Source: Bacteroidota bacterium (GTDB lineage: Bacteria; Bacteroidota; Ignavibacteria; Kapaibacteriales; UBA2268). Taken from it: 58,002 bases of DNA. Of this stretch, positions 1-58,002 are shown one piece after another. Where the stretch lies: NCBI GenBank assembly GCA_024278075.1, contig JAJRTW010000098.1, positions 1 through 58,002 on the forward strand. The letters run 5' to 3'. The notes under the pieces are model-generated. The model was not told where the DNA came from and ran no database searches. It was given only the letters and a program-made list of their open reading frames with translations. Numbering within the stretch: position 1 is the stretch's first letter; every line of letters starts with the position of its first letter. The position numbers and the translations under genes are program-made.

Positions 1-132
1 GGATCGGTTTTTATTTTTTCGAATAAACATACGATAATATACGATGCAGCACCCATTTTTGCAAATTCGATTCCGTAACTCCTTTAAAATATACATGATT
101 TGGATAGACTAACTTTTTCTGCGGAAAACAGG

Positions 133-160
133 AAAAAAGGGGCAACTAATAAATTGCCCC
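133..160 (-). terminator. Rho-independent terminator downstream of the OmpA-family gene
   Basis: On the minus strand, GGGGCAA-N8-TTGCCCC hairpin followed by T6, about 35 nt after the TAA stop at 195-197. Confidence 0.6.
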
Positions 161-194
161 TTGCCCTAATACTATTCAGTCTAATTTCAGAATA

Positions 195-2876
195 TTAATC
201 CTCGAAAGCGCTAACCGGAGTTTTGATCTTAACCTGCACGGTACGGTTATAGAACCGGCCTTCGGGCAAAGAATTGTCATAGAGCGGCTCGTCCTCGCCA
301 ACCCCTTTGGAGTTCAATATACCATATTTGCTTTTAGTCTTCTTTTTAATCCCGGAAGTAACAGTTTTTGATCTTCTGACAGAGAGTTTCTCGTTATGCT
401 CGTAAAGGCCTACATTATCAGTATGGCCAATCACTTCAATGGCCGATGATGGCAGGCAGCGCTCGTAGACATAGTCGCGCATAATCCTCACATTCACCTT
501 GCCGGCGTCGGAGCGGTCGAAGGGGAACAGTATAAGGTTGTAATTCTCTCGTGTGCTGTCGCCTATAACATCAACTTTTTTATCTTCCTTGAACACCTGC
601 ATAACGGGAATCTCGATTGGGTCGGATTTACATTCGGCGCCGGAATTAGTTGTAATAATCAACTGAGCGGTGAACTGCACTTCGTCTTTCGGATATGCAC
701 TTGCAACGCTTTTCCAGTCCCAAAGATATCTGGGTTCGGTAATGCCAACATCTTCCAATGTTTTCCAAACCACATCGCCGCGTTTTACTTCAATTCTGCG
801 CTTGGCTACCAGAGCATCTTCAATGCCATTCCTCAATACATAGTGCATATTCGGCGGCTCGGGGAAAATTTTCGGGTCTTTGTCAAATACCGGCTGAGTG
901 ACCGACCAATCGTTGCAAAGCAGTTCCACACGGCGGTTTTCCTGGTTGCCGATTGTATCGATTCTAATGCTCGAGGGATGTTTTGGTTTCTTGCGAGCGG
1001 TAAGTTTCAGGCGGCTTTCGTCTATCTGCCAAACTTCTTTGAAATAGTTAAATACGGCGGTTGCCCTGTTCTTGGATAGATTCGGAGTTTTCTTCTCAAG
1101 GTCGGTAACGCCGTCATTACAACCTACGATTTCAAGTTTAGTGCTTGGATTTTTCTTCAGGCGGTATCCGAATATATTAAGAATATGGTAATACTTATCC
1201 ATAGTGCCGCCTTTGATTGAAGTATCGGCAAATACTTGCTTATACTCATCATTCGGAGATTCGAACCTGATATATCTGTCCGGAATGGCCGCCGAGCCAA
1301 TATCGAAGAAAATATAATTCAATAGCGGGTACAAATCCCAGGTCTGAACTTCTTCCATGACCAAACCGCGGAAAGACGCAAGCTCGGGTTTCTTTTCCTT
1401 AACACGTCCGATATAATCGGCCTCGTCCATTTCGCTTGCTAATACGGGGCGCTGGCCAAGAGTGAGCGTAACATTATATTCATTGTCGATGGACCCTTCT
1501 TCGTCGGGATTGTCTGTAATTTCGGGCTTAACAATATGGACGGTGGTTGTTTTGCTGCCATATTTTTCGTTTTCGGCAGTCACCTCGAGGTCAATAGTTT
1601 TAATTGAGTCGCGCGGATTGCCGTAATCGGTATTAGATACAATCATTTCGAATTTCGTTTTCGTCATTGTCAGGCTGTCTTTATATACCCTGCCAGTGAT
1701 TGGATTCTTTATAATAACCGATGCGGGAATGAACTCCCCGGAACATTCGTCAATAACAGTTCCAACTAAGTTTACAGCCTTAAAAAATGTAGGCACGAAT
1801 GCCATGAAAATATCAAGGTTGCCCTGATATCCATTCAAATCTTCGCGCTTTGACGAGAAATAGATAATATCGCCGGAGGCAGGCAGCGAAATAAACTGCT
1901 CATCTTCCCCAGTGTTAATTGGCTCGCCCAGATTCTGCGGCGTGCTCCAGGAATCGGAGTTGGGATCGTAGCGGGTAACATAGAAGTCGAGCCCGCCAAC
2001 ATTTGGCTGGTGCCCGTTGGATGCAAAAAACAGAGTAACATTATCAGCAGCAATAAAAGGGGATACGTCAGTGCCCGGAGTGTTTAATGCTGTCAGGTTC
2101 TTGGCCGGCAGCCACTCCTCCAGGTCATCATCGTAATCGGAATACCATATATCCATGTTCTCAGCCGATCCTTCGCCGTCGGAGTTAGGCCCCTCGCGTG
2201 TGGATACGAAATAAATCCGGCTTTGGTCAGGTGAAATTGTCGGCTGCGAGTCCCAATATTTTGAATTTACATTCCTTCCCAGATTCACAGGCCTGCCCCA
2301 TTTATCACCTTCGATAGTTGTTCTGTAAATATCACAGCTTCCCAAACCGTCGGGCCGGCTGCAACCGGTAAAATAAAGAGTCTGCCTGTCGGCTGCTATC
2401 GAAGAAGCACCTTCGTTCAATATGGTATTAACACCAAAAGTTCCATTTTCATTGGACGGGTCTAAATTATAGGGCTTAAAGAATACTGTATCCAATCTAT
2501 CATTCTTTTTGGCAACCCAGAAATCATGGGAGAATTCGTCATCATCATTTATCACACTTCCCTCGCGGTCGGACACATAGAACAAAGTACGGCCATCTGC
2601 CGATATGGTGGGAGCGTAATCCACACCTTCATAATTGATAATCGGGCCGAGGTTAATAATTCTGATACGCTTTTTATTGCCAAGAATTCCGTCATTAGAA
2701 TCCTCCTCGTCCTGCCAGCTTGGAGCTTCCAATACAATTTCGGCAGAGTAAAGGTTGATTGTTGTATAGTTTACTGCAATATCACCATTGTCTTTTCCGC
2801 CTTCGGAGATTGATGATGAAATTGCCAAACCAAAAAGTATTAGAAAGGCCAGATATTGGGTAATAATACGTTGCAT
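195..2876 (-). CDS. Secreted TolB-like beta-propeller protein with two C-terminal OmpA-like peptidoglycan-binding domains
   Basis: 893-aa ORF. Signal peptide MQRIITQYLAFLILFGLAISSS. Repeated YAPTISADGRTLFYVS / SQPTISPDQSRIYFVS / SPFIAADNVTLFFAS TolB/WD40-like blades. Two OmpA-type segments (IVGCNDGV...NRATAVFNYF...NRRVELL and VIGHTDNVG...LSVRRSKTV...NRTVQVKI). Confidence 0.85.
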   Translation of the reverse strand: MQRIITQYLAFLILFGLAISSSISEGGKDNGDIAVNYTTINLYSAEIVLEAPSWQDEEDSNDGILGNKKRIRIINLGPIINYEGVDYAPTISADGRTLFYVSDREGSVINDDDEFSHDFWVAKKNDRLDTVFFKPYNLDPSNENGTFGVNTILNEGASSIAADRQTLYFTGCSRPDGLGSCDIYRTTIEGDKWGRPVNLGRNVNSKYWDSQPTISPDQSRIYFVSTREGPNSDGEGSAENMDIWYSDYDDDLEEWLPAKNLTALNTPGTDVSPFIAADNVTLFFASNGHQPNVGGLDFYVTRYDPNSDSWSTPQNLGEPINTGEDEQFISLPASGDIIYFSSKREDLNGYQGNLDIFMAFVPTFFKAVNLVGTVIDECSGEFIPASVIIKNPITGRVYKDSLTMTKTKFEMIVSNTDYGNPRDSIKTIDLEVTAENEKYGSKTTTVHIVKPEITDNPDEEGSIDNEYNVTLTLGQRPVLASEMDEADYIGRVKEKKPELASFRGLVMEEVQTWDLYPLLNYIFFDIGSAAIPDRYIRFESPNDEYKQVFADTSIKGGTMDKYYHILNIFGYRLKKNPSTKLEIVGCNDGVTDLEKKTPNLSKNRATAVFNYFKEVWQIDESRLKLTARKKPKHPSSIRIDTIGNQENRRVELLCNDWSVTQPVFDKDPKIFPEPPNMHYVLRNGIEDALVAKRRIEVKRGDVVWKTLEDVGITEPRYLWDWKSVASAYPKDEVQFTAQLIITTNSGAECKSDPIEIPVMQVFKEDKKVDVIGDSTRENYNLILFPFDRSDAGKVNVRIMRDYVYERCLPSSAIEVIGHTDNVGLYEHNEKLSVRRSKTVTSGIKKKTKSKYGILNSKGVGEDEPLYDNSLPEGRFYNRTVQVKIKTPVSAFED

Positions 2877-3465
2877 AAGTTCATATCCTGCAATAATTAC
2901 TAATATTTAATTGTTCTCTTTCATTTTTCTACATTTATTTATTGTCTTCATAATATAACTAATCCCTCTAATTGCATGTGACAAGGCAGGAATCGTTACA
3001 GCAAAATAATCAAAAAAATTCAACCGGGATTAAATAATACGGATTTGCTTTTTTGAAAAGAAGATCAATAGCGTCTGCATAAAAATCGATTTCATTCTGC
3101 TCGTAAATATCCCTTTATAATAGTGCCCATTCCTAAAGGGAAGATTTTTTGCTTTCTCACATAGCCATTTTTCTTAAATATTTCCTGTATGCAATTAGGC
3201 CCGCATTCTGCGCAAGTGTGAAATTATCTTAACACTATTTGACGAATGCAGGAATCGGTAATCAATAAATTAAATTAAATCCTGTTAAAACACAAGATTT
3301 TTTATAAAAATTAAATTCTGAAGCATCAACAAGAGCATATAATGATTTCAATAAATCAACATATTTATTGCTTTTCAGATGTTTGGGCCGAAGGTTTAAA
3401 GGCATCGATTAAATATCTGAAGGATACTCCAATTATTTATTCACCCAATTACATAGTCACAACTA

Positions 3466-5349
3466 CTACTTCTTCTTTCTTTTCGCTGATTTCTTTTTCC
3501 TGTAGTTCGGGTCAATCTCAATATCATTCTTCGACCCCGGGGCGGAACGCCCTTGTGATGCAGCTATATCCTGTGCTTCGCGCATTTTCTTCTGGAACCA
3601 CCCTTCTTTCTTTGGCGATTTCTTTAATGTCTCGAGCGTTGGCCTGTTTTTGGAGAAATTATTGATGTATACTTGCTGGATAATGCTCAATAAATTGAAC
3701 ATGAAATAATATAAATTTAATCCCGACGGAAAATAGGAGAACATCAGCGTGAACATAACCGGCATCATATATATCATCGCCTTCTGGCGCGGGTCGGTTA
3801 TCGTTAGCTTCTGCTGGATGAACATAGTGATTCCCATCGCTAAGGCAAGGCCGGATATGGAGTTAATGCCCATGATGGAGGTGCCGAAATGAATTATCGA
3901 ATCAGGCATCGACAGGTCGTGAATCCAAAGGCCGAAGTCGGTTTGGCGAAGATCGATTGAGGTGCGGAACATTGTGAACAACGCATACAGAACCGGCATC
4001 TGGAGCAACAATGGCAGGCAGCCGCCGGCAGGATTAATGCCATATTGCGAGTAGAGGTTCATCGTCTCGCGCTGCTGCTTCTTCGTGTCGTCTTTATACT
4101 TATCCCTTAGCTTTTGCATCTCCGGAGCGAGCAGCTTCATTTTCTGAGATGATTTCATCTGCGCAATCGTAAAGGGATATAATAACATCTTCATCACAAT
4201 AGAGAAGATGATAATAGTAATGCCGTAATTTGGTATGAATTTATGAACGAATACAAGCAGCGGCAAAATGAAGAATTCGCCTATCCACCCGATAAACGAC
4301 CAGCCGAAATCTATTGTTTTCTCCAGGCCATATTCCCTTAGATAGTCATATTCAAGCGGGCCTATATAGGTGCGGAATTTCTGAGTAGCAGTGCCGCCAT
4401 AGTAAGGATTTCTGAAAGCCAATGAATATTTCTTGACCATTCCCTGTTTCTTTGCCGCTTCCCTAACTCCGCTCATGTCAATGGTGCCGTCGAACACGCC
4501 GTCCGGCGCCGGAATAATTGCCGCTACGAAGTATTTGGTCTTCACGGCTGCATAATCAATCTTTCCCGTCAGGCTCGACTCGACTCTAAAATCTTCATCG
4601 GCATCAATTGATTCTTCCTCGCCGTTCAAAACCGCAAGGGCCTCGGCCGAGGTGGACTCGTCCACACTGTTATATTCCTGATACCGCAGCCCGCCGGACC
4701 AGGTGAAATTATAACCACGGCGTGGAATTATAGTCTCCATATTCTCCAGCTTCACATCGGTGTCAACGATATAATTATCGCCGAAGAACGTAAATGTTTT
4801 CACAATTCTTTTGCCCGGCTCCACCTCCAGCGAAAGGGTTATGCTTGCTTTTCTGCCGCTGCCGATTCTGATATCATCCTCATCGGTATTCTCAATTTGG
4901 AAGTAAAGGTCGCGGGTGTCTATCCGGCGGTTCTCCATGGTGAGCAATGTCATATACAGCTCGCCTTTCTTCTCCCAAATAAGGTCGGCCGGAGCTTTGT
5001 CCCATTTCAAATATTTTTTCAGTTTCCAGGAGGTCAGCGCCCCGCCGCGGCTGCTGATTTTCGCTGTATACAGGTCGGATTCTATGGTTATAATCCTCTC
5101 CTGCCCTTTGATATGATTAGAGAATATATTGCCGTATTTGAAAAAAGTATTCAGCGAATCATTTGTAAATTCCTTTGCCGGGTCGATTGCGGCTTGGCTC
5201 TGCTCATTGGAATCTAAAACATCTTCGTATTGCCGGGCGGTATCGCTTTTAGTTCTTTGGCCCGGCCTTTCGTTAACGGAATTATACATCATCCAGACAA
5301 TTACAACTGCCGAAATAAGCAGCAAAGCGAGTGTATTTTTTTTATCCAT
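3466..5349 (-). CDS. yidC: Membrane protein insertase YidC (long form with large periplasmic domain)
   Basis: 627-aa ORF. N-terminal TM, large periplasmic domain, then conserved YidC/Oxa1 core (YGITIIIFSIVMKMLLYPFT...KMKLLAPEMQKLRDKYKDD...GINPAGGCLPLLLQMPVLYALF) and a K-rich C-tail. Lies in the rpmH-rnpA-yidD-yidC context. Confidence 0.95.
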   Translation of the reverse strand: MDKKNTLALLLISAVVIVWMMYNSVNERPGQRTKSDTARQYEDVLDSNEQSQAAIDPAKEFTNDSLNTFFKYGNIFSNHIKGQERIITIESDLYTAKISSRGGALTSWKLKKYLKWDKAPADLIWEKKGELYMTLLTMENRRIDTRDLYFQIENTDEDDIRIGSGRKASITLSLEVEPGKRIVKTFTFFGDNYIVDTDVKLENMETIIPRRGYNFTWSGGLRYQEYNSVDESTSAEALAVLNGEEESIDADEDFRVESSLTGKIDYAAVKTKYFVAAIIPAPDGVFDGTIDMSGVREAAKKQGMVKKYSLAFRNPYYGGTATQKFRTYIGPLEYDYLREYGLEKTIDFGWSFIGWIGEFFILPLLVFVHKFIPNYGITIIIFSIVMKMLLYPFTIAQMKSSQKMKLLAPEMQKLRDKYKDDTKKQQRETMNLYSQYGINPAGGCLPLLLQMPVLYALFTMFRTSIDLRQTDFGLWIHDLSMPDSIIHFGTSIMGINSISGLALAMGITMFIQQKLTITDPRQKAMIYMMPVMFTLMFSYFPSGLNLYYFMFNLLSIIQQVYINNFSKNRPTLETLKKSPKKEGWFQKKMREAQDIAASQGRSAPGSKNDIEIDPNYRKKKSAKRKKK

Positions 5350-5434
5350 GTCTTAATAAAGGCGAATCTTTGAATAATTAATTAAAATAGAAAACGTATA
5401 TTTAAAATAGAAAACGAAATAAAACGATAACGAA

Positions 5435-5707
5435 TTAATGATCGCAAACCCCTGCATCCGGCTGAAGGTTTTCGTGCTTGTGGAAAAAACGGAAATTATC
5501 GGGAACCTCATCGATTCCGCCCGGATGAAGCGGGTTGCATTTAACAATGCGCTTTGCCGAGAGCCACAGCCCTTTAGCAACGCCGAATTTTTTGATTGAT
5601 TAATAGGAATATTGCGAGCAAGTCGGGTAGAATCGGCATGATGGCTTAAGAAACGAGGATATAAGTTTCTTATATAATTTAATTAATATAAGCAGTATGG
5701 TTCTCAA
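5435..5707 (-). pseudogene. yidD: Membrane protein insertion efficiency factor YidD, interrupted by one in-frame TAA (5600-5602)
   Basis: Manual minus-strand translation gives (TTG)[70 protein letters not shown]...CDH*. YidD signature CRFxPTCSxY...G...G...RI.KCNPxxxGG is present on both sides of the stop. Canonical position between rnpA and yidC. Not in the ORF track because it is split below 60 aa. Confidence 0.75.
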
Positions 5708-6144
5708 TTCTGACTTCCTTTTATTCTGATTTGGTAATGTGAATGTGCCATTTTGAATAACCTTTCTACTTCAGGCAAAACATCGGCAAGGCGGATCTGT
5801 TTCGGGTGGCCGGGTGCGTTTTTCCAAATAAATATACATTTTTCAAAAGGATACCCTTCGTCGGGAGATCCATATTCCGGGGCGCAAATTCTTATGCTTT
5901 CCCTTAGCAATCGCTTTATTCTGTTCCTTACCACTGCTTTTTTTGCCCGCTTTTTGCCGATGCTCACTCCGTAGTGAACTATTGCCCCTGTAACGGCCTT
6001 ATCCTGGCCGGTGGCATAAAAAGTGCCGGGTGCATAAAAAGTAAATGAAGCGTGGCAATTTTTTTCCCAAAACCTGATGCCGGATTTATAGGCATTTGTA
6101 AAAGAATCGTAACCTTTAACCGGTATTATCTTCAATTGACTCAT
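5704..6144 (-). CDS. rnpA: Ribonuclease P protein component
   Basis: 146-aa basic ORF directly downstream of rpmH. Contains the RNase P protein motif [22 protein letters not shown]. Synteny with rpmH/yidD/yidC. Confidence 0.85.
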
Positions 6145-6326
6145 TTCATTTCCGGAGCTTATGGTGCCTTTGTTGCTGCGGTTCGATAGAATTAAATGCC
6201 TAAAAAAAGAAAGGATAGGCCAAAAGCCTACCCAAAACCATATCTGTTATATATAAGCTATATACAAGCAGTTTAATACAATTAAAATATAGGCAAAATA
6301 TAGGCAAACCATACATACAAGCAGTC

Positions 6327-6470
6327 CTATTCGGAGCTGACCGACAGCTTAGCGCGGCCTTTGGCGCGGCGGCTGTTAATTACCTTACGGCCGTTTTTGG
6401 TTGCCATTCTTGCCCTGAAACCGTGTTTATTCCTTCTTTTTCGCCTGCTGGGCTGATAAGTTCTTTTCAT
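6327..6470 (-). CDS. rpmH: 50S ribosomal protein L34
   Basis: Manual translation [47 protein letters not shown] (47 aa), the canonical L34 sequence. Too short for the ORF track. Confidence 0.95.
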
Positions 6471-6716
6471 AATAAATCCTAAGAAAAATCACTTCGTATA
6501 TATTATATTATTAACTATTTCATTTTTGGGAACTACAAATTTAATAATATATTCCGTTTTTTCTAAATATATTTATCTGGCAATCCCTAATTTAATACCT
6601 CATTCCCCCATTCCGGTTTGGCAATACCACTTATCTTGCATAAACGAAACTTATTAATATACCCTCTACAAAATTGGAATTGATAAGGGAGGGTGAAAAA
6701 GATTATTCTCCAATCC

Positions 6717-9641
6717 CTACTTCGATATAATTAATTTCCTGATGGCCGTGCGGCCGCTGTCCCAACCAACGATCACCATATATACTCCCGTGGGCAGATT
6801 AGCATTTCCAAGCCCGATAGTGATTTCATTGCCCAATGCCGATTCATTGCCCAATGCCGCCCCGTTCATTTCCAACACATTCTCCCCTAATATCGAACTG
6901 ATTCTAATACTTCTGACAAACCAATCCGATTCACTATGCAGCTGAATTGTAATGAATTCGGAAGCCGGATTCGGGAATATGTACATATTGCCGCTTATAT
7001 CCGATTCAACAGAGGTTTGCCCTTCGCTAATCTTAATATCATCAATATACCACCCGTCATCAGACCTGAACGCATTGGAAGCAAACCGGAACCTGACCAT
7101 TACCGTATCCCCGGGATTGGTGCTAATCTGTATTTGCTCCCTTTTCCAATCCTCATTATCCAGCTGCCCGTTGGCCCAGGGCTGATAGGAATCCTTGTCG
7201 TAGAAAGCGGTTTTCTCCCATGTTAAGCCGTAGTCGCCGGATATTTCCACAATGGCGGAATCTTTCCCGGCTACGATTGCGGCATGCCAAAAGGAAAGGC
7301 TTAGCCTGCCGGTTGGGCTCGCAACGGGAAATATTTGCATTATATCCTTTTGCCGGTTCTTATAATTCCCGTCCGGTGATTCAGTGAGCGAATTCGGCGG
7401 GCTGTGGAAGAACTCGCCGGTGGCCTGAAAATATCCGGCAAATAAATAATTCGGCAAAGGCAGAATATCGAATTCCTCATCGAATGCGGATTCAATCACG
7501 CCCGTATATTCGATGGAATCATTGCTAATTTCGCTCTCCTGCGGCGGAATCTCAGTGCCTTCAAATTCGTCCGTTACTGTTGCATGCACTTTATAATATC
7601 CGCGCTCCGGCAATTGAATTACAAAACTCTTCACCTTGCCGGTGTCCGATTGAGATACTTCAAAAGATTCGAAGAATACATCATCCACAAAAATACTTAC
7701 CGACTTCAAACTAACGAGCGGTGTGACGTTATCGGCACGCAGGTTTGGCAGTTGCATACGGACATCCATCGTATTGACGGCATTGCCGCTCAGGCCTAAA
7801 ATCTCCGGCGGGGCGGGACGGCGGGCCCCTCCGGGATAAGCCGTAACTGTACGGGCTATGCTCGTATCATTATTGCCGGCAGCATAGATTTCATAAACAT
7901 ATTTCTCGAAAGCGGCAAGGCCATCGTCGGTATATTCGGAAATATCGCCGGACAAAACGTCAATCCGCTGGCCGTTTCTGAATAACAGCAGGGAAATATC
8001 ACCGGTATTTAATTGCCGGCCGAAAGTGCTTTCCAGCACCACATCCCAGCCAAGGCGGACTCGCTGCGGGAATTCGGGGAAAACCACGGACGTAAAATTC
8101 TCAACCGGCGAAGGCGCTTTGGTGTCGACGATTGCGGTATATACATCGCTGTCCGAAATATTATCAACGGCATAGCGCATATCAACCCAGGACGGATAAA
8201 TGATGCCATCGTAAAAGGCCATCCCGCTGTAATCCCCGGCAAAGCTGTTGCCCCGGAAAGGGTTCAGCCTTAAATCGCTTGCGAAATCGGCCGCCTGCCT
8301 GTCTGTCCATGTTTCGCCGCCGTCGCTCGAATAGCTTACCCAGCATTCGACCAGCAGGTTCTCCGCATCATTCCGGCTGTCGAAGTACATTATCCCCAAA
8401 TCGCCATTGGTTTGGTCTGTTGCCATCCACGGCCAGAACTGGTCATTGGTTGGGTCGGCACTCACTATAATCGGTTCCGACCAACTATCGCCGCCGTCGG
8501 CCGAGCGCGAGAAGAAAATATCAGGCGGATTGCCGGCGGCCCAGCATACATAGACATAGCCGTTACGCTGCCCGCCGCTAATATCGCAGGAAATGACGGG
8601 ATATGCTTCGGCCCGCACCTTGCCCTTGACCGTATGCTTGAAATTCGGCGGCTCGCCATCGCCGGATATATCTCTGGTTTCGCCGAAAATTTCATAGTTG
8701 TGAATTATTCGCGGGACGGAAAACGTGGCTCCGCCATCGGTGGATTTGGCATATCCCACGCCGTGTTCGATGCCGTGGTTCCATACGGCGTAGACATCTC
8801 CTTCCGGGCCGGTGGCCACAATCGGGAAGCTCTGGCCGAAGGTGGTGTCCTCGGTGCTGCCGGGCAATCTATTGCTAACGGCAACGGGGCTGCTCCAGGT
8901 GCTGCCTTTGTCGGTGGATTTGGACAGCATTATCTGTGTGGCGGAATCGCGCGGAGTCATCCTTTTCCAAGGAATATACAGGTGGTTTTTATAGGGCGAG
9001 AATTGGGAATTATCGACGCTGATGTAATATTTATCTTCGAAGCTGGAGTCCGGTGTCATCTCAGCCGTATGCTCAATTACGACGATATGCGGCTCCCACG
9101 TGGCCCCCTGGTCGGACGTCCGGGCCAAATAAATTCCATTACCCCGAACGAAATCGCTGCCAACCGGAAAAGCGCCATAGACGAGATAGCCGGTGCCGTC
9201 GGAATCGAACACTACCGACGGGTCGTTGCTGGACCGCCAGTTGGGGTGCGGCCTGCCAAGCCCGAGGTTCACCCACGACCTTCCGCCATCACTGGATACG
9301 TAAACATGCGCTTCTGAATTGCCGCGATAATCCACCGCCGAGGATATTAGATTCAGCGGGTTCACAGGATTAACCGCTATCGAGGATTCGTTCTGAATGG
9401 GCGATGAGCCTTCATCCTCCTCGATGGTATTTACATTTAGAAATTTGGGCAGCCGTGGCCCGGGTGCCATTGGGATGAAAAATCCTTTCTTCTGCTGATG
9501 CACAGGCGTCGGGTGGGCGGATTCCATCCATCTTTTATGCGCATCGCTTGCCTGCTTCTTTTCTGACAGCTTGGTTTCATCGCCAGAATAGAGGTTAGCA
9601 AACACGAAAGGAATCAGAAGGGCTAATTTCAAGTATTTCAT
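6717..9641 (-). CDS. Secreted BNR/sialidase-like beta-propeller protein with C-terminal T9SS sorting domain
   Basis: 974-aa ORF. Signal peptide. Six BNR (Asp-box) motifs (SSDGGRSW, TSDQGATW, STDKGSTW, STDGGATF, SADGGDSW, SSDGGETW). C-terminal YIFPNPASEFITIQL...GVYMVIV T9SS type-A CTD. Confidence 0.8.
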   Translation of the reverse strand: MKYLKLALLIPFVFANLYSGDETKLSEKKQASDAHKRWMESAHPTPVHQQKKGFFIPMAPGPRLPKFLNVNTIEEDEGSSPIQNESSIAVNPVNPLNLISSAVDYRGNSEAHVYVSSDGGRSWVNLGLGRPHPNWRSSNDPSVVFDSDGTGYLVYGAFPVGSDFVRGNGIYLARTSDQGATWEPHIVVIEHTAEMTPDSSFEDKYYISVDNSQFSPYKNHLYIPWKRMTPRDSATQIMLSKSTDKGSTWSSPVAVSNRLPGSTEDTTFGQSFPIVATGPEGDVYAVWNHGIEHGVGYAKSTDGGATFSVPRIIHNYEIFGETRDISGDGEPPNFKHTVKGKVRAEAYPVISCDISGGQRNGYVYVCWAAGNPPDIFFSRSADGGDSWSEPIIVSADPTNDQFWPWMATDQTNGDLGIMYFDSRNDAENLLVECWVSYSSDGGETWTDRQAADFASDLRLNPFRGNSFAGDYSGMAFYDGIIYPSWVDMRYAVDNISDSDVYTAIVDTKAPSPVENFTSVVFPEFPQRVRLGWDVVLESTFGRQLNTGDISLLLFRNGQRIDVLSGDISEYTDDGLAAFEKYVYEIYAAGNNDTSIARTVTAYPGGARRPAPPEILGLSGNAVNTMDVRMQLPNLRADNVTPLVSLKSVSIFVDDVFFESFEVSQSDTGKVKSFVIQLPERGYYKVHATVTDEFEGTEIPPQESEISNDSIEYTGVIESAFDEEFDILPLPNYLFAGYFQATGEFFHSPPNSLTESPDGNYKNRQKDIMQIFPVASPTGRLSLSFWHAAIVAGKDSAIVEISGDYGLTWEKTAFYDKDSYQPWANGQLDNEDWKREQIQISTNPGDTVMVRFRFASNAFRSDDGWYIDDIKISEGQTSVESDISGNMYIFPNPASEFITIQLHSESDWFVRSIRISSILGENVLEMNGAALGNESALGNEITIGLGNANLPTGVYMVIVGWDSGRTAIRKLIISK

Positions 9642-9917
9642 TATGTTACTCTAATATCACAGAAAATGTTTTTAATTTCTATTGGTATTTTATTTTATGA
9701 TTTATTTTACGATTGGAAATATAGTTTATTTAAATTTATAAACAAAATAAAAATCAGGTAATGGCGGTGAATTTGACTGTCAATCATAACAACTTTATAT
9801 CTATAGAGATAGCATGATTTCCCATAATAATTAATATTAAGGTTTTTATATTATAGAATTAATTATTATCTTGATTAAGAATATTTTGGCACAAATTTTT
9901 CTTGAAGCGTTTCCTTC

Positions 9918-10475
9918 ATGTATTCGATAGACAATATTCTAATAGACGAAGCTATAGTAAGTTCTAATTTTACTTGCGATTTAGACAAATGCGGGGGTGC
10001 CTGCTGCACATTCCCGGGCGAATTCGGAGCCCCATTGCTCGACAGCGAAATTGAAATAATCGGCCGGAACCTCGATACGGTTTGGGAATATCTTGATGAT
10101 CGCTCCTTAGAAATCATAAATAGTAGCGGTTTTTACGAAGGTGAAAAAGGGTCACGCACAACTATGTGTATCGAAAAGAAGGACTGCGTGTTCGTTTATT
10201 TTCGGGGCAAGGTAGCAAAATGTGCCCTCGAGAAAGCATATTTCGATGGCAAATCCGAATTCAGAAAGCCATTGTCTTGCCATCTATTCCCGATAAGAGT
10301 TGCAAAATTTGGCAATGATTACCTTTATTATGAGAAAATCAGCGAATGTGCATCGGGAGTTAACACGGGCGATAAGAATCAGGTAAAGCTCTATACATTT
10401 CTGAAGGATGCAATAGTGCGTGCCGAAGGGGCGAATTGGTATATTAAGCTCGCTGAATTTGCCGGGAAAAAGTAA
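9918..10475 (+). CDS. DUF3109-family Cys-rich protein
   Basis: 185-aa ORF with CDLDKCGGACCTFPGEFGAPLLDSE and downstream Cys motifs, as remembered for DUF3109 proteins of Bacteroidota-type genomes. Confidence 0.65.
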   Translation: MYSIDNILIDEAIVSSNFTCDLDKCGGACCTFPGEFGAPLLDSEIEIIGRNLDTVWEYLDDRSLEIINSSGFYEGEKGSRTTMCIEKKDCVFVYFRGKVAKCALEKAYFDGKSEFRKPLSCHLFPIRVAKFGNDYLYYEKISECASGVNTGDKNQVKLYTFLKDAIVRAEGANWYIKLAEFAGKK

Positions 10476-10514
10476 GAACTAACGGCCAACGACTAAGAAC
10501 TAACGACCAGCGAT
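10473..10514 (+). repeat. 21-nt direct repeat x2 between DUF3109 stop and rpoN start
   Basis: TAAGAACTAACGGCCAACGAC / TAAGAACTAACGACCAGCGAT, adjacent. The first copy starts at the TAA stop of the upstream gene. Confidence 0.7.
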
Positions 10515-10532
10515 CTAAAGTTCGGGGAAAAA

Positions 10533-11576
10533 ATGAAATTATCTCTTGATTTAAGAGCGACTTTAACGCAGACTCTCACACCTCAGCAGATTCAATATTT
10601 GAAACTGCTGCAGCTTCCTCTTGTCCAGTTGGAACAGCACGTCCAGCAGGAAATTGAAGAAAATCCGATGCTCGACAACGAACAAGGCGAAGATGATGAA
10701 TTATTCGGAGAATTGGCCGATACCACAACCGAACCGGATGCTCTGGACCCAGCCGATGAATATATCGAATCTTCTGACATTGCCGAGCCGGAAAAACCAT
10801 CTGAATTGATCGACGACACTGCCGACCCTTTTGAGTTCCACAAACTTATCTGGGACGAAGGGCAGGAGTATCAATCCAAATCCAAATCTTCTCAGGGCAG
10901 CGACGATGGCGAAGGCTTCCAGATAAAGGATTCAATATCATTTATTGATGACCTGGTGCAGCAGCTGAGGATGCTCGAGCTTAGCCGGGAGGAATTTTTC
11001 CTGGGCGAAATAATAATCGGCAATATAGATAATGACGGATACCTAAGGCGCGACCTGGGCGAAATAGTTCAGGAGGCAAACGAATCCATCGCAGAGTATA
11101 ATTACGAAGTGAAGAAGAAATCGCTGGTAAGTCAATCCAATGGAAATTCGGATATTGAGGAGAATCCGGCAAGGTCATTCTTATTATCCAGCGAAAGTGC
11201 TGCGGCGTTGGGCAAAGTCCATGCGGCCAACCCCGAATTGCTTGCAAACCTGAGCGAGGAATCATTAAACGAACTCTCAAAATACCATGGCTATGGCGAA
11301 TCGGCTTTTATAGATCAATTATTAGATAATGTTGATATGAATATGGCCGAAAAGGTTCTTGGATTTATCCGCACGCTCGACCCGCCCGGAATCGGTTCCC
11401 GTGATATTCGCGAATGCCTGCTGGCGCAATGCAAGGCAATTGCCAAGCCCAATGCCGCCCGAAAACTTGCTATAAAAGTCCTCGAAGAGGCATACGAACC
11501 TTTTATAAAGAAGCATTACCATGTTATAACCAAGCAATTGGGAATTAGCGATGATTATCTGCGCGAAGCAATCTAA
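10533..11576 (+). CDS. rpoN: RNA polymerase sigma-54 factor, N-terminal part (region I, acidic region II, core-binding domain), ending at an in-frame TAA
   Basis: MKLSLDLRATLTQTLTPQQIQYLKLLQLPLVQLEQHVQQEIEENPMLD is the canonical sigma-54 region I. An acidic linker and core-binding domain follow (IIGNIDNDGYL...LDPPGIGSRDIRECLLAQ). Confidence 0.9.
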   Translation: MKLSLDLRATLTQTLTPQQIQYLKLLQLPLVQLEQHVQQEIEENPMLDNEQGEDDELFGELADTTTEPDALDPADEYIESSDIAEPEKPSELIDDTADPFEFHKLIWDEGQEYQSKSKSSQGSDDGEGFQIKDSISFIDDLVQQLRMLELSREEFFLGEIIIGNIDNDGYLRRDLGEIVQEANESIAEYNYEVKKKSLVSQSNGNSDIEENPARSFLLSSESAAALGKVHAANPELLANLSEESLNELSKYHGYGESAFIDQLLDNVDMNMAEKVLGFIRTLDPPGIGSRDIRECLLAQCKAIAKPNAARKLAIKVLEEAYEPFIKKHYHVITKQLGISDDYLREAI

Positions 11577-11627
11577 GTAATCCGCAGATTAAATCCCAAC
11601 CCGGGCAGTGGCAACTTCCAGCCGGAA

Positions 11628-12272
11628 ATGAATACGGTGATCCCGGATTTCTCGATTTTCAAGGATGAGGATTCGAATGACCTGATGATCTCGGTCAATG
11701 ACAGCCTGCTGCCGGTGCTGCACCTGAACAAAGCTTATGAAAAGCTGAAAAAAGAAACGGCTTATAAAAAATTTAATAAAGACACCCGAGACTGGGTGCG
11801 GAATAAATATGAAGATGCTAAATTCCTTATCCAGGCCATCAAGCAGCGAAAAAGCACTATGCTGAAAGTTATGACGGCTATTGCAGAATTGCAGAGGGAA
11901 TTCTTCTATAAAGGCCATCAAGCACTTAAACCGTTGATATATAAAAATGTTGCCGAAGAAACAGGCCTCGATATTTCCACAATCTGCCGCATTGTGAACC
12001 ACAAATATGTCCAGACCGAATTCGGGACTTATGACCTTAAATTCTTCTTCAGCGAGGCCCTCCCCTCCAACGACGGTGAGGAAATTGCTACAAGAGTTAT
12101 CAAGCAAAAGCTGAAGGAAATCATCGAAAAAGAACCTAAAAACAAGCCCTATAGTGATGACAAATTGTCTGCTTTACTCAAGGAAGCCGGATACCGCGTG
12201 GCCAGAAGAACAGTGGCGAAATACCGCGAGCAAATGAAAATCCCCGTTGCTCGTCTTCGCAAAGAACTATAA
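11628..12272 (+). CDS. rpoN: RNA polymerase sigma-54 factor, C-terminal part (ELH-HTH and RpoN box), same frame as the N-terminal part
   Basis: Contains RKSTMLKVMTAIAELQREFF, the HTH ETGLDISTICRIVNHKYVQT and the RpoN box ARRTVAKYREQMKIP. The 17 codons upstream of the first ATG (11577-11627, VIRRLNPNPGSGNFQPE) are also sigma-54-like and in frame. Confidence 0.9.
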   Translation: MNTVIPDFSIFKDEDSNDLMISVNDSLLPVLHLNKAYEKLKKETAYKKFNKDTRDWVRNKYEDAKFLIQAIKQRKSTMLKVMTAIAELQREFFYKGHQALKPLIYKNVAEETGLDISTICRIVNHKYVQTEFGTYDLKFFFSEALPSNDGEEIATRVIKQKLKEIIEKEPKNKPYSDDKLSALLKEAGYRVARRTVAKYREQMKIPVARLRKEL

Positions 12273-12298
12273 AGAAATTATTATTTTCCGCACCTATT

Positions 12299-13435
12299 GT
12301 GACTACAACCGAATTCATCTCGAAAATTGAAGCAAGGCTGCGGCCTTTTATAACGACTTTGCCCCCACTTTGGCTTGTCCGAATTTATTCCAATTCCCGC
12401 AGAATATTCATACGCCATTTGGTTAATGACCTGCCCGCAGAGCCAGTGCGCATCCCCGAGGCAAACAGAATAAAGCTGTGGGATATTGAATTTGGATGCG
12501 GCCTGTTCAACGCTGCCGGTATGTTCAAATATGGCGAGGGTTATGAGTTGTGTGCCATGCAGGGTGCCGGCGCTTATCTTGCCGGAACCACCACCTCGAA
12601 AAAGCGGAATGGCAACCGCAAAGATACACTCCACCCGTTTATCGCTTATCCGAATTCAGGTGCTGCATCTAATTGGATGGGCCTGCCAAACAAAGGCCAC
12701 TCGATTGTTGCCGGAAGATTGGCGAAAATCGAAAGGAAGCCTTTATGTCCGGTTGGTATCAGTGTTAGTGCCGACCCGGGCGAATCTAACTATGATACAC
12801 TAAAGAATCTAATCGCAGGTATGAATCAATATTACTTGGCCGGTGTTGATTTCATAGAGCTGAACGAAAGCTGCCCGAATGTGCCGGGGCACAAGCAATG
12901 TGACACAAACAACAAAAGCTGCCTTGAGGATGAATTAGTCGACAGGCTGGAATATATAAGTAATAATTTCCTGAGCAAAAGGGGCAGGAACCTGCCAGTT
13001 ATAATCAAGCTCTCCACCGGCACCGCACCAGAGCTGATACCTGCCATAATTGACATCCTAACCACATTGAAATTCGACGGCGTAAATTTCGGCAATACAT
13101 CAACAAAATACGAATATCATAAATCATCTATTACAGATGAGGAAAAGTGGCTGTTCGATTTTTTTGTGAAGAGATATGGCGGCGGCATTAGCGGCAGGCC
13201 GCTGAAGGAATCATCGCTAAATTTATCAAAAACAGCTGTTGAATATCTGAAATCACAATCCATCAGCAACGAATTCCATGTCATTCGCACCGGCGGTGTG
13301 GAATCACGGGCCGACCTGAAGGAATCATCAGACGCAGGTGTTCAGATGAATCAATGGTTCACCGGCTACTTCGACAATTTCTCCCGCTTTGGGCATAGGC
13401 TTTATTCGGAATTATTTAATAGCCACGTGCTTTAG
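12299..13435 (+). CDS. pyrD: Dihydroorotate dehydrogenase-like flavoenzyme (class 1-type Cys base, N-terminal extension)
   Basis: 378-aa ORF with GTG start. Motifs GLFNAAGMFKYGEG, IELNESCPNVPG (Cys catalytic base context), GGGISGRPL and IRTGGVESRADL typical of the DHODH/DHPD TIM-barrel family. Confidence 0.7.
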   Translation: MTTTEFISKIEARLRPFITTLPPLWLVRIYSNSRRIFIRHLVNDLPAEPVRIPEANRIKLWDIEFGCGLFNAAGMFKYGEGYELCAMQGAGAYLAGTTTSKKRNGNRKDTLHPFIAYPNSGAASNWMGLPNKGHSIVAGRLAKIERKPLCPVGISVSADPGESNYDTLKNLIAGMNQYYLAGVDFIELNESCPNVPGHKQCDTNNKSCLEDELVDRLEYISNNFLSKRGRNLPVIIKLSTGTAPELIPAIIDILTTLKFDGVNFGNTSTKYEYHKSSITDEEKWLFDFFVKRYGGGISGRPLKESSLNLSKTAVEYLKSQSISNEFHVIRTGGVESRADLKESSDAGVQMNQWFTGYFDNFSRFGHRLYSELFNSHVL

Positions 13436-13648
13436 CTCGTGGATGACAATTTCCTTATTTATTCTATAACCGGCATCCCCGCTAACTTTACTGCCATAAT
13501 GGCATAAGATAATATCATTAAATAATTGTTTATACTTTGTGCAATTCCCCTGACATGTAAGGCAATTATGGCATATTTGGAATTACCGGCAGGAAATGAA
13601 AAAGCCTGAAAAGCAAGATATGACAGGAATATATAGCGGAAATGAAAA

Positions 13649-14047
13649 TTAAGAGGACTGGCCTTTGGAATATTTATGCTGAATTCCGCACTTTTTGGCC
13701 AGCTCGGATTTCAGCTGTTCTTTTTGTTCATGCGTAAGGTTCTGAATAGTGTTAAGCGTCTCGTTTGCTGCCATATTGGCATTGTTCTGCATCTTTGGCA
13801 TATTGTCTTTTTGGCTGCTTGATATTTTATTTGATCCGAATTTAATACCATGATAGACGATATAGACAAAAGCAAAAACTCCGGCAGCTTCGAGCAGGCT
13901 AACCTCCGGCAATCCGAAATATTTGCACATGATTTCGTTGCAAAAGAATTCACAGCAGGCCGAAATCAAAAAAAACAGCCCGCTTACAAACAGTATGTAA
14001 AAAATAGAGCGGGCTGCTTTACTATTAAATATTTTGGAACTGAGCAT
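13649..14047 (-). CDS. Small two-TM Cys-rich membrane protein downstream of the ECF sigma factor (possible anti-sigma partner)
   Basis: 132-aa ORF 12 nt downstream of the sigma gene on the same strand. Two hydrophobic helices, ACCEFFCNEIMC cluster, polar C-tail. No family recognised. Confidence 0.5.
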   Translation of the reverse strand: MLSSKIFNSKAARSIFYILFVSGLFFLISACCEFFCNEIMCKYFGLPEVSLLEAAGVFAFVYIVYHGIKFGSNKISSSQKDNMPKMQNNANMAANETLNTIQNLTHEQKEQLKSELAKKCGIQHKYSKGQSS

Positions 14048-14059
14048 TTTCGAATCTAA

Positions 14060-14668
14060 TCAGTTTTCGTTTATTGACCTATACAGCTCCTTGAGACGCT
14101 TGCGCAGGTGCAATACCGCATATCTTTTGCGTGCAAGAAGAGTATTTATATTAACGCCCGTATCTTCGGACATCTCTCTAAACGAAATACCTTCGAATTC
14201 ATTTTTAACAAAAACTTCACGCTGCTCCGGCGGAAGCTCTTTCAGGCTGTCCTGCACTGACTCCCAGATGGTTTTACGAATTAAATCGCTTTCCGGGCTG
14301 GTGGATAAATCGCCAAGGAAATTCTCGAACGTATCCACACCGTCCTCGGCCTGGCTTGGCGTTTGCATATCCGAAAAAGTTTCGGCCCGTTTCTTTCTGT
14401 AAGAATCTATAATACGGTTGCGCACGGCAGTGAATACCCACGATGCGATATTTTCGATTGGCTTCTGCACGTTAGCCGATGCGGCCAATACATTGGTGAA
14501 AACATCCTGCAGGATGTCCTCGGCTTCTTCCTGGCTTCTGACGCGCTGGCGAATAAATCCGAGAAACTTCTTGCGGTCGGTGCGAAACAGATTTTCTATC
14601 TGAAGTGCTAAATCCATACTTAACCTCCCATTCGGTGCTTTAAAACCATTATTGATTTTTGATTTCAT
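14060..14668 (-). CDS. ECF-type RNA polymerase sigma-70 family factor
   Basis: 202-aa ORF. Region 2 (EEAEDILQDVFTNVL...WVFTAVRNRIIDSYRKK) and region 4 HTH (LPPEQREVFVKNEFEGISFREMSEDTGVNINTLLARKRYAVLHLRKRL). The start may be the internal Met 18. Confidence 0.85.
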   Translation of the reverse strand: MKSKINNGFKAPNGRLSMDLALQIENLFRTDRKKFLGFIRQRVRSQEEAEDILQDVFTNVLAASANVQKPIENIASWVFTAVRNRIIDSYRKKRAETFSDMQTPSQAEDGVDTFENFLGDLSTSPESDLIRKTIWESVQDSLKELPPEQREVFVKNEFEGISFREMSEDTGVNINTLLARKRYAVLHLRKRLKELYRSINEN

Positions 14669-15047
14669 GACTTATCTACTCTGTGTTTATTAGTGATTTC
14701 AACATATTATTTGATGGAAATGAAACATGTCAATTTCCATTAAAGCTATGGTTATTATTAATGCTAAAAAAAGAGTAAATAATCGGGTCATAAAATCTCA
14801 AAAAATGAATAGAATTAAAAATATCGAACTTTTGTCCCCTTGTCGTCTTAGTATAAAGACACATAATCGCTCAAAAAGTTTCAAAAAAATACAATATATT
14901 TTATTTTTCGAATTAACAAATATACGCAATTTCATTCAGAACACTGCCATAATGTCAGTTTACGGGCATATTATATTCACATAATTATCATATAGAAATT
15001 ATGATGCCAAACTCGGCAATAACTTGCATTAATATTATTTAACCTCT

Positions 15048-15102
15048 TACTCATCAATACCCGGGCTAATCAAAAATAGAATTAACCGCAATATTATTAA
15101 TC
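15048..15102. repeat. Duplicated copy of the hutU 3' end (direct repeat of 15201-15252)
   Basis: TACTCATCAATACCCGGGCTAATCAAAAATAGAATTAACCGCAATATTATTAATC versus TACTCATTAATACCCGGGCTAGTCAAAAATAGAATTAACCGCAATATTAATC at 15201-15252. The second copy contains the real hutU stop and its last ~11 codons. Confidence 0.85.
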
Positions 15103-15108
15103 TCTTTC

Positions 15109-15178
15109 GTTCTGCCAGTTGATACAAATGGCAATGCAGAAACTGTCGTCATTCGTCAGTTGTAACAACTGACGGAAC
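15109..15178. repeat. 70-nt double-palindrome element, copy 1 (first palindrome degraded)
   Basis: 66/70 identical to 25711-25780. Contains CGTCAGTTGTAACAACTGACG, a near-perfect palindrome. Confidence 0.85.
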
Positions 15179-15218
15179 ATTAAAAAGCGTTAGATAGAAA
15201 TACTCATTAATACCCGGG

Positions 15219-17261
15219 CTAGTCAAAAATAGAATTAACCGCAATATTAATCAATTCGTCTTCGGCAATATTCGGCATTGTCACTTTCAGCTTTGGCTCT
15301 GCTTCCATTGCCCGGCTAATTGCGAACATAGCTTCTTTATTGCGTCCCCAATTCCTTCGTGCTATTCCATTGTTGACATCCCAGTGGATCATCATTTTTA
15401 TTTTGCCGTCGCACTGCTCGCTGCCGTCGAGCAGCATCCCGAAGCCGCCGTTTATTACTTCACCCCAGCCAACTCCGCCGCCGTTGTGTAGCGAAATCCA
15501 GGTGGCTCCGCGAAAAGCATCACCAATCACATTCTGCACTGCCATGTCGGCGGTGAACTGCGAACCGTCGTAAATGTTAGCTGTTTCTCTGTATGGTGAA
15601 TCTGTGCCGGAAACGTCGTGGTGGTCGCGGCCGATAACTACCGGGCCGCTTATTTCGCCCTTTCTGATTGCCTGGTTGAATGCAAGGGCAATCTTGGTTC
15701 TCCCTTCGGCATCTGAATATAGAATCCTTGCCTGCGAACCTACGACCATCTTGTATTCACCCGCTGCCCGAATCCACCGGATATTATCTGACAATTGCAA
15801 TTTAATTTCATCGGGGGCTTTTTCGCTTATCGCTGTTAATACTTCAGCAGCTATTTTGTCGGTTAGCTCAAGATCCCCGGGCAGTGAGGATGTGCATACC
15901 CACCGGAACGGGCCGAATCCGTAATCAAAACACAAAGGCCCCATAATATCTTCCACATAGGACGGATATTTATATCGGCCTGTTCCATCGAGCATTACAT
16001 CAGCACCGGCTCGCCCGGCTTCTAATAAAAAGGCATTGCCATAGTCCCAGAAATACATCCCGTTTGCAGATAGTTTGTTGATGGCTTTTACCTGCCGCCG
16101 CAATGACTGTCGCACAAGTTCCTTGAATCCCGCCGGATTGCCAGTAATAATTTCATTGGCTTCATCGAAAGACACGCCAACGGGGTAATAACCTCCGGCC
16201 CAGGGATTATGCAGCGATGTTTGGTCGGAGCCGAGGTCAACCTTGATATTATTATCGGCAAGCTTCTCCCATAAGTTAACTATATTTCCCACATAGCCCA
16301 GCGAGACCGCTTCGTTGCCGGCTCGTGCCGTTTCAATCCTGTCCAATAATTCATCGAGGTCATCATAAATCTCATCAAGCCAGCCCTGTTCATATCTTTT
16401 TCTTGCGGCCTTTGGGTTGATTTCGGCAATAACCCCCACGGCACCCGCAATAACGGAGGCCTTCGCCTGGGCGCCGGACATCCCGCCCAGGCCTGATGTT
16501 ACGAACAGTTTGCCAGCCAGATCGTTGCTGTCAGGGTTTAACAGCCTACCTGCATTTAGCAAAGTTATCGTCGTGCCATGCACTATCCCCTGCGGGCCGA
16601 TGTACATGAACGAGCCTGCCGTCATCTGGCCGTACTGCGAAACGCCGAGCGCATTGAATTTTTCCCAATGCTCCGGTGCGGAGTAATTCGGCACTACCAT
16701 GCCATTGGTAATAACCACTCTCGGTGCGTCGCTGTGCGAAGGGAACAGGCCAAGCGGATGGCCGGAATACATAATTAAGGTTTGCCCGCCGGCCATTTCC
16801 GCCAAATATTTCATGGTCAGGCGATACTGGGCCCAATTCTGGAACACAGCGCCGTTGCCGCCGTAGGTAATCAGTTCTTCGGGATACTGGGCAACCGCAT
16901 AGTCCAGATTATTACTAATCATCAGCATAATTGCCGCTGCCTGCTCGGATTTATGCGGAAAATCGTTGATGCTTCTTGCCGTAATCTTATACGACGGACG
17001 CAGGCGATACATGTATATCCGGCCATACAACTTTAATTCTTCGGCAAATTCCGGTGCCAGCACGCCGTGATGTTTTTTGTCGAAATATCTCAGCGCATTC
17101 TTAATGGCTAATTTTTTTTCTTCATGGCTCAGAATATCGGCCCTAACGGGAGCATGATCTATTGATTTGTCAAGCGGCCGCTGATTGGGCAAGACATCAG
17201 GAATACCTTCCAGTATTTCTTTCTGAAAATTATTATATTTACTAATATCCGATGCTTTCAT
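15219..17261 (-). CDS. hutU: Urocanate hydratase (long form)
   Basis: 680-aa ORF with urocanase hallmarks (GLGGMSGAQAKA NAD-binding loop, GHPLGLFPSH, RDHHDVSGTDSPYRET, HNGGGVGWGE). Confidence 0.95.
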   Translation of the reverse strand: MKASDISKYNNFQKEILEGIPDVLPNQRPLDKSIDHAPVRADILSHEEKKLAIKNALRYFDKKHHGVLAPEFAEELKLYGRIYMYRLRPSYKITARSINDFPHKSEQAAAIMLMISNNLDYAVAQYPEELITYGGNGAVFQNWAQYRLTMKYLAEMAGGQTLIMYSGHPLGLFPSHSDAPRVVITNGMVVPNYSAPEHWEKFNALGVSQYGQMTAGSFMYIGPQGIVHGTTITLLNAGRLLNPDSNDLAGKLFVTSGLGGMSGAQAKASVIAGAVGVIAEINPKAARKRYEQGWLDEIYDDLDELLDRIETARAGNEAVSLGYVGNIVNLWEKLADNNIKVDLGSDQTSLHNPWAGGYYPVGVSFDEANEIITGNPAGFKELVRQSLRRQVKAINKLSANGMYFWDYGNAFLLEAGRAGADVMLDGTGRYKYPSYVEDIMGPLCFDYGFGPFRWVCTSSLPGDLELTDKIAAEVLTAISEKAPDEIKLQLSDNIRWIRAAGEYKMVVGSQARILYSDAEGRTKIALAFNQAIRKGEISGPVVIGRDHHDVSGTDSPYRETANIYDGSQFTADMAVQNVIGDAFRGATWISLHNGGGVGWGEVINGGFGMLLDGSEQCDGKIKMMIHWDVNNGIARRNWGRNKEAMFAISRAMEAEPKLKVTMPNIAEDELINIAVNSIFD

Positions 17262-17626
17262 TTCTGATTTTTTCCCGAGTATTTTTCTTCTAATTCAATT
17301 ATTTCGACTTCGCTTAATTTATGCTTTTCGCAAATATCGCGAAGGTTCTCCCAGGTATAGATTCCAGAGTCATGCCCGTCGCCCCACACCGGGGTTAAGG
17401 CATAATTGCCGGCTGTATTCAATTGCTTCAGTTCGTTCTTGCCCGGGGTGAACGTAGCGAGCATCTGCATCCCAAATTGCTCATCCTTTGGCTTTTCCTT
17501 CCGGCAATCGGCGCATGGGCATTCTTTCCTGAAATTCTCCAATGTTATTATGGCTCTGAACCCGTCGTTCCAGATGCACTCCAGCATATAATTCTTATAT
17601 CTTTTTATTGATTTCGGCCCGGCCAT
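17258..17626 (-). CDS. DUF971 (gamma-butyrobetaine hydroxylase N-terminal-like) protein, translationally coupled to hutU
   Basis: 122-aa ORF with W.DG...I....LR..CPCA.C and W.DGH.SGIY motifs. Its TGA stop overlaps the hutU ATG (ATGA at 17258-17261). Confidence 0.75.
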   Translation of the reverse strand: MAGPKSIKRYKNYMLECIWNDGFRAIITLENFRKECPCADCRKEKPKDEQFGMQMLATFTPGKNELKQLNTAGNYALTPVWGDGHDSGIYTWENLRDICEKHKLSEVEIIELEEKYSGKNQK

Positions 17627-17852
17627 TGTTATTCGTCAATCATAGTTTCCGGAAATGTAATATTATCTAATGATAAATATACGCTTTTTAATAAATACGA
17701 CCAAATCAATCTTATTTGCAAAGTCACGATATTACATCAACAAATTCAGATTTTTTTTTTAAATTGACAATATGTAGTTCTACCTAATTGTCATTAGAAT
17801 TTACACTTTAGTATTCATTTTGTTAAATCAGTATTGTTTATAATTATATGTT

Positions 17853-18500
17853 ATGAAGAATTTATCAGGTATCATTCTCGCTATATCCCTTGGCCTGTCC
17901 TGTTTCAATTCGGTTATGGCCGAGAATAGTATAGTAGAGGGCAAGGCGGCCGAAGATTCGGTCATCATCGACAGCGGCCTCTCATTCAGCAAGGCAATGG
18001 CCGGAACAAAAGCACCACGGGAAATCGTCGATTCCATGGCAATTGTGGACGTGCGATATTACTCAACCGACGGCAAACTGCACCAGGGACAATTAATTGT
18101 TAATAATGCTGTGATTGACGACGTAAGAGCGATATTTGGCCTTATTGAAAAGATGAAATTCCCCATTTACAAAGCCGTGCCGATTGTTAAATACAACTGG
18201 TCCGACGATGCTTCGATGGAGGATAATAACACTTCGGCTTTTAATTACCGTTTTATCGCCGGAACCAAAAGGCTGTCGAATCATTCATCCGGCAGGGCAA
18301 TTGACATCAACCCATACTTCAATCCCGTGATTTATGCCGACGGCAGGGTATCGCCGAGGGGTGCGAAATATGATAAAAACGCAACGGGAGTGTTCACAAA
18401 GGATAGCCCGATAGTGAAGGAATTCATCAAAAGAGGCTGGCGCTGGGGCGGCAATTTCAAGTCCTTCAAGGATTATCATCATTTTGATAAAGCGAAGTAA
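17853..18500 (+). CDS. Secreted M15-family zinc D-Ala-D-Ala peptidase-like protein
   Basis: 215-aa ORF with signal peptide. H-x6-D motif (HSSGRAID) and WGGNF...DYHHFD typical of M15 (VanX/VanY-like) peptidases. Confidence 0.8.
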   Translation: MKNLSGIILAISLGLSCFNSVMAENSIVEGKAAEDSVIIDSGLSFSKAMAGTKAPREIVDSMAIVDVRYYSTDGKLHQGQLIVNNAVIDDVRAIFGLIEKMKFPIYKAVPIVKYNWSDDASMEDNNTSAFNYRFIAGTKRLSNHSSGRAIDINPYFNPVIYADGRVSPRGAKYDKNATGVFTKDSPIVKEFIKRGWRWGGNFKSFKDYHHFDKAK

Positions 18501-18595
18501 TTGTAAGGAAGGTGGATAGGAAAAGGAAAGGTTCCCCTTCTATGACAAGGAGGGTGGGGCGCAAGGGGGGGGGACTTGCATCCCCAAACCGGAGA

Positions 18596-18764
18596 GGCTG
18601 TGTGAGAACAATAAATATAATCAGAAAACCCTCTAAATCTCCCTTTGAAAAAGGGAGATTTAGAATACCCCATTTCTCAAAGGGGGTGGTTCCGAAGGAA
18701 CCGGGGGTTTTCCTAATGAGCAATTGATGAATTTCACTATGAATATTATTGTTCTCACACAGCC
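18596..18764. mobile_element. MITE-like 169-bp element with perfect 18-bp terminal inverted repeats and internal hairpins
   Basis: GGCTGTGTGAGAACAATA (18596-18613) is the exact reverse complement of TATTGTTCTCACACAGCC (18747-18764). Inside are a 12-bp stem hairpin AAATCTCCCTTT-GAA-AAAGGGAGATTT and GGTTCC-GAA-GGAACC. No coding potential. Confidence 0.55.
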
Positions 18765-18809
18765 CCGGAATTTAGTAACGCGAATTAATTTACTCACTAT
18801 TCAAAAACT

Positions 18810-19955
18810 ATGAAAAAAGCAAAATCAATAAGAAATATAATCGTACCGCTAATCTTCAACCTTATTGTATTGTCAATGGTGGCTGCTATCTATGTCTTCA
18901 TTTCATCCCGTGAGGTTCATGCGGAAATTCTGACCAAGCCATATCTGCAGGCGGTAACGGCAAACAGCATATACATTCTCGTGGAAACCAATTCCGGCGA
19001 AAGCCTTATGGTTGATTATGGCGAAACCAAGAAGTACGGCAGCAAAGCCAAAGACGAATTCGCTGTGAAAACCAAAAAGAGGAAACCGACCTACGTTCAT
19101 AGAATAAAGCTAAAGGGGTTGCAGGCAAATACTAATTATTATTACAAGGTAACGGGCAAGGGCAAGACAATAAGCCAATCCTCATTCACAACCGCAGCTA
19201 ATCCGGGCACGAGCTTTAAATTCGCCGTCCAGGGCGATTCCCGCTCGAATCCGAAGATATTCGCTAAGGTGATGAAGGGCATCGCCGGGCATAATCCGAG
19301 GTTCGCCTTGTACACGGGCGATATTGCCTACGATTCGGCTTATGAGACCTGGAAGAAGGAATTCTTCATTGAAGAGCAAATGGAATTCGCCGCTTCGGCT
19401 GCCTTCTTTAATGCCGTGGGCAACCATGAGGGATGGACGCAAAATACTAAGGCATTCACACAGGCCCCGGAATCCGCTTCCGGCCGGCAGGATTATTACT
19501 CATTCGAATATGGCGATCTTTATGTGCTGGTCCTGAACACTCAGGCCTCGCTAAATTTCAGCAAGGGCCAGCTTAAATTTGCCGCCGAAAGCCTGAAGAA
19601 TACGAAAAGGATATGGAAAATCGTTGTGTATCACATACCGGCTTATGGTGCCGGCGGCCATGGCGAAAGCAAAACAATGATAAACGTATCGAAGAAAATA
19701 TTCGAGCCGCTCGGAGTGGATATTGTGCTGAACGGGCATTCCCACTTCTACCAGCGGAACTATGTCAATGGCGTGTATCATATCATTATGGCCGGTGGCG
19801 GGGCGCCGCTCTATACTCCCAAGAAAGCTAAATACACCCAAAAATCAGTTAAAAAACATCATTTTGGCATCTTCGACGTTTCTTCCTCTACGCTGCAATT
19901 GAATGTCTATGGCCTTAATGGAAATATTATCGATATATTGATGCTGACTAAATAA
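18810..19955 (+). CDS. Calcineurin-like metallophosphoesterase with purple-acid-phosphatase-type N-terminal domain
   Basis: 381-aa ORF. TM/signal anchor, PAP-like N-domain (PYLQAVTANSIYILVET), then GDSRS, GDIAYD, GNHE, GHSHFYQR metallophosphoesterase motifs. Confidence 0.85.
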   Translation: MKKAKSIRNIIVPLIFNLIVLSMVAAIYVFISSREVHAEILTKPYLQAVTANSIYILVETNSGESLMVDYGETKKYGSKAKDEFAVKTKKRKPTYVHRIKLKGLQANTNYYYKVTGKGKTISQSSFTTAANPGTSFKFAVQGDSRSNPKIFAKVMKGIAGHNPRFALYTGDIAYDSAYETWKKEFFIEEQMEFAASAAFFNAVGNHEGWTQNTKAFTQAPESASGRQDYYSFEYGDLYVLVLNTQASLNFSKGQLKFAAESLKNTKRIWKIVVYHIPAYGAGGHGESKTMINVSKKIFEPLGVDIVLNGHSHFYQRNYVNGVYHIIMAGGGAPLYTPKKAKYTQKSVKKHHFGIFDVSSSTLQLNVYGLNGNIIDILMLTK

Positions 19956-20150
19956 CTCACGTTACGCATTTTTTTGTTCAATAGCCCTGACATTTATGGA
20001 CACTACTGTGTCGGGGACAATTATTAGAATGAAACAATGGGTTTTAACCCAAAGAACTTATATATGTGGATAGAGCCAAGCGTTTTTTGTGTAAATTATC
20101 CCCCGGCCTAAAGGCCGGAGCTAGTAAATATCATTTTGCGTAACATGAGT
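19955..20150. repeat. About 196-bp intergenic element bounded by 14-nt inverted repeats
   Basis: ACTCACGTTACGCA (19955-19968) versus TGCGTAACATGAGT (20137-20150), 13/14 complementary. Internal CCGGCC-TAAA-GGCCGG hairpin. Shares motifs with the 21785-21848 region. Confidence 0.45.
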
Positions 20151-20174
20151 AAATAATAATAAGGAAATCATTTA

Positions 20175-20843
20175 ATGAGAACACTTACATTTATCTTGTT
20201 TATAGTTTTGTTATTAGCCTGCGAAAGCACTTCGGATACTCCAAAAGTAACCGGGAGCCACAACCTGCAACTCAAACTCGGGAACCAGTGGGAATATTAC
20301 GATACTGGATTAGTAGGAAAATACAACGATACGACCAGAGAACATTATTACGTTTTTCGCATTGTCCGGTCGGGCGAGATGCCCTGGGAATTGGAGGACG
20401 GCAACATAACAAAGCTGATCTCATACAAATCAATCGATACTACGGACAAAGAAAATGCCGATTCGTGGTATTATTACACCGAACAAGATAAGGGTATCAT
20501 AATTGGCAAACTAAAAGACCGCTCTGACCCCGAATCCGACATCGTCCCCCATGCTTTTTTGCCAAACGTCCTTAGGATTGGCGAGAGAAATGATTTCGGC
20601 CTCTCTGCCGAGTGGGATCTCAATCCTGCCGGGTCGATATGGCCGCGAATAACACCAACCGACACCGGCAATACCGTAACCCAAATGTCCTATGTTAATT
20701 TGTGGCACTGCGAGATTTCGGGGGAGACTGACATTCCATATTTTAGCCTGAATTCTTTGTATACATTTGTTTACTTGGAGGATAGCAAAATAATTCGTGG
20801 TAACGGCGGAGGCGGGTTGATTATCAATGGATTTAGGTATTGA
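20175..20843 (+). CDS. Hypothetical lipoprotein
   Basis: 222-aa ORF with lipobox LLLAC. No recognisable family. Flanked by repeat-rich intergenic DNA. Confidence 0.6.
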   Translation: MRTLTFILFIVLLLACESTSDTPKVTGSHNLQLKLGNQWEYYDTGLVGKYNDTTREHYYVFRIVRSGEMPWELEDGNITKLISYKSIDTTDKENADSWYYYTEQDKGIIIGKLKDRSDPESDIVPHAFLPNVLRIGERNDFGLSAEWDLNPAGSIWPRITPTDTGNTVTQMSYVNLWHCEISGETDIPYFSLNSLYTFVYLEDSKIIRGNGGGGLIINGFRY

Positions 20844-21131
20844 CACTAAGATTTAGTGCGTCTCATTGTGCGGCCTCGGGAGTTCACGGCTTTTACCGCC
20901 GTCAAATGCCTGCCCCTTTCGGCGGCTTGCACAGATCAAAGATAAATAAATTCAATTGCAGATACGTTCGGGATATTGGCCCGGAGAAGAACTATAGCCT
21001 TGCCAAAGCGTTACGTATATAACACTCAAAAAGTAATAAATGCTTATTGGTATTGTGGTTACAATAGGTATTCAACGTTAAAAGTGCAAGGAATATAATT
21101 TATTATGCTCAAAAACCTTGCAGAAAATATG

Positions 21132-21236
21132 ACAACCCCCTGCTCGCCTGGCTCATTTCCTCCTTTTTTAAGGGGGAATCTAAGTTATTGTAATTTCAAC
21201 TATTTCCCCCTTAATAAAGGGGGATTTAGGGGGTTG
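21132..21236. repeat. Hairpin-rich intergenic repeat (CCCCT/AGGGG type)
   Basis: Outer inverted repeat CAACCCCCT...AGGGGGTTG. Inner hairpins TTCCTCC-TTTTTTAA-GGGGGAA and TCCCCCTT-AATA-AAGGGGGA. Same sequence style as 18620-18700 and 25845-25870. Confidence 0.45.
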
Positions 21237-21328
21237 TTTTTTCCCTTAATATTGCATAATTACTAAAAATATATCTCAGTCAATTTTTTGCGGAAACCCT
21301 ATATGGCCCTATTATAAGCGGCAATAAT

Positions 21329-21682
21329 ATGAATGGACATCTATTCTTCTATATTGGATTGGCTTTTCTACTGATGCACGAAATCGATGCCGTGCGCTGC
21401 AAGGAGTGGAGGATGCTCCCCGGGCTTTCATTGCTCGATGATAAGCGTGGCTTACGGATATTTGCCTTAGCCCATATCCCCATATTCGGTTTTCTCTTTT
21501 GTGGATTAATCGGCATGGAGAACAACGAGGGGTTGATATGGGGGCTGAACATCTTTTACGTTCTTCATTTCGGACTGCACATCTTATTTCTCCGGCACAA
21601 TAAAAATGAATTCCAAGACTGGATTTCGTGGGCAATCATTTCCGCAGCCGGATTGTTTGGGCTGCTGGACTTGCTCGTATAG
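21329..21682 (+). CDS. Small integral membrane protein (4 predicted TM helices)
   Basis: 117-aa hydrophobic ORF with HEIDAVRCKEW motif. Family not securely recognised. Confidence 0.55.
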   Translation: MNGHLFFYIGLAFLLMHEIDAVRCKEWRMLPGLSLLDDKRGLRIFALAHIPIFGFLFCGLIGMENNEGLIWGLNIFYVLHFGLHILFLRHNKNEFQDWISWAIISAAGLFGLLDLLV

Positions 21683-21820
21683 CTGCGATAAACAAAAAAA
21701 AGCCCGCAATCGCGGGTTCAGCTTATTAGCAAATTCCGATATGGGAATGCAATATCCCCGCATATCTCTTATATTGCAATGAATTAGTAAATATCATATT
21801 GCATTTCATGAGTTATAAAT

Positions 21821-22149
21821 GTAAATATACAGTAGTGTCCGGTTAAAAAATTAGAGCCTTGCTGAATATACCCTTAATAACTGTCACGTGTCATTCCCAC
21901 CCTTCGGCAGTTTATCCTGAGCGAAGTCGAAGGGCTCAGGATAAACTCCAGCGGGAATCCAGTATTTATCGGCTATTTGCTATATTTAAGATGGATACCG
22001 GATCGGGGTCCGGTATGACAGCTTTAGTATTATATTTCGCTAATTTCAAAATTGCATCCAAATCAGCACGATATAGGTCAAAATGGAGATTGCTACCGCG
22101 AATATCACTTATTATGCGTATTTTAACCGGACACGACTGGTAAATATAC
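21821..22149. mobile_element. MITE-like about 329-bp element with about 28-bp imperfect terminal inverted repeats
   Basis: GTAAATATACAGTAGTGTCCGGTTAAAA (21821-21848) versus the reverse complement of TTTTAACCGGACACGACTGGTAAATATAC (22121-22149). Interior carries nested hairpins (TTTATCCTGAGC...GCTCAGGATAAA, ATACCGGA-TCGGGG-TCCGGTAT). The ORF 21859-22143 is a translation artefact of it. Confidence 0.55.
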
Positions 22150-22315
22150 TAATAATTTCACCGTAGTCAACTTTTTGAGTTAACTTAAATTAGTGCAGGC
22201 TAATCCTGAATTTTTTTGTTATTATAAATAGTGGTAATATTGTATGTTATTATTAAACTCAGCGGCAACTTACTAATTAGTAAATCCAATGTAAAATTAA
22301 GAGAAGAAAAAGTAT

Positions 22316-23194
22316 ATGAGACAATCATTCCCAAACAATATATTACTAACCCTTAGCATCATCTTTTGCATAAGCCTGTTTATTACTAGCTGCGAATCAG
22401 ACAACAGCGTATCGGATGATGCCCCAAGTATTGAGGACTATAGAGTCAGTCCCAGGCCAACCGGCGGCATCGGCGAATTCTCCTCTGATTTTGATTCTGT
22501 TGCAAAACTAAAAGATTTATTTCCCGATGACCTTAGCAGGTGGACATACCTGCAATTGGTTGACCCAAGCGGAACCGGAGATACGGTTTTGGAAGACAAA
22601 AAAGCTTATGTAGGCAGGAGCAGCGCCGAGTTGCAAAGCATACAGCTCCGTTCGGATTGCTGTGCCATAAGGCTGGCAGCTCCGCCTTCCGGCAATACGG
22701 TTTCGAAGGCTGCTTTTCAGAAGGGCGGTTTCTTCTTCGAATCCGGTGATGATTTGTGGGTGTCGGCCTGGTTTTTTATCGAGGGCTTCGAGAATTACCA
22801 ATCAATGTTCCTGATCGATATAGAAACTTCGGAATTCGAAGGCAGCCCGGGAAGAAGGATAATGATGAGCGGCGGCGACAACATATTGAAATTAGAGTCG
22901 AAGGGCAATGTCTCCGGCCCGGAATATGGGCAAATCAAGCAGGAGGCAATTCCATTCCCCAAGAATCAATGGGTGCGAATTATGGTACATCTGCGATTGT
23001 CGGCCGGGCAGGAAGGGCTTACCGAAATCTGGCAGGATGGCGTGAAAATAATCAGCCATACAGGCCAAAACCTGACCACTGATAGAACCGTCTATGATAG
23101 ATTCCAGTTTGGCCTGACGGCCAATAGTTCCACAACCGATAAGGTAATGTATATCGACGATATAGTCATCTCCAAGCAGTCTCTTTTAGATTAA
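22316..23194 (+). CDS. Lipoprotein with concanavalin-A-like/polysaccharide-lyase-like (PF14099-type) fold
   Basis: 292-aa ORF with lipobox ITSC. C-terminal WVRIMVHLRLS...GLTEIWQDGVKI...YDRFQFGLTAN...MYIDDIVIS pattern resembles jelly-roll lyase/LamG-type domains. Assignment by motif memory only. Confidence 0.5.
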   Translation: MRQSFPNNILLTLSIIFCISLFITSCESDNSVSDDAPSIEDYRVSPRPTGGIGEFSSDFDSVAKLKDLFPDDLSRWTYLQLVDPSGTGDTVLEDKKAYVGRSSAELQSIQLRSDCCAIRLAAPPSGNTVSKAAFQKGGFFFESGDDLWVSAWFFIEGFENYQSMFLIDIETSEFEGSPGRRIMMSGGDNILKLESKGNVSGPEYGQIKQEAIPFPKNQWVRIMVHLRLSAGQEGLTEIWQDGVKIISHTGQNLTTDRTVYDRFQFGLTANSSTTDKVMYIDDIVISKQSLLD

Positions 23195-23211
23195 TCCGGA
23201 ATAATAGCGAC

Positions 23212-23364
23212 ATGAAACAATGGTATGAAAAATTGTTCGAAAATTACGGAAACAGCTACGATAATGAAAATTTCACCCGGGGGACTGTTGGTGAATGTGA
23301 TTTAATAGAAAAGGAAATTAAATATAACAAAAAAGCTAAAATATTATGTATTAATAAAAATTAA
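23212..23364 (+). pseudogene. N-terminal remnant (50 aa) of a class I SAM-dependent methyltransferase
   Basis: MKQWYEKLFENYGNSYDNENFTRGTVGECDLIEKEIKYNKKAKILCINKN*. It matches the usual N-terminus of these methyltransferases up to the point where the ILD(I/L)GCGTG SAM motif should start, then diverges and stops. Confidence 0.6.
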
Positions 23365-23380
23365 TCACAAGGAGAATCCT

Positions 23381-24388
23381 ATGGTTACTATCAACATATT
23401 GAAAATCCCCTACAGCGGGATATTCCCGAAAGGGAAACTGGCATTCTTTTTTTTAATTACTGTCTGCTGCTGCCTAATAGCTTGCGGTGATGATAATAAT
23501 GTGACTTATTCTGATCCGTTCAAGGAGTATGAAGTTGGCAAGAATTGCTACACAATTAATATGGATGGCGACAGCCGGTATTATTGCGTCCACGCTCCGG
23601 GGGGATATAATATAAACACTCCCGCACCAGTAGTATTTATTCTTCACGGTTCGTCCGGCAACGGCGAGGAATTTTATAATAAATCAGGATGGAAGGAACT
23701 CGGCAATACTGAAAATATCCTGACGGTTTATCCCACAGCCTGGACATACTGCACTCTTGACGGCAAGAAGAAAAAAACGACTAAATGGAATGTATACTCT
23801 GGAGAGGAAGGCTTTTGTGCCGGAGAAACGCCACGGGATGATATTGGTTTTCTTAAGCAGATAGTAATAGAACTTAAGAAGAACTATAATGTTGACAGCA
23901 AAAGGATTTACGTCGCCGGATTCGGCAACGGAGGCGCCATGGCCGGGCGGTGCGCTGTTGAGATGAGTGATATATTTGCTGCTGTGGTGGAATCGGCAGG
24001 CACATTGCCGACAGACACTACCTTTGTTCCAATGAGAAAATTGCCGGTTACATTTCAAGTGGGCAATAAGGACAAAATGTGGTTTGGGGAGTATCCTTCC
24101 GGTATTCCAATGACATTATTCGATACATCGCTGGCCGGCCTTCCCACGCTTTGGGGCATTGCCCGGTCTCATACCAGCACATTTGGGCTGGATTCGACTT
24201 TTACCATGGCGGGAGATGTCAACACTATTATGACGGCAACCTTTGCAGCGACAACAACTTTCCGGCCGAGAGAATTCAGATTCGTATTAATAAAAGATTT
24301 AGGACATATTTATCCGAACGGAATAAATCATAAGATTAACGGAGCTAAATTGAATTGGCAATGGTTGAGGCAATTCGTATTGCCTTAA
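23381..24388 (+). CDS. PHB-depolymerase/LpqC-type esterase family paralog lacking the nucleophile serine
   Basis: 335-aa ORF, lipoprotein-like N-terminus (LIAC), HG oxyanion motif (FILHGSSGNG). The nucleophile elbow reads GFGNGG instead of G-x-S-x-G. About 50% identical to the next gene. Confidence 0.75.
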   Translation: MVTINILKIPYSGIFPKGKLAFFFLITVCCCLIACGDDNNVTYSDPFKEYEVGKNCYTINMDGDSRYYCVHAPGGYNINTPAPVVFILHGSSGNGEEFYNKSGWKELGNTENILTVYPTAWTYCTLDGKKKKTTKWNVYSGEEGFCAGETPRDDIGFLKQIVIELKKNYNVDSKRIYVAGFGNGGAMAGRCAVEMSDIFAAVVESAGTLPTDTTFVPMRKLPVTFQVGNKDKMWFGEYPSGIPMTLFDTSLAGLPTLWGIARSHTSTFGLDSTFTMAGDVNTIMTATFAATTTFRPREFRFVLIKDLGHIYPNGINHKINGAKLNWQWLRQFVLP

Positions 24389-24571
24389 CCCGAATATCTC
24401 GGGCTTTTTACTTTAGAGTTTCGTATCTAATTAGAAATATGAGAGTTTAGTAGAGGCAATAGCATTCAGGCTTGGCTTAAGGCCAGAGTATTTTATAAAA
24501 CTTTTTTTCCTTAATATGTCAAGTATCCTGAATGATTTGTGAATAATGCGGTTTAATACAAGGAGTATCCT

Positions 24572-25579
24572 ATGGCTATAATCAACAATATGAAAACATT
24601 TGGCAGCAGGATATTCCCGAAAAGTATATGTACTATCGTTTATCTCGCCGTCGCCTGTTGTTGCCTTTTGGCTTGCGAGGATGAAGATAAGGTGATAAAT
24701 CCCGATTCTACCTATGAATACGAAATTGGCAAGAATCACTTCACAATCGAATCAGGCGATACCACCAGGGAATATTATGTCCATGTTCCGGCAGGCTATG
24801 ATGCAAACGCACCCACACCCGTGGTATTTATGCTGCACGCTGCCACAGGAACCGGGGAAATGACCTATAACAATTCCGGTTGGAAAGGGGTGGGAGAAAA
24901 TGAAAATATTCTGACCGTCTTCCCCACTGCCCTGATTTATTGTTACGAAAAATCATCCGGAGGCACTAAAACCGATACCCGCTGGAATAGTCTGCCGGGT
25001 GTTGTTAACTTCTGTCAAGGTCAAACACTCAAAGATGATGTCAAATTTTTACGCCAGGTAGTAGCCGAACTACATAAACGGTTCAATGTGGATTCGCAAA
25101 GGATTTACATGGTTGGTTTTTCAAGTGGGGCGCAGATGAGTTTCAGATGCGCGGTTGAAATGAGCGATGTTCTTGCGGCCGTAGTGCAGTCCGGCGGCAC
25201 GCATCAGATTGACACGGTTTTTACGCCACAAAGGAATCTGCCCATTTCCTTTGAACTGGGAAATAGTGATGAAACCTGGTTTAAAAGCGGTTATCCTCCA
25301 TTGGCTTTATTTGATACTTTACTCACTAACTATCCCCTCTTTCAACGAATAATCGACGTTCACGCTAATTCATTCGGTTTCGAACGCACCTATACATTGA
25401 CAGGCGATACGAATTCGGTGCTTACTGCTACATTTAAAGCTATTCCTGAAGCCGGAAACCGGCAATTTAATTTTTCATTTATTAGTGGATTGGATCATTC
25501 CTACCCCAATGGTGTGAACCACCTGATGAAAGGAGCCGTTGTAGATTGGGAATGGTTGAATCAGTATTCATTGCCTTGA
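24572..25579 (+). CDS. PHB-depolymerase/LpqC-type esterase family protein (intact GFSSG nucleophile elbow)
   Basis: 335-aa ORF, LLAC lipobox, FMLHAATGTG, GFSSGAQM, conserved C-terminal LDHSYPNG His motif. Tandem paralog of 23381-24388, and the RBS context is duplicated too (CAAGGAG(A/T)ATCCTATGG). Confidence 0.8.
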   Translation: MAIINNMKTFGSRIFPKSICTIVYLAVACCCLLACEDEDKVINPDSTYEYEIGKNHFTIESGDTTREYYVHVPAGYDANAPTPVVFMLHAATGTGEMTYNNSGWKGVGENENILTVFPTALIYCYEKSSGGTKTDTRWNSLPGVVNFCQGQTLKDDVKFLRQVVAELHKRFNVDSQRIYMVGFSSGAQMSFRCAVEMSDVLAAVVQSGGTHQIDTVFTPQRNLPISFELGNSDETWFKSGYPPLALFDTLLTNYPLFQRIIDVHANSFGFERTYTLTGDTNSVLTATFKAIPEAGNRQFNFSFISGLDHSYPNGVNHLMKGAVVDWEWLNQYSLP

Positions 25580-25710
25580 GATGAACATTTCGGACATTTG
25601 TATGTATAGGGTTGTGACTATTGCATCATCTCATAAATAATTGCAATGTTAACCCTTATATCTAAGCCCCAGTCGAAGATTCCGATTCATCGGAGCTTTG
25701 TTACACTTTT

Positions 25711-25780
25711 GTTCTGCCAGTTGTTACAACTGGCAATATAGAAACTGTCGTCATTCGTCAGTTGTAACAACTGACGGAAC
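25711..25780. repeat. 70-nt double-palindrome element, copy 2 (both palindromes intact)
   Basis: CAGTTGTTACAACTG (centre 25725) and CAGTTGTAACAACTG (centre 25766), 41 bp centre to centre. 66/70 identical to 15109-15178. Confidence 0.85.
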
Positions 25781-26259
25781 GTTTAATATTAATTTATTAT
25801 GAAATACTGTACTAAGCTATTTTTGCAATAAAAGAACCACCCCTGGCCCCTCCTTGTCAAGGTGGGGAACTAAATGGGTAAGTCCAAACTAAGATATTGC
25901 ACCTTGGCACATTACTATTAACTGATTTTTATGAATAACTTGGGTTTAACCTATTTACCAATAATAGCTTAAATTGCGAAGGGAATGAAAAAGGAAGTCA
26001 TCATCGGCGAGCTAAAACTTGTGGCTATTTATCTTAAATAGATGTCGCTTGCTTGCAATCTGTATCTAACGCAGCACAATATAGGCCATAATAGAGTTCG
26101 TTACTGCGAGCATCACAAATTGGCTGCATTTCGCCCGGATAATAATGAATATATGTTAATAGTAAATGTATATCCCGGATTACAATATTATCACTGTATA
26201 TTAGTTTATATGATATAATTACAAAGTTAGTTAAGCCTAATATATAGTGAGAATATAAA

Positions 26260-28416
26260 ATGAGAATTCACGAAACATACGCGAAGAAACCGGCGAAATT
26301 ATTTAGTGATAAAAAGAATAGCGATAAAGAATCAGAAAAAGTTATAATGCAGGCAGGGGATACCGAGGTAGCGGTTGAATTGTCCGGCAGATTTGATTTT
26401 AATGGGTTCGACAAAAATACAATAATCGAGTGGTATGAATTAATGCACCTGGGGCGGCTCCTCGATGAAAAAGCGGCCCTGTATCTTAAAATGGCTAAGG
26501 GTTGGTCGTATCATGCTTCGTGCGCCGGCCACGAGGGAATTCAATTAGCCCTGGGAATGATTTTCCGCCGGGGCAAGGACTATCTTTTCCCTTATTACCG
26601 CGATTTGATGACATCTCTGGCAGCCGGAATCTCGCCCGAGGAAATAATTCTTAACGGCCTTAGCAAAGAAACCGATGTTGCCGGCGGCGGCAGGCACATG
26701 AGCAACCATTTCGCCAAGCCGTCGATCAATATACAGAACGTTTCCTCGTGCACCGGCAACCATGCGCAACACGCAACGGGCCTTGGACGTGCCGTGAGGA
26801 AATATGACGGCGACGAGATAGTGTATTACTCCTCCGGCGAATCGGCTTGCTCGGAAGGATACTTCTTCGAGGCATTGAATGCGGCGTCTAATGAGAATTT
26901 GCCTGTTGTTTTTGTTATTCAGAACAATAAGTACGGCATTTCGGTGCCGCTGGATGAAGTGACAGCTAATATTGATGTTTCGGAGAATTACAGAGGGTTG
27001 AAAAACTTAAACATAGTGAACTGTGACGGCCGCGACCCATTTGATTCGTACAGGGCTATGGAAACAGCAAAGCTCAATGCCGCCTCTGGGTTTGGCCCTT
27101 CGTTGGTTCATGCCGAATGCGACAGGATTCATTCGCACTCGAATTCAGACCGCCAGGAAATCTACCGCAGCGCCCGGGAACTCGAGGAAGTCAAAGCGCG
27201 CGACCCGCTGATGCAGTTCAGATATAATATCCTAATAAATAATATACTTAGCGAAAAAGAGATAATTGAAGTCGAATCAATAAACAAGAAGATAATGTTT
27301 GCCGCAGCCGACAAAGCCGAAGCCGCTCCCGAAGCCAATGGGAAAAGCTATGAGGAATTTGTTATTCCAAAGGCTTATGCACGGGAAGTTATCGGGGGCC
27401 AATCAACAGAACGGTCAATCAGCGGAGGCAGTGAGCTAAGTTATTTGCAGGCAATCAACCAAACTCTGGACAGCGAATTTGAGAATAATGAGAATTTATT
27501 TTTATGGGGCCAGGATATAGGCAAAGGTGGAATATTTAATGTAGTAAAAGGCCTGCCCGAGAAATACGGCAAGAGAAGGATATTCAATTCTCCGGTGGCT
27601 GAGAACAGCATAGTAGGCACTGCGAACGGTTTCAGCCGCTATCGGGATGATATTCGAGTGGTTGTAGAGGGTGCTGAGTTTGCGGATTATTTCTGGCCTG
27701 CAATGGAACAATTGGTCGAGCTGTCGCATGAATACTGGAGAACCAAGGGGCAGTACTCGCCGAATATTACTATTCGGCTGGCAAGTGGCGGCTATATACA
27801 GGGGGGGCTGTATCACTCCCAGAATATAGAAGCCACTTTGGCAACATTGCCCGGAATCCGGGTTGTTATGCCTGCATTTGCCGACGACGCTGCGGGACTG
27901 TTGCGCAACTCCATACGTTCCAATGGGGTGACCGTATTCTTAGAGCCAAAATATTTGTACAACTACAAGCCGGCTTATGCACCGGGAAAAAGCTCTGAGT
28001 ATGCAATTCCGTTTGGCAAGGCAAATGTAAGGCGCCCTGGCACAGACGTGACGATTGTGGCCTATGGCACGGCAGTACATTTGAGCCTGCTTGCGGCAGA
28101 GCAGCTGGCCGAAGCGGGCATATCCTGCGAAGTTATTGACCTGCGGTCACTTATTCCGTGGGACAAGGAAGCAGTATATAACTCCGTTAAGAGAACCAAC
28201 AGGGTGATAATCGCCCATGAAGACAAAACAACAGGCGGCTTCGGCGGCGAAATATCCTCTTCAATTACCCAAAATATCTTTTCGCATTTAGACTCTCCCA
28301 TAATACGAGTTGGGTCGAAAAACACACCGGTCGGATTTGCAAAAGCTTATGAAAGTGAAATCCTTCTTTCAGTTGCAGATATAAAAGCCGCCGTCGGCAC
28401 AGTTCTGAAATATTAA
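26260..28416 (+). CDS. Fused E1 alpha/beta thiamine-diphosphate-dependent 2-oxoacid (branched-chain-type) dehydrogenase component
   Basis: 718-aa ORF. The alpha part has the ThDP motif SGESACSEGYFFEALNAAS...LPVVFVIQNNKYGIS (BCKDH-like GEGAxSEG). The beta part has RIFNSPVAENSIVGTANG and C-terminal transketolase-like domain motifs. Confidence 0.9.
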   Translation: MRIHETYAKKPAKLFSDKKNSDKESEKVIMQAGDTEVAVELSGRFDFNGFDKNTIIEWYELMHLGRLLDEKAALYLKMAKGWSYHASCAGHEGIQLALGMIFRRGKDYLFPYYRDLMTSLAAGISPEEIILNGLSKETDVAGGGRHMSNHFAKPSINIQNVSSCTGNHAQHATGLGRAVRKYDGDEIVYYSSGESACSEGYFFEALNAASNENLPVVFVIQNNKYGISVPLDEVTANIDVSENYRGLKNLNIVNCDGRDPFDSYRAMETAKLNAASGFGPSLVHAECDRIHSHSNSDRQEIYRSARELEEVKARDPLMQFRYNILINNILSEKEIIEVESINKKIMFAAADKAEAAPEANGKSYEEFVIPKAYAREVIGGQSTERSISGGSELSYLQAINQTLDSEFENNENLFLWGQDIGKGGIFNVVKGLPEKYGKRRIFNSPVAENSIVGTANGFSRYRDDIRVVVEGAEFADYFWPAMEQLVELSHEYWRTKGQYSPNITIRLASGGYIQGGLYHSQNIEATLATLPGIRVVMPAFADDAAGLLRNSIRSNGVTVFLEPKYLYNYKPAYAPGKSSEYAIPFGKANVRRPGTDVTIVAYGTAVHLSLLAAEQLAEAGISCEVIDLRSLIPWDKEAVYNSVKRTNRVIIAHEDKTTGGFGGEISSSITQNIFSHLDSPIIRVGSKNTPVGFAKAYESEILLSVADIKAAVGTVLKY

Positions 28417-28576
28417 AATCTGTGCAACAAAAGTGTGTAATAAACCTGACACTGTCAACTTAACCACACAAGGAAATTACCATCATTATATACATTATAA
28501 ATAAGTCCTGAATTTTCTAATTGGAAATTCGGGATTACTGTTTTATATTTGTAAGCTAATAGAGCTATGAATTTCT

Positions 28577-28650
28577 GCGCCCGTAGCTCAATTGGATAGA
28601 GTGTTGGATTCCGGTTCCAAAGGTTGGGGGTTCGATTCCCTTCGGGCGTG
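28577..28650 (+). tRNA. tRNA-Arg (anticodon CCG)
   Basis: Manual cloverleaf: GCGCCCG-TA-GCTC-AATTGGATA-GAGT-G-TTGGA-TTCCGGT-TCCAA-AGGTT-GGGGG-TTCGATT-CCCTT-CGGGCGT-G. The 5' half is nearly identical to the E. coli tRNA-Arg(CCG) sequence as I recall it. CCA is not encoded. Confidence 0.9.
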
Positions 28651-28694
28651 CTAAATATATGTTTTATAATGTAGTTAAGAAATTGTAGGAAAAT

Positions 28695-29429
28695 ATGAAC
28701 AAAAAGGACAATAGAAAAAAAGATTACACCGACGATGATTATGGCAAAGACATTAGCGCCGGCGGGCAAGAATTTGATGAGGAATCAATAAATATTGCAA
28801 AAAAATACGGCAGGATTGCTTTAATTTCACTTTTAATTATAGTGCCTGTTATTGCAATATATTTTTATTGGAAGAATACCGAGCACGACAAAACGGCACA
28901 GGCCTCGGCAGCATTGTCGAGGATCGTTGACAAATACAATTCAAGTGATTATTCGGCAGCGATTTACGGCGATTCCGTATCCCAGATAAGGGGCGAGGAC
29001 GTAATAGGCTTAATAGCAATAAGCAAGGAATTCGGAGGCACGGCCCCCGGGAAACTTGCAGCGATTTATGCGGGGAATTCGTATTTGTCTATCGATAAGC
29101 CCGATGAGGCGATAAACTATTTTGAGATAGCGCTTAAGGCAAATTCCAATATAGTATTGGTCGGTGCAAATTCCGGCTATGCCACATGTATGGAGCAATC
29201 CGGGGATTTCACAGCCGCCGCCGAGCATTATGGCACAGCCGCTAACCTTACAAGCCAGAAGAATTTGAAAGCAAGATACCAGTTCTATGCAGCCCTTAAT
29301 TATGAAAAAGCCGGGAATAAGGATAAAGCCGCTGAGATTTATAATACTATAATCAATTCAAATGATTATTCCGAATACCTGAGCTTTGCAAAATTAGCAG
29401 TTTTACGTGTTGGCACGGAAATTGAGTAG
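28695..29429 (+). CDS. Membrane-anchored TPR-like protein (YfgM-like architecture)
   Basis: 244-aa ORF. Charged N-terminus, one TM (IALISLLIIVPVIAIYFYW), then an Ala/Tyr-rich helical repeat region (YAGNSYLSIDKPDEAINYFEIALK, FYAALNYEKAGNKDKAAEIYNTI). Confidence 0.55.
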   Translation: MNKKDNRKKDYTDDDYGKDISAGGQEFDEESINIAKKYGRIALISLLIIVPVIAIYFYWKNTEHDKTAQASAALSRIVDKYNSSDYSAAIYGDSVSQIRGEDVIGLIAISKEFGGTAPGKLAAIYAGNSYLSIDKPDEAINYFEIALKANSNIVLVGANSGYATCMEQSGDFTAAAEHYGTAANLTSQKNLKARYQFYAALNYEKAGNKDKAAEIYNTIINSNDYSEYLSFAKLAVLRVGTEIE

Positions 29430-29488
29430 TTTTATTGGCTGATATAGCTTTATTATGGGTTAAGTTTGATATTAGATAGAATTAGAAT

Positions 29489-29753
29489 AATTAAGTAGAA
29501 TTACAATAAATTAATAAGTAGAATAATTAAGTAGAATTACAATAAATTAATAAGTAGAATAATTAAGTAGAATTACAATAAATTAATAAGTAGAATAATT
29601 AAGTAGAATTACAATAAATTAATAATTAGAATAATTAAGTAGAATTACAATAAATTAATAAGTAGAATAATTAAGTAGAATTACAATAAATTAATAAGTA
29701 GAATAATTAAGTAGAATTACAATAAATTAATAAGTAGAATAATTAAGTAGAAT
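29489..29753. repeat. Tandem array of a 36-bp AT-rich unit, 7 full copies plus a partial one, 50 bp upstream of the 2646-aa gene
   Basis: AATTAAGTAGAATTACAATAAATTAATAAGTAGAAT starts at 29489, 29525, 29561, 29597, 29633, 29669, 29705 and 29741 (partial). One G-to-T variant lies in the copy starting at 29597 (AATTAGAAT). Each unit holds two AAGTAGAAT half-sites. Degenerate copies lie upstream (29465-29488). Confidence 0.95.
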
Positions 29754-29802
29754 AATAATAGATAATTTTTTTAAATAAAAGTATTTCATTTTTGGAGGTA
29801 TT

Positions 29803-32800
29803 ATGCAACGATTGTTTCGTTTAAGTTTATTTGTGGTACTAATGGCGGTCATCGCAATTTGCGATGTATCTGCACAATTGCCACAAGCCTTTATTTCAGG
29901 GCGTGTTGCACCAGGTGCAGTCAGGATCTTGCAAAAAGATACGGTCTATATTATCAATAATGATTACGTTATTGGTGGAACATTGATCATCGAGCCCGGA
30001 ACCGATATTTACTTCTACGATAACGGTAGATTAATCGACTCGGTTGGCGGCAGGATAATTGCCGATGGCGATGCCTATGCTAATTATACGGCTAATCCCG
30101 ATGGCATCAACCCAATTGCTACTCCCGGTTCGCCAGCGAATCCGAATGGGTTCTCGGGCTATGCAGACCTGGATTATTTTCTTTATTCCGGCGGGCAGAG
30201 CACAGTTACCGCAGGTACGACCCGCGATTTGACGGTCCACCCGGATAAATACGATTATCTCTTCAATGTAAAGATTCAAAAATCCACAAGAAGAATAGTC
30301 GACCTTCAGTATCCGGGTACAATCGGACTTCCGATGAATCCGGATGAAGTAACTATTCCGTTCGAGCAGGCTGTTATGTTCCAGGCCGCACGCCTGCAGA
30401 ACGACCCTGCTAATGATATTAACCTTAATATCAGGCCATGGCAAAGAATTGGCGGGGAAGATGTAGACCTCGAGAGCCAGACTATTCGCTTTTACGGGCA
30501 ATCGGTGAATCCGATTTCACGCGAATGGGGACATATCATTATATTGCCTGGCGCAAGAGCAGCTTTCTTCAGAAATTGCTTGTTTGATAATTTCCGCAAG
30601 GATGTTACCGTTGACCGTTTCCCGATTTATGATGAAAATGCTCCTGGTGCGGATTGGTCTGCAATCAATACGAGAATGCTTATGCTGACAAATGGTGCCG
30701 GCGGTGCTATTTCCACATTCTCTTCCAGGACATGGTTGCTGGATTGTGAATTTACAAATAATATGGCACGCCATCGCGGTGGTGCCCTTCAATTATTGCA
30801 GACTCCGATGGGATTCCCGAAAGTTGATATAAGCAGCCTCGGTTATTATCCATCCAACAAAAACCCAAATATTACGAATAGTGATGGCAGTACATCATCT
30901 ATTATAACCGGCAACCCTATTCCGTTTATCGACAATATCGACGGCTCGGGAATTACGGAGCCATTGTCGGATTACGACCGCCAGGCTTATGATGATGGCC
31001 GCCTGGCATCATATTTGGGGCGTATGAGAAACCTTAGATTTACGAATAACTATACGCAAATCGCTAATATTATGTTCAAACAAATCGGTCCGATTAGAGT
31101 TGTGACCGATGATACGGACAATCCTGCGGATTTCCCACTTGAATACGGAGACGGTGCCTATGGCGGTGCTATCTATATTTCAGGTGCCGAAGGCGATGAA
31201 GACAGATCCATTGAAATAGGACTTGGTGTTAATCATTCATTATTAATCAATGGTTCTATTGTTAACTTCCCTGACTTTGATACGTTCGAGGCAGCGGGGA
31301 ACAAGGCCAATAATTATCAAAGTGCAATGAGCACACCGGGTGCGCGTGGCGGTGCTATTTATGTTGGCAGATATACTTCATTAATAGTAGCCGGCAGTTT
31401 TAATTCGAATGAGACTTATACAAAGTTTTTGCAGGATGACCAGACCGGTTCCAATAGCGGATATTACTCGATGGGCGGCGGAATCTATGCCGAAAACACA
31501 TTAGGCCGTTTGCAGGTAAGGGGCGGCCCAAGCAGAGAAAATTATAACAACGAAACAGAATTTATTGGCAACAAAGCCGGCGCCGGCGGTGCTATATTTG
31601 TTGATGGCAATACGGACCCATCTCCATCGCCAATTATTGGCGGCTCGGATGCCACGGTTCAGATTCGTAACTATGGTTATGGAATTTTATTCCAGGACAA
31701 CGAAGCCGCATCTTTTGGCGGTGCTCTTTACTCGAAAAGGCAGTTCACAATTAACGGCGCCGGTGGCGTAGAAGCCGGACAGTTGATGGGATATGGCGGT
31801 AAATACCCCGTTAGATTCCTTGGCAATATGGCTGGCTACAGCGGTGGAGCCATTACTGTTAACCTGCCGAACGGGAATTCTATCCCGGCTATCCAAAGAT
31901 CATTGCAAATTGTGCGTGCATCATTCCGCGACAATGTGGTCGGGCTTGATATTGCAGATTTAAACAAACCCGAAATAAGGGGTGGTGGCGCAATTTACAC
32001 ATTGAACGGTGATCTTGCTGTTGTAAAAGGTGTTGAGTTTATTGATAACACCGTATATAATGGTAACGGTGGAGCAGTTGCTATGGTTCATCCGGAATCA
32101 TCAGCCGAACGTTTCTTCTTGTCGGACCTTGACGTTGTTGTCAATGATCCCGCTACAGGAGTACCAACCGGGTTTGTTTCAACCGATGGCCCGTTTACTT
32201 ATGATGAAAACGTTACATATCCTGCCGATACCAGAATGCTAACAAGATTTATTGGCAACGAAATTATCGTTGACCAGGATATACTTGATTCGCAAAGCGG
32301 AACTGGCACTACTCAGCAGGGCCAGGGTACATTCAGAACTTCAGCATTGCTTCACGGTACATCGTGGCTGAACAATGATGTTGGCTTTGCCGTTGGTTAC
32401 GACGGTACGATTATTAAATTCACACAGGGCGGCAGCCGTTGGGAATATCAGACTTCCGGCACACGTTACAGATTGACAAGTGTGGAATTTGTAAGTAATG
32501 ATATTGGATTTGTTGGCGGCGACAGAGGCATTATTCTTAAAACTACCGATGGCGGCAGAAACTGGAATATGATGAATACGCCAACAGTAAACCAAGTGAA
32601 CGACATAGTATTTATCGGAACCAATCTTGGTTTTGCCGCATGTGACAACGGCACAATCCTTATGACATCAGACGCTGGTAATACATGGACAGGCACACAG
32701 CCCGAATCCGGCGACCTGCATGGTGTTTTCTTTGTTAATTCAACAACCGGCTTCGCAGTTGGCGAAAGAGGTTTGATTATCAAGACAACCGATGGCGGTG

Positions 32801-35800
32801 CTAATTGGTCGGTTCAATTTGTTCCCGGCCTGAACACAGGCCTTAACCATGTTAACTTTATCAGTGCCGATATAGGCTTTATCGCTGGTAATGGCGGCGT
32901 GTTTGTTAAAACAGTAGACGGCGGCGACAACTGGGAAGTAATTGACGCCGGTGTTAATTATGACTTGCAGTCATCTTACTTTACAAATCAAAGTATCGGC
33001 TACGTGGTTGGTAATTTTGGTGTTGCATTGAAAACCGAAGATGGCGGCGACACATGGACAGCATTGGACCCGAATTCCAATTACAGCTTTTACGATGTAT
33101 TTTTCCCATCAACTAACAATGGGTTTATGGTTGGTGATTGGGGAACAATGCTTGGCACAACTGATGCCGGAGCAACATGGTCGGAAGTGAAGCCGGGCGA
33201 CGAAAGCCTGGTGGATGTAGTTAGATATCATCAGGAAATGAGATTGCCCGAAAATGGCGTCGGCCTGGGTGGTGCTATATATATATTAGATAGTGTTACG
33301 GTGAACAGAGTAAACCGTGTGGATTCCGTTAGGTTTAACCGCGTTAGAATCCAGGATAACCGAGCTTTCACCGGTGCTGCAATTTATTCAGACAACTTTG
33401 ACCTTAAGTTGATTTTTAATAAATCATTGATTACAAACAATGTGGCGTGGTCGACAATTGGCGAAGAACAGAATGCAATCGGAGGGCCGGTGCGATATGA
33501 TTCCAGTGGGAATATATCACATAACTATGCATCGTCAGACCTTGCCGGCGCAATTATTTATGGTGAGATTCAAGGCCCGTTGCCATCCCACTTATTCTCA
33601 GTTGCAGCCAATTCAATATATGACAATGAGGCCAGGTTCCTGATTAGGCTGCCGGACGCACCAAACACTAAAGGTGTGCTTGCCGGCCAGCTTGGCATCG
33701 GATTTGGCGGTACTGATACATTACGCGGTAATTACTGGGGACGAACAGAAGCTAATGTTAACCTTCTTGTTGAAAATGTTCCGGGCCGCTTGAATGTTAT
33801 TAACGAAACATTCTTCCTTGCCGGCGATGGAGAATCGCACCTGACTTATGAATACAATCCGGCTGACCCAACTCAGCAGGGGCCGTTTGAATTCAATGCA
33901 GGCTATGCTTATAATCCGGTTCCATTATTAAATGATGCCGATGAAAACACAGCCGATCCGCTAAGTATACCTGAGAAACTGTTGATGTCAGGTAATATAT
34001 ATGATATGTATGACAAGGGAACAGATATAAAAACAGCAGATTATTCAAAACGCAGAATGACTCCGATCGAAGATTTCTCAGTTGGCATTCCGCCTATGCT
34101 GAGAAGATTTGATGATATGGACTTCCCGTCGAATGGCAAATATGTCAGACGTTGGGTAAGAGATCCTTTCAGTGTTGAAGCAACTGACGATAGTGGCGCA
34201 CTGTTATATCCATTCATGACAGATCTGCAGGATGAATACAGAAAGAACGAAGATGGCGATTTTTATCATCCTATAGGATATCCGCTATATCTTGAAACAC
34301 ATGCCGATTACGACGGCTTGGTGGAAAGAAGCAACCACGATCAAGTTGCTTTGAACGAATCTGTATTCTTTATTATTAATGAAACAACAAGCGATTATAT
34401 AAGAGTAAACCTAAGGCAGTTCGACGAAAATGCTCCGAACAGAGAAATATTCAGAGTTAGGGCCGAATTAGTGCCGGATTCATCGCAAAGGAATCCGAAC
34501 ACTACATTCCGCCGTACAACCGAAGGACTGTTAAACCTCGGTTCGGGTTCGAACCTTCTTGGCAAACTTGCCGATGATGCTATGACAGAAGACCAAGCAA
34601 CATTGCAGGGACGCAAATACGAAGCATCTTCTTCGTCATTTGCCACAGTTCCACAATTATTCTCGAATAGGGAATTCCCAACCGGGAATAACAATATGGC
34701 AACATTCTTTGCCGGCGAGCGGTTCCGCGCACTGCCGGTCAATGTTGGAGATAATGTGAGAATTATTTCTCGTACTGTTCTATGGAGTGAAGGCGTTGTG
34801 CCTGCTTATGACGACGGCATATCATTCAGGGTTGTCGAATCAACCGAACCCCCTGTATTTACCGGAAATATTGTTTCGCTGTCAAGTGATGTCGATACTG
34901 TTTATGTTCCTTCGCAATATCCGTGGAAGAGAGAATTGGGACTGCTTGATACTATTATCAAAACAGAATTCCTAAACAGAATATGGGTTACCGAAGACAG
35001 GCGATATCCCGTGGCACCGGGTGTATACAGTGTTAGCCTGGGTGATGAGGCCGGACGTGACTCTATCCTTACGGTAACTGCTATTGACTCTAATAGTTTC
35101 TACGATCCGAGAGCAATATTGACTCCGGATGATTATGCTAAATTAACTTATACATGGAGAGTAGCGCCAAGCTCAGGCTTGAGATGGTGGCTGCAGGCAG
35201 ACCAGGTTAAAGCAGGGTCTACCCAATGGCAGAACCCTCGTGACGACGCCGAAGGTTACTTGATGTTCCGCGGTATACCAACGAATCCTTATGTTGTTCC
35301 GGGCGGCGAGATTGTGGAAGTTGGCGTTAGCAACTATCCTCCGCATTGGAGAACAGTTGATATTCTCAGGGACGCAAACGTTGACCAAGATGATATAGAT
35401 CAATTAGTTGAGATATTCCCATCATATTTCAATGCCGAAACCTATGATAATGAAGATGCAAGATATGTCCAGCAGGATACTATCGACTTCGGTTCGAACT
35501 TTACTAAAGAATATCAGTTTGAATTATTCGTTGTTGACGATCTTCCGAGAATACTTGAAGACGGCGACGAAGAAGTGGTTTCCCGCTATGATAGCGATGG
35601 CAATCCAATTGGCACAGTTGTTGAATACGTTCCTTCGATATACAAATGCGATAGAACAGATGACGGCAGATTGATTGCTAACCTTACGGACAAACTTCGC
35701 TTCCAAATGGATTTGAATACCGATGACGAACTGGAAGATGAGGCGGCGGAAAACAATTGGGACTTCCGTTTCGGAAGGACGTCCTACGGCTTCCAGAATG

Positions 35801-37743
35801 TAATCAATAATGGCGGCGACATTGTTGTTATCGATACTGCTTATGTTTATGACGAAGATGGCAATATCGTAGGCTATGTTAATCAATCAAGGCCAATCTG
35901 GATGCAGGCCGAGTATCTTGCCACTTATGATGGTGATGAACAAGGCTCGGATGCATTAGGCGTTGACTTTACAACCCGCGGACAGTTGAATATTAGAATT
36001 GACGCTGCCGAAGCTATGAGCATACTAACTCCGGACGGCCAGGCAAATAGCGCACTGAACACGGATACTACATTTAATATAGTAGTCAACGACGGCCATG
36101 GTGGCATGATAGTTAGAAACTTTGGTGTGTTTGTCAATGTTGCTCCGGTTATTATAACCGAATCATTGCCAGCGGCCAAAGAGGATTTTGACTATAACCT
36201 GAGAGACGGCCAAAACCTGCTTGATTCTAATAAAATGATTAAGATATTTGACCCGAACTTCGGACAGTCACATCTATTTGAATTGATTTATTCGGATTAT
36301 CCGGATGATGAAATCCCGAAAGATCCTTGCTATGAAGAAGCAGGAGTATGGGATGTATCAAATATGAAGACTACACCGGATTGGCTGAAAATAAATACCG
36401 AGAGCGGCCTGCTGTATGGAACTCCGAGAGTTACCGATGCGCCGAAAGACGAAATGGTGACAGTCCTTGTTACCGATGAAGACGGCCTGACGGTTGTTAA
36501 GCAGTTCGAGCTAAGGGTTGACTCCATTAACCATATACCAAGAATAGCTGCTATTCCTGAAGTTAAATGTGTTGATTTAGGCGGCGATTATATGGATACG
36601 CTAATTGTAGTTGACCATGACTTGCTCAGGCTTGACCCTGAAGTAGAAGAAGTTACAATTACAATAGAAAGCCCGGAAAACACAAGCCTGACTATCGAGC
36701 CAAGTACATTAACAGGGACTGCAATTAAAGATTCGATTCCTGTAATAATCTACTCCGACGGGCCGTTTACAGGAACACGCGATAATGATGGCAGGATTAC
36801 CATAATAGTCAGAGTCGACGACGGCGAGGCTTTCACCGACTTTACATTCAGGTTGAGAGTTTCCGATTCAACGAACTTTATCAGCACAATCAGGGTTGAA
36901 AACAGCATCGGTGCTTTTGAAGAACTTCAGTGGGGAACGGGCAATCATCCGGTAACAACTGGTGATGGCACTGACTTACTTGACAAAGGGCTGTTAGACG
37001 CAAATTATTGCGAATATGAATTGCCGCCACTTCCCACAAATGATGTCTTCGATGCAAGATGGACTATACCACTGAAAAATGGTATTGACCGGAGCGTATA
37101 TCCTACCGCACCATCACCGGGCAGGGCACAAAGATATCGCGGCAGCATTCAGGCCGGTGGTGTATCCGGCGGCGGATCTGCCTACTATCCGGTTACATTA
37201 TCCTGGGACAACATGGAAGTTCCGGATATGAATGATACCGAAAGCAATCCGAATGGAAGCACTTGGTACTTACGCGACCTTGCCTCCGACGGCGGATTGT
37301 TCAACATAAACATGAGAACCGGCGAAGGCCATTTCACAAGTGGTAATATTGAAGTGAACCAAAACGGTGATCAAACAGAAGTTATAATTCTGAGTAGTGA
37401 TATAGAGGCCTTTGTAATTTGGCGAGACCTGGAATCATCTACTCCGAAGGGTTACAATAATTCATTTGAAACAAATATTGTGTCAGTGAGCCCGAATCCA
37501 GTTGGAAGGTATGCACAGATCAATTATGAATTAGCACAAGCAAATGATGTAGCAATTGACATAGTAGATGTTCTTGGCAATGTTGTTAAGAGCATCGTAG
37601 GTGAATTCAAAATGTCAGGCCAACACTCAGCCCAATGGGATGGAGCAGATTTCTATGGCAGGCCATTATCAAATGGTGCATACATGGTGCGCATGACAGT
37701 CGGTGGATTTACATTTACTTATCCTATTGCAATTGTTAAATAA
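29803..37743 (+). CDS. Giant (2646 aa) multi-domain T9SS-secreted surface protein
   Basis: Signal peptide MQRLFRLSLFVVLMAVIAICDVSAQ. Many GGAIY/GGALY/GGAIT motifs typical of Pmp-type right-handed beta-helix repeats. Seven BNR/Ycf48-like blades (FTQGGSRW, TTDGGRNW, TSDAGNTW, TTDGGANW, TVDGGDNW, TEDGGDTW, TTDAGATW; about 32380-33200). Dystroglycan/cadherin-type Ig-like segment (TPDWLKINTESGLLYGTP). C-terminal T9SS CTD (VSVSPNPVGRYAQINYEL...GAYMVRMTVGGF). Confidence 0.85.
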   Translation: MQRLFRLSLFVVLMAVIAICDVSAQLPQAFISGRVAPGAVRILQKDTVYIINNDYVIGGTLIIEPGTDIYFYDNGRLIDSVGGRIIADGDAYANYTANPDGINPIATPGSPANPNGFSGYADLDYFLYSGGQSTVTAGTTRDLTVHPDKYDYLFNVKIQKSTRRIVDLQYPGTIGLPMNPDEVTIPFEQAVMFQAARLQNDPANDINLNIRPWQRIGGEDVDLESQTIRFYGQSVNPISREWGHIIILPGARAAFFRNCLFDNFRKDVTVDRFPIYDENAPGADWSAINTRMLMLTNGAGGAISTFSSRTWLLDCEFTNNMARHRGGALQLLQTPMGFPKVDISSLGYYPSNKNPNITNSDGSTSSIITGNPIPFIDNIDGSGITEPLSDYDRQAYDDGRLASYLGRMRNLRFTNNYTQIANIMFKQIGPIRVVTDDTDNPADFPLEYGDGAYGGAIYISGAEGDEDRSIEIGLGVNHSLLINGSIVNFPDFDTFEAAGNKANNYQSAMSTPGARGGAIYVGRYTSLIVAGSFNSNETYTKFLQDDQTGSNSGYYSMGGGIYAENTLGRLQVRGGPSRENYNNETEFIGNKAGAGGAIFVDGNTDPSPSPIIGGSDATVQIRNYGYGILFQDNEAASFGGALYSKRQFTINGAGGVEAGQLMGYGGKYPVRFLGNMAGYSGGAITVNLPNGNSIPAIQRSLQIVRASFRDNVVGLDIADLNKPEIRGGGAIYTLNGDLAVVKGVEFIDNTVYNGNGGAVAMVHPESSAERFFLSDLDVVVNDPATGVPTGFVSTDGPFTYDENVTYPADTRMLTRFIGNEIIVDQDILDSQSGTGTTQQGQGTFRTSALLHGTSWLNNDVGFAVGYDGTIIKFTQGGSRWEYQTSGTRYRLTSVEFVSNDIGFVGGDRGIILKTTDGGRNWNMMNTPTVNQVNDIVFIGTNLGFAACDNGTILMTSDAGNTWTGTQPESGDLHGVFFVNSTTGFAVGERGLIIKTTDGGANWSVQFVPGLNTGLNHVNFISADIGFIAGNGGVFVKTVDGGDNWEVIDAGVNYDLQSSYFTNQSIGYVVGNFGVALKTEDGGDTWTALDPNSNYSFYDVFFPSTNNGFMVGDWGTMLGTTDAGATWSEVKPGDESLVDVVRYHQEMRLPENGVGLGGAIYILDSVTVNRVNRVDSVRFNRVRIQDNRAFTGAAIYSDNFDLKLIFNKSLITNNVAWSTIGEEQNAIGGPVRYDSSGNISHNYASSDLAGAIIYGEIQGPLPSHLFSVAANSIYDNEARFLIRLPDAPNTKGVLAGQLGIGFGGTDTLRGNYWGRTEANVNLLVENVPGRLNVINETFFLAGDGESHLTYEYNPADPTQQGPFEFNAGYAYNPVPLLNDADENTADPLSIPEKLLMSGNIYDMYDKGTDIKTADYSKRRMTPIEDFSVGIPPMLRRFDDMDFPSNGKYVRRWVRDPFSVEATDDSGALLYPFMTDLQDEYRKNEDGDFYHPIGYPLYLETHADYDGLVERSNHDQVALNESVFFIINETTSDYIRVNLRQFDENAPNREIFRVRAELVPDSSQRNPNTTFRRTTEGLLNLGSGSNLLGKLADDAMTEDQATLQGRKYEASSSSFATVPQLFSNREFPTGNNNMATFFAGERFRALPVNVGDNVRIISRTVLWSEGVVPAYDDGISFRVVESTEPPVFTGNIVSLSSDVDTVYVPSQYPWKRELGLLDTIIKTEFLNRIWVTEDRRYPVAPGVYSVSLGDEAGRDSILTVTAIDSNSFYDPRAILTPDDYAKLTYTWRVAPSSGLRWWLQADQVKAGSTQWQNPRDDAEGYLMFRGIPTNPYVVPGGEIVEVGVSNYPPHWRTVDILRDANVDQDDIDQLVEIFPSYFNAETYDNEDARYVQQDTIDFGSNFTKEYQFELFVVDDLPRILEDGDEEVVSRYDSDGNPIGTVVEYVPSIYKCDRTDDGRLIANLTDKLRFQMDLNTDDELEDEAAENNWDFRFGRTSYGFQNVINNGGDIVVIDTAYVYDEDGNIVGYVNQSRPIWMQAEYLATYDGDEQGSDALGVDFTTRGQLNIRIDAAEAMSILTPDGQANSALNTDTTFNIVVNDGHGGMIVRNFGVFVNVAPVIITESLPAAKEDFDYNLRDGQNLLDSNKMIKIFDPNFGQSHLFELIYSDYPDDEIPKDPCYEEAGVWDVSNMKTTPDWLKINTESGLLYGTPRVTDAPKDEMVTVLVTDEDGLTVVKQFELRVDSINHIPRIAAIPEVKCVDLGGDYMDTLIVVDHDLLRLDPEVEEVTITIESPENTSLTIEPSTLTGTAIKDSIPVIIYSDGPFTGTRDNDGRITIIVRVDDGEAFTDFTFRLRVSDSTNFISTIRVENSIGAFEELQWGTGNHPVTTGDGTDLLDKGLLDANYCEYELPPLPTNDVFDARWTIPLKNGIDRSVYPTAPSPGRAQRYRGSIQAGGVSGGGSAYYPVTLSWDNMEVPDMNDTESNPNGSTWYLRDLASDGGLFNINMRTGEGHFTSGNIEVNQNGDQTEVIILSSDIEAFVIWRDLESSTPKGYNNSFETNIVSVSPNPVGRYAQINYELAQANDVAIDIVDVLGNVVKSIVGEFKMSGQHSAQWDGADFYGRPLSNGAYMVRMTVGGFTFTYPIAIVK

Positions 37744-37825
37744 ATCTACAAATGGCGGGCTCGCAAGGGCCTGCCGTATAAAAATTATGAAATCAAATAT
37801 TTTAAATAAAAATCGGAGTTATATA

Positions 37826-39673
37826 ATGAAAAGATTTCTATTGTTTGCTGTAGGTGCTGCTATGATAATTAGCCTGGCATTTACACAGCAACGCCTGAAG
37901 GCTCAGGTCTATGGTGAGTTTAATGATGTGACTATCAGCTTTGGGTCATATACTGAGATTCCGTCAGGCTCTAAGGATATATTGCAGCCAACTGAATTTG
38001 ATATTCCTCCATTTGTTGATCCGCCTGATATGGACGATGGCTACGCAAGGATTGAAATTGGATTTGACTTCGGATTCAATTCTGATGTGTACAATACTGT
38101 TTGGGTTTGTGTTAACGGTTTCATTACTTTTAATGAACCGTTATATACAAGGGCTGATGTATCACGTGGCCTATTTATTGACGAACCGTCAACATATCCG
38201 AGAAACGTAGTTGCCCCATACTGGGGAGACCACGTTTACAGAACCGAAGATGAAAGATTTGACGACTGGATGCCATCAGAAATATCTTATGGCTTGTCAA
38301 ATAATGACAGCATTCTGACTATCCAATGGAAGAACCTTAATATTAACGACAAAACAGTTCGTTCGAGTGTAGGCAATTTCCAGGTAAAACTCTACAGATC
38401 AAAAGACCCAATATCCCCGCAAGGCAATATTGAATTTTGCTACGGGACAGTTGGCGGCAATCCATATACTACTTTAAATACCGTCATTACACGTGGCGCT
38501 TCGGTTGGGGTAAAGGGCGAATCGAATGACTACCTGAACGGATTGTTTTTTAATACCGACATCTTGCAGGCGCGTTCGAATGAGACATATACTAATTTAT
38601 GGCCGCCATCGGAAGGCACAGACCGCAGAATCCTCTTTGATGCCGAGATACGACGTAACATCGAAGAATGGTGGGGCGATGGCGATGCCGATTTTTCCAA
38701 AGCAGAGGGCGAACGTGATTTTGGAAAAGCACAGAACGGTTTCGTTACTATTAATGATGTTCTAAAAATAGTTCGTGCTTCTGCCACGGGAATACCGCTC
38801 GACAGTGTAAGAAGAAGAGAAGCATACCACGGCGATGTTAACCACAACGGCCGCTACTACTATGATAATGCCGGTGTTCGTACCGACATTCCCTGGAAAG
38901 ATATGAAATACTGGGACAATCTGCCGGAAGGAATCAACAGTATCAAGAGAATATTCTATCAAACAACAGAATACGATGCAAGTTTAATTCTGCATTATCT
39001 TGGCGCAAGGGTTCCGGAGTTGCCATGGCTGCTTGACAGCTTCCCGCAATACGGAAAAATCACCGTTGATGAGAATAAAGCCAATGGCATTAAAGTAGGT
39101 GCGGTAAATAATGAAGGTAATAATATTTATACTATACCTATTTATCTTAATGGCTATTTCGACGGCCCGGTAGCATCTAAATTCACACTTAACACAGATG
39201 TTATCGATGTGACGGCAAATAAGTCCGACGGCAATCAGGTATCAGCGGTTTATCATGGCTCTACGGTTGTTATAGCAGCTTCGGGTGAATTTGATGCTTC
39301 AAGGCCTATCTGCATTGTTAAGATAAGGGCAAATGCAAAAGAAGTTAGTATCAATAATATTAGGTTCAATGATGCAAACATTGGCAATATTAGCGGTATT
39401 ATCTCCGAAACAGATGATATGGCTGGCGAAATGCTAATACTTGATTCTTACTCACAGTTGTTATATGTAAATGTTGATGAAGATATTCCTTACGAATTAA
39501 TCGTAATTGACCTTCTCGGCAATACTGTAAAAACATTCGATACTTCGGCCAAAGGCCCGTATTTTTGGGATGGCGCCGATAATAACGGAAACATAGTTCA
39601 AAGCGGAGTTTATATCTACCGCCTGATTGGCGAAGGTATTTCTGTTTCGAAGAAAATGATAATGAACAGATAG
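37826..39673 (+). CDS. T9SS cargo protein with NIDO-like, dockerin-like and cohesin-like modules
   Basis: Start moved to MKRFLLFAVGAAMIISLAFTQQ (GGAG RBS 8 nt upstream). IGFDFGFNSDVYNTVWVCVNGFITFNEP...VVAPYWGDH resembles NIDO domains. WWGDGDADFSK...TINDVLKIVRAS...HGDVNHNGR resembles a dockerin Ca-binding repeat. C-terminal CTD (ELIVIDLLGNTV...GVYIYRLIGEG). Confidence 0.7.
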   Translation: MKRFLLFAVGAAMIISLAFTQQRLKAQVYGEFNDVTISFGSYTEIPSGSKDILQPTEFDIPPFVDPPDMDDGYARIEIGFDFGFNSDVYNTVWVCVNGFITFNEPLYTRADVSRGLFIDEPSTYPRNVVAPYWGDHVYRTEDERFDDWMPSEISYGLSNNDSILTIQWKNLNINDKTVRSSVGNFQVKLYRSKDPISPQGNIEFCYGTVGGNPYTTLNTVITRGASVGVKGESNDYLNGLFFNTDILQARSNETYTNLWPPSEGTDRRILFDAEIRRNIEEWWGDGDADFSKAEGERDFGKAQNGFVTINDVLKIVRASATGIPLDSVRRREAYHGDVNHNGRYYYDNAGVRTDIPWKDMKYWDNLPEGINSIKRIFYQTTEYDASLILHYLGARVPELPWLLDSFPQYGKITVDENKANGIKVGAVNNEGNNIYTIPIYLNGYFDGPVASKFTLNTDVIDVTANKSDGNQVSAVYHGSTVVIAASGEFDASRPICIVKIRANAKEVSINNIRFNDANIGNISGIISETDDMAGEMLILDSYSQLLYVNVDEDIPYELIVIDLLGNTVKTFDTSAKGPYFWDGADNNGNIVQSGVYIYRLIGEGISVSKKMIMNR

Positions 39674-39675
39674 AA

Positions 39676-40914
39676 TTGATTAGATCAGGTTTTATATATA
39701 CGATTTTCTGGCTGCTGCTTATGACAGGTGGCAGCCCGGAAGTTGTCGGCCAAGAAGAGATAATTGCCAGGCTGGATAGTTATTATAAAATTAATGTTTG
39801 CGGAAACCGGAAAGAAGCATTAATACTTGTGGAAATTGGCCCGGTAGCCAGATCGGACTCACTGATCGGATTTGATTTCGAGGTATCCTTCGATTCAACG
39901 AAATTCAAATTCAGCCCGGTGCCAATCACAATTTCCACTATGGCAGAGTTCTTTGAATTTGTTAATATAAGACAAGACCCGTTAGATAAGAGCATTTTAA
40001 CTGGCTACGGGGTTAACCTTAGCTTCAGGCCGGTGGCCGGCAACGGAAGGTTAATTGGGTTCATTGGGGATTATATAGGGCCGGAGTGTCCGGATACGAG
40101 TATTATTAATTTTGTTAGTATAAACTTTAATGAAGAGTTCAAGAGGGAAGTTGTTGGATATGAAGACGGGGTGGTTGTCAGCTATATTAAGGACGACGAC
40201 ATGCTGCTTTATGTTGATATACTCAGCGATTCCTTGAAATTCAAGGATACGACAACTGTTGAGCTAATCGCTGAGATTGTAACAAGCGATACTGAGAAGC
40301 TCGATTTTGCTGAATTTGAAATTGAAGTGGCCGCCGCAGCTAATTATGATATATCTGAAGTAAACCCAATATCGGGTGATATTGAAATAAGCGAATTCTC
40401 AAAGCTAAATGGCAAATACTATTTTCGGGTTGACTTCGCAGGCGCAATCCTTGGGAATCAAAAGATAGCATTAATTGTCAATGAGGTAAAAAAGGATTCG
40501 ATAGTTACCTCGCTGACAATTAATCCGATAAAAGTAAATGAATGTGCCTGCATTACGAATTTAGAGGGCGACAGTTCATTTCTGGAAAGTTTCAAAGCCG
40601 CCACAGATACTACAACTGCAGTTGCGGATAATAGAGAAGAGAAAGACAAGATTGAAGCATATTACGACAGTTATAGCAACAAAATAGTAGTTAAAAGCGA
40701 AAATAATCTGATATATAAAGTCAGAATTTACGATTTGCAGGGACGATTGGCTGGGAGTTTCGGTGATGAGAATTATAATGATGAGAATTATAGAAATGGA
40801 AATTATAGTAATTATGTAGAATATGAAAGCGATCATTTGGGTAGAGGTGTTTATATTCTGGTAGTTACTCAATCAAACATGAAAATATATAAAATTGTTT
40901 TAGTAATAAATTAA
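39676..40914 (+). CDS. T9SS-CTD protein with N-terminal cohesin-like module
   Basis: 412-aa ORF, TTG start 2 nt after the upstream stop, hydrophobic N-terminus. SLIGFDFEVSFDSTKFKF resembles the cohesin signature strand. C-terminal KVRIYDLQGRL...GVYILVV CTD interrupted by a low-complexity ENYNDENYRNGNYSNY stretch. Confidence 0.6.
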   Translation: MIRSGFIYTIFWLLLMTGGSPEVVGQEEIIARLDSYYKINVCGNRKEALILVEIGPVARSDSLIGFDFEVSFDSTKFKFSPVPITISTMAEFFEFVNIRQDPLDKSILTGYGVNLSFRPVAGNGRLIGFIGDYIGPECPDTSIINFVSINFNEEFKREVVGYEDGVVVSYIKDDDMLLYVDILSDSLKFKDTTTVELIAEIVTSDTEKLDFAEFEIEVAAAANYDISEVNPISGDIEISEFSKLNGKYYFRVDFAGAILGNQKIALIVNEVKKDSIVTSLTINPIKVNECACITNLEGDSSFLESFKAATDTTTAVADNREEKDKIEAYYDSYSNKIVVKSENNLIYKVRIYDLQGRLAGSFGDENYNDENYRNGNYSNYVEYESDHLGRGVYILVVTQSNMKIYKIVLVIN

Positions 40915-40948
40915 TTTTTTTAGTTCAATTAATACTTATGAGGTCCTT

Positions 40949-43900
40949 ATGACAAAATTAAGTTTACTTAGCAGAGGAAGCCGCATTGCTTTCGCACTGG
41001 TGCTTGTATTCGGCATTATGCTTGCCACAGTCGATAATGCGCATTCTCAAAGGCCAACAATACCGTATCTGAGTTTGACCGGTGTTGACGGCAGTTATGA
41101 CGATAATTGGTACCCCGACGGGCGAATTTGGCTGCCGCAATCAGCAAATGGCCCGCGTGAGTTCTTACTGCCCATATTCATGGATAACCGTTGGGCAACA
41201 TATCCGGAAACTGCTGACCGCTATGTGGCAGACCCAATTTACAGTTTCCAGTTCAAGGTTCTCTACGATTCGTCCGCTCTAAGAGCAATCGGTGTTCAGA
41301 AATTCCATCCGATTACCAAAGAGTACTATGACGCATATGATGATAGAAGGTTCTTCGAATGGTACGAGCCGCTGGCACAGGATTTTAACATATCGTGGTA
41401 TGACGACAGAGATTTTAGTTATAGATTATACCTGAACCCTCTTACTCCGAGACAGGATTATGAGAAAGGCCGCGGTATAACTATTTCCGGTACATCCAGC
41501 CAACCACTCCCGAATACTGACCTCGACAATAGGGAATGGAAAGTTTTGCTTTACATAAAATTCCGTGTGGTACCTAAAGTTGGCGGACAAATGGGAACGG
41601 CACAAAATACACCTATAATTATTTCTAACGATACCATCAGGTACAATGACTTGATTGTAACAAAAGTTGCACCATTCACCCACATGAGAGATTACGATCC
41701 TCAAGTAGCGATTCAATACCCGGATCCGAATATTGAAACCGGTATCGAAGGTGTGCGAAATGATGACAAGGATGAAATCTGGCCGATAGAACCGACTCTT
41801 CCCGGCGTTATTTATTTAAGATTAATGGGTAGTTTGCCTGATTTCGATTTCGAACTTTTACGAGGTATCGGCTCACAGCCAGCAATCGAGAAATTATCTA
41901 CTGAATTATGGTATGTGGTTGATCCGATAACAATTGACTCGGCAGATACGTATGATCTTTTTCGCCCCATTGGACAGAGGATAGTTCAGGTATTGAATAA
42001 AACCATATCTTCAAGATTGAATCATATAGAAATTGAATCTGATTCGCCGTGGCTACAGTTCAGAACTGTGGATTTTGGCAGTAACTTTATGGTGCCGAAT
42101 CCAATACCCCTGCCTACCACTTATGGCAAGATCGATTATATTGATAATAATATCCTCGGAACTGAAAAGGATCCTCGGGCTGAGGAGACGGTAGACGATG
42201 GCGAGGTGCACCTGGAAATAATATTCGACCCATCTGCCTTGAACCTCGGAGATGATGAAGGAGACCCGGAGAAAACAGGCATCTACGTCGGCTATATAAC
42301 ATTCAAATCGCCCTATGCTTTGATAAATCCGATTAGAATGCGTGTCACATGTATATACTTTAGAAATCCGGTCGAAGGTGATTTCAGGACAGCGTCGGAT
42401 CCGGGAATTGAATTGTTTATTAAGAACTCGAATCCAGTGATAGAGAGGTCTCAATTGATCTTCGGTACCGGCCACCGTGCGTCCGATGGCGTCGATTCCT
42501 TATTCGGAGAATATGCATACGAATATCCGATTGGCGGATTCGGTGCAAGATTCATTCCTAAGGATAAAGATGGTAATGATATGACACTATTCGGACTCGG
42601 AGACTTTAATTCGAATGACGAAATGCCACGCTCTGATTCACGCGACATCCGAAGCAATACCGATACGACCGAATCTATTAAATACCTGGTTCGTTTCGAT
42701 GCAGATGGCGATGAAAATTATCCTGTTATTCTTGAATGGGATATTCGTGACTTCATTGAAGGTTCACAATTATTTATCAGAGATACTATGAACGGTGCGC
42801 TTTTCCCAAGTGTTAATATGCGCAATGCTACCGGCCAAGGGCCAACCAAGCGTTCATTTACTATTCAAGATCCCCGAATTACTTCTTTTGTTATCGAATA
42901 TACTCTTCCGCGGGTTATCGACTATGTGGATGAATACGGCGTGCCGATTATTAAGCCGGGCTGGAACTTGCTGTCTTTGCCGGTTAAGCCGACTAACAGT
43001 ACTTGGGATGTATTCTATCCGAATGCTATTAACAGGCCATTCTACTTCTCGCAAAACCAATATCAGGACGAAAATGTTCTTAGAGAAGGCATTGGCTATT
43101 TTGTGAAATATAGCACTACGGTAGATATTCAGTTTGCCGGTACTTTTATTTCGAAAATATCACTGCTAACAGGCAATTCACCGCTGCTGTATCCTGGCGA
43201 TGCCGGTATGGATGGTGGATGGAATACCGTTGGCAGCTGCTCTGGCCCCGTAAATGTTGAAGACATCGGCTTCGACAATGACGGCAACGAAAGGCCATCG
43301 CGCGACTATGTGCAACGCCATGGCGTTTATGGCTATTTCACTAACGAAGGGTACAAGGAAGTATCTGTTATGGAACCTGGCCTGGGTTATTGGCTTAAGG
43401 TTGATGAGCATGGCTACCTGAATATTGAAGCCTCGAGAGGCAAAGTTGCTTCTTCGTTCAATAACGGCAAAGCAGATGTATTGGCCGCCAGTGCTAAGGT
43501 TATGATTCGCGATAACGATCAAAACGTTGGCACCGTCTATATGTCCACCGATAGAGATGTGCAATTGAATTACTTCGAACTGCCGCCTGCAATGCGCAAT
43601 ATGTTTGATATTCGCTTTGCAAGCAATGGCAATCTCGAAAATTCAAATACTTCGATTATTAATTTGAGCGGTGTAACGTATCCATTATCAATTTCGATTG
43701 ACAATGCTGATGCTGATTATACTTTCTATGATAATATATCCGGTAAGGAATTAGGCACTATCAGGAAAGGCTCAAATGATATTATTGAAATAATCGAGGA
43801 AACATCAAATAATATCAGAGTTAATAGAAATGTTGAAGATCAAGAGGGTTCATTTGGCATATCGAGCTATCCTAACCCTGCAACAGATGCAACTTCAACT

Positions 43901-44113
43901 ATTAGCTTCTCAATTGCTGAAAACAGCTACGTCACGGTTAAGATATACAATGAAATTGGAATCGAAGTTCTTACTTTAGTCGATGAATTCCGGACGTCAG
44001 GCGAATACTCTGAACCATTATTTACTAACTTATTACCCGCAAGCGGCAGTTATATTTGCAAACTTACAGCCGGCAACAGCACAAAAATTACAAGGATTGT
44101 TGTTGTAAAATAA
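40949..44113 (+). CDS. Large (1054 aa) T9SS cargo protein of unknown function
   Basis: Signal peptide. N-terminal cohesin-like segment (IYSFQFKVLYDSSALRAIGV). C-terminal SSYPNPATDATSTISFSI...VKIYNEIGIEV...GSYICKL T9SS CTD. Confidence 0.75.
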   Translation: MTKLSLLSRGSRIAFALVLVFGIMLATVDNAHSQRPTIPYLSLTGVDGSYDDNWYPDGRIWLPQSANGPREFLLPIFMDNRWATYPETADRYVADPIYSFQFKVLYDSSALRAIGVQKFHPITKEYYDAYDDRRFFEWYEPLAQDFNISWYDDRDFSYRLYLNPLTPRQDYEKGRGITISGTSSQPLPNTDLDNREWKVLLYIKFRVVPKVGGQMGTAQNTPIIISNDTIRYNDLIVTKVAPFTHMRDYDPQVAIQYPDPNIETGIEGVRNDDKDEIWPIEPTLPGVIYLRLMGSLPDFDFELLRGIGSQPAIEKLSTELWYVVDPITIDSADTYDLFRPIGQRIVQVLNKTISSRLNHIEIESDSPWLQFRTVDFGSNFMVPNPIPLPTTYGKIDYIDNNILGTEKDPRAEETVDDGEVHLEIIFDPSALNLGDDEGDPEKTGIYVGYITFKSPYALINPIRMRVTCIYFRNPVEGDFRTASDPGIELFIKNSNPVIERSQLIFGTGHRASDGVDSLFGEYAYEYPIGGFGARFIPKDKDGNDMTLFGLGDFNSNDEMPRSDSRDIRSNTDTTESIKYLVRFDADGDENYPVILEWDIRDFIEGSQLFIRDTMNGALFPSVNMRNATGQGPTKRSFTIQDPRITSFVIEYTLPRVIDYVDEYGVPIIKPGWNLLSLPVKPTNSTWDVFYPNAINRPFYFSQNQYQDENVLREGIGYFVKYSTTVDIQFAGTFISKISLLTGNSPLLYPGDAGMDGGWNTVGSCSGPVNVEDIGFDNDGNERPSRDYVQRHGVYGYFTNEGYKEVSVMEPGLGYWLKVDEHGYLNIEASRGKVASSFNNGKADVLAASAKVMIRDNDQNVGTVYMSTDRDVQLNYFELPPAMRNMFDIRFASNGNLENSNTSIINLSGVTYPLSISIDNADADYTFYDNISGKELGTIRKGSNDIIEIIEETSNNIRVNRNVEDQEGSFGISSYPNPATDATSTISFSIAENSYVTVKIYNEIGIEVLTLVDEFRTSGEYSEPLFTNLLPASGSYICKLTAGNSTKITRIVVVK

Positions 44114-44151
44114 GCAAAAGTAAATATTTAGTGTTGATTTTTATGATAGTA

Positions 44152-44190
44152 AATGGGCGGCATCAATATGTTGCCCATTTGTTTTATTTA
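44152..44190 (+). terminator. Candidate Rho-independent terminator
   Basis: AAATGGGC-N14-GCCCATTT stem followed by the T-rich GTTTTATTT, about 40 nt after the stop at 44113. Confidence 0.45.
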
Positions 44191-44284
44191 ATGTAATTTC
44201 AACAACGATTGTATTTTTGTCGAAAGAAATATCAACAATTCGTATTAAACTGTAATCTAAGAACATATCAATTGTTATTATAAT

Positions 44285-45082
44285 ATGAGAATTATTGCAA
44301 CAGTATTAACAATATTAACAATATTAGCATTCTTTACGTATCAAAGCCCGGCGCAGGAAACCATTAGAATTGGCCTTATGATAACCACCGAAGCAAATGA
44401 ACGATTTGACAACATTGTCTTCGGCACCGATCAAAGAGCAACATTAGGCCTTGACACAGAATTGGGAGAGAGAGATTATCCGGGATGGCCCTGGAATTCA
44501 CTCCATGCCTTTGTGGTCGTAGTTGATCCGCAAACCAATGAAGAGTATTATTCTTACAAGAATTTCAAGCCCTTCCCGGAGGATACCAATAAGTTCTATG
44601 CCGAATATGGGCTTACGGTTAACCCGTATATAGGAGAAAATATAACCGTTACATGGGGCATCTTGCCTGCCGCGATAGACTCGGCATATTTTACAAAGCC
44701 CTATCCTACGGGCGACCTTTTTTCAATCAATATGAAAGAAAACAAGTCATATACATATAATTACATGGATTATGGCAAACCGACTAAAACCCTTTTCAAA
44801 GTGTGGTTCTCCAGGGATATTAATAATATTGACGAAGCCACAGGTGCAAATGGAACCATATCACTATACCCGAATCCGGCCGCCGATGTTCTGACACTGC
44901 GGAATATACGGGATAAATCAAGATATACGATTTATAACATACTTGGCGAAGTGGCAAAGCAGGGTTTGCTTGGCCAGAAGATTAGCCAAATCAATATTCA
45001 AAATTTTCAAGCCGGCTATTATTATATTAAGATAGCCGATAATTACGGAAATCAACTAAATAGAAGTTTTCTAAAGAAATAA
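44285..45082 (+). CDS. Small T9SS cargo protein of unknown function
   Basis: 265-aa ORF with signal peptide. C-terminal ISLYPNPAADVLTLRNI...YTIYNILGEV...GYYYIKI T9SS CTD. Confidence 0.75.
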   Translation: MRIIATVLTILTILAFFTYQSPAQETIRIGLMITTEANERFDNIVFGTDQRATLGLDTELGERDYPGWPWNSLHAFVVVVDPQTNEEYYSYKNFKPFPEDTNKFYAEYGLTVNPYIGENITVTWGILPAAIDSAYFTKPYPTGDLFSINMKENKSYTYNYMDYGKPTKTLFKVWFSRDINNIDEATGANGTISLYPNPAADVLTLRNIRDKSRYTIYNILGEVAKQGLLGQKISQINIQNFQAGYYYIKIADNYGNQLNRSFLKK

Positions 45083-45147
45083 AGTATATTAGCATCACGC
45101 TTTAATTGGCGGCAGCAGGAATTATATCATAGATAATTCGTCATAGA

Positions 45148-46260
45148 ATGCCCGGCAATAATAAAACATTCGTTTCTTTAGAAGCAATAGGGAGCAAAAT
45201 CAAAGTGGGAAAAGACACACAAGACCGAAGTACAAAAAGCAAACAAACACAGAAAAAGCCCGAAAGGGATTTCAAAGCAACTCGCAGCAGGCCAAAATAT
45301 CAGAATCAAAGAAATATTCGCTCGAAACAATCATCCTTTCTTTCAGTCGTTATTCCACTGTACAATGAAGAGGAATCGCTGCCGGAGCTATCGCTTCATC
45401 TACAGGAGGAACTGGAGAAGCTGGTTAACAAGAATTATGAAGTCATTTTCGTTGATGATGGCTCGACGGACCGTTCTTTCTTGGTGATAAAAGAAATAAA
45501 CAAAAGAAACAGTAAGTTCAAAGCCATTAGGTTTCGCAGAAATCATGGCAAATCCGCTGCTTTGGCCGTGGGTTTCAAGCAGGCAAAGGGCAATATTGTA
45601 ATCACCATGGACGCTGACCTGCAGGACGACCCTTCGGAAATTAAGAATCTAATAATGAAAATTCGTGCGGGCAATGACCTGGTCACCGGATGGAAGAAAA
45701 AGCGCAAAGACCCAATTAGCAAAACGCTGCCCTCTAAGTTTTTTAATTTTGTTACTTCGATAGTTAGCGGCGTGAAACTCCATGACTTCAACTGTGGGCT
45801 GAAAGCATATCGCAAAGAAGTAGTGGACAGCCTGCAGGTATATGGCGAAATGCACAGGTACCTGCCTGCCCTGGCGCATCTCGACGGCTTCAAGGTGGCC
45901 GAAACCCCCGTTGTGCATCATGCCAGGCTGTACGGGAAATCAAAATTCGGTGCCTCGCGATTTATAAAAGGTTTCCTCGACCTGCTGACCGTAATGTTCA
46001 TAACCAGGTTTATGAAAAGGCCATCGCATTTCTTTGGCGGCCTGGGCTCATTATTTGCCATAACCGGACTGATTATTGATTCCGTTCTCAGCATTCAATG
46101 GGCAATGGGGCTTACATCGCTAAGCAACCGACCGCTTGCATTATTTGGGATTGCACTGATAATTGTTGGAGTTCAGTTAATATCAATGGGGCTGATCGGA
46201 GAGCTAATAATTAAAAATAATTTCCATAACGTTCAATATAGTATTAAGGAACGGTTATAA
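45148..46260 (+). CDS. GT2-family polyprenyl-phosphate glycosyltransferase (GtrB/ArnC/DPM1-like) with basic N-terminal extension
   Basis: 370-aa ORF. VVIPLYNEEESL, VDDGSTD, ITMDADLQDDP motifs and two C-terminal TM helices. About 64 Lys/Arg/Gln-rich residues precede the GT-A domain. Confidence 0.85.
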   Translation: MPGNNKTFVSLEAIGSKIKVGKDTQDRSTKSKQTQKKPERDFKATRSRPKYQNQRNIRSKQSSFLSVVIPLYNEEESLPELSLHLQEELEKLVNKNYEVIFVDDGSTDRSFLVIKEINKRNSKFKAIRFRRNHGKSAALAVGFKQAKGNIVITMDADLQDDPSEIKNLIMKIRAGNDLVTGWKKKRKDPISKTLPSKFFNFVTSIVSGVKLHDFNCGLKAYRKEVVDSLQVYGEMHRYLPALAHLDGFKVAETPVVHHARLYGKSKFGASRFIKGFLDLLTVMFITRFMKRPSHFFGGLGSLFAITGLIIDSVLSIQWAMGLTSLSNRPLALFGIALIIVGVQLISMGLIGELIIKNNFHNVQYSIKERL

Positions 46261-46278
46261 GATATTTATGAGGATTAT

Positions 46279-47046
46279 ATGAGGTTTGCTAAGGTTTGGA
46301 ATTACTTCTTCCCGCTATTAATTTTGTGCTTATTTCTAATATCATCAACGGCACAATCGCAGTTCGACCGGGATTATAAGATTGCCCTCGGGCTATCCAC
46401 CGTCAAGCTGATGGGAGAGAATCCGGGCGGGTTCAGGATATTTCGTTTTCCCGACAGCAATAAACCTTTGGGGGGGAGTTTCGACCAATCGCAACCGGGC
46501 ATTGAATTAAGATTAACGATGCCGATAGATGAAGGCCAGACCTTCCGATTCCCTGTTGGCATTGACTATCAATTTTACTCGGCCAAAGAAGTGGCGGCCG
46601 CCGGCCCCTACTATGTAAAACTTCACCACAGGCTGGATGTTCTATCGGCTTATTTCGGCATTCATTGGGTTTTTGTTAAGTTCCCGCTTGCCAACGCACT
46701 CGGGTATATCGGCCTGGAAGCCAGAACGTCGTATATCAATGGTGTTTCCTTGGAATGGGAAAGAGTTTTTACTGTCTACGATATTCCGACAATAAAAGGG
46801 GATTATCCCACGAAATATAGTGGGAAGGTGAATGCTTTGCGTTTTGGTGGAAGTTTACGCATAGGTATCGAAGGGGATTTGGTTGATCGTTTTCAGATTA
46901 ATCCCAGTGTTGCCTTCTCAATTATGAACCTTTTGAATCGTAATAATGACCGTGGAGAACTAATAACCTTTTCAAAACGTGATGAATCTGGTGAGTCATT
47001 CGTTTACAATTATCATATCTCGATTCTAATTCAATATAAGCTCTGA
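46279..47046 (+). CDS. Putative outer-membrane beta-barrel protein
   Basis: 255-aa ORF with signal peptide, alternating hydrophobic beta-strand pattern and Tyr-rich C-terminal strand (ISILIQYKL). No family recognised. Confidence 0.5.
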   Translation: MRFAKVWNYFFPLLILCLFLISSTAQSQFDRDYKIALGLSTVKLMGENPGGFRIFRFPDSNKPLGGSFDQSQPGIELRLTMPIDEGQTFRFPVGIDYQFYSAKEVAAAGPYYVKLHHRLDVLSAYFGIHWVFVKFPLANALGYIGLEARTSYINGVSLEWERVFTVYDIPTIKGDYPTKYSGKVNALRFGGSLRIGIEGDLVDRFQINPSVAFSIMNLLNRNNDRGELITFSKRDESGESFVYNYHISILIQYKL

Positions 47047-47049
47047 TTT

Positions 47050-48147
47050 ATGAACCAGGCGAATTTAGTTTATAAGCCCGAATGCGAACACTTCAGGGGG
47101 TATATGCCATGTATGCCTCATAAAGAATTCGGTGTGCATTGCAGCCAATGCGAACACTTTTTGCCAAAGGAAAAGCATCTGCTGGTAATTAAGCTTGGGG
47201 CCGCCGGCGACGTTATAAGGACAACCGCCCTGCTTCGCAGAATCCGGAAACAATATCCCGATTTGTTAGTTTGGTGGCTCACATATTCACCGGAAATTGT
47301 CCCGGCAATAGTCGATAAGGTACTCCCGTTTTCGCTCGAATCCGAGATTGTCCTTCGGGAAACCGAATTCGATGTGCTTATCAATCTGGACAAAGACCTG
47401 CAGGCCTGTGCATTGGCAAAAGGAATAAAAGCAAAAAGTAAATTTGGCTTCACTCTGAAGAATGGCCGGCCGGCACCGGCAAACCAGCTGGCAGAGCACA
47501 AATTCCTTACCGGCCTGTTCGATGACGTAAATAAAGCAAATACTAAGTCTTACCTCGAGGAAATTTTTGAAATTGCCGGCTGGGAATTCTCCGGCGAAGA
47601 ATATATTCTTGATTGCGACAGGTCGGTTCCGTGGGATATTCCAAGCGGAGGCAAAAAGATAATCGGCCTGAATACCGGATGCGGAGACCGTTGGGTGTCC
47701 CGGATGTGGAGCGATGGCAACTGGATAGAACTAATCAAACGGCTGCAAAAAGTGGGCTATTTCCCGATGCTGCTGGGCGGCAAACAGGAACACGCTAAGA
47801 ATAGCCAATTCGCCCAATCGACTAATTCTTTCTATACGGGGTATTTTAGCCTGAAGGAATTCATCTCGCTTGTGGATAAGTGCTCGCTGGTTGTTTCGGC
47901 TGTTACGATGGGGATGCACATTGCCATCGGCCTGAAGAAACCGCTGGTGCTGATGAACAATATATTCAACCCAAATGAATTCGAGCTTTACGGCCGGGGG
48001 GAGATCGTGCAGCCTGCGAAGCAATGCAAATGCTTCTTTAGCCCCAAGTGCAAGAATGAGGAATATTGCTGTATGGACCATTTAAGCCCGGACTCGATTT
48101 TCGATGCTATAGAGCGGAGCCTTGAGATAAAAGAAGAAGAAACATAA
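47050..48147 (+). CDS. GT9-family (heptosyltransferase-like) glycosyltransferase with terminal Cys clusters
   Basis: 365-aa ORF. LVIKLGAAGDVIRTTALLRRIRKQYPD and GLNTGCG...LLGG...SAVTMGMHIAIGLKKP are typical GT9 motifs. Extra Cys clusters at the N-terminus (C-x8-C-x10-C-x2-C) and C-terminus (C-x-C-x6-C-x6-CC). Confidence 0.8.
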   Translation: MNQANLVYKPECEHFRGYMPCMPHKEFGVHCSQCEHFLPKEKHLLVIKLGAAGDVIRTTALLRRIRKQYPDLLVWWLTYSPEIVPAIVDKVLPFSLESEIVLRETEFDVLINLDKDLQACALAKGIKAKSKFGFTLKNGRPAPANQLAEHKFLTGLFDDVNKANTKSYLEEIFEIAGWEFSGEEYILDCDRSVPWDIPSGGKKIIGLNTGCGDRWVSRMWSDGNWIELIKRLQKVGYFPMLLGGKQEHAKNSQFAQSTNSFYTGYFSLKEFISLVDKCSLVVSAVTMGMHIAIGLKKPLVLMNNIFNPNEFELYGRGEIVQPAKQCKCFFSPKCKNEEYCCMDHLSPDSIFDAIERSLEIKEEET

Positions 48148-48190
48148 AAGGAGTCTTAAAATAGCCGCTTGCTGGTAAAAATATTCCACT

Positions 48191-48964
48191 TCATTCCACT
48201 ACACCTTCCTCATCCCTGCCGAAAATCTTAATGGCACTGATTTCCGGAACCAATTGATGATAATACAAAAGATGAAAGGTGTGCAATAATGCCTCTTCCA
48301 TACTATCTTCCCACATCCAGGCCAGGCTGCCCTTTCTGTAGTCGTATCTTTCGTCAATAATATTGCTCGGGCCGAGGTCATCCTCGGCAAAGGCCCTGAC
48401 GGTGCTTTCTATGCCATCCGGTGCTTCTTCGTTGCGCACTATCCAAAAAGCCAATGGCAACGGCGTTTCATAGCTCACAAACCATTCCTCGCTGATGTCT
48501 AAGGAATTATCCCCGTGATGGCTGGCACTCCAGAGCATAGCCGAGTCAAATTTTTTCAACAATTCATCTTTGCTGCCACCGGACTTGAATAATTCGGCCT
48601 GAATGCCAAATCGCTCTGCCAAAAGGATTTTCCCGATTTTCATAATAAAATCCTCCGGCTGGGCCGAAGCAATAGTTCTGATTGCCGGCAGGCCCTCGGC
48701 GAAAAACAGCGAAGTTAATTGACTATATCCCGAACTGAAGAGAACCGGCCCGGGTAGAATCCTGAAATCGGCCACATCCGGCCCGGAAGCATATCCCAAC
48801 GGAGTGACCAGCGCAGCATCCACCCTGTTTTCGAGCATCATTTCATTGCATTTGCCCTCGGGCAGGGCAAGCAACTCATAGCCCTTATCCCTGCAAATAC
48901 TTTGGGCATTGGCAACTAATTTCGAATATATTGGATTAGATGGTATGGCGATTCTTGTTTTCAT
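48191..48964 (-). CDS. MqnA/MqnD-like periplasmic-binding-fold protein (futalosine-pathway chorismate dehydratase-like)
   Basis: 257-aa ORF. N-terminal IAIPSNPIYSKL and EMMLENRVDAALVTPLGYA resemble MqnA family motifs. Assignment by motif memory only. Confidence 0.45.
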   Translation of the reverse strand: MKTRIAIPSNPIYSKLVANAQSICRDKGYELLALPEGKCNEMMLENRVDAALVTPLGYASGPDVADFRILPGPVLFSSGYSQLTSLFFAEGLPAIRTIASAQPEDFIMKIGKILLAERFGIQAELFKSGGSKDELLKKFDSAMLWSASHHGDNSLDISEEWFVSYETPLPLAFWIVRNEEAPDGIESTVRAFAEDDLGPSNIIDERYDYRKGSLAWMWEDSMEEALLHTFHLLYYHQLVPEISAIKIFGRDEEGVVE

Positions 48965-49198
48965 AGGCTTATTGGTTTTTCAGTATTGCAATGGTCTATA
49001 ATCGCAAATTTATTAATATCTGATAAATTAATTGCAACTTAATATTATCAAGGATTTTTTATAATTTGGAAAAAGAGAATATGGCAGAATGGCTTTGATA
49101 AATAATTATCGACAAGATTATCAAAGCAAATTCCGGGAATAACACACAGGGAATTGTACATAGCCCTGAACGGCAACGAAATAGTAAATCACAACAAA

Positions 49199-49876
49199 AT
49201 GACAAATCACAACAAAACAGCAGTGGTTCTGATGAGCGGCGGGATGGATTCGGCGCTGTGTGCTGCAATAGCCAAGCGCGATGGCTATCGTATTGCAGCC
49301 CTGCATTTAAGCTATGCCCAAAGAACCGAAAGCAAGGAGCGTGAATGCTTCGAGAAACTGGCAGATCATTTTGGCGTTGTTAAGAAATTGATTGTCGATA
49401 TAGATTACCTGTCGAAAATTGGCGGGTCGAGCCTGACAGATAATAATATTGAAGTGGCCCGGGCGGACTTGCAGAATTCCGGCATTCCGTCGAGCTATGT
49501 GCCATTCAGGAATGCCAATATGCTGGCCATCGCAACCAGCTGGGCTGAAGCAATTGGCGCCCCGGCCATTTACATCGGAGCAATACAGGAGGACTCCAGC
49601 GGCTATCCCGACACGAGGAAAGTATTTATCGATGCATTCCAACTGGCAGTCACCGCCGGCACCAAACCCGAAACCAATATAATTATTTATACGCCGATAA
49701 TAGACTTGGCCAAGAGCGAGATCGTTACTATGGGGCTTGGCCTTGGGGTGCCGTTCGGGCTCACCTGGAGCTGCTATAAATCATGCGAACCCGCCTGCGG
49801 CCAGTGCGATTCATGCATGCTTCGGCTGAGGGGGTTTGCCGCCGCCGGAATAGAAGACCCGATAAGGTATCGATGA
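49199..49876 (+). CDS. queC: 7-cyano-7-deazaguanine synthase
   Basis: AVVLMSGGMDSALCAA PP-loop, VPFRNANMLAIA and C-terminal Zn cluster SCYKSCEPACGQCDSCMLR. Start placed at the ATG at 49199 (MTNHNKTAVVL) rather than the upstream ORF start. Confidence 0.9.
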   Translation: MTNHNKTAVVLMSGGMDSALCAAIAKRDGYRIAALHLSYAQRTESKERECFEKLADHFGVVKKLIVDIDYLSKIGGSSLTDNNIEVARADLQNSGIPSSYVPFRNANMLAIATSWAEAIGAPAIYIGAIQEDSSGYPDTRKVFIDAFQLAVTAGTKPETNIIIYTPIIDLAKSEIVTMGLGLGVPFGLTWSCYKSCEPACGQCDSCMLRLRGFAAAGIEDPIRYR

Positions 49877-50124
49877 CAGCGGAGCAATTAATTAGTGGAA
49901 ATGATAAGAAAAAGCATCCGCGATCGAAAGCATGTGGCAATTGAAATCGATACATAGCAACGGGTTTTAGGTTGTGGTAGAACAATTAGAACTAAATATC
50001 TGTGATAATCAAAAAATCCGATTCAATGTTTTGTCAGTTTATGGAAAACACTTATATTTGTAATCCTGTTAATTGTTAGAAAGATAAAGACAGAAATAAA
50101 TATTTTTTTTATTAGTGAGGGATC

Positions 50125-50727
50125 ATGAATTATAACGGGCCAAAAGTGAAGCTATCCCGGAAGATAGGGATAATGATGACACCCAAAGCAAGCAAATACG
50201 CTGCAAAGAAGTCCTATCCACCCGGGCAGCATGGCAATTCGAGGCGCCGTACGAAACAATCCGATTATGGCAAACAGCTGCTTGAAAAGCAGAGGCTGCG
50301 CATTCAATATAATATTGTTGAAAGGCAAATGCTGAATTATTATAAGCAAGCCTCCAAATTAGTTGGCAATACCGGCGACCTGCTGGTGCAATTGCTCGAG
50401 GCCAGGCTGGACGCTTTGGTATTCCGCTCCGGGCTTGCCAGATCGATTTACGCCGCCCGCCAATACGTTCGCCACGGGCATATACTTGTAAATGGCAAGA
50501 GGGTGGACATCCCGTCATATAAACTGAATGCCAACGATAAGGTTGCTATTAAAGAGAAGAGCCGCAAGATAGACGCTATTCAGGAGGCTCTGAGATCAGC
50601 TTCTCCGCCGCCATATTTAGATATGTCCAAGGCTGATTTCTCATTCACATTGCTTTATGTTCCACCGAGAGAGGAAGTGCCGGTTCAGTGCGAAGTTCCT
50701 CTTGTTGTTGAGTTTTATTCCCGATAA
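50125..50727 (+). CDS. rpsD: 30S ribosomal protein S4
   Basis: 200-aa ORF. PGQHG...SDYGKQLLEKQRLRIQY, the S4 RNA-binding domain (RLDALVFRSGLARSIYAARQYVRHGHILVNGKRVDIPSY) and C-terminal VVEFYSR. Confidence 0.95.
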   Translation: MNYNGPKVKLSRKIGIMMTPKASKYAAKKSYPPGQHGNSRRRTKQSDYGKQLLEKQRLRIQYNIVERQMLNYYKQASKLVGNTGDLLVQLLEARLDALVFRSGLARSIYAARQYVRHGHILVNGKRVDIPSYKLNANDKVAIKEKSRKIDAIQEALRSASPPPYLDMSKADFSFTLLYVPPREEVPVQCEVPLVVEFYSR

Positions 50728-50750
50728 TAAGATAAATTTTAATAAAAAAG

Positions 50751-50783
50751 CCTTCTGCAGCCAAAAACAGAAGGTTTTTTTTT
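50751..50783 (+). terminator. Rho-independent terminator after rpsD
   Basis: CCTTCTG-N10-CAGAAGG followed by T9. Confidence 0.8.
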
Positions 50784-50945
50784 GTATATACCGAAAATTA
50801 TTATAAATTCGCAAAAATTAACAATAACAGTAGTTTATTTTCGGTATTAAACCGGAAAGGGATTGACCCTGGTAGAAGAACGAACGATACTAAATTTGAA
50901 ATTTTATTTATCATGTAATGATAAGAAACAGTATGGAGGAATTAG

Positions 50946-51185
50946 ATGTTTTGGACACCTGAATTAGCCAAAACGCTTGAGGATGCGCCCTGGCCGTCGA
51001 CTAAGGACGAGCTTTTCGATTATGCTAATCGGACAGGTTGCCCCCAGCAGGTACTTGACAATATTCTCGAATTGGAAGACACCGACGAATATGTTGAAGG
51101 AATGGAGGATTTGTGGCCTGAGTACGAAGACATTACCACAGAGGAATATTTCTATAATGATGATGAAGAAGAGCAATATTTCTAA
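50946..51185 (+). CDS. DUF2795-family small acidic protein
   Basis: 79-aa ORF with WPSTKDELFDYANRTGCPQQVLDNILEL, matching the DUF2795 pattern. Followed by a T-rich hairpin region near 51220-51270. Confidence 0.65.
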   Translation: MFWTPELAKTLEDAPWPSTKDELFDYANRTGCPQQVLDNILELEDTDEYVEGMEDLWPEYEDITTEEYFYNDDEEEQYF

Positions 51186-51793
51186 TCTTGCCGGTTATTT
51201 CTTTTAAATTTATTAATATGGGAAGGGTGATAGCACTTTTCCCTTATTTTTTTTATTTTTTTTCTTAACTTGATGTTTATTATTTAATATCTTTAACACG
51301 AATATTTCGGGCATTTCTCCCTCAGGCCGGTATCTGTTTAGAAATATATGAGTTAGGCAGATAGCATGGTAATCAGGTCGGCAAAATTAAGGTCTGCTTC
51401 TTGCAGCTTATCGTTTGCCTGCCATGTATCTTGGGCATATTAGGAATAATGCGGGTTATATTATTAAATAGACTCTGCGAAGAATCTATAACTTTATACA
51501 TTTTAAGTGTTTATAGATTCTTCACTACGCTCCGCCACAAGTGGCCCGGCTCCATTCAGAATGACAAAAATGTCCGAAGTATTGTTAATAACGATGGCTG
51601 CTTTACACTCGAAACCAAACACCGAGGCTGTGTGAAAAGGCTTATTGAATGTCGTTGTATGTTGCAAAGGGCAAATGCTTAAAAAAGAGTAAGGGGCACG
51701 GCATGTCGGGCCAATACTAGTTGCTGGTTGTAGCAACCGCCGGAACAGAAAATTATTACTCTGAACTTTTTATGAATCCATATTCCGGAATCC

Positions 51794-54097
51794 ATGCGGA
51801 AAAACACTATGGCAGAAAAGAGTTGCATCCATCGAAATAGTCTGATAATATTGCTTTGTTTGCTTATTGCTAGCGGGCGGATATTTTCAGCCGTTGAAGA
51901 TATTGCTCCTCTTTTTCCATCCGGCAGCGATCCTTATAATTTCGAAATCGGCCAAATTCGTTTCGTTGGCAATACAGCATTCGACGATAATCAATTATTA
52001 GCAGCCATATCCTCCGGGCCAAGCAATATTAGCTTAACCCATTTCGGCCTGAAGGTTCTATACGATCAACTGAAGAAAAACAAGCACACACCGAAACAAT
52101 TAGATACCTATCTGAAGAAACAATTGTTAGAATTCTCGATAGAAATCAGATTCTTTTCTCTATTGCAAGTGGAAGGCGACTTAAATTCACTGAAAAATTA
52201 TTATAATCAGAACGGGTTTCACAACGTTTCGGCTGCTTATAGTTTCCTGCCGGACATGGCAAAAAGAATAAATGTTCTGACATTCCATATATCCGAAAAC
52301 AATCGCTCCGTCATGGCCCCAATTGTTTATTACGGATTGGATTCCTTGCCGCGGGAAATCAAAAAAGAGATTGATAAATTTAAAATCGTCGATTCTATCG
52401 TTCCTTTCAGCGAAAAGAAAATCCTTCAGGAAATCGGGCGGGTCAATTCAATATTGCAGAATGGAGGGTATTATTATTCGAAAATAGTAGGCAAGCCAAT
52501 TGTGACCTCAGACACATTGAACAGGGCCGACAGTATAACCGTTAATATTTTTACGGGGAAAAGGCAGAGGATTGGTCAAGTTATATTAATTGACAGCCTT
52601 CGCGGCCAGTCGAAAGTGGTTGAAGCAATGAAGGAAAAGCAGCTTGAATTTGCAGCAGGGCAATGGTATAGCCGTGCGAAAGTGCAGAAGTCAATAGAGA
52701 ATCTCTTGTCGCTCGGTACATTCGACCGTGCAATCATTGACACAACTTCGCATTTTGTGCCAATTACCGATTCCACATTGCCAATGGAAGTATTGCTCCA
52801 ATACAGAGAGCTTCAGGATTATGGAGCCGGTGTGTTTATTAATCAAAGAATGGACGAAGGCTTTTTGAACCTTGGTTTGGAAGCGGAGTATATCCACAGA
52901 AACATCTTTGGTGCCGCCCAGGTTCTCAATCCATTTGTGAATGTGGCAATTACCGATGTTAATAGCTTTTTATCGGGTGATAAGTTTGTTTTCGGCGAGC
53001 AGTTGGAAGTGCAGCTTGGAATTAAATTTGCCCAGCCGTTGCTTTGGACAATAGACGACGCCCGCGTAGGCTTCGGTTTTAATCCCTTATATTCGTTCAG
53101 GAAATTTAATAAAATAAAATTCGAAACCTTTACTATGCCATTTAAATTTCCGATCCAACTGCCCAAATGGACGTTTTTTAACACCTGGATTATTGATTGG
53201 TCGTTCGACCGGCAGCGGCCAATTGACTTGCAAATAGATATTAATAACATCTTGCGGAATTCTACGGCTACATATCAGGACTCGGTCTGGGTTATGGAAG
53301 CCATCGAGGATTATCAGAGATTGGATGATTATCTTAAGGACCCGGATGCGACGCATTGGTTCACTTCGAATTTGCTTGGCATTTCTTTTATTGCCGACAA
53401 AAGGGACAACATCTTCTCGCCATCAAAAGGGGTATATACGAATGTGAATCTAAACACAAGCCTAGCCTTTTTCGGTGATTCGCCAATATCGGGATTGGCA
53501 AATTATTCCAGGGGCCTTTTTACTCATTTTGATTTTTATTCGATTAGCAAGCAGAGCGTGTTTGCATGGAAAATAAAGGTCGGCGGGATTAGGTTTTGGG
53601 ACGAGAATAACAAGTATGTATCGATTGAAAGGCAATTCTTTGCCGGCGGTGCGAATTCGGTTCGTGCCTGGCCGTCCAGGAAATTGCGTTATACTAAATT
53701 CAAACCGGATACATTGGTCAATGAAAACTCTTTCGATATTCTCGAGGATATTGTTGGCAGTCAATATCTGATTGAGGGAAGCATTGAGCTTAGGCACAGG
53801 TTCTCGAGGCCGAAAAGGACCAGGGGCATTATTGCCGAGCAATTGGAGAAGCTCGGAGTAACTGCTTTCATGGATTTTGGGAATGCTTTCGGGTGGTTTG
53901 CCGAAGATACAACTGAGGTGAGGATTAGCAACTTTATTGAAGCCATTGCCGTTGCCATTGGGTTTGGCATCAGATACGAAACCCCGGTTGGCCCGTTCAG
54001 AATTGATTTCGCATGGCCTATGTACGACCCGCTGGGCCAAAGGAAGTTCGCTTTCAATCAGGGGCAAATTCATTTCGGTATCGGCCACGCATTCTAA
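51794..54097 (+). CDS. bamA: Omp85/BamA-family outer membrane protein assembly factor
   Basis: 767-aa ORF. Signal peptide, POTRA-like N-terminal repeats (IRFVGNTAF, LKNYYNQNGFHNVS), C-terminal bacterial surface antigen barrel (FFAGGANSVRAW, PVGPFRIDFAWP, terminal FGIGHAF). Confidence 0.8.
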   Translation: MRKNTMAEKSCIHRNSLIILLCLLIASGRIFSAVEDIAPLFPSGSDPYNFEIGQIRFVGNTAFDDNQLLAAISSGPSNISLTHFGLKVLYDQLKKNKHTPKQLDTYLKKQLLEFSIEIRFFSLLQVEGDLNSLKNYYNQNGFHNVSAAYSFLPDMAKRINVLTFHISENNRSVMAPIVYYGLDSLPREIKKEIDKFKIVDSIVPFSEKKILQEIGRVNSILQNGGYYYSKIVGKPIVTSDTLNRADSITVNIFTGKRQRIGQVILIDSLRGQSKVVEAMKEKQLEFAAGQWYSRAKVQKSIENLLSLGTFDRAIIDTTSHFVPITDSTLPMEVLLQYRELQDYGAGVFINQRMDEGFLNLGLEAEYIHRNIFGAAQVLNPFVNVAITDVNSFLSGDKFVFGEQLEVQLGIKFAQPLLWTIDDARVGFGFNPLYSFRKFNKIKFETFTMPFKFPIQLPKWTFFNTWIIDWSFDRQRPIDLQIDINNILRNSTATYQDSVWVMEAIEDYQRLDDYLKDPDATHWFTSNLLGISFIADKRDNIFSPSKGVYTNVNLNTSLAFFGDSPISGLANYSRGLFTHFDFYSISKQSVFAWKIKVGGIRFWDENNKYVSIERQFFAGGANSVRAWPSRKLRYTKFKPDTLVNENSFDILEDIVGSQYLIEGSIELRHRFSRPKRTRGIIAEQLEKLGVTAFMDFGNAFGWFAEDTTEVRISNFIEAIAVAIGFGIRYETPVGPFRIDFAWPMYDPLGQRKFAFNQGQIHFGIGHAF

Positions 54098-54265
54098 CGA
54101 ATTGTAACTATTTTGTATTGATTGCGTATATTATTCAAAGCTGTTTGTTTAGTAGGTTATTAGGGGTTTAGGAGTTTAGGAGTTAACTTTTGTCTGCATC
54201 CTGAACAACTGAGCAATTCAATCATCTGAAAATTGGATATGTTATCAAATTAGTTAGAGGTAATC

Positions 54266-55234
54266 ATGCGTTTTATTACACTTATACTGTTCTTATCGCT
54301 GTTTGTAGCTTCCACAGGGCAAACCATTGCGCAGAATGAAAATGGCAATGGTAATATTAATAATAATAATAAAGAAGAAAATAAAGAAGAAAATAAAGAC
54401 ATTGAATATGAGGATTGGGATATTGACTATTGGGATATTACACCTTCACTGGAAATCGAAATTCCAACAATAGAGCTTCAATTCGGCCCGACAACTCCCA
54501 AATATCACGAAGATGTTTTCACCGGTTCTTTGCGGAAACTCGGGATTGCCGAAATCCGTTTGGGGCATTCCGAATTCAAGAAAATGACCGGCGGCATAAT
54601 AAAATACGAATTTAGCTATTTATTTCTTGGCAATATATCGGATGAATATATATCGGGAGACATCGCCAATGGTATGACTACTGTCAATGCATGGCGATTC
54701 GGATTTTCCGAGAGCAAGGGTTATGGCTACAGATTCGGAGATTTCAGCAGCCTTGTTTTTTATAATACTAATGGTATGGGCTGGACAAAGCTGGACTTCA
54801 ACTACAGGCATAGTGGATTAGTTGAAGAACAGAATTTAACACCTTCGTATGCTTCGTATAGCAAGGCTTCGGATCTATTCGGCGATCAATTCAGGTTCGG
54901 CGACCAGTTCGAGGGTGGTGTCAGGTTGAGGCTTTTCGATTTGGTTGCTGTTAATGCGGCCTATGAGAAGGTGATCGTGTTTCCACGGCACATGTTCTGG
55001 TATTGGGCGCTGGGAGAAGTTGTAGAAGGAGCCGGGCATGGGATAATAAATGGATTTGTGCGAAGCGTTTTGTCTTCAAAACCTTATGTCGTGCCGGTGG
55101 TTAACTTTATTCTGCAGAACGGTTTTTCTTACGGTTTGTACCAATTACGTACTAAGAATATGAACTGGCCGACGGAAACAGTACCTCCTTTTGAATATGA
55201 AATCTTTAAAATTGGCGTAACATTTACTCTCTGA
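54266..55234 (+). CDS. Hypothetical secreted/membrane protein with Asn/Glu-rich low-complexity N-terminus
   Basis: 322-aa ORF with signal peptide, NENGNGNINNNNKEENKEENK stretch and hydrophobic C-terminal segments. No family recognised. Confidence 0.5.
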   Translation: MRFITLILFLSLFVASTGQTIAQNENGNGNINNNNKEENKEENKDIEYEDWDIDYWDITPSLEIEIPTIELQFGPTTPKYHEDVFTGSLRKLGIAEIRLGHSEFKKMTGGIIKYEFSYLFLGNISDEYISGDIANGMTTVNAWRFGFSESKGYGYRFGDFSSLVFYNTNGMGWTKLDFNYRHSGLVEEQNLTPSYASYSKASDLFGDQFRFGDQFEGGVRLRLFDLVAVNAAYEKVIVFPRHMFWYWALGEVVEGAGHGIINGFVRSVLSSKPYVVPVVNFILQNGFSYGLYQLRTKNMNWPTETVPPFEYEIFKIGVTFTL

Positions 55235-55583
55235 TGGGAGTATTAATAATGAGTAAAGAGCTAACTTCGTTAGTTTTTTTTATAAAGAGTAATGAGTAAT
55301 GTAGGGGCGAACGGCCGTTCGCCCTTACGGAATTACAGCCAAACGTATAACTCGCGGGACAGATATCCTTGTCATGACACCTGGCCGAACATCAGCATCA
55401 AATCATCCACAGAATAGACTCATCCGGAATATATTTTTCATTATTACGTCCAAGTATAGTACAATTCTACAGTATCATCATCATCAGCATTGTTAGTAAT
55501 CGAAAAATTAACTAAATTATTTTCTTTATAGTTGCATTATGAAAATTGCATTATCAAGATAGCATTATTTGGAAAGGACATCT

Positions 55584-57083
55584 ATGTTCAAAAAAATACT
55601 AATAGCAAACCGAAGCGAAATTGCAATCAGGATAATGCGGGCTGCAAAGGAACTGGGAATCGAAACCGTAGCCGTTTATCACGAAGTTGACCGCAATTCT
55701 CCCTTTGTTCATTATGCGGATTATTCCTACGAATTGAAGGCAGATACTCCCAAAGCGGGCTATCTGGATATAGGCCAGATTATCGACATTGCAAAACAAA
55801 GCGGTGCCGAAGCAATACATCCGGGATATGGATTTTTGTCGGAAAATTGTGATTTCCCGGATGCTTGCGAAAATGCCGGAATAAAGTTTATCGGCCCCAG
55901 CGCCCATGCAATAGCTGTTATGGGCAATAAGACAGCCGCAAGGCAATTGATGGCCGATGCCGGTGTTCCGATTGTGCCGGGGACTACGGAAAAAATTACT
56001 AACATCGACGATGCTATTGCCGTTGCAAAGGATATGGGCTTTCCGGTACTGCTGAAAGCTGCTGCCGGCGGCGGCGGCAAGGGTATGAGGCGGGTTGACA
56101 AAGCGGAAGACTTCCAGTCAGGGTTCGAGGCGGCCTCCCGCGAAGCATTGAAAGCATTTGGCGATGATACGGTTTATCTTGAGAAGTTCATCGTAAATCC
56201 GAAGCACATTGAAATCCAGCTGCTGGGAGATGAACACGGTAATTATGTCTATCTGGCGGAAAGAGACTGCTCGGTGCAGCGCCGCCATCAGAAAGTGATA
56301 GAAGAAGCGCCCTCGACTGTTCTTGATGAAGATACTCGCAGGAGAATGGGCGAGGTGGCCGTCAATGCCGCACGTGCCTGCAACTATGCTAATGCCGGGA
56401 CGGTTGAGTTTTTGCTGGACCGCAACAAAAATTTCTATTTCCTTGAGATGAATACCCGGCTTCAGGTGGAGCATCCGGTGACGGAGATGATTACTGGCAT
56501 TGACCTTGCGAAAGCCCAAATCAGGATAGCATCCGGCGAAGAATTATGGTTCGGCCAGGAAGATGTTAAGATTACCGGCCATGCCATAGAATGCCGAATA
56601 TATGCCGAATACCCCTTGAATAACTTCCTGCCGGACACGGGGCGAATCAAATATCTTCGCGAGCCGGGCGGCTATGGCGTGCGGGTCGACAGCGGAATAG
56701 AGACCGGATCTGAAGTGTCGATTCACTTCGACCCTATGCTCTCGAAATTAATTGCCTGGGGCAGCGACCGCGAGACCGCCCTGCGGCGAATGGAACGCGC
56801 CTTGCGGAATTACCGGATAATTGGCCTGAAAACGGTTGTGCCGTTCCATATAGCTGCTTTGAACCACCCCGTATTTCGCAATGGATATTTCGACACCGGT
56901 TTCATCGAGAATGAATTTGATTTTGCAGAACTGGAGAGGATGCGTGACGAATATGAGGAAATGATTGCGGCGATTGCAGCCTATAGCCATAGAATGAAGA
57001 ACAAGCTCTACTACACCCGAAACGGCAAACCGAACATTAACAAATGGCGGCAAAAGCAGCTAATGACACGGAGAATGGGGTAG
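55584..57083 (+). CDS. accC: Biotin carboxylase (acetyl-CoA carboxylase-type) with about 50-aa C-terminal extension
   Basis: MFKKILIANRSEIAIRIMRA, GYGFLSEN, ATP-grasp GGGGKGMR, EMNTRLQVEHPVTE. Start set at the ATG at 55584. Confidence 0.9.
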   Translation: MFKKILIANRSEIAIRIMRAAKELGIETVAVYHEVDRNSPFVHYADYSYELKADTPKAGYLDIGQIIDIAKQSGAEAIHPGYGFLSENCDFPDACENAGIKFIGPSAHAIAVMGNKTAARQLMADAGVPIVPGTTEKITNIDDAIAVAKDMGFPVLLKAAAGGGGKGMRRVDKAEDFQSGFEAASREALKAFGDDTVYLEKFIVNPKHIEIQLLGDEHGNYVYLAERDCSVQRRHQKVIEEAPSTVLDEDTRRRMGEVAVNAARACNYANAGTVEFLLDRNKNFYFLEMNTRLQVEHPVTEMITGIDLAKAQIRIASGEELWFGQEDVKITGHAIECRIYAEYPLNNFLPDTGRIKYLREPGGYGVRVDSGIETGSEVSIHFDPMLSKLIAWGSDRETALRRMERALRNYRIIGLKTVVPFHIAALNHPVFRNGYFDTGFIENEFDFAELERMRDEYEEMIAAIAAYSHRMKNKLYYTRNGKPNINKWRQKQLMTRRMG

Positions 57084-57415
57084 GCTTTTTTTTATCCCGC
57101 ATTATTCATAAAATATCCTAAACACCTGACAGGCAATGGATATCAGATATTTAAGATAACTCAATTATAAGCCAATTATTTTCACCGCTGGATCGGCCTA
57201 ACTCGAATATTTCTTAAGAGCTACGAAGTTCTTGAGTAAAAGTCCCGCAATAAGCGGGTTGTAGCTGCATCAATACTTAGAGCTGTATCAAAACTATTCC
57301 GGGAACAAAGCTGAATTCCTTGTTGCCGGTTTAGTTTAATTAACCTCCGGCTCAATAATCACAATGATAAAGCGTATATATACCGGATTAAATACCACTA
57401 CTTTTTATTGAGATA

Positions 57416-58002
57416 ATGATTATGACAATACTTAAGAACCCGGGTGTAAAATTTATGATTAAGATTCTCAGGCCGCAATTTTTATTATCAATTGCAGTAT
57501 TAGTTGCAATATTAACAACTTATTCGAATGTAAATGCTTCGGATGAAATAATATTGGATGCGGCAAAAAAGGAACTTGAACGGTCAATGGCCAAGCTGAA
57601 AAATGAGGAGAATCCTCCGTATTATATCGCATATAATATTACGGATTCAAAAAAAATTAGGATCACTTCTTCATTCGGCGATATTAAATCAAATAATTCA
57701 ACTAATCAGAGAATCCTCGATATTGACCTAAGAGTAGGGGATTATAATTTCGACAATACCCATATCATCCGCGGGCAATCCTTTAGTTTTTCGTTTGGCA
57801 CCGGAATGACACTCTTGCCGCTGCGGAACAATGAAAAAGCCATCCGGTCGGCAATTTGGTACGCTACCGACAGAACTTACAAAAACGCTATTGAAAGATA
57901 CGAGAAGGCATTGACAAACAAAAAAGTCAAGGTAATGGAAGAAGATACTTCCGCCGATTTTTCTCACGAAGAGCCTTATCATTTCAGGGGCGAGAGAACT
58001 AA
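57416..58002 (+). CDS. TldD/PmbA-family metallopeptidase-like protein, 5' partial (runs off the window)
   Basis: Open frame from ATG 57416 to the window end (not in the track because there is no stop). Signal-like N-terminus, then LDAAKKELERSMAKLK...PPYYIAYNITDS...LDIDLRVGDYNFDNTH, typical of secreted TldD-related proteins. Confidence 0.65.
   Translation, partial: MIMTILKNPGVKFMIKILRPQFLLSIAVLVAILTTYSNVNASDEIILDAAKKELERSMAKLKNEENPPYYIAYNITDSKKIRITSSFGDIKSNNSTNQRILDIDLRVGDYNFDNTHIIRGQSFSFSFGTGMTLLPLRNNEKAIRSAIWYATDRTYKNAIERYEKALTNKKVKVMEEDTSADFSHEEPYHFRGERT

Follow-up and report, generated by a model that had tools for sequence, protein, structure and literature searches.

An in-frame TAA in yidD is one of about 35 UAR stops, mostly of apparent G>T type, in a draft Bacteroidota genome

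The gene yidD of this Bacteroidota bacterium is interrupted by a TAA at a conserved Glu position, and a genome-wide census places this codon in a set of 35 in-frame stops, all of them TAA or TAG. To judge from sequence comparison, the yidD stop appears to be a GAA>TAA change, i.e., an ordinary kind of one-base nonsense change. Finding about 35 like stops in one draft genome makes it look like part of a genome-wide base-change problem rather than something specific to yidD. These stops may well be consensus-level base errors of the draft assembly.

The yidD locus

The window (the whole stretch of 58,002 nucleotides that was analysed) carries yidD between rnpA and yidC, with rpmH upstream and all four genes on the minus strand (Table 1). 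The earlier note had recognised the canonical rpmH-rnpA-yidD-yidC cluster, and each of its genes is indeed matched by a family profile. The yidD frame has 89 sense codons, one internal TAA and a second TAA at its end. When the internal stop is translated as X, the product matches PF01809 over profile positions 2-67 of 67 (E 8.3e-29, 99.6 bits for a cut-off of 27) and TIGR00278 (E 1.3e-23, 82.6 bits for a cut-off of 40). A chance match is ruled out by the 67-position YidD profile, which runs in frame across the stop and thereby bears out the claim that the TAA lies inside the conserved core. The product starts at the TTG in positions 5705-5707, which overlaps the rnpA stop as had been proposed, and ends in ...CDH at the terminal TAA. 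The core motif CRFxPTCSxY ... KCxP..GG, as defined in 20 relatives, is in frame here; its second part, KCNPLHPGG, lies in the half of the gene downstream of the stop, where the earlier note had seen it. As the note had also stated, a separate start codon is lacking in this half, whose 54 codons include neither ATG nor GTG nor TTG in frame, and the base that follows the TAA is a T. All details of that description that were put to the test proved correct. The frame is thus not uninterrupted as it should be in a YidD, the break falling near profile position 35.

Compared with the YidD of the rpmH-rnpA-yidD-yidC cluster of E. coli, reportedly described by Yu and colleagues in 2011 as cited in PMC8082313, the locus has the same gene order, a full-length family match and the Cys-rich core. 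It differs by the broken frame and by an extra tail of about 21 residues. In most of the 20 relatives the protein ends at ...DPVP, and the tail (window positions 5438-5500) extends past this point. In the 3.74-Mb genome, assembled in 275 contigs, YidD matches were found at this locus only.

Table 1. Location and supporting evidence of the features at the yidD locus and of genes interrupted by in-frame stops. Positions without a contig name are those of the window.
Feature	Position	Strand	In-frame stop	Evidence
yidC	3466-5349	minus		PF02096, E 5e-59; PF14849, E 3.9e-28
yidD	5435-5707	minus	one internal break	TTG start to terminal TAA at 5435-5437; PF01809 and TIGR00278 with X at the stop
yidD C-terminal half	5438-5599	minus		54 codons including the tail of about 21 residues; YidD profile 37-67 by itself, E 1.6e-10
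yidD internal TAA	5600-5602	minus	TAA	Glu conserved here; would derive from GAA by a single coding-strand G>T, which is C>A at base 5602 of the plus strand
yidD N-terminal half	5603-5707	minus		35 codons; YidD profile 2-33 by itself, E 4.9e-12
rnpA	5704-6144	minus		PF00825, E 2.8e-11; TGA stop at 5704-5706 overlaps the yidD TTG
rpmH (L34)	6327-6470	minus		PF00468, E 1.3e-23
rpoN (sigma-54)	10533-12272	plus	TAA at 11574-11576	the stop is spanned by the Sigma54 AID, CBD and DBD domains and lies within the core-binding one
rpoB (sole copy)	C34:7013-10780		TAA at 9725	stop about three quarters along the gene
mutS	C155:7847-10489		TAG at 8441	Glu position; one TAG confirmed with HMMER
purM			TAA	Glu in 13/14 family orthologs
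gene on C119	C119		TAA	Glu in 5/13 family orthologs, both closest included
gene on C242	C242		TAA	Glu in 1/5 family orthologs, the closest one
helicase	C229:10263		TAA	Ser in 10/12 family orthologs
xth			TAG	Gln in 5/5 family orthologs
ppx			TAA	Gln in 3/5 family orthologs
scpA			TAA	Lys in 2/3 family orthologs
phosphorylase			TAA	Asn in 4 and Lys in 1 of 5 family orthologs
IMPase-like gene			TAG	Ser in 3/5 family orthologs
three further sites				residue variable among family orthologs

The comparison with relatives is informative on what the stop replaced. The residue aligned with the TAA is Glu in 18 of 20 relatives, with Gln and Asp once each, and the corresponding codons are GAA (11), GAG (7), CAA (1) and GAT (1). 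Among 37 database homologs the position holds Glu in 27, Gln in 6, Asp in 2 and Leu in 2, in agreement with the Glu, Gln or Leu that the earlier note had named; the nearest yidD known from the protein database shares 66% identity. Given the Glu codons at this site in relatives, a GAA altered by one G>T step is the simplest origin of the TAA. A search of 40 relatives at family and order level found the gene free of stops in every one. This contradicts the possibility, raised in the note as a refutation, that related genomes lack a functional yidD, and it means that a lineage-wide decay is not the cause. Taken by itself, the change resembles any ochre nonsense change of the type GAA>TAA, with one G>T where Glu is conserved, both halves intact and in frame, and relatives unbroken. 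What sets it apart is that there are about 35 such stops in one genome, including one in the sole rpoB, with no TGA and almost no frameshifts.

A genome-wide census of in-frame stops

The earlier note had proposed a genome-wide census of in-frame stops, and this turned out to be fruitful. As a reference we used a complete order-level relative (G026, 2,193,228 bases), whose 9130 ORFs of at least 100 codons were compared with this genome by tblastn. The best HSP was kept per place, resulting in 1447 HSPs and 540,027 aligned residues. A candidate was retained if its HSP had no more than two stops and if each flank had at least four identities over 15-20 aligned residues. This gave 45 raw candidates (33 TAA, 9 TAG, 3 TGA), of which 11 were dropped: three in rRNA (C81), two over a tRNA cluster (C34:3031, C34:3091), three in shadow frames or at gene boundaries (C7), and three outside the part of the protein matched by the family (C258:8999, C99:10831, C124:32796). 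With yidD added, the final set has 35 in-frame stops, i.e., 28 TAA, 7 TAG and no TGA, and about 0.13% of the Glu codons are affected. Beyond the window, the sites include C34:9725, C45:10031 and C224:4277. The reverse census, in which the ORFs of this genome were searched against G026 (1298 HSPs, 475,244 residues), served as control and produced two candidates, both of them dubious TGA in poor alignments. Since the control is nearly empty, the signal is a property of this genome rather than of the method.

The 35 sites are not enriched at contig ends (median distance of 5602 versus 3811 bases), and the 9 bases on either side of them contain no shared motif of the kind that programmed read-through would call for. 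The HSPs contain 7 candidate frame changes, unchecked singly, of which 2 are in RNA-gene regions. The numbers of stops per identity bin (11, 13, 3, 7 and 0) are close to those expected (11.9, 9.5, 6.7, 4.3 and 1.5; chi-square p 0.16). Hence, the stops are spread over the gene-conservation classes in the way that Glu codons are, and selection has not filtered them. A further screen for interrupted genes, based on codon usage and dicodons, missed yidD itself and is only a rough estimate; it showed an excess of TAA between same-frame coding pairs (222, versus 102 TAG and 74 TGA). We also compared Asp>Tyr and Gly>Cys replacements at conserved sites as a measure of general G>T change, and this comparison was swamped by the high background divergence.

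The interrupted genes, as named by NCBIfam, are functionally diverse. TAA interrupts rpoB, guaB, clpB, murA, lipA, purM, atpF, scpA, sppA and ppx, as well as genes for a PBP4-type carboxypeptidase, a mannose-1-phosphate guanylyltransferase, an alpha-glucan phosphorylase, an aldehyde dehydrogenase and others. TAG interrupts mutS, xth, menB and the genes for a cystathionine gamma-synthase-like enzyme and a sigma-54 activator. The stops in rpoB, murA, guaB, mutS, rpoN, atpF and menB are in sole copies. More precisely, HMMER finds one TAA in rpoB, a gene without any stop in the 39 relatives that have a match, and one TAA in guaB, for which the genome has a single strong match. Conservation is low around the rpoB stop, with 6 and 7 identities in its two flanks of 20 residues, and the murA stop lies 17 residues before the end of the alignment. 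The rpoN stop, which aligns with Glu in G026, is the second in-frame TAA that the earlier note had reported in a conserved gene of the window.

Some interrupted genes have a relative within the bin. The genes purM, lipA and scpA each have an intact duplicate there, 81-90% identical, when only 26 of 824 conserved segments are duplicated overall. Counting about ten more genes, second copies show 77-99% protein identity (C92/C228, C262/C134, C71/C43, C60/C228, C107/C232 and others), and they could be either segmental duplications or co-binned pieces of a sister organism. In the one pair that was measured, the copy with the stop is on the longer contig (C228, 29.6 kb, against 10.2 kb for C92). In the other two pairs among purM, lipA and scpA, it is the copy at higher coordinates that carries the stop.

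Residues replaced by the stops

Twenty of the 35 stops align with Glu: 15 TAA and 4 TAG in the comparison with G026, and the yidD stop through its 20 relatives. Of the 15 other sites, 12 were typed with orthologs from 5-14 family genomes (Table 1), leaving out C31, C258:849 and C4:12166. Altogether, alignment with these orthologs suggests that about 23 of the 35 stops are Glu codons altered by G>T, with few cases of C>A, C>T or A>T. The set would thus be dominated by Glu without being restricted to it. Transition-type stops number two or three, against some 23 of G>T type.

Two aspects of this spectrum bear on the process behind it. The first is the absence of TGA, when codon counts predict about 4.7 GGA>TGA changes under a context-blind G>T process. 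It fits either a preference for G before A or an intolerance to UGA. A preference for G before A is a property of MutY-type signatures; guanine oxidation favours GG over GA, which would predict more TGA, not fewer. The second is the small number of Ser-derived stops: we count 2, where about 10 would be expected from a strand-symmetric process acting at every GA/TC site, and about 5, a value compatible with the observation, from one limited to GAR/YTC. With six sites untyped, this coding-strand asymmetry is suggestive, not robust.

Origin of the stops

With moderate confidence, we attribute the stops to G:C>T:A errors in the consensus of this draft assembly, of the kind associated with oxidised guanine (8-oxoG). 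The yidD TAA would then be a DNA-level G>T at a GAA (Glu) codon, one of at least 35 scattered UAR stops that would be neither functional alleles nor a decoding signal; the changes would stem from sequencing or assembly rather than from the cells. The real yidD of the cell would have GAA at this position and a normal YidD would be made. We read the stops as consensus errors because they strike essential and dispensable genes alike, come with almost no frameshifts and are absent in relatives. Further support comes from their confinement to this assembly and from a related strain in the public sequencing run X1, two contigs of which have a G at position 11574, i.e., GAA in rpoN. A process acting on the DNA also predicts sites of Ser, Gln or Lys type, as observed, which a filter by Glu decoding does not. 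The stops in the sole rpoB and murA speak against functional knock-outs, and the few frame changes, together with the location of the sites away from contig ends, speak against a sloppy long-read assembly.

The attribution to base errors has its own difficulties. We know of no error process that would alter about 0.13% of the GAR codons in a consensus without introducing indels, which is the weakness of this reading. Artefacts of oxidative damage are normally found at low read fractions, below the consensus. Among the public runs, X1 contained only relatives of the source population, at 91-96% identity (no contigs at 99% or above, 10 at 95-99%, 11 at 90-95% and 2 below 90%), and X2 and X3 contained next to nothing. 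In X1 a contig of 930 bases spans window positions 5006-5934 and with them the yidD site. A search for an independent assembly found none, the exact protein look-up returning a single NCBI record, and a degenerate DNA pattern of the yidD core had no match in metagenome contigs.

It is unlikely, on balance, that the stops reflect genuine G:C>T:A mutations of recent date. On this account the lineage lacks MutY and Fpg and carries a TAG in mutS, a mutation-loaded clone dominated the sample, and yidD is knocked out, leaving a stub of 35 amino acids. The repair genes give this account its best argument. In the 13 family genomes searched, this one included, the MutY model has only a weak match (E about 1e-20), presumably of the strength expected from the related glycosylase Nth, whereas all 8 genomes searched from the order's other families have a strong one (E 1e-60 to 1e-70). 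For Fpg, 3 of 21 genomes had a match, and this one did not. Profile matches thus suggest that the 8-oxoG repair pair MutY and Fpg is missing family-wide, and with such a gap a spectrum rich in G>T would be natural in the family. In line with this, MutY-deficient E. coli show mostly C>A changes (PMC10995721). The TAG in mutS, if real, would mean that mismatch repair is lost. Moreover, the cell could plausibly do without yidD, rpoN, clpB, xth and ppx, the genes purM, lipA and scpA have the intact second copies described above, and the rpoB and murA stops lie in a little-conserved stretch and near the end of the alignment, respectively.

Several observations are difficult to reconcile with real mutations. 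The sole copies of rpoB, guaB, murA, atpF and menB are struck, and the most conserved genes are not depleted of stops, as they would be under purifying selection. The repair gap is family-wide, yet the orthologs examined in 5-14 family genomes per gene are almost all free of stops. The agreement with the 8-oxoguanine spectrum, known from MutY/MutM deficiency in vivo and from oxidative library damage in vitro, extends to the G>T share of the stops but not to the relatives, which have an equal gap and show no such stops. Finally, the scarcity of transition-type stops is unlike the spectrum left by a loss of mismatch repair.

A partial decoding of UAA and UAG, mainly as Glu, by an unassembled suppressor tRNA with a UUA anticodon is rather improbable. 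Both codons would remain terminators and yidD would be translated in full. This possibility is in keeping with the restriction of the in-frame stops to UAR, with the two thirds of them or so that fall at Glu positions, with the conserved, in-frame sequence 3' of each stop, and with the essential single-copy genes struck without a trace of selection. The 20 of 35 stops aligned with Glu are also about what is expected if nearly all of them stood for Glu, as 7058 of the 14,776 GAA codons align with Glu. There are eukaryotic codes of this type. The code of peritrich ciliates is NCBI table 30. In the nuclear code of Blastocrithidia nonstop, UAR is read as Glu and UAA also serves as stop (PMC12153298). 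These codes share with our case the in-frame UAA and UAG at Glu positions and the use of UAA as terminator. They differ in that they belong to eukaryotes, rely on dedicated tRNAs and place many such codons in each gene, whereas here about 0.13% of the Glu codons are concerned, no suppressor tRNA was found, the release factors are normal and a sister strain lacks the change.

The termination machinery looks standard. TAA ends 1017 of the 2235 ORFs of at least 200 codons. In the 146 conserved genes that stop exactly at the last residue of the homolog, the terminator is TAA in 66, TAG in 48 and TGA in 32, so that TAA and TAG together end 114 of them. A global reassignment of TAA was rejected on the basis of this normal terminator usage. 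RF1 (PET...GGQ) and RF2 (SPF...GGQ) are present and free of stops. The tripeptide of RF1, encoded on contig C142:13719-14825, is PET, where PAT or PVT is usual. The same PET occurs in G026, which has no in-frame stops; PET is therefore a trait of the group and unlinked to the stops.

ARAGORN identified 39 tRNAs, with UUC and CUC as the only tRNA-Glu. None of these 39 has a UUA or CUA anticodon, the tta and cta matches obtained at relaxed thresholds do not fold as tRNAs, and no tRNA-Glu paralog was found in the assembly. At a marker completeness of 96.7%, the assembled set lacks Phe(GAA), Val(UAC), Leu(CAA, CAG) and Lys(CUU). Since the set is incomplete, a missing suppressor tRNA is no proof of absence, and one could be unassembled. 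The ends of more than 100 contigs carry a dispersed repeat of about 150-250 bases (e.g., C92:34-244 and window positions 21080-21254, approximately), which probably breaks the assembly. Parts of it are called tRNA-like by ARAGORN at a low threshold.

Apart from the release factors and the tRNAs, partial decoding has against it the GAA of the related strain at the rpoN site, the poor fit of Glu at conserved Ser (10/12) or Gln (5/5) sites, the small fraction of Glu codons involved and the lack of a common sequence context around the stops. The recoding implied by the earlier note is thus not supported by the census, and its interpretation as a whole stands in part. That this Kapabacteria-like bacterium is at an early stage of UAR/Glu ambiguity, with about 0.13% of its Glu codons having drifted, seems distinctly doubtful; it would be the first ochre ambiguity in bacteria.

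As to an isolated, ordinary nonsense mutation that made yidD alone a young pseudogene, a single base change in a small gene agrees with it, but it is very improbable indeed, the stop being one of 35 like events, several of them in essential genes, and yidD having been kept by all 40 relatives.

Implications

The yidD stop alone is of an ordinary kind, and its value is that of a pointer to dozens of G>T-type stops in a public draft genome. Should they be errors, pseudogene counts, inferences of gene loss and genetic-code screens could not safely rely on the record, which would also exemplify a substitution-only error mode that is worth recognising in metagenome bins. If instead the bases are real, there are two options. 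One is a living population with nonsense codons in essential genes, for which read-through would be required. The other is that this bacterium would provide the first case of ambiguous UAR decoding in bacteria.

Follow-up and report, generated by a model that had tools for sequence, protein, structure and literature searches.

The sigma-54 gene (rpoN) located in the window, that is, the whole stretch of 58,002 nucleotides analysed here, carries a TAA codon within its reading frame, and the sequence beyond this codon continues to encode sigma-54. How did a stop codon come to stand there, and is it still read as a stop? The preliminary description offered four candidate explanations without choosing among them (an assembly or base-call error, a very recent nonsense mutation, a naturally split sigma-54 and programmed read-through), and it leaned to recoding. 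The results given below favour the recent nonsense mutation and the base-call error, and disfavour the natural split and the read-through.

Structure of the interrupted rpoN gene

The two open reading frames that make up rpoN, 10533–11576 (347 amino acids) and 11628–12272 (214 amino acids), lie in the same frame with an offset of 1095 nt, which corresponds to 365 codons. Every coordinate in the preliminary description was verified on this point. The gene is composed as follows.

10533–12272, plus strand: rpoN (sigma-54); 579 sense codons and one internal TAA, with the natural TAA at the end; the Pfam domains AID, CBD and DBD occur in this order
10533–11573, plus strand: part before the stop; 347 codons comprising region I (activator-interacting), the acidic region II and CBD profile positions 50–132
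11574–11576, plus strand: in-frame TAA, at which a conserved acidic codon is lost; the equivalent residue is N251 of E. coli sigma-54
11577–11627, plus strand: conserved 17-codon segment VIRRLNPNPGSGNFQPE, containing no in-frame ATG, GTG or TTG
11628–12272, plus strand: part from the first ATG; 214 codons, in which the CBD profile ends and the DNA-binding domain follows with its RpoN box (ARRTVAKYR)

Conceptual read-through of the TAA gives ...ISDDYLREAI*VIRRLNPNPGSGNFQPEMNTVIPDF.... In the Pfam comparison, Sigma54_AID (PF00309) matches residues 4–48 (E = 1.7e-13), and Sigma54_DBD (PF04552) matches the part downstream of the TAA (E about 7e-54 to 9e-54). The match to Sigma54_CBD (PF04963) runs from profile position 50 to 132 upstream of the TAA and from 134 to 185 downstream of it; just one codon (CBD position 133) is therefore replaced by the TAA, with neither insertion nor deletion. 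It was thus confirmed that this TAA is the sole interruption of one sigma-54 gene, whose domains are colinear. The RpoN box is visible in the translation and aligns with that of the E. coli sigma-54 of solved structures. The read-through protein as a whole also aligns with E. coli sigma-54 in the solved holoenzyme structures, and the TAA was mapped via chain 9mse_M. Accordingly, region I, the core-binding domain and the DNA-binding domain with the RpoN box are all found, the core-binding domain being cut at profile position 133, and the only feature of a sigma-54 gene that is missing is one uninterrupted reading frame. The TAA is present in the deposited public contig.

Upstream of rpoN, a tandem direct repeat occurs at 10473–10518 of the window (21-nt unit, 2.1 copies, 88% match, consensus TAAGAACTAACGACCAACGATC). 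The repeat extends from the DUF3109 stop codon to a point 15 nt ahead of the rpoN start, and may serve in the regulation of rpoN. Another sigma factor gene, of the ECF-type sigma-70 class (regions 2 and 4), is located on the minus strand at 14060–14668. It is followed by an ORF of 132 residues (13649–14047, minus strand), which has no Pfam match and is located where an anti-sigma factor would be expected.

Homologues of rpoN and selection across the stop

A homologue search with the rpoN read-through protein gave 2,829 matches, and the best 120 of these were considered. They consist of 119 full-length single sigma-54 proteins and one exception, which is the 347-aa fragment of the window itself. 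The names attached to them are those of Kapabacteria, Kapaibacterium, Ignavibacteria or Bacteroidetes MAG proteins, and the read-through protein covers 100% of the 119 full-length homologues. The preliminary description had proposed an alignment with rpoN of the closest genomes, and in this alignment the residue under the stop was Glu or Asp almost throughout: among the 119 homologues (from the best 120 of 2,829), the column contains E in 62, D in 56 and N in one. In 132 more distant loci, the column is occupied by D, E, N, A or Q, and a stop is found in none of them. The closest relative (protein P0001, locus L081; 88% identity in amino acids and 84% in nucleotides) carries GAG. This GAG points to GAA, which is one step from TAA.

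The closest sequence found anywhere is a 1.9-kb contig with 88% amino acid identity, while the best identities to the rpoN protein were 53% in the metagenome scan and 66% in the genome scan. Exact-protein look-ups with both rpoN ORFs (N- and C-terminal) and with the adjacent DUF3109 gene gave no second assembly of the same species. The relatives L001, L002, L005 and L025 were deposited as 'uncultured Hyphomicrobiales bacterium', and their sigma-54 groups with Kapabacteria and Ignavibacteria; these co-assembly MAG records thus seem to have been given the wrong taxonomic label.

The sequence on the far side of the stop shows no sign of decay. The 17 codons directly following the TAA, which had been described as conserved sigma-54 sequence, indeed encode residues of which 16 are identical to those of P0001, and the DNA differences there consist of seven synonymous codon differences. 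At the 197 rpoN columns conserved at 90% or more, four deviations were found, and all four are common to P0001; none is specific to the window. The substitution rates in the comparison of rpoN with L081 are given below.

Upstream of the stop: dN/dS 0.14, dS 0.77
231 codons after the stop (11577–12269): dN/dS 0.022, dS 0.88
17 codons directly after the stop: dN/dS 0.021, dS 1.21

When the amino acid changes downstream of the stop were polarised with outgroups, two were derived in the window and two in the relative. If this part of the gene had been free of selection over the whole branch, about 230 non-synonymous changes would be expected by our estimate. Since the derived changes are few compared with this number, we put the age of the rpoN stop at under some 5% of the branch. 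The undamaged state of rpoN is compatible with a mutation of very recent date, with an error, or with read-through of the stop; it is at odds with an old pseudogene and with a settled split into two genes.

These results bear directly on the idea of a naturally split sigma-54, in which the 347-residue piece and a C-terminal piece started at the ATG at 11628 would associate and work together. Two long ORFs with intact domains are certainly present, and isolated sigma-54 fragments are able, in vitro, to bind core polymerase (the N-terminal part) or DNA (the C-terminal part). The break, however, lies inside the Pfam CBD model, at position 133 of 185. The first start codon is found not right after the break but 17 codons downstream, so that its use drops the conserved segment. 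In the promoter and terminator scan of 10300–12500, whose hits were at chance level, no promoter-like site was found ahead of the ATG at 11628 on the plus strand. The split is not conserved in relatives either, 119 of the best 120 matches (of 2,829) being single full-length proteins, and the 17 codons remain under purifying selection, unlike what a settled split would leave. The expectation that a clean split into two genes would not preserve these codons was thus sound, and such a split is not the pattern observed. A restart at 11628 would lose 17 conserved residues, and no signal for it is visible. A working two-piece sigma-54 is unlikely, and among all the explanations weighed here we consider the natural split the most improbable.

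A second interrupted gene and the decoding of TAA in the window

The preliminary description also pointed to yidD, about 6 kb away, as having the same kind of in-frame TAA. This TAA was found at 5600–5602 on the minus strand.

5435–5707, minus strand: yidD; 90 codons, TTG start at 5707, in-frame TAA at 5600–5602, natural TAA at 5435–5437

The Pfam match to YidD (PF01809) after the in-frame TAA covers profile positions 37–67 of 67. On the same strand, rnpA (PF00825) is located upstream and yidC (PF02096) downstream, so that the order rnpA-yidD-yidC is retained, and the TTG start of yidD overlaps the TGA stop of rnpA (TTGA, window 5704–5707). Among the 37 homologues aligned across the yidD stop, the column contains E in 27, Q in six, D in two and L in two. 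Glu is found in L001 and L029, and the closest relative (locus L162, 66% amino acid identity) has CAA (Gln). The yidD TAA could thus have arisen from CAA, by a transition, or from GAA. Because of the CAA in the closest relative, the two stops need not share the mutation type or the original amino acid; this weakens a shared rule of TAA for Glu, and the suggestion of one common cause for both stops was not supported. The simplest explanation of the yidD TAA is that yidD, likewise dispensable, underwent a nonsense substitution of its own.

If TAA were a sense codon in this organism, it should be rare as a terminator and should occur many times in frame. In the 36 genes of the window, TAA is instead the terminator of 19, TGA that of nine and TAG that of eight, and internal stops are restricted to the two in rpoN and yidD, in 16,259 codons. 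After TAA, the next in-frame stop follows at a median of 10 codons, just as it does after TGA, and an enrichment of backup stops is therefore not seen. A tblastn comparison of the six-frame window with 161 related loci revealed no further stops inside clean conserved alignments. In the codon-usage scan for stops flanked by coding sequence, which is weak for short genes, the rpoN stop stood out; a higher-scoring site at 13117 (minus strand) was set aside as being antisense to the gene at 12299–13435. In the other 34 genes, neither frameshifts nor truncations were found, and each gene that has a Pfam match (27 of the 34) is covered essentially over its whole length.

The plus-strand gene at 29803–37743 of the window encodes a protein of 2,646 residues with BNR/YCF48-like repeats, Chlamydia PMP repeats, Ig-like domains and a weak match to a C-terminal sorting domain. 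Clear Por_Secre_tail domains (type IX secretion sorting) are found in the proteins encoded at 6717–9641 (minus strand), 40949–44113 (plus strand) and 44285–45082 (plus strand), and together with the 2,646-residue protein these three make up a cluster of proteins that are probably secreted or surface cargo. Directly downstream of a polysaccharide-lyase gene, two adjacent genes on the plus strand (23381–24388 and 24572–25579) each encode an alpha/beta-hydrolase of 335 residues (esterase or dienelactone-hydrolase-like); they are probably tandem paralogues.

Programmed read-through would leave other traces, namely, a stop conserved in relatives and a structure or element downstream of it. Neither was found: neither column contains a stop in any relative, no stimulatory RNA structure was detected when the 96 nt around each stop were folded and compared with shuffled sequence (z = +0.73 for rpoN and −1.11 for yidD), and there was no Rfam match after the rpoN or the yidD stop. 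The base after TAA is G in rpoN and T in yidD, and in E. coli, a G or T following UAA gives efficient termination. The window encodes a single tRNA, Arg-CCG, and no suppressor tRNA. The two contexts are, as claimed, ATC TAA GTA ATC in rpoN and TAT TAA TCA ATC in yidD, and they have four downstream bases in common. The proposal that TAA-NNA-ATC is a signal was not borne out, as the window contains 16 copies of TAANNAATC and 22 of GAANNAATC, and the ATC after both stops is merely the codon for an Ile two residues on, which the homologues also have.

Other ways of passing the stops were rejected. A frameshift bypass of the rpoN TAA does not apply, since it is frame 0 that encodes the conserved continuation of the protein, and reading in +1 meets a TAA one codon later, after AAG. 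Selenocysteine and pyrrolysine are inapplicable to TAA. A-to-I editing of TAA in mRNA leads to Trp or another stop, and not to Glu or Gln.

Taken together, wholesale reassignment of TAA on this contig is excluded, and programmed read-through has no support. What can be said for translation of the stops, by an ochre-suppressor tRNA or by usefully efficient read-through of some TAA codons, with full-length sigma-54 and YidD still made, is that both genes are otherwise intact with strong constraint on either side of the stop, that both stops are TAA and fall in columns in which Glu occurs more often than any other residue, with the four shared downstream bases noted above, and that two such stops per 36 genes exceed expectation. 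Against it stand the predominance of TAA as the terminator, the presence of merely two internal TAA codons, the efficiently terminating following bases, the ordinary nature of the context, and the Gln, not Glu, in the closest yidD relative, as well as the findings on relatives, structures and tRNA described above. To our knowledge, decoding of TAA as a sense codon has not been described in any bacterium. The literature retrieved on bacterial stop-codon reassignment with TAA consisted of papers on phages and giant viruses, and TAG or TGA is the codon given in those abstracts that name a reassigned one. The leaning to recoding was thus not sustained, and we regard translation of the two stops as improbable. 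It is distinctly improbable as well that the organism decodes an occasional in-frame TAA, either by a natural ochre-suppressor tRNA that inserts Glu or Gln or by read-through that depends on context, with TAA still its main terminator; what speaks for this are weak coincidences.

Origin of the stops and comparison with known systems

The explanation that we prefer, with a probability of roughly 0.55, is that the rpoN TAA is a real and recent nonsense substitution (GAA to TAA) producing a nascent pseudogene, and that yidD has undergone an independent nonsense substitution. A single G-to-T change at the first codon position would have converted GAA (Glu) to TAA at 11574–11576, very recently, in the lineage or population behind the assembled contig. 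The product as written would be a fragment of 347 residues comprising region I, region II and the larger part of the core-binding domain. With neither helix-turn-helix nor RpoN box, this fragment would be unable to direct binding to promoters. From the domain map and established knowledge of sigma-54, sigma-54-dependent promoters would then go unrecognised and the truncated sigma-54 is presumably non-functional, so that rpoN here would be a fresh loss-of-function allele.

Such an event is not exceptional in kind. GAA outnumbers every other codon from which a single substitution leads to a stop (684 of 16,259 codons, about 11% of the single-step routes to a stop), and the change from GAA to TAA is therefore among the likeliest single nonsense events. 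In most bacteria studied, both rpoN and yidD are dispensable. Loss of rpoN function appears readily under selection, one example being Campylobacter in experimental evolution (PMC7677240). In the related public loci, rpoN was found to be broken by a stop or frameshift in three of 161: L044 and L108 have frameshifts, and in L100 a TAA interrupts the frame at position 10019, close to where the match begins. These three could be errors or pseudogenes; in data of this kind, broken copies are thus not rare and are met at the percent level.

Some observations stand against a real loss. Two nonsense codons in 36 genes, within 6 kb of each other, exceed what is typical of a free-living genome, and this is the single feature that is still slightly odd. 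The zero decay of rpoN is equally expected under translation through the stop. In addition, rpoN is intact in every relative among the best 120 of 2,829 matches, and its loss would thus be unusual for the group.

The other explanation to be weighed seriously is an error of the consensus, sequencing or assembly, in which the organism has GAA at 11574–11576, the T is a wrong base, and rpoN and yidD are both intact. The perfect state of the rest of rpoN is what a truly intact gene would show, two stops within 6 kb may mark a locally poorly supported stretch, and some of the three broken public rpoN loci are probably errors. Coding-strand G-to-T changes are a known type of artefact from oxidative damage, and if the ancestral yidD codon was GAA, both changes are of this type. 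The yidD stop, however, may be a C-to-T change from CAA, which would leave no common type of error. About 8% of the G:C-to-T:A changes in these genes make a stop, so that two stops imply about 25 errors, and none of these is found at the conserved rpoN columns. A methylation- or motif-linked base-call error at GAANNAATC was rejected in view of the motif counts given above, and no systematic error of this kind is visible. Furthermore, the absence of frameshifts and of other truncated genes in the 16,259 codons indicates a consensus of good quality, and a contig of 58 kb implies reasonable coverage. For these reasons, together with the dispensability of both genes, a real allele is favoured over an error, and we judge the error to be possible but rather unlikely, although the sequence evidence assembled here fits both.

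The consequences differ among the explanations. If the allele is real, sigma-54-dependent regulation was lost very recently in a lineage that is uncultured and Kapabacteria-like and whose relatives all retain the gene; this is of local interest. If it is an error, caution is needed in the annotation of this contig, where rpoN and yidD would be miscalled as fragments or pseudogenes. In the unlikely case that TAA is decoded, the importance would be broad, a natural sense reading of TAA being, as far as we know, new to bacteria.

Comparison with known systems places the locus among these possibilities. The sigK gene of Bacillus subtilis, which is split by the skin element, resembles rpoN here in that a sigma factor gene is present as two ORFs. 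In the present case, however, there is no inserted element; one codon is changed, and excision is unneeded. Reassignment of stop codons is known as TGA to Trp or Gly in some bacteria, and as TAG to Gln or TGA to Trp in some phages; we know of no bacterial reassignment of TAA. The likeness lies in the in-frame stops at conserved sense positions of housekeeping genes, and the difference is that the codon here is TAA, the main terminator (19 of 36 genes), with 2 of 16,259 codons affected. Programmed read-through and suppressor tRNAs share with this locus the purifying selection on in-frame sequence beyond the stop; unlike those systems, the stop here is found in no relative, neither a structure nor a leaky context accompanies it, and the contig carries no suppressor tRNA. 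The closest likeness is to an ordinary ochre mutation or nascent pseudogene, as in the rpoN alleles of evolving populations, in which one base change turns GAA into TAA in a gene that is colinear and undamaged elsewhere. The present case differs from it in the second nonsense codon 6 kb away in yidD, and in that the allele here is a probable one. The rpoN stop is an ordinary kind of event, a single nonsense substitution in a gene that is otherwise intact, with another such substitution in yidD.
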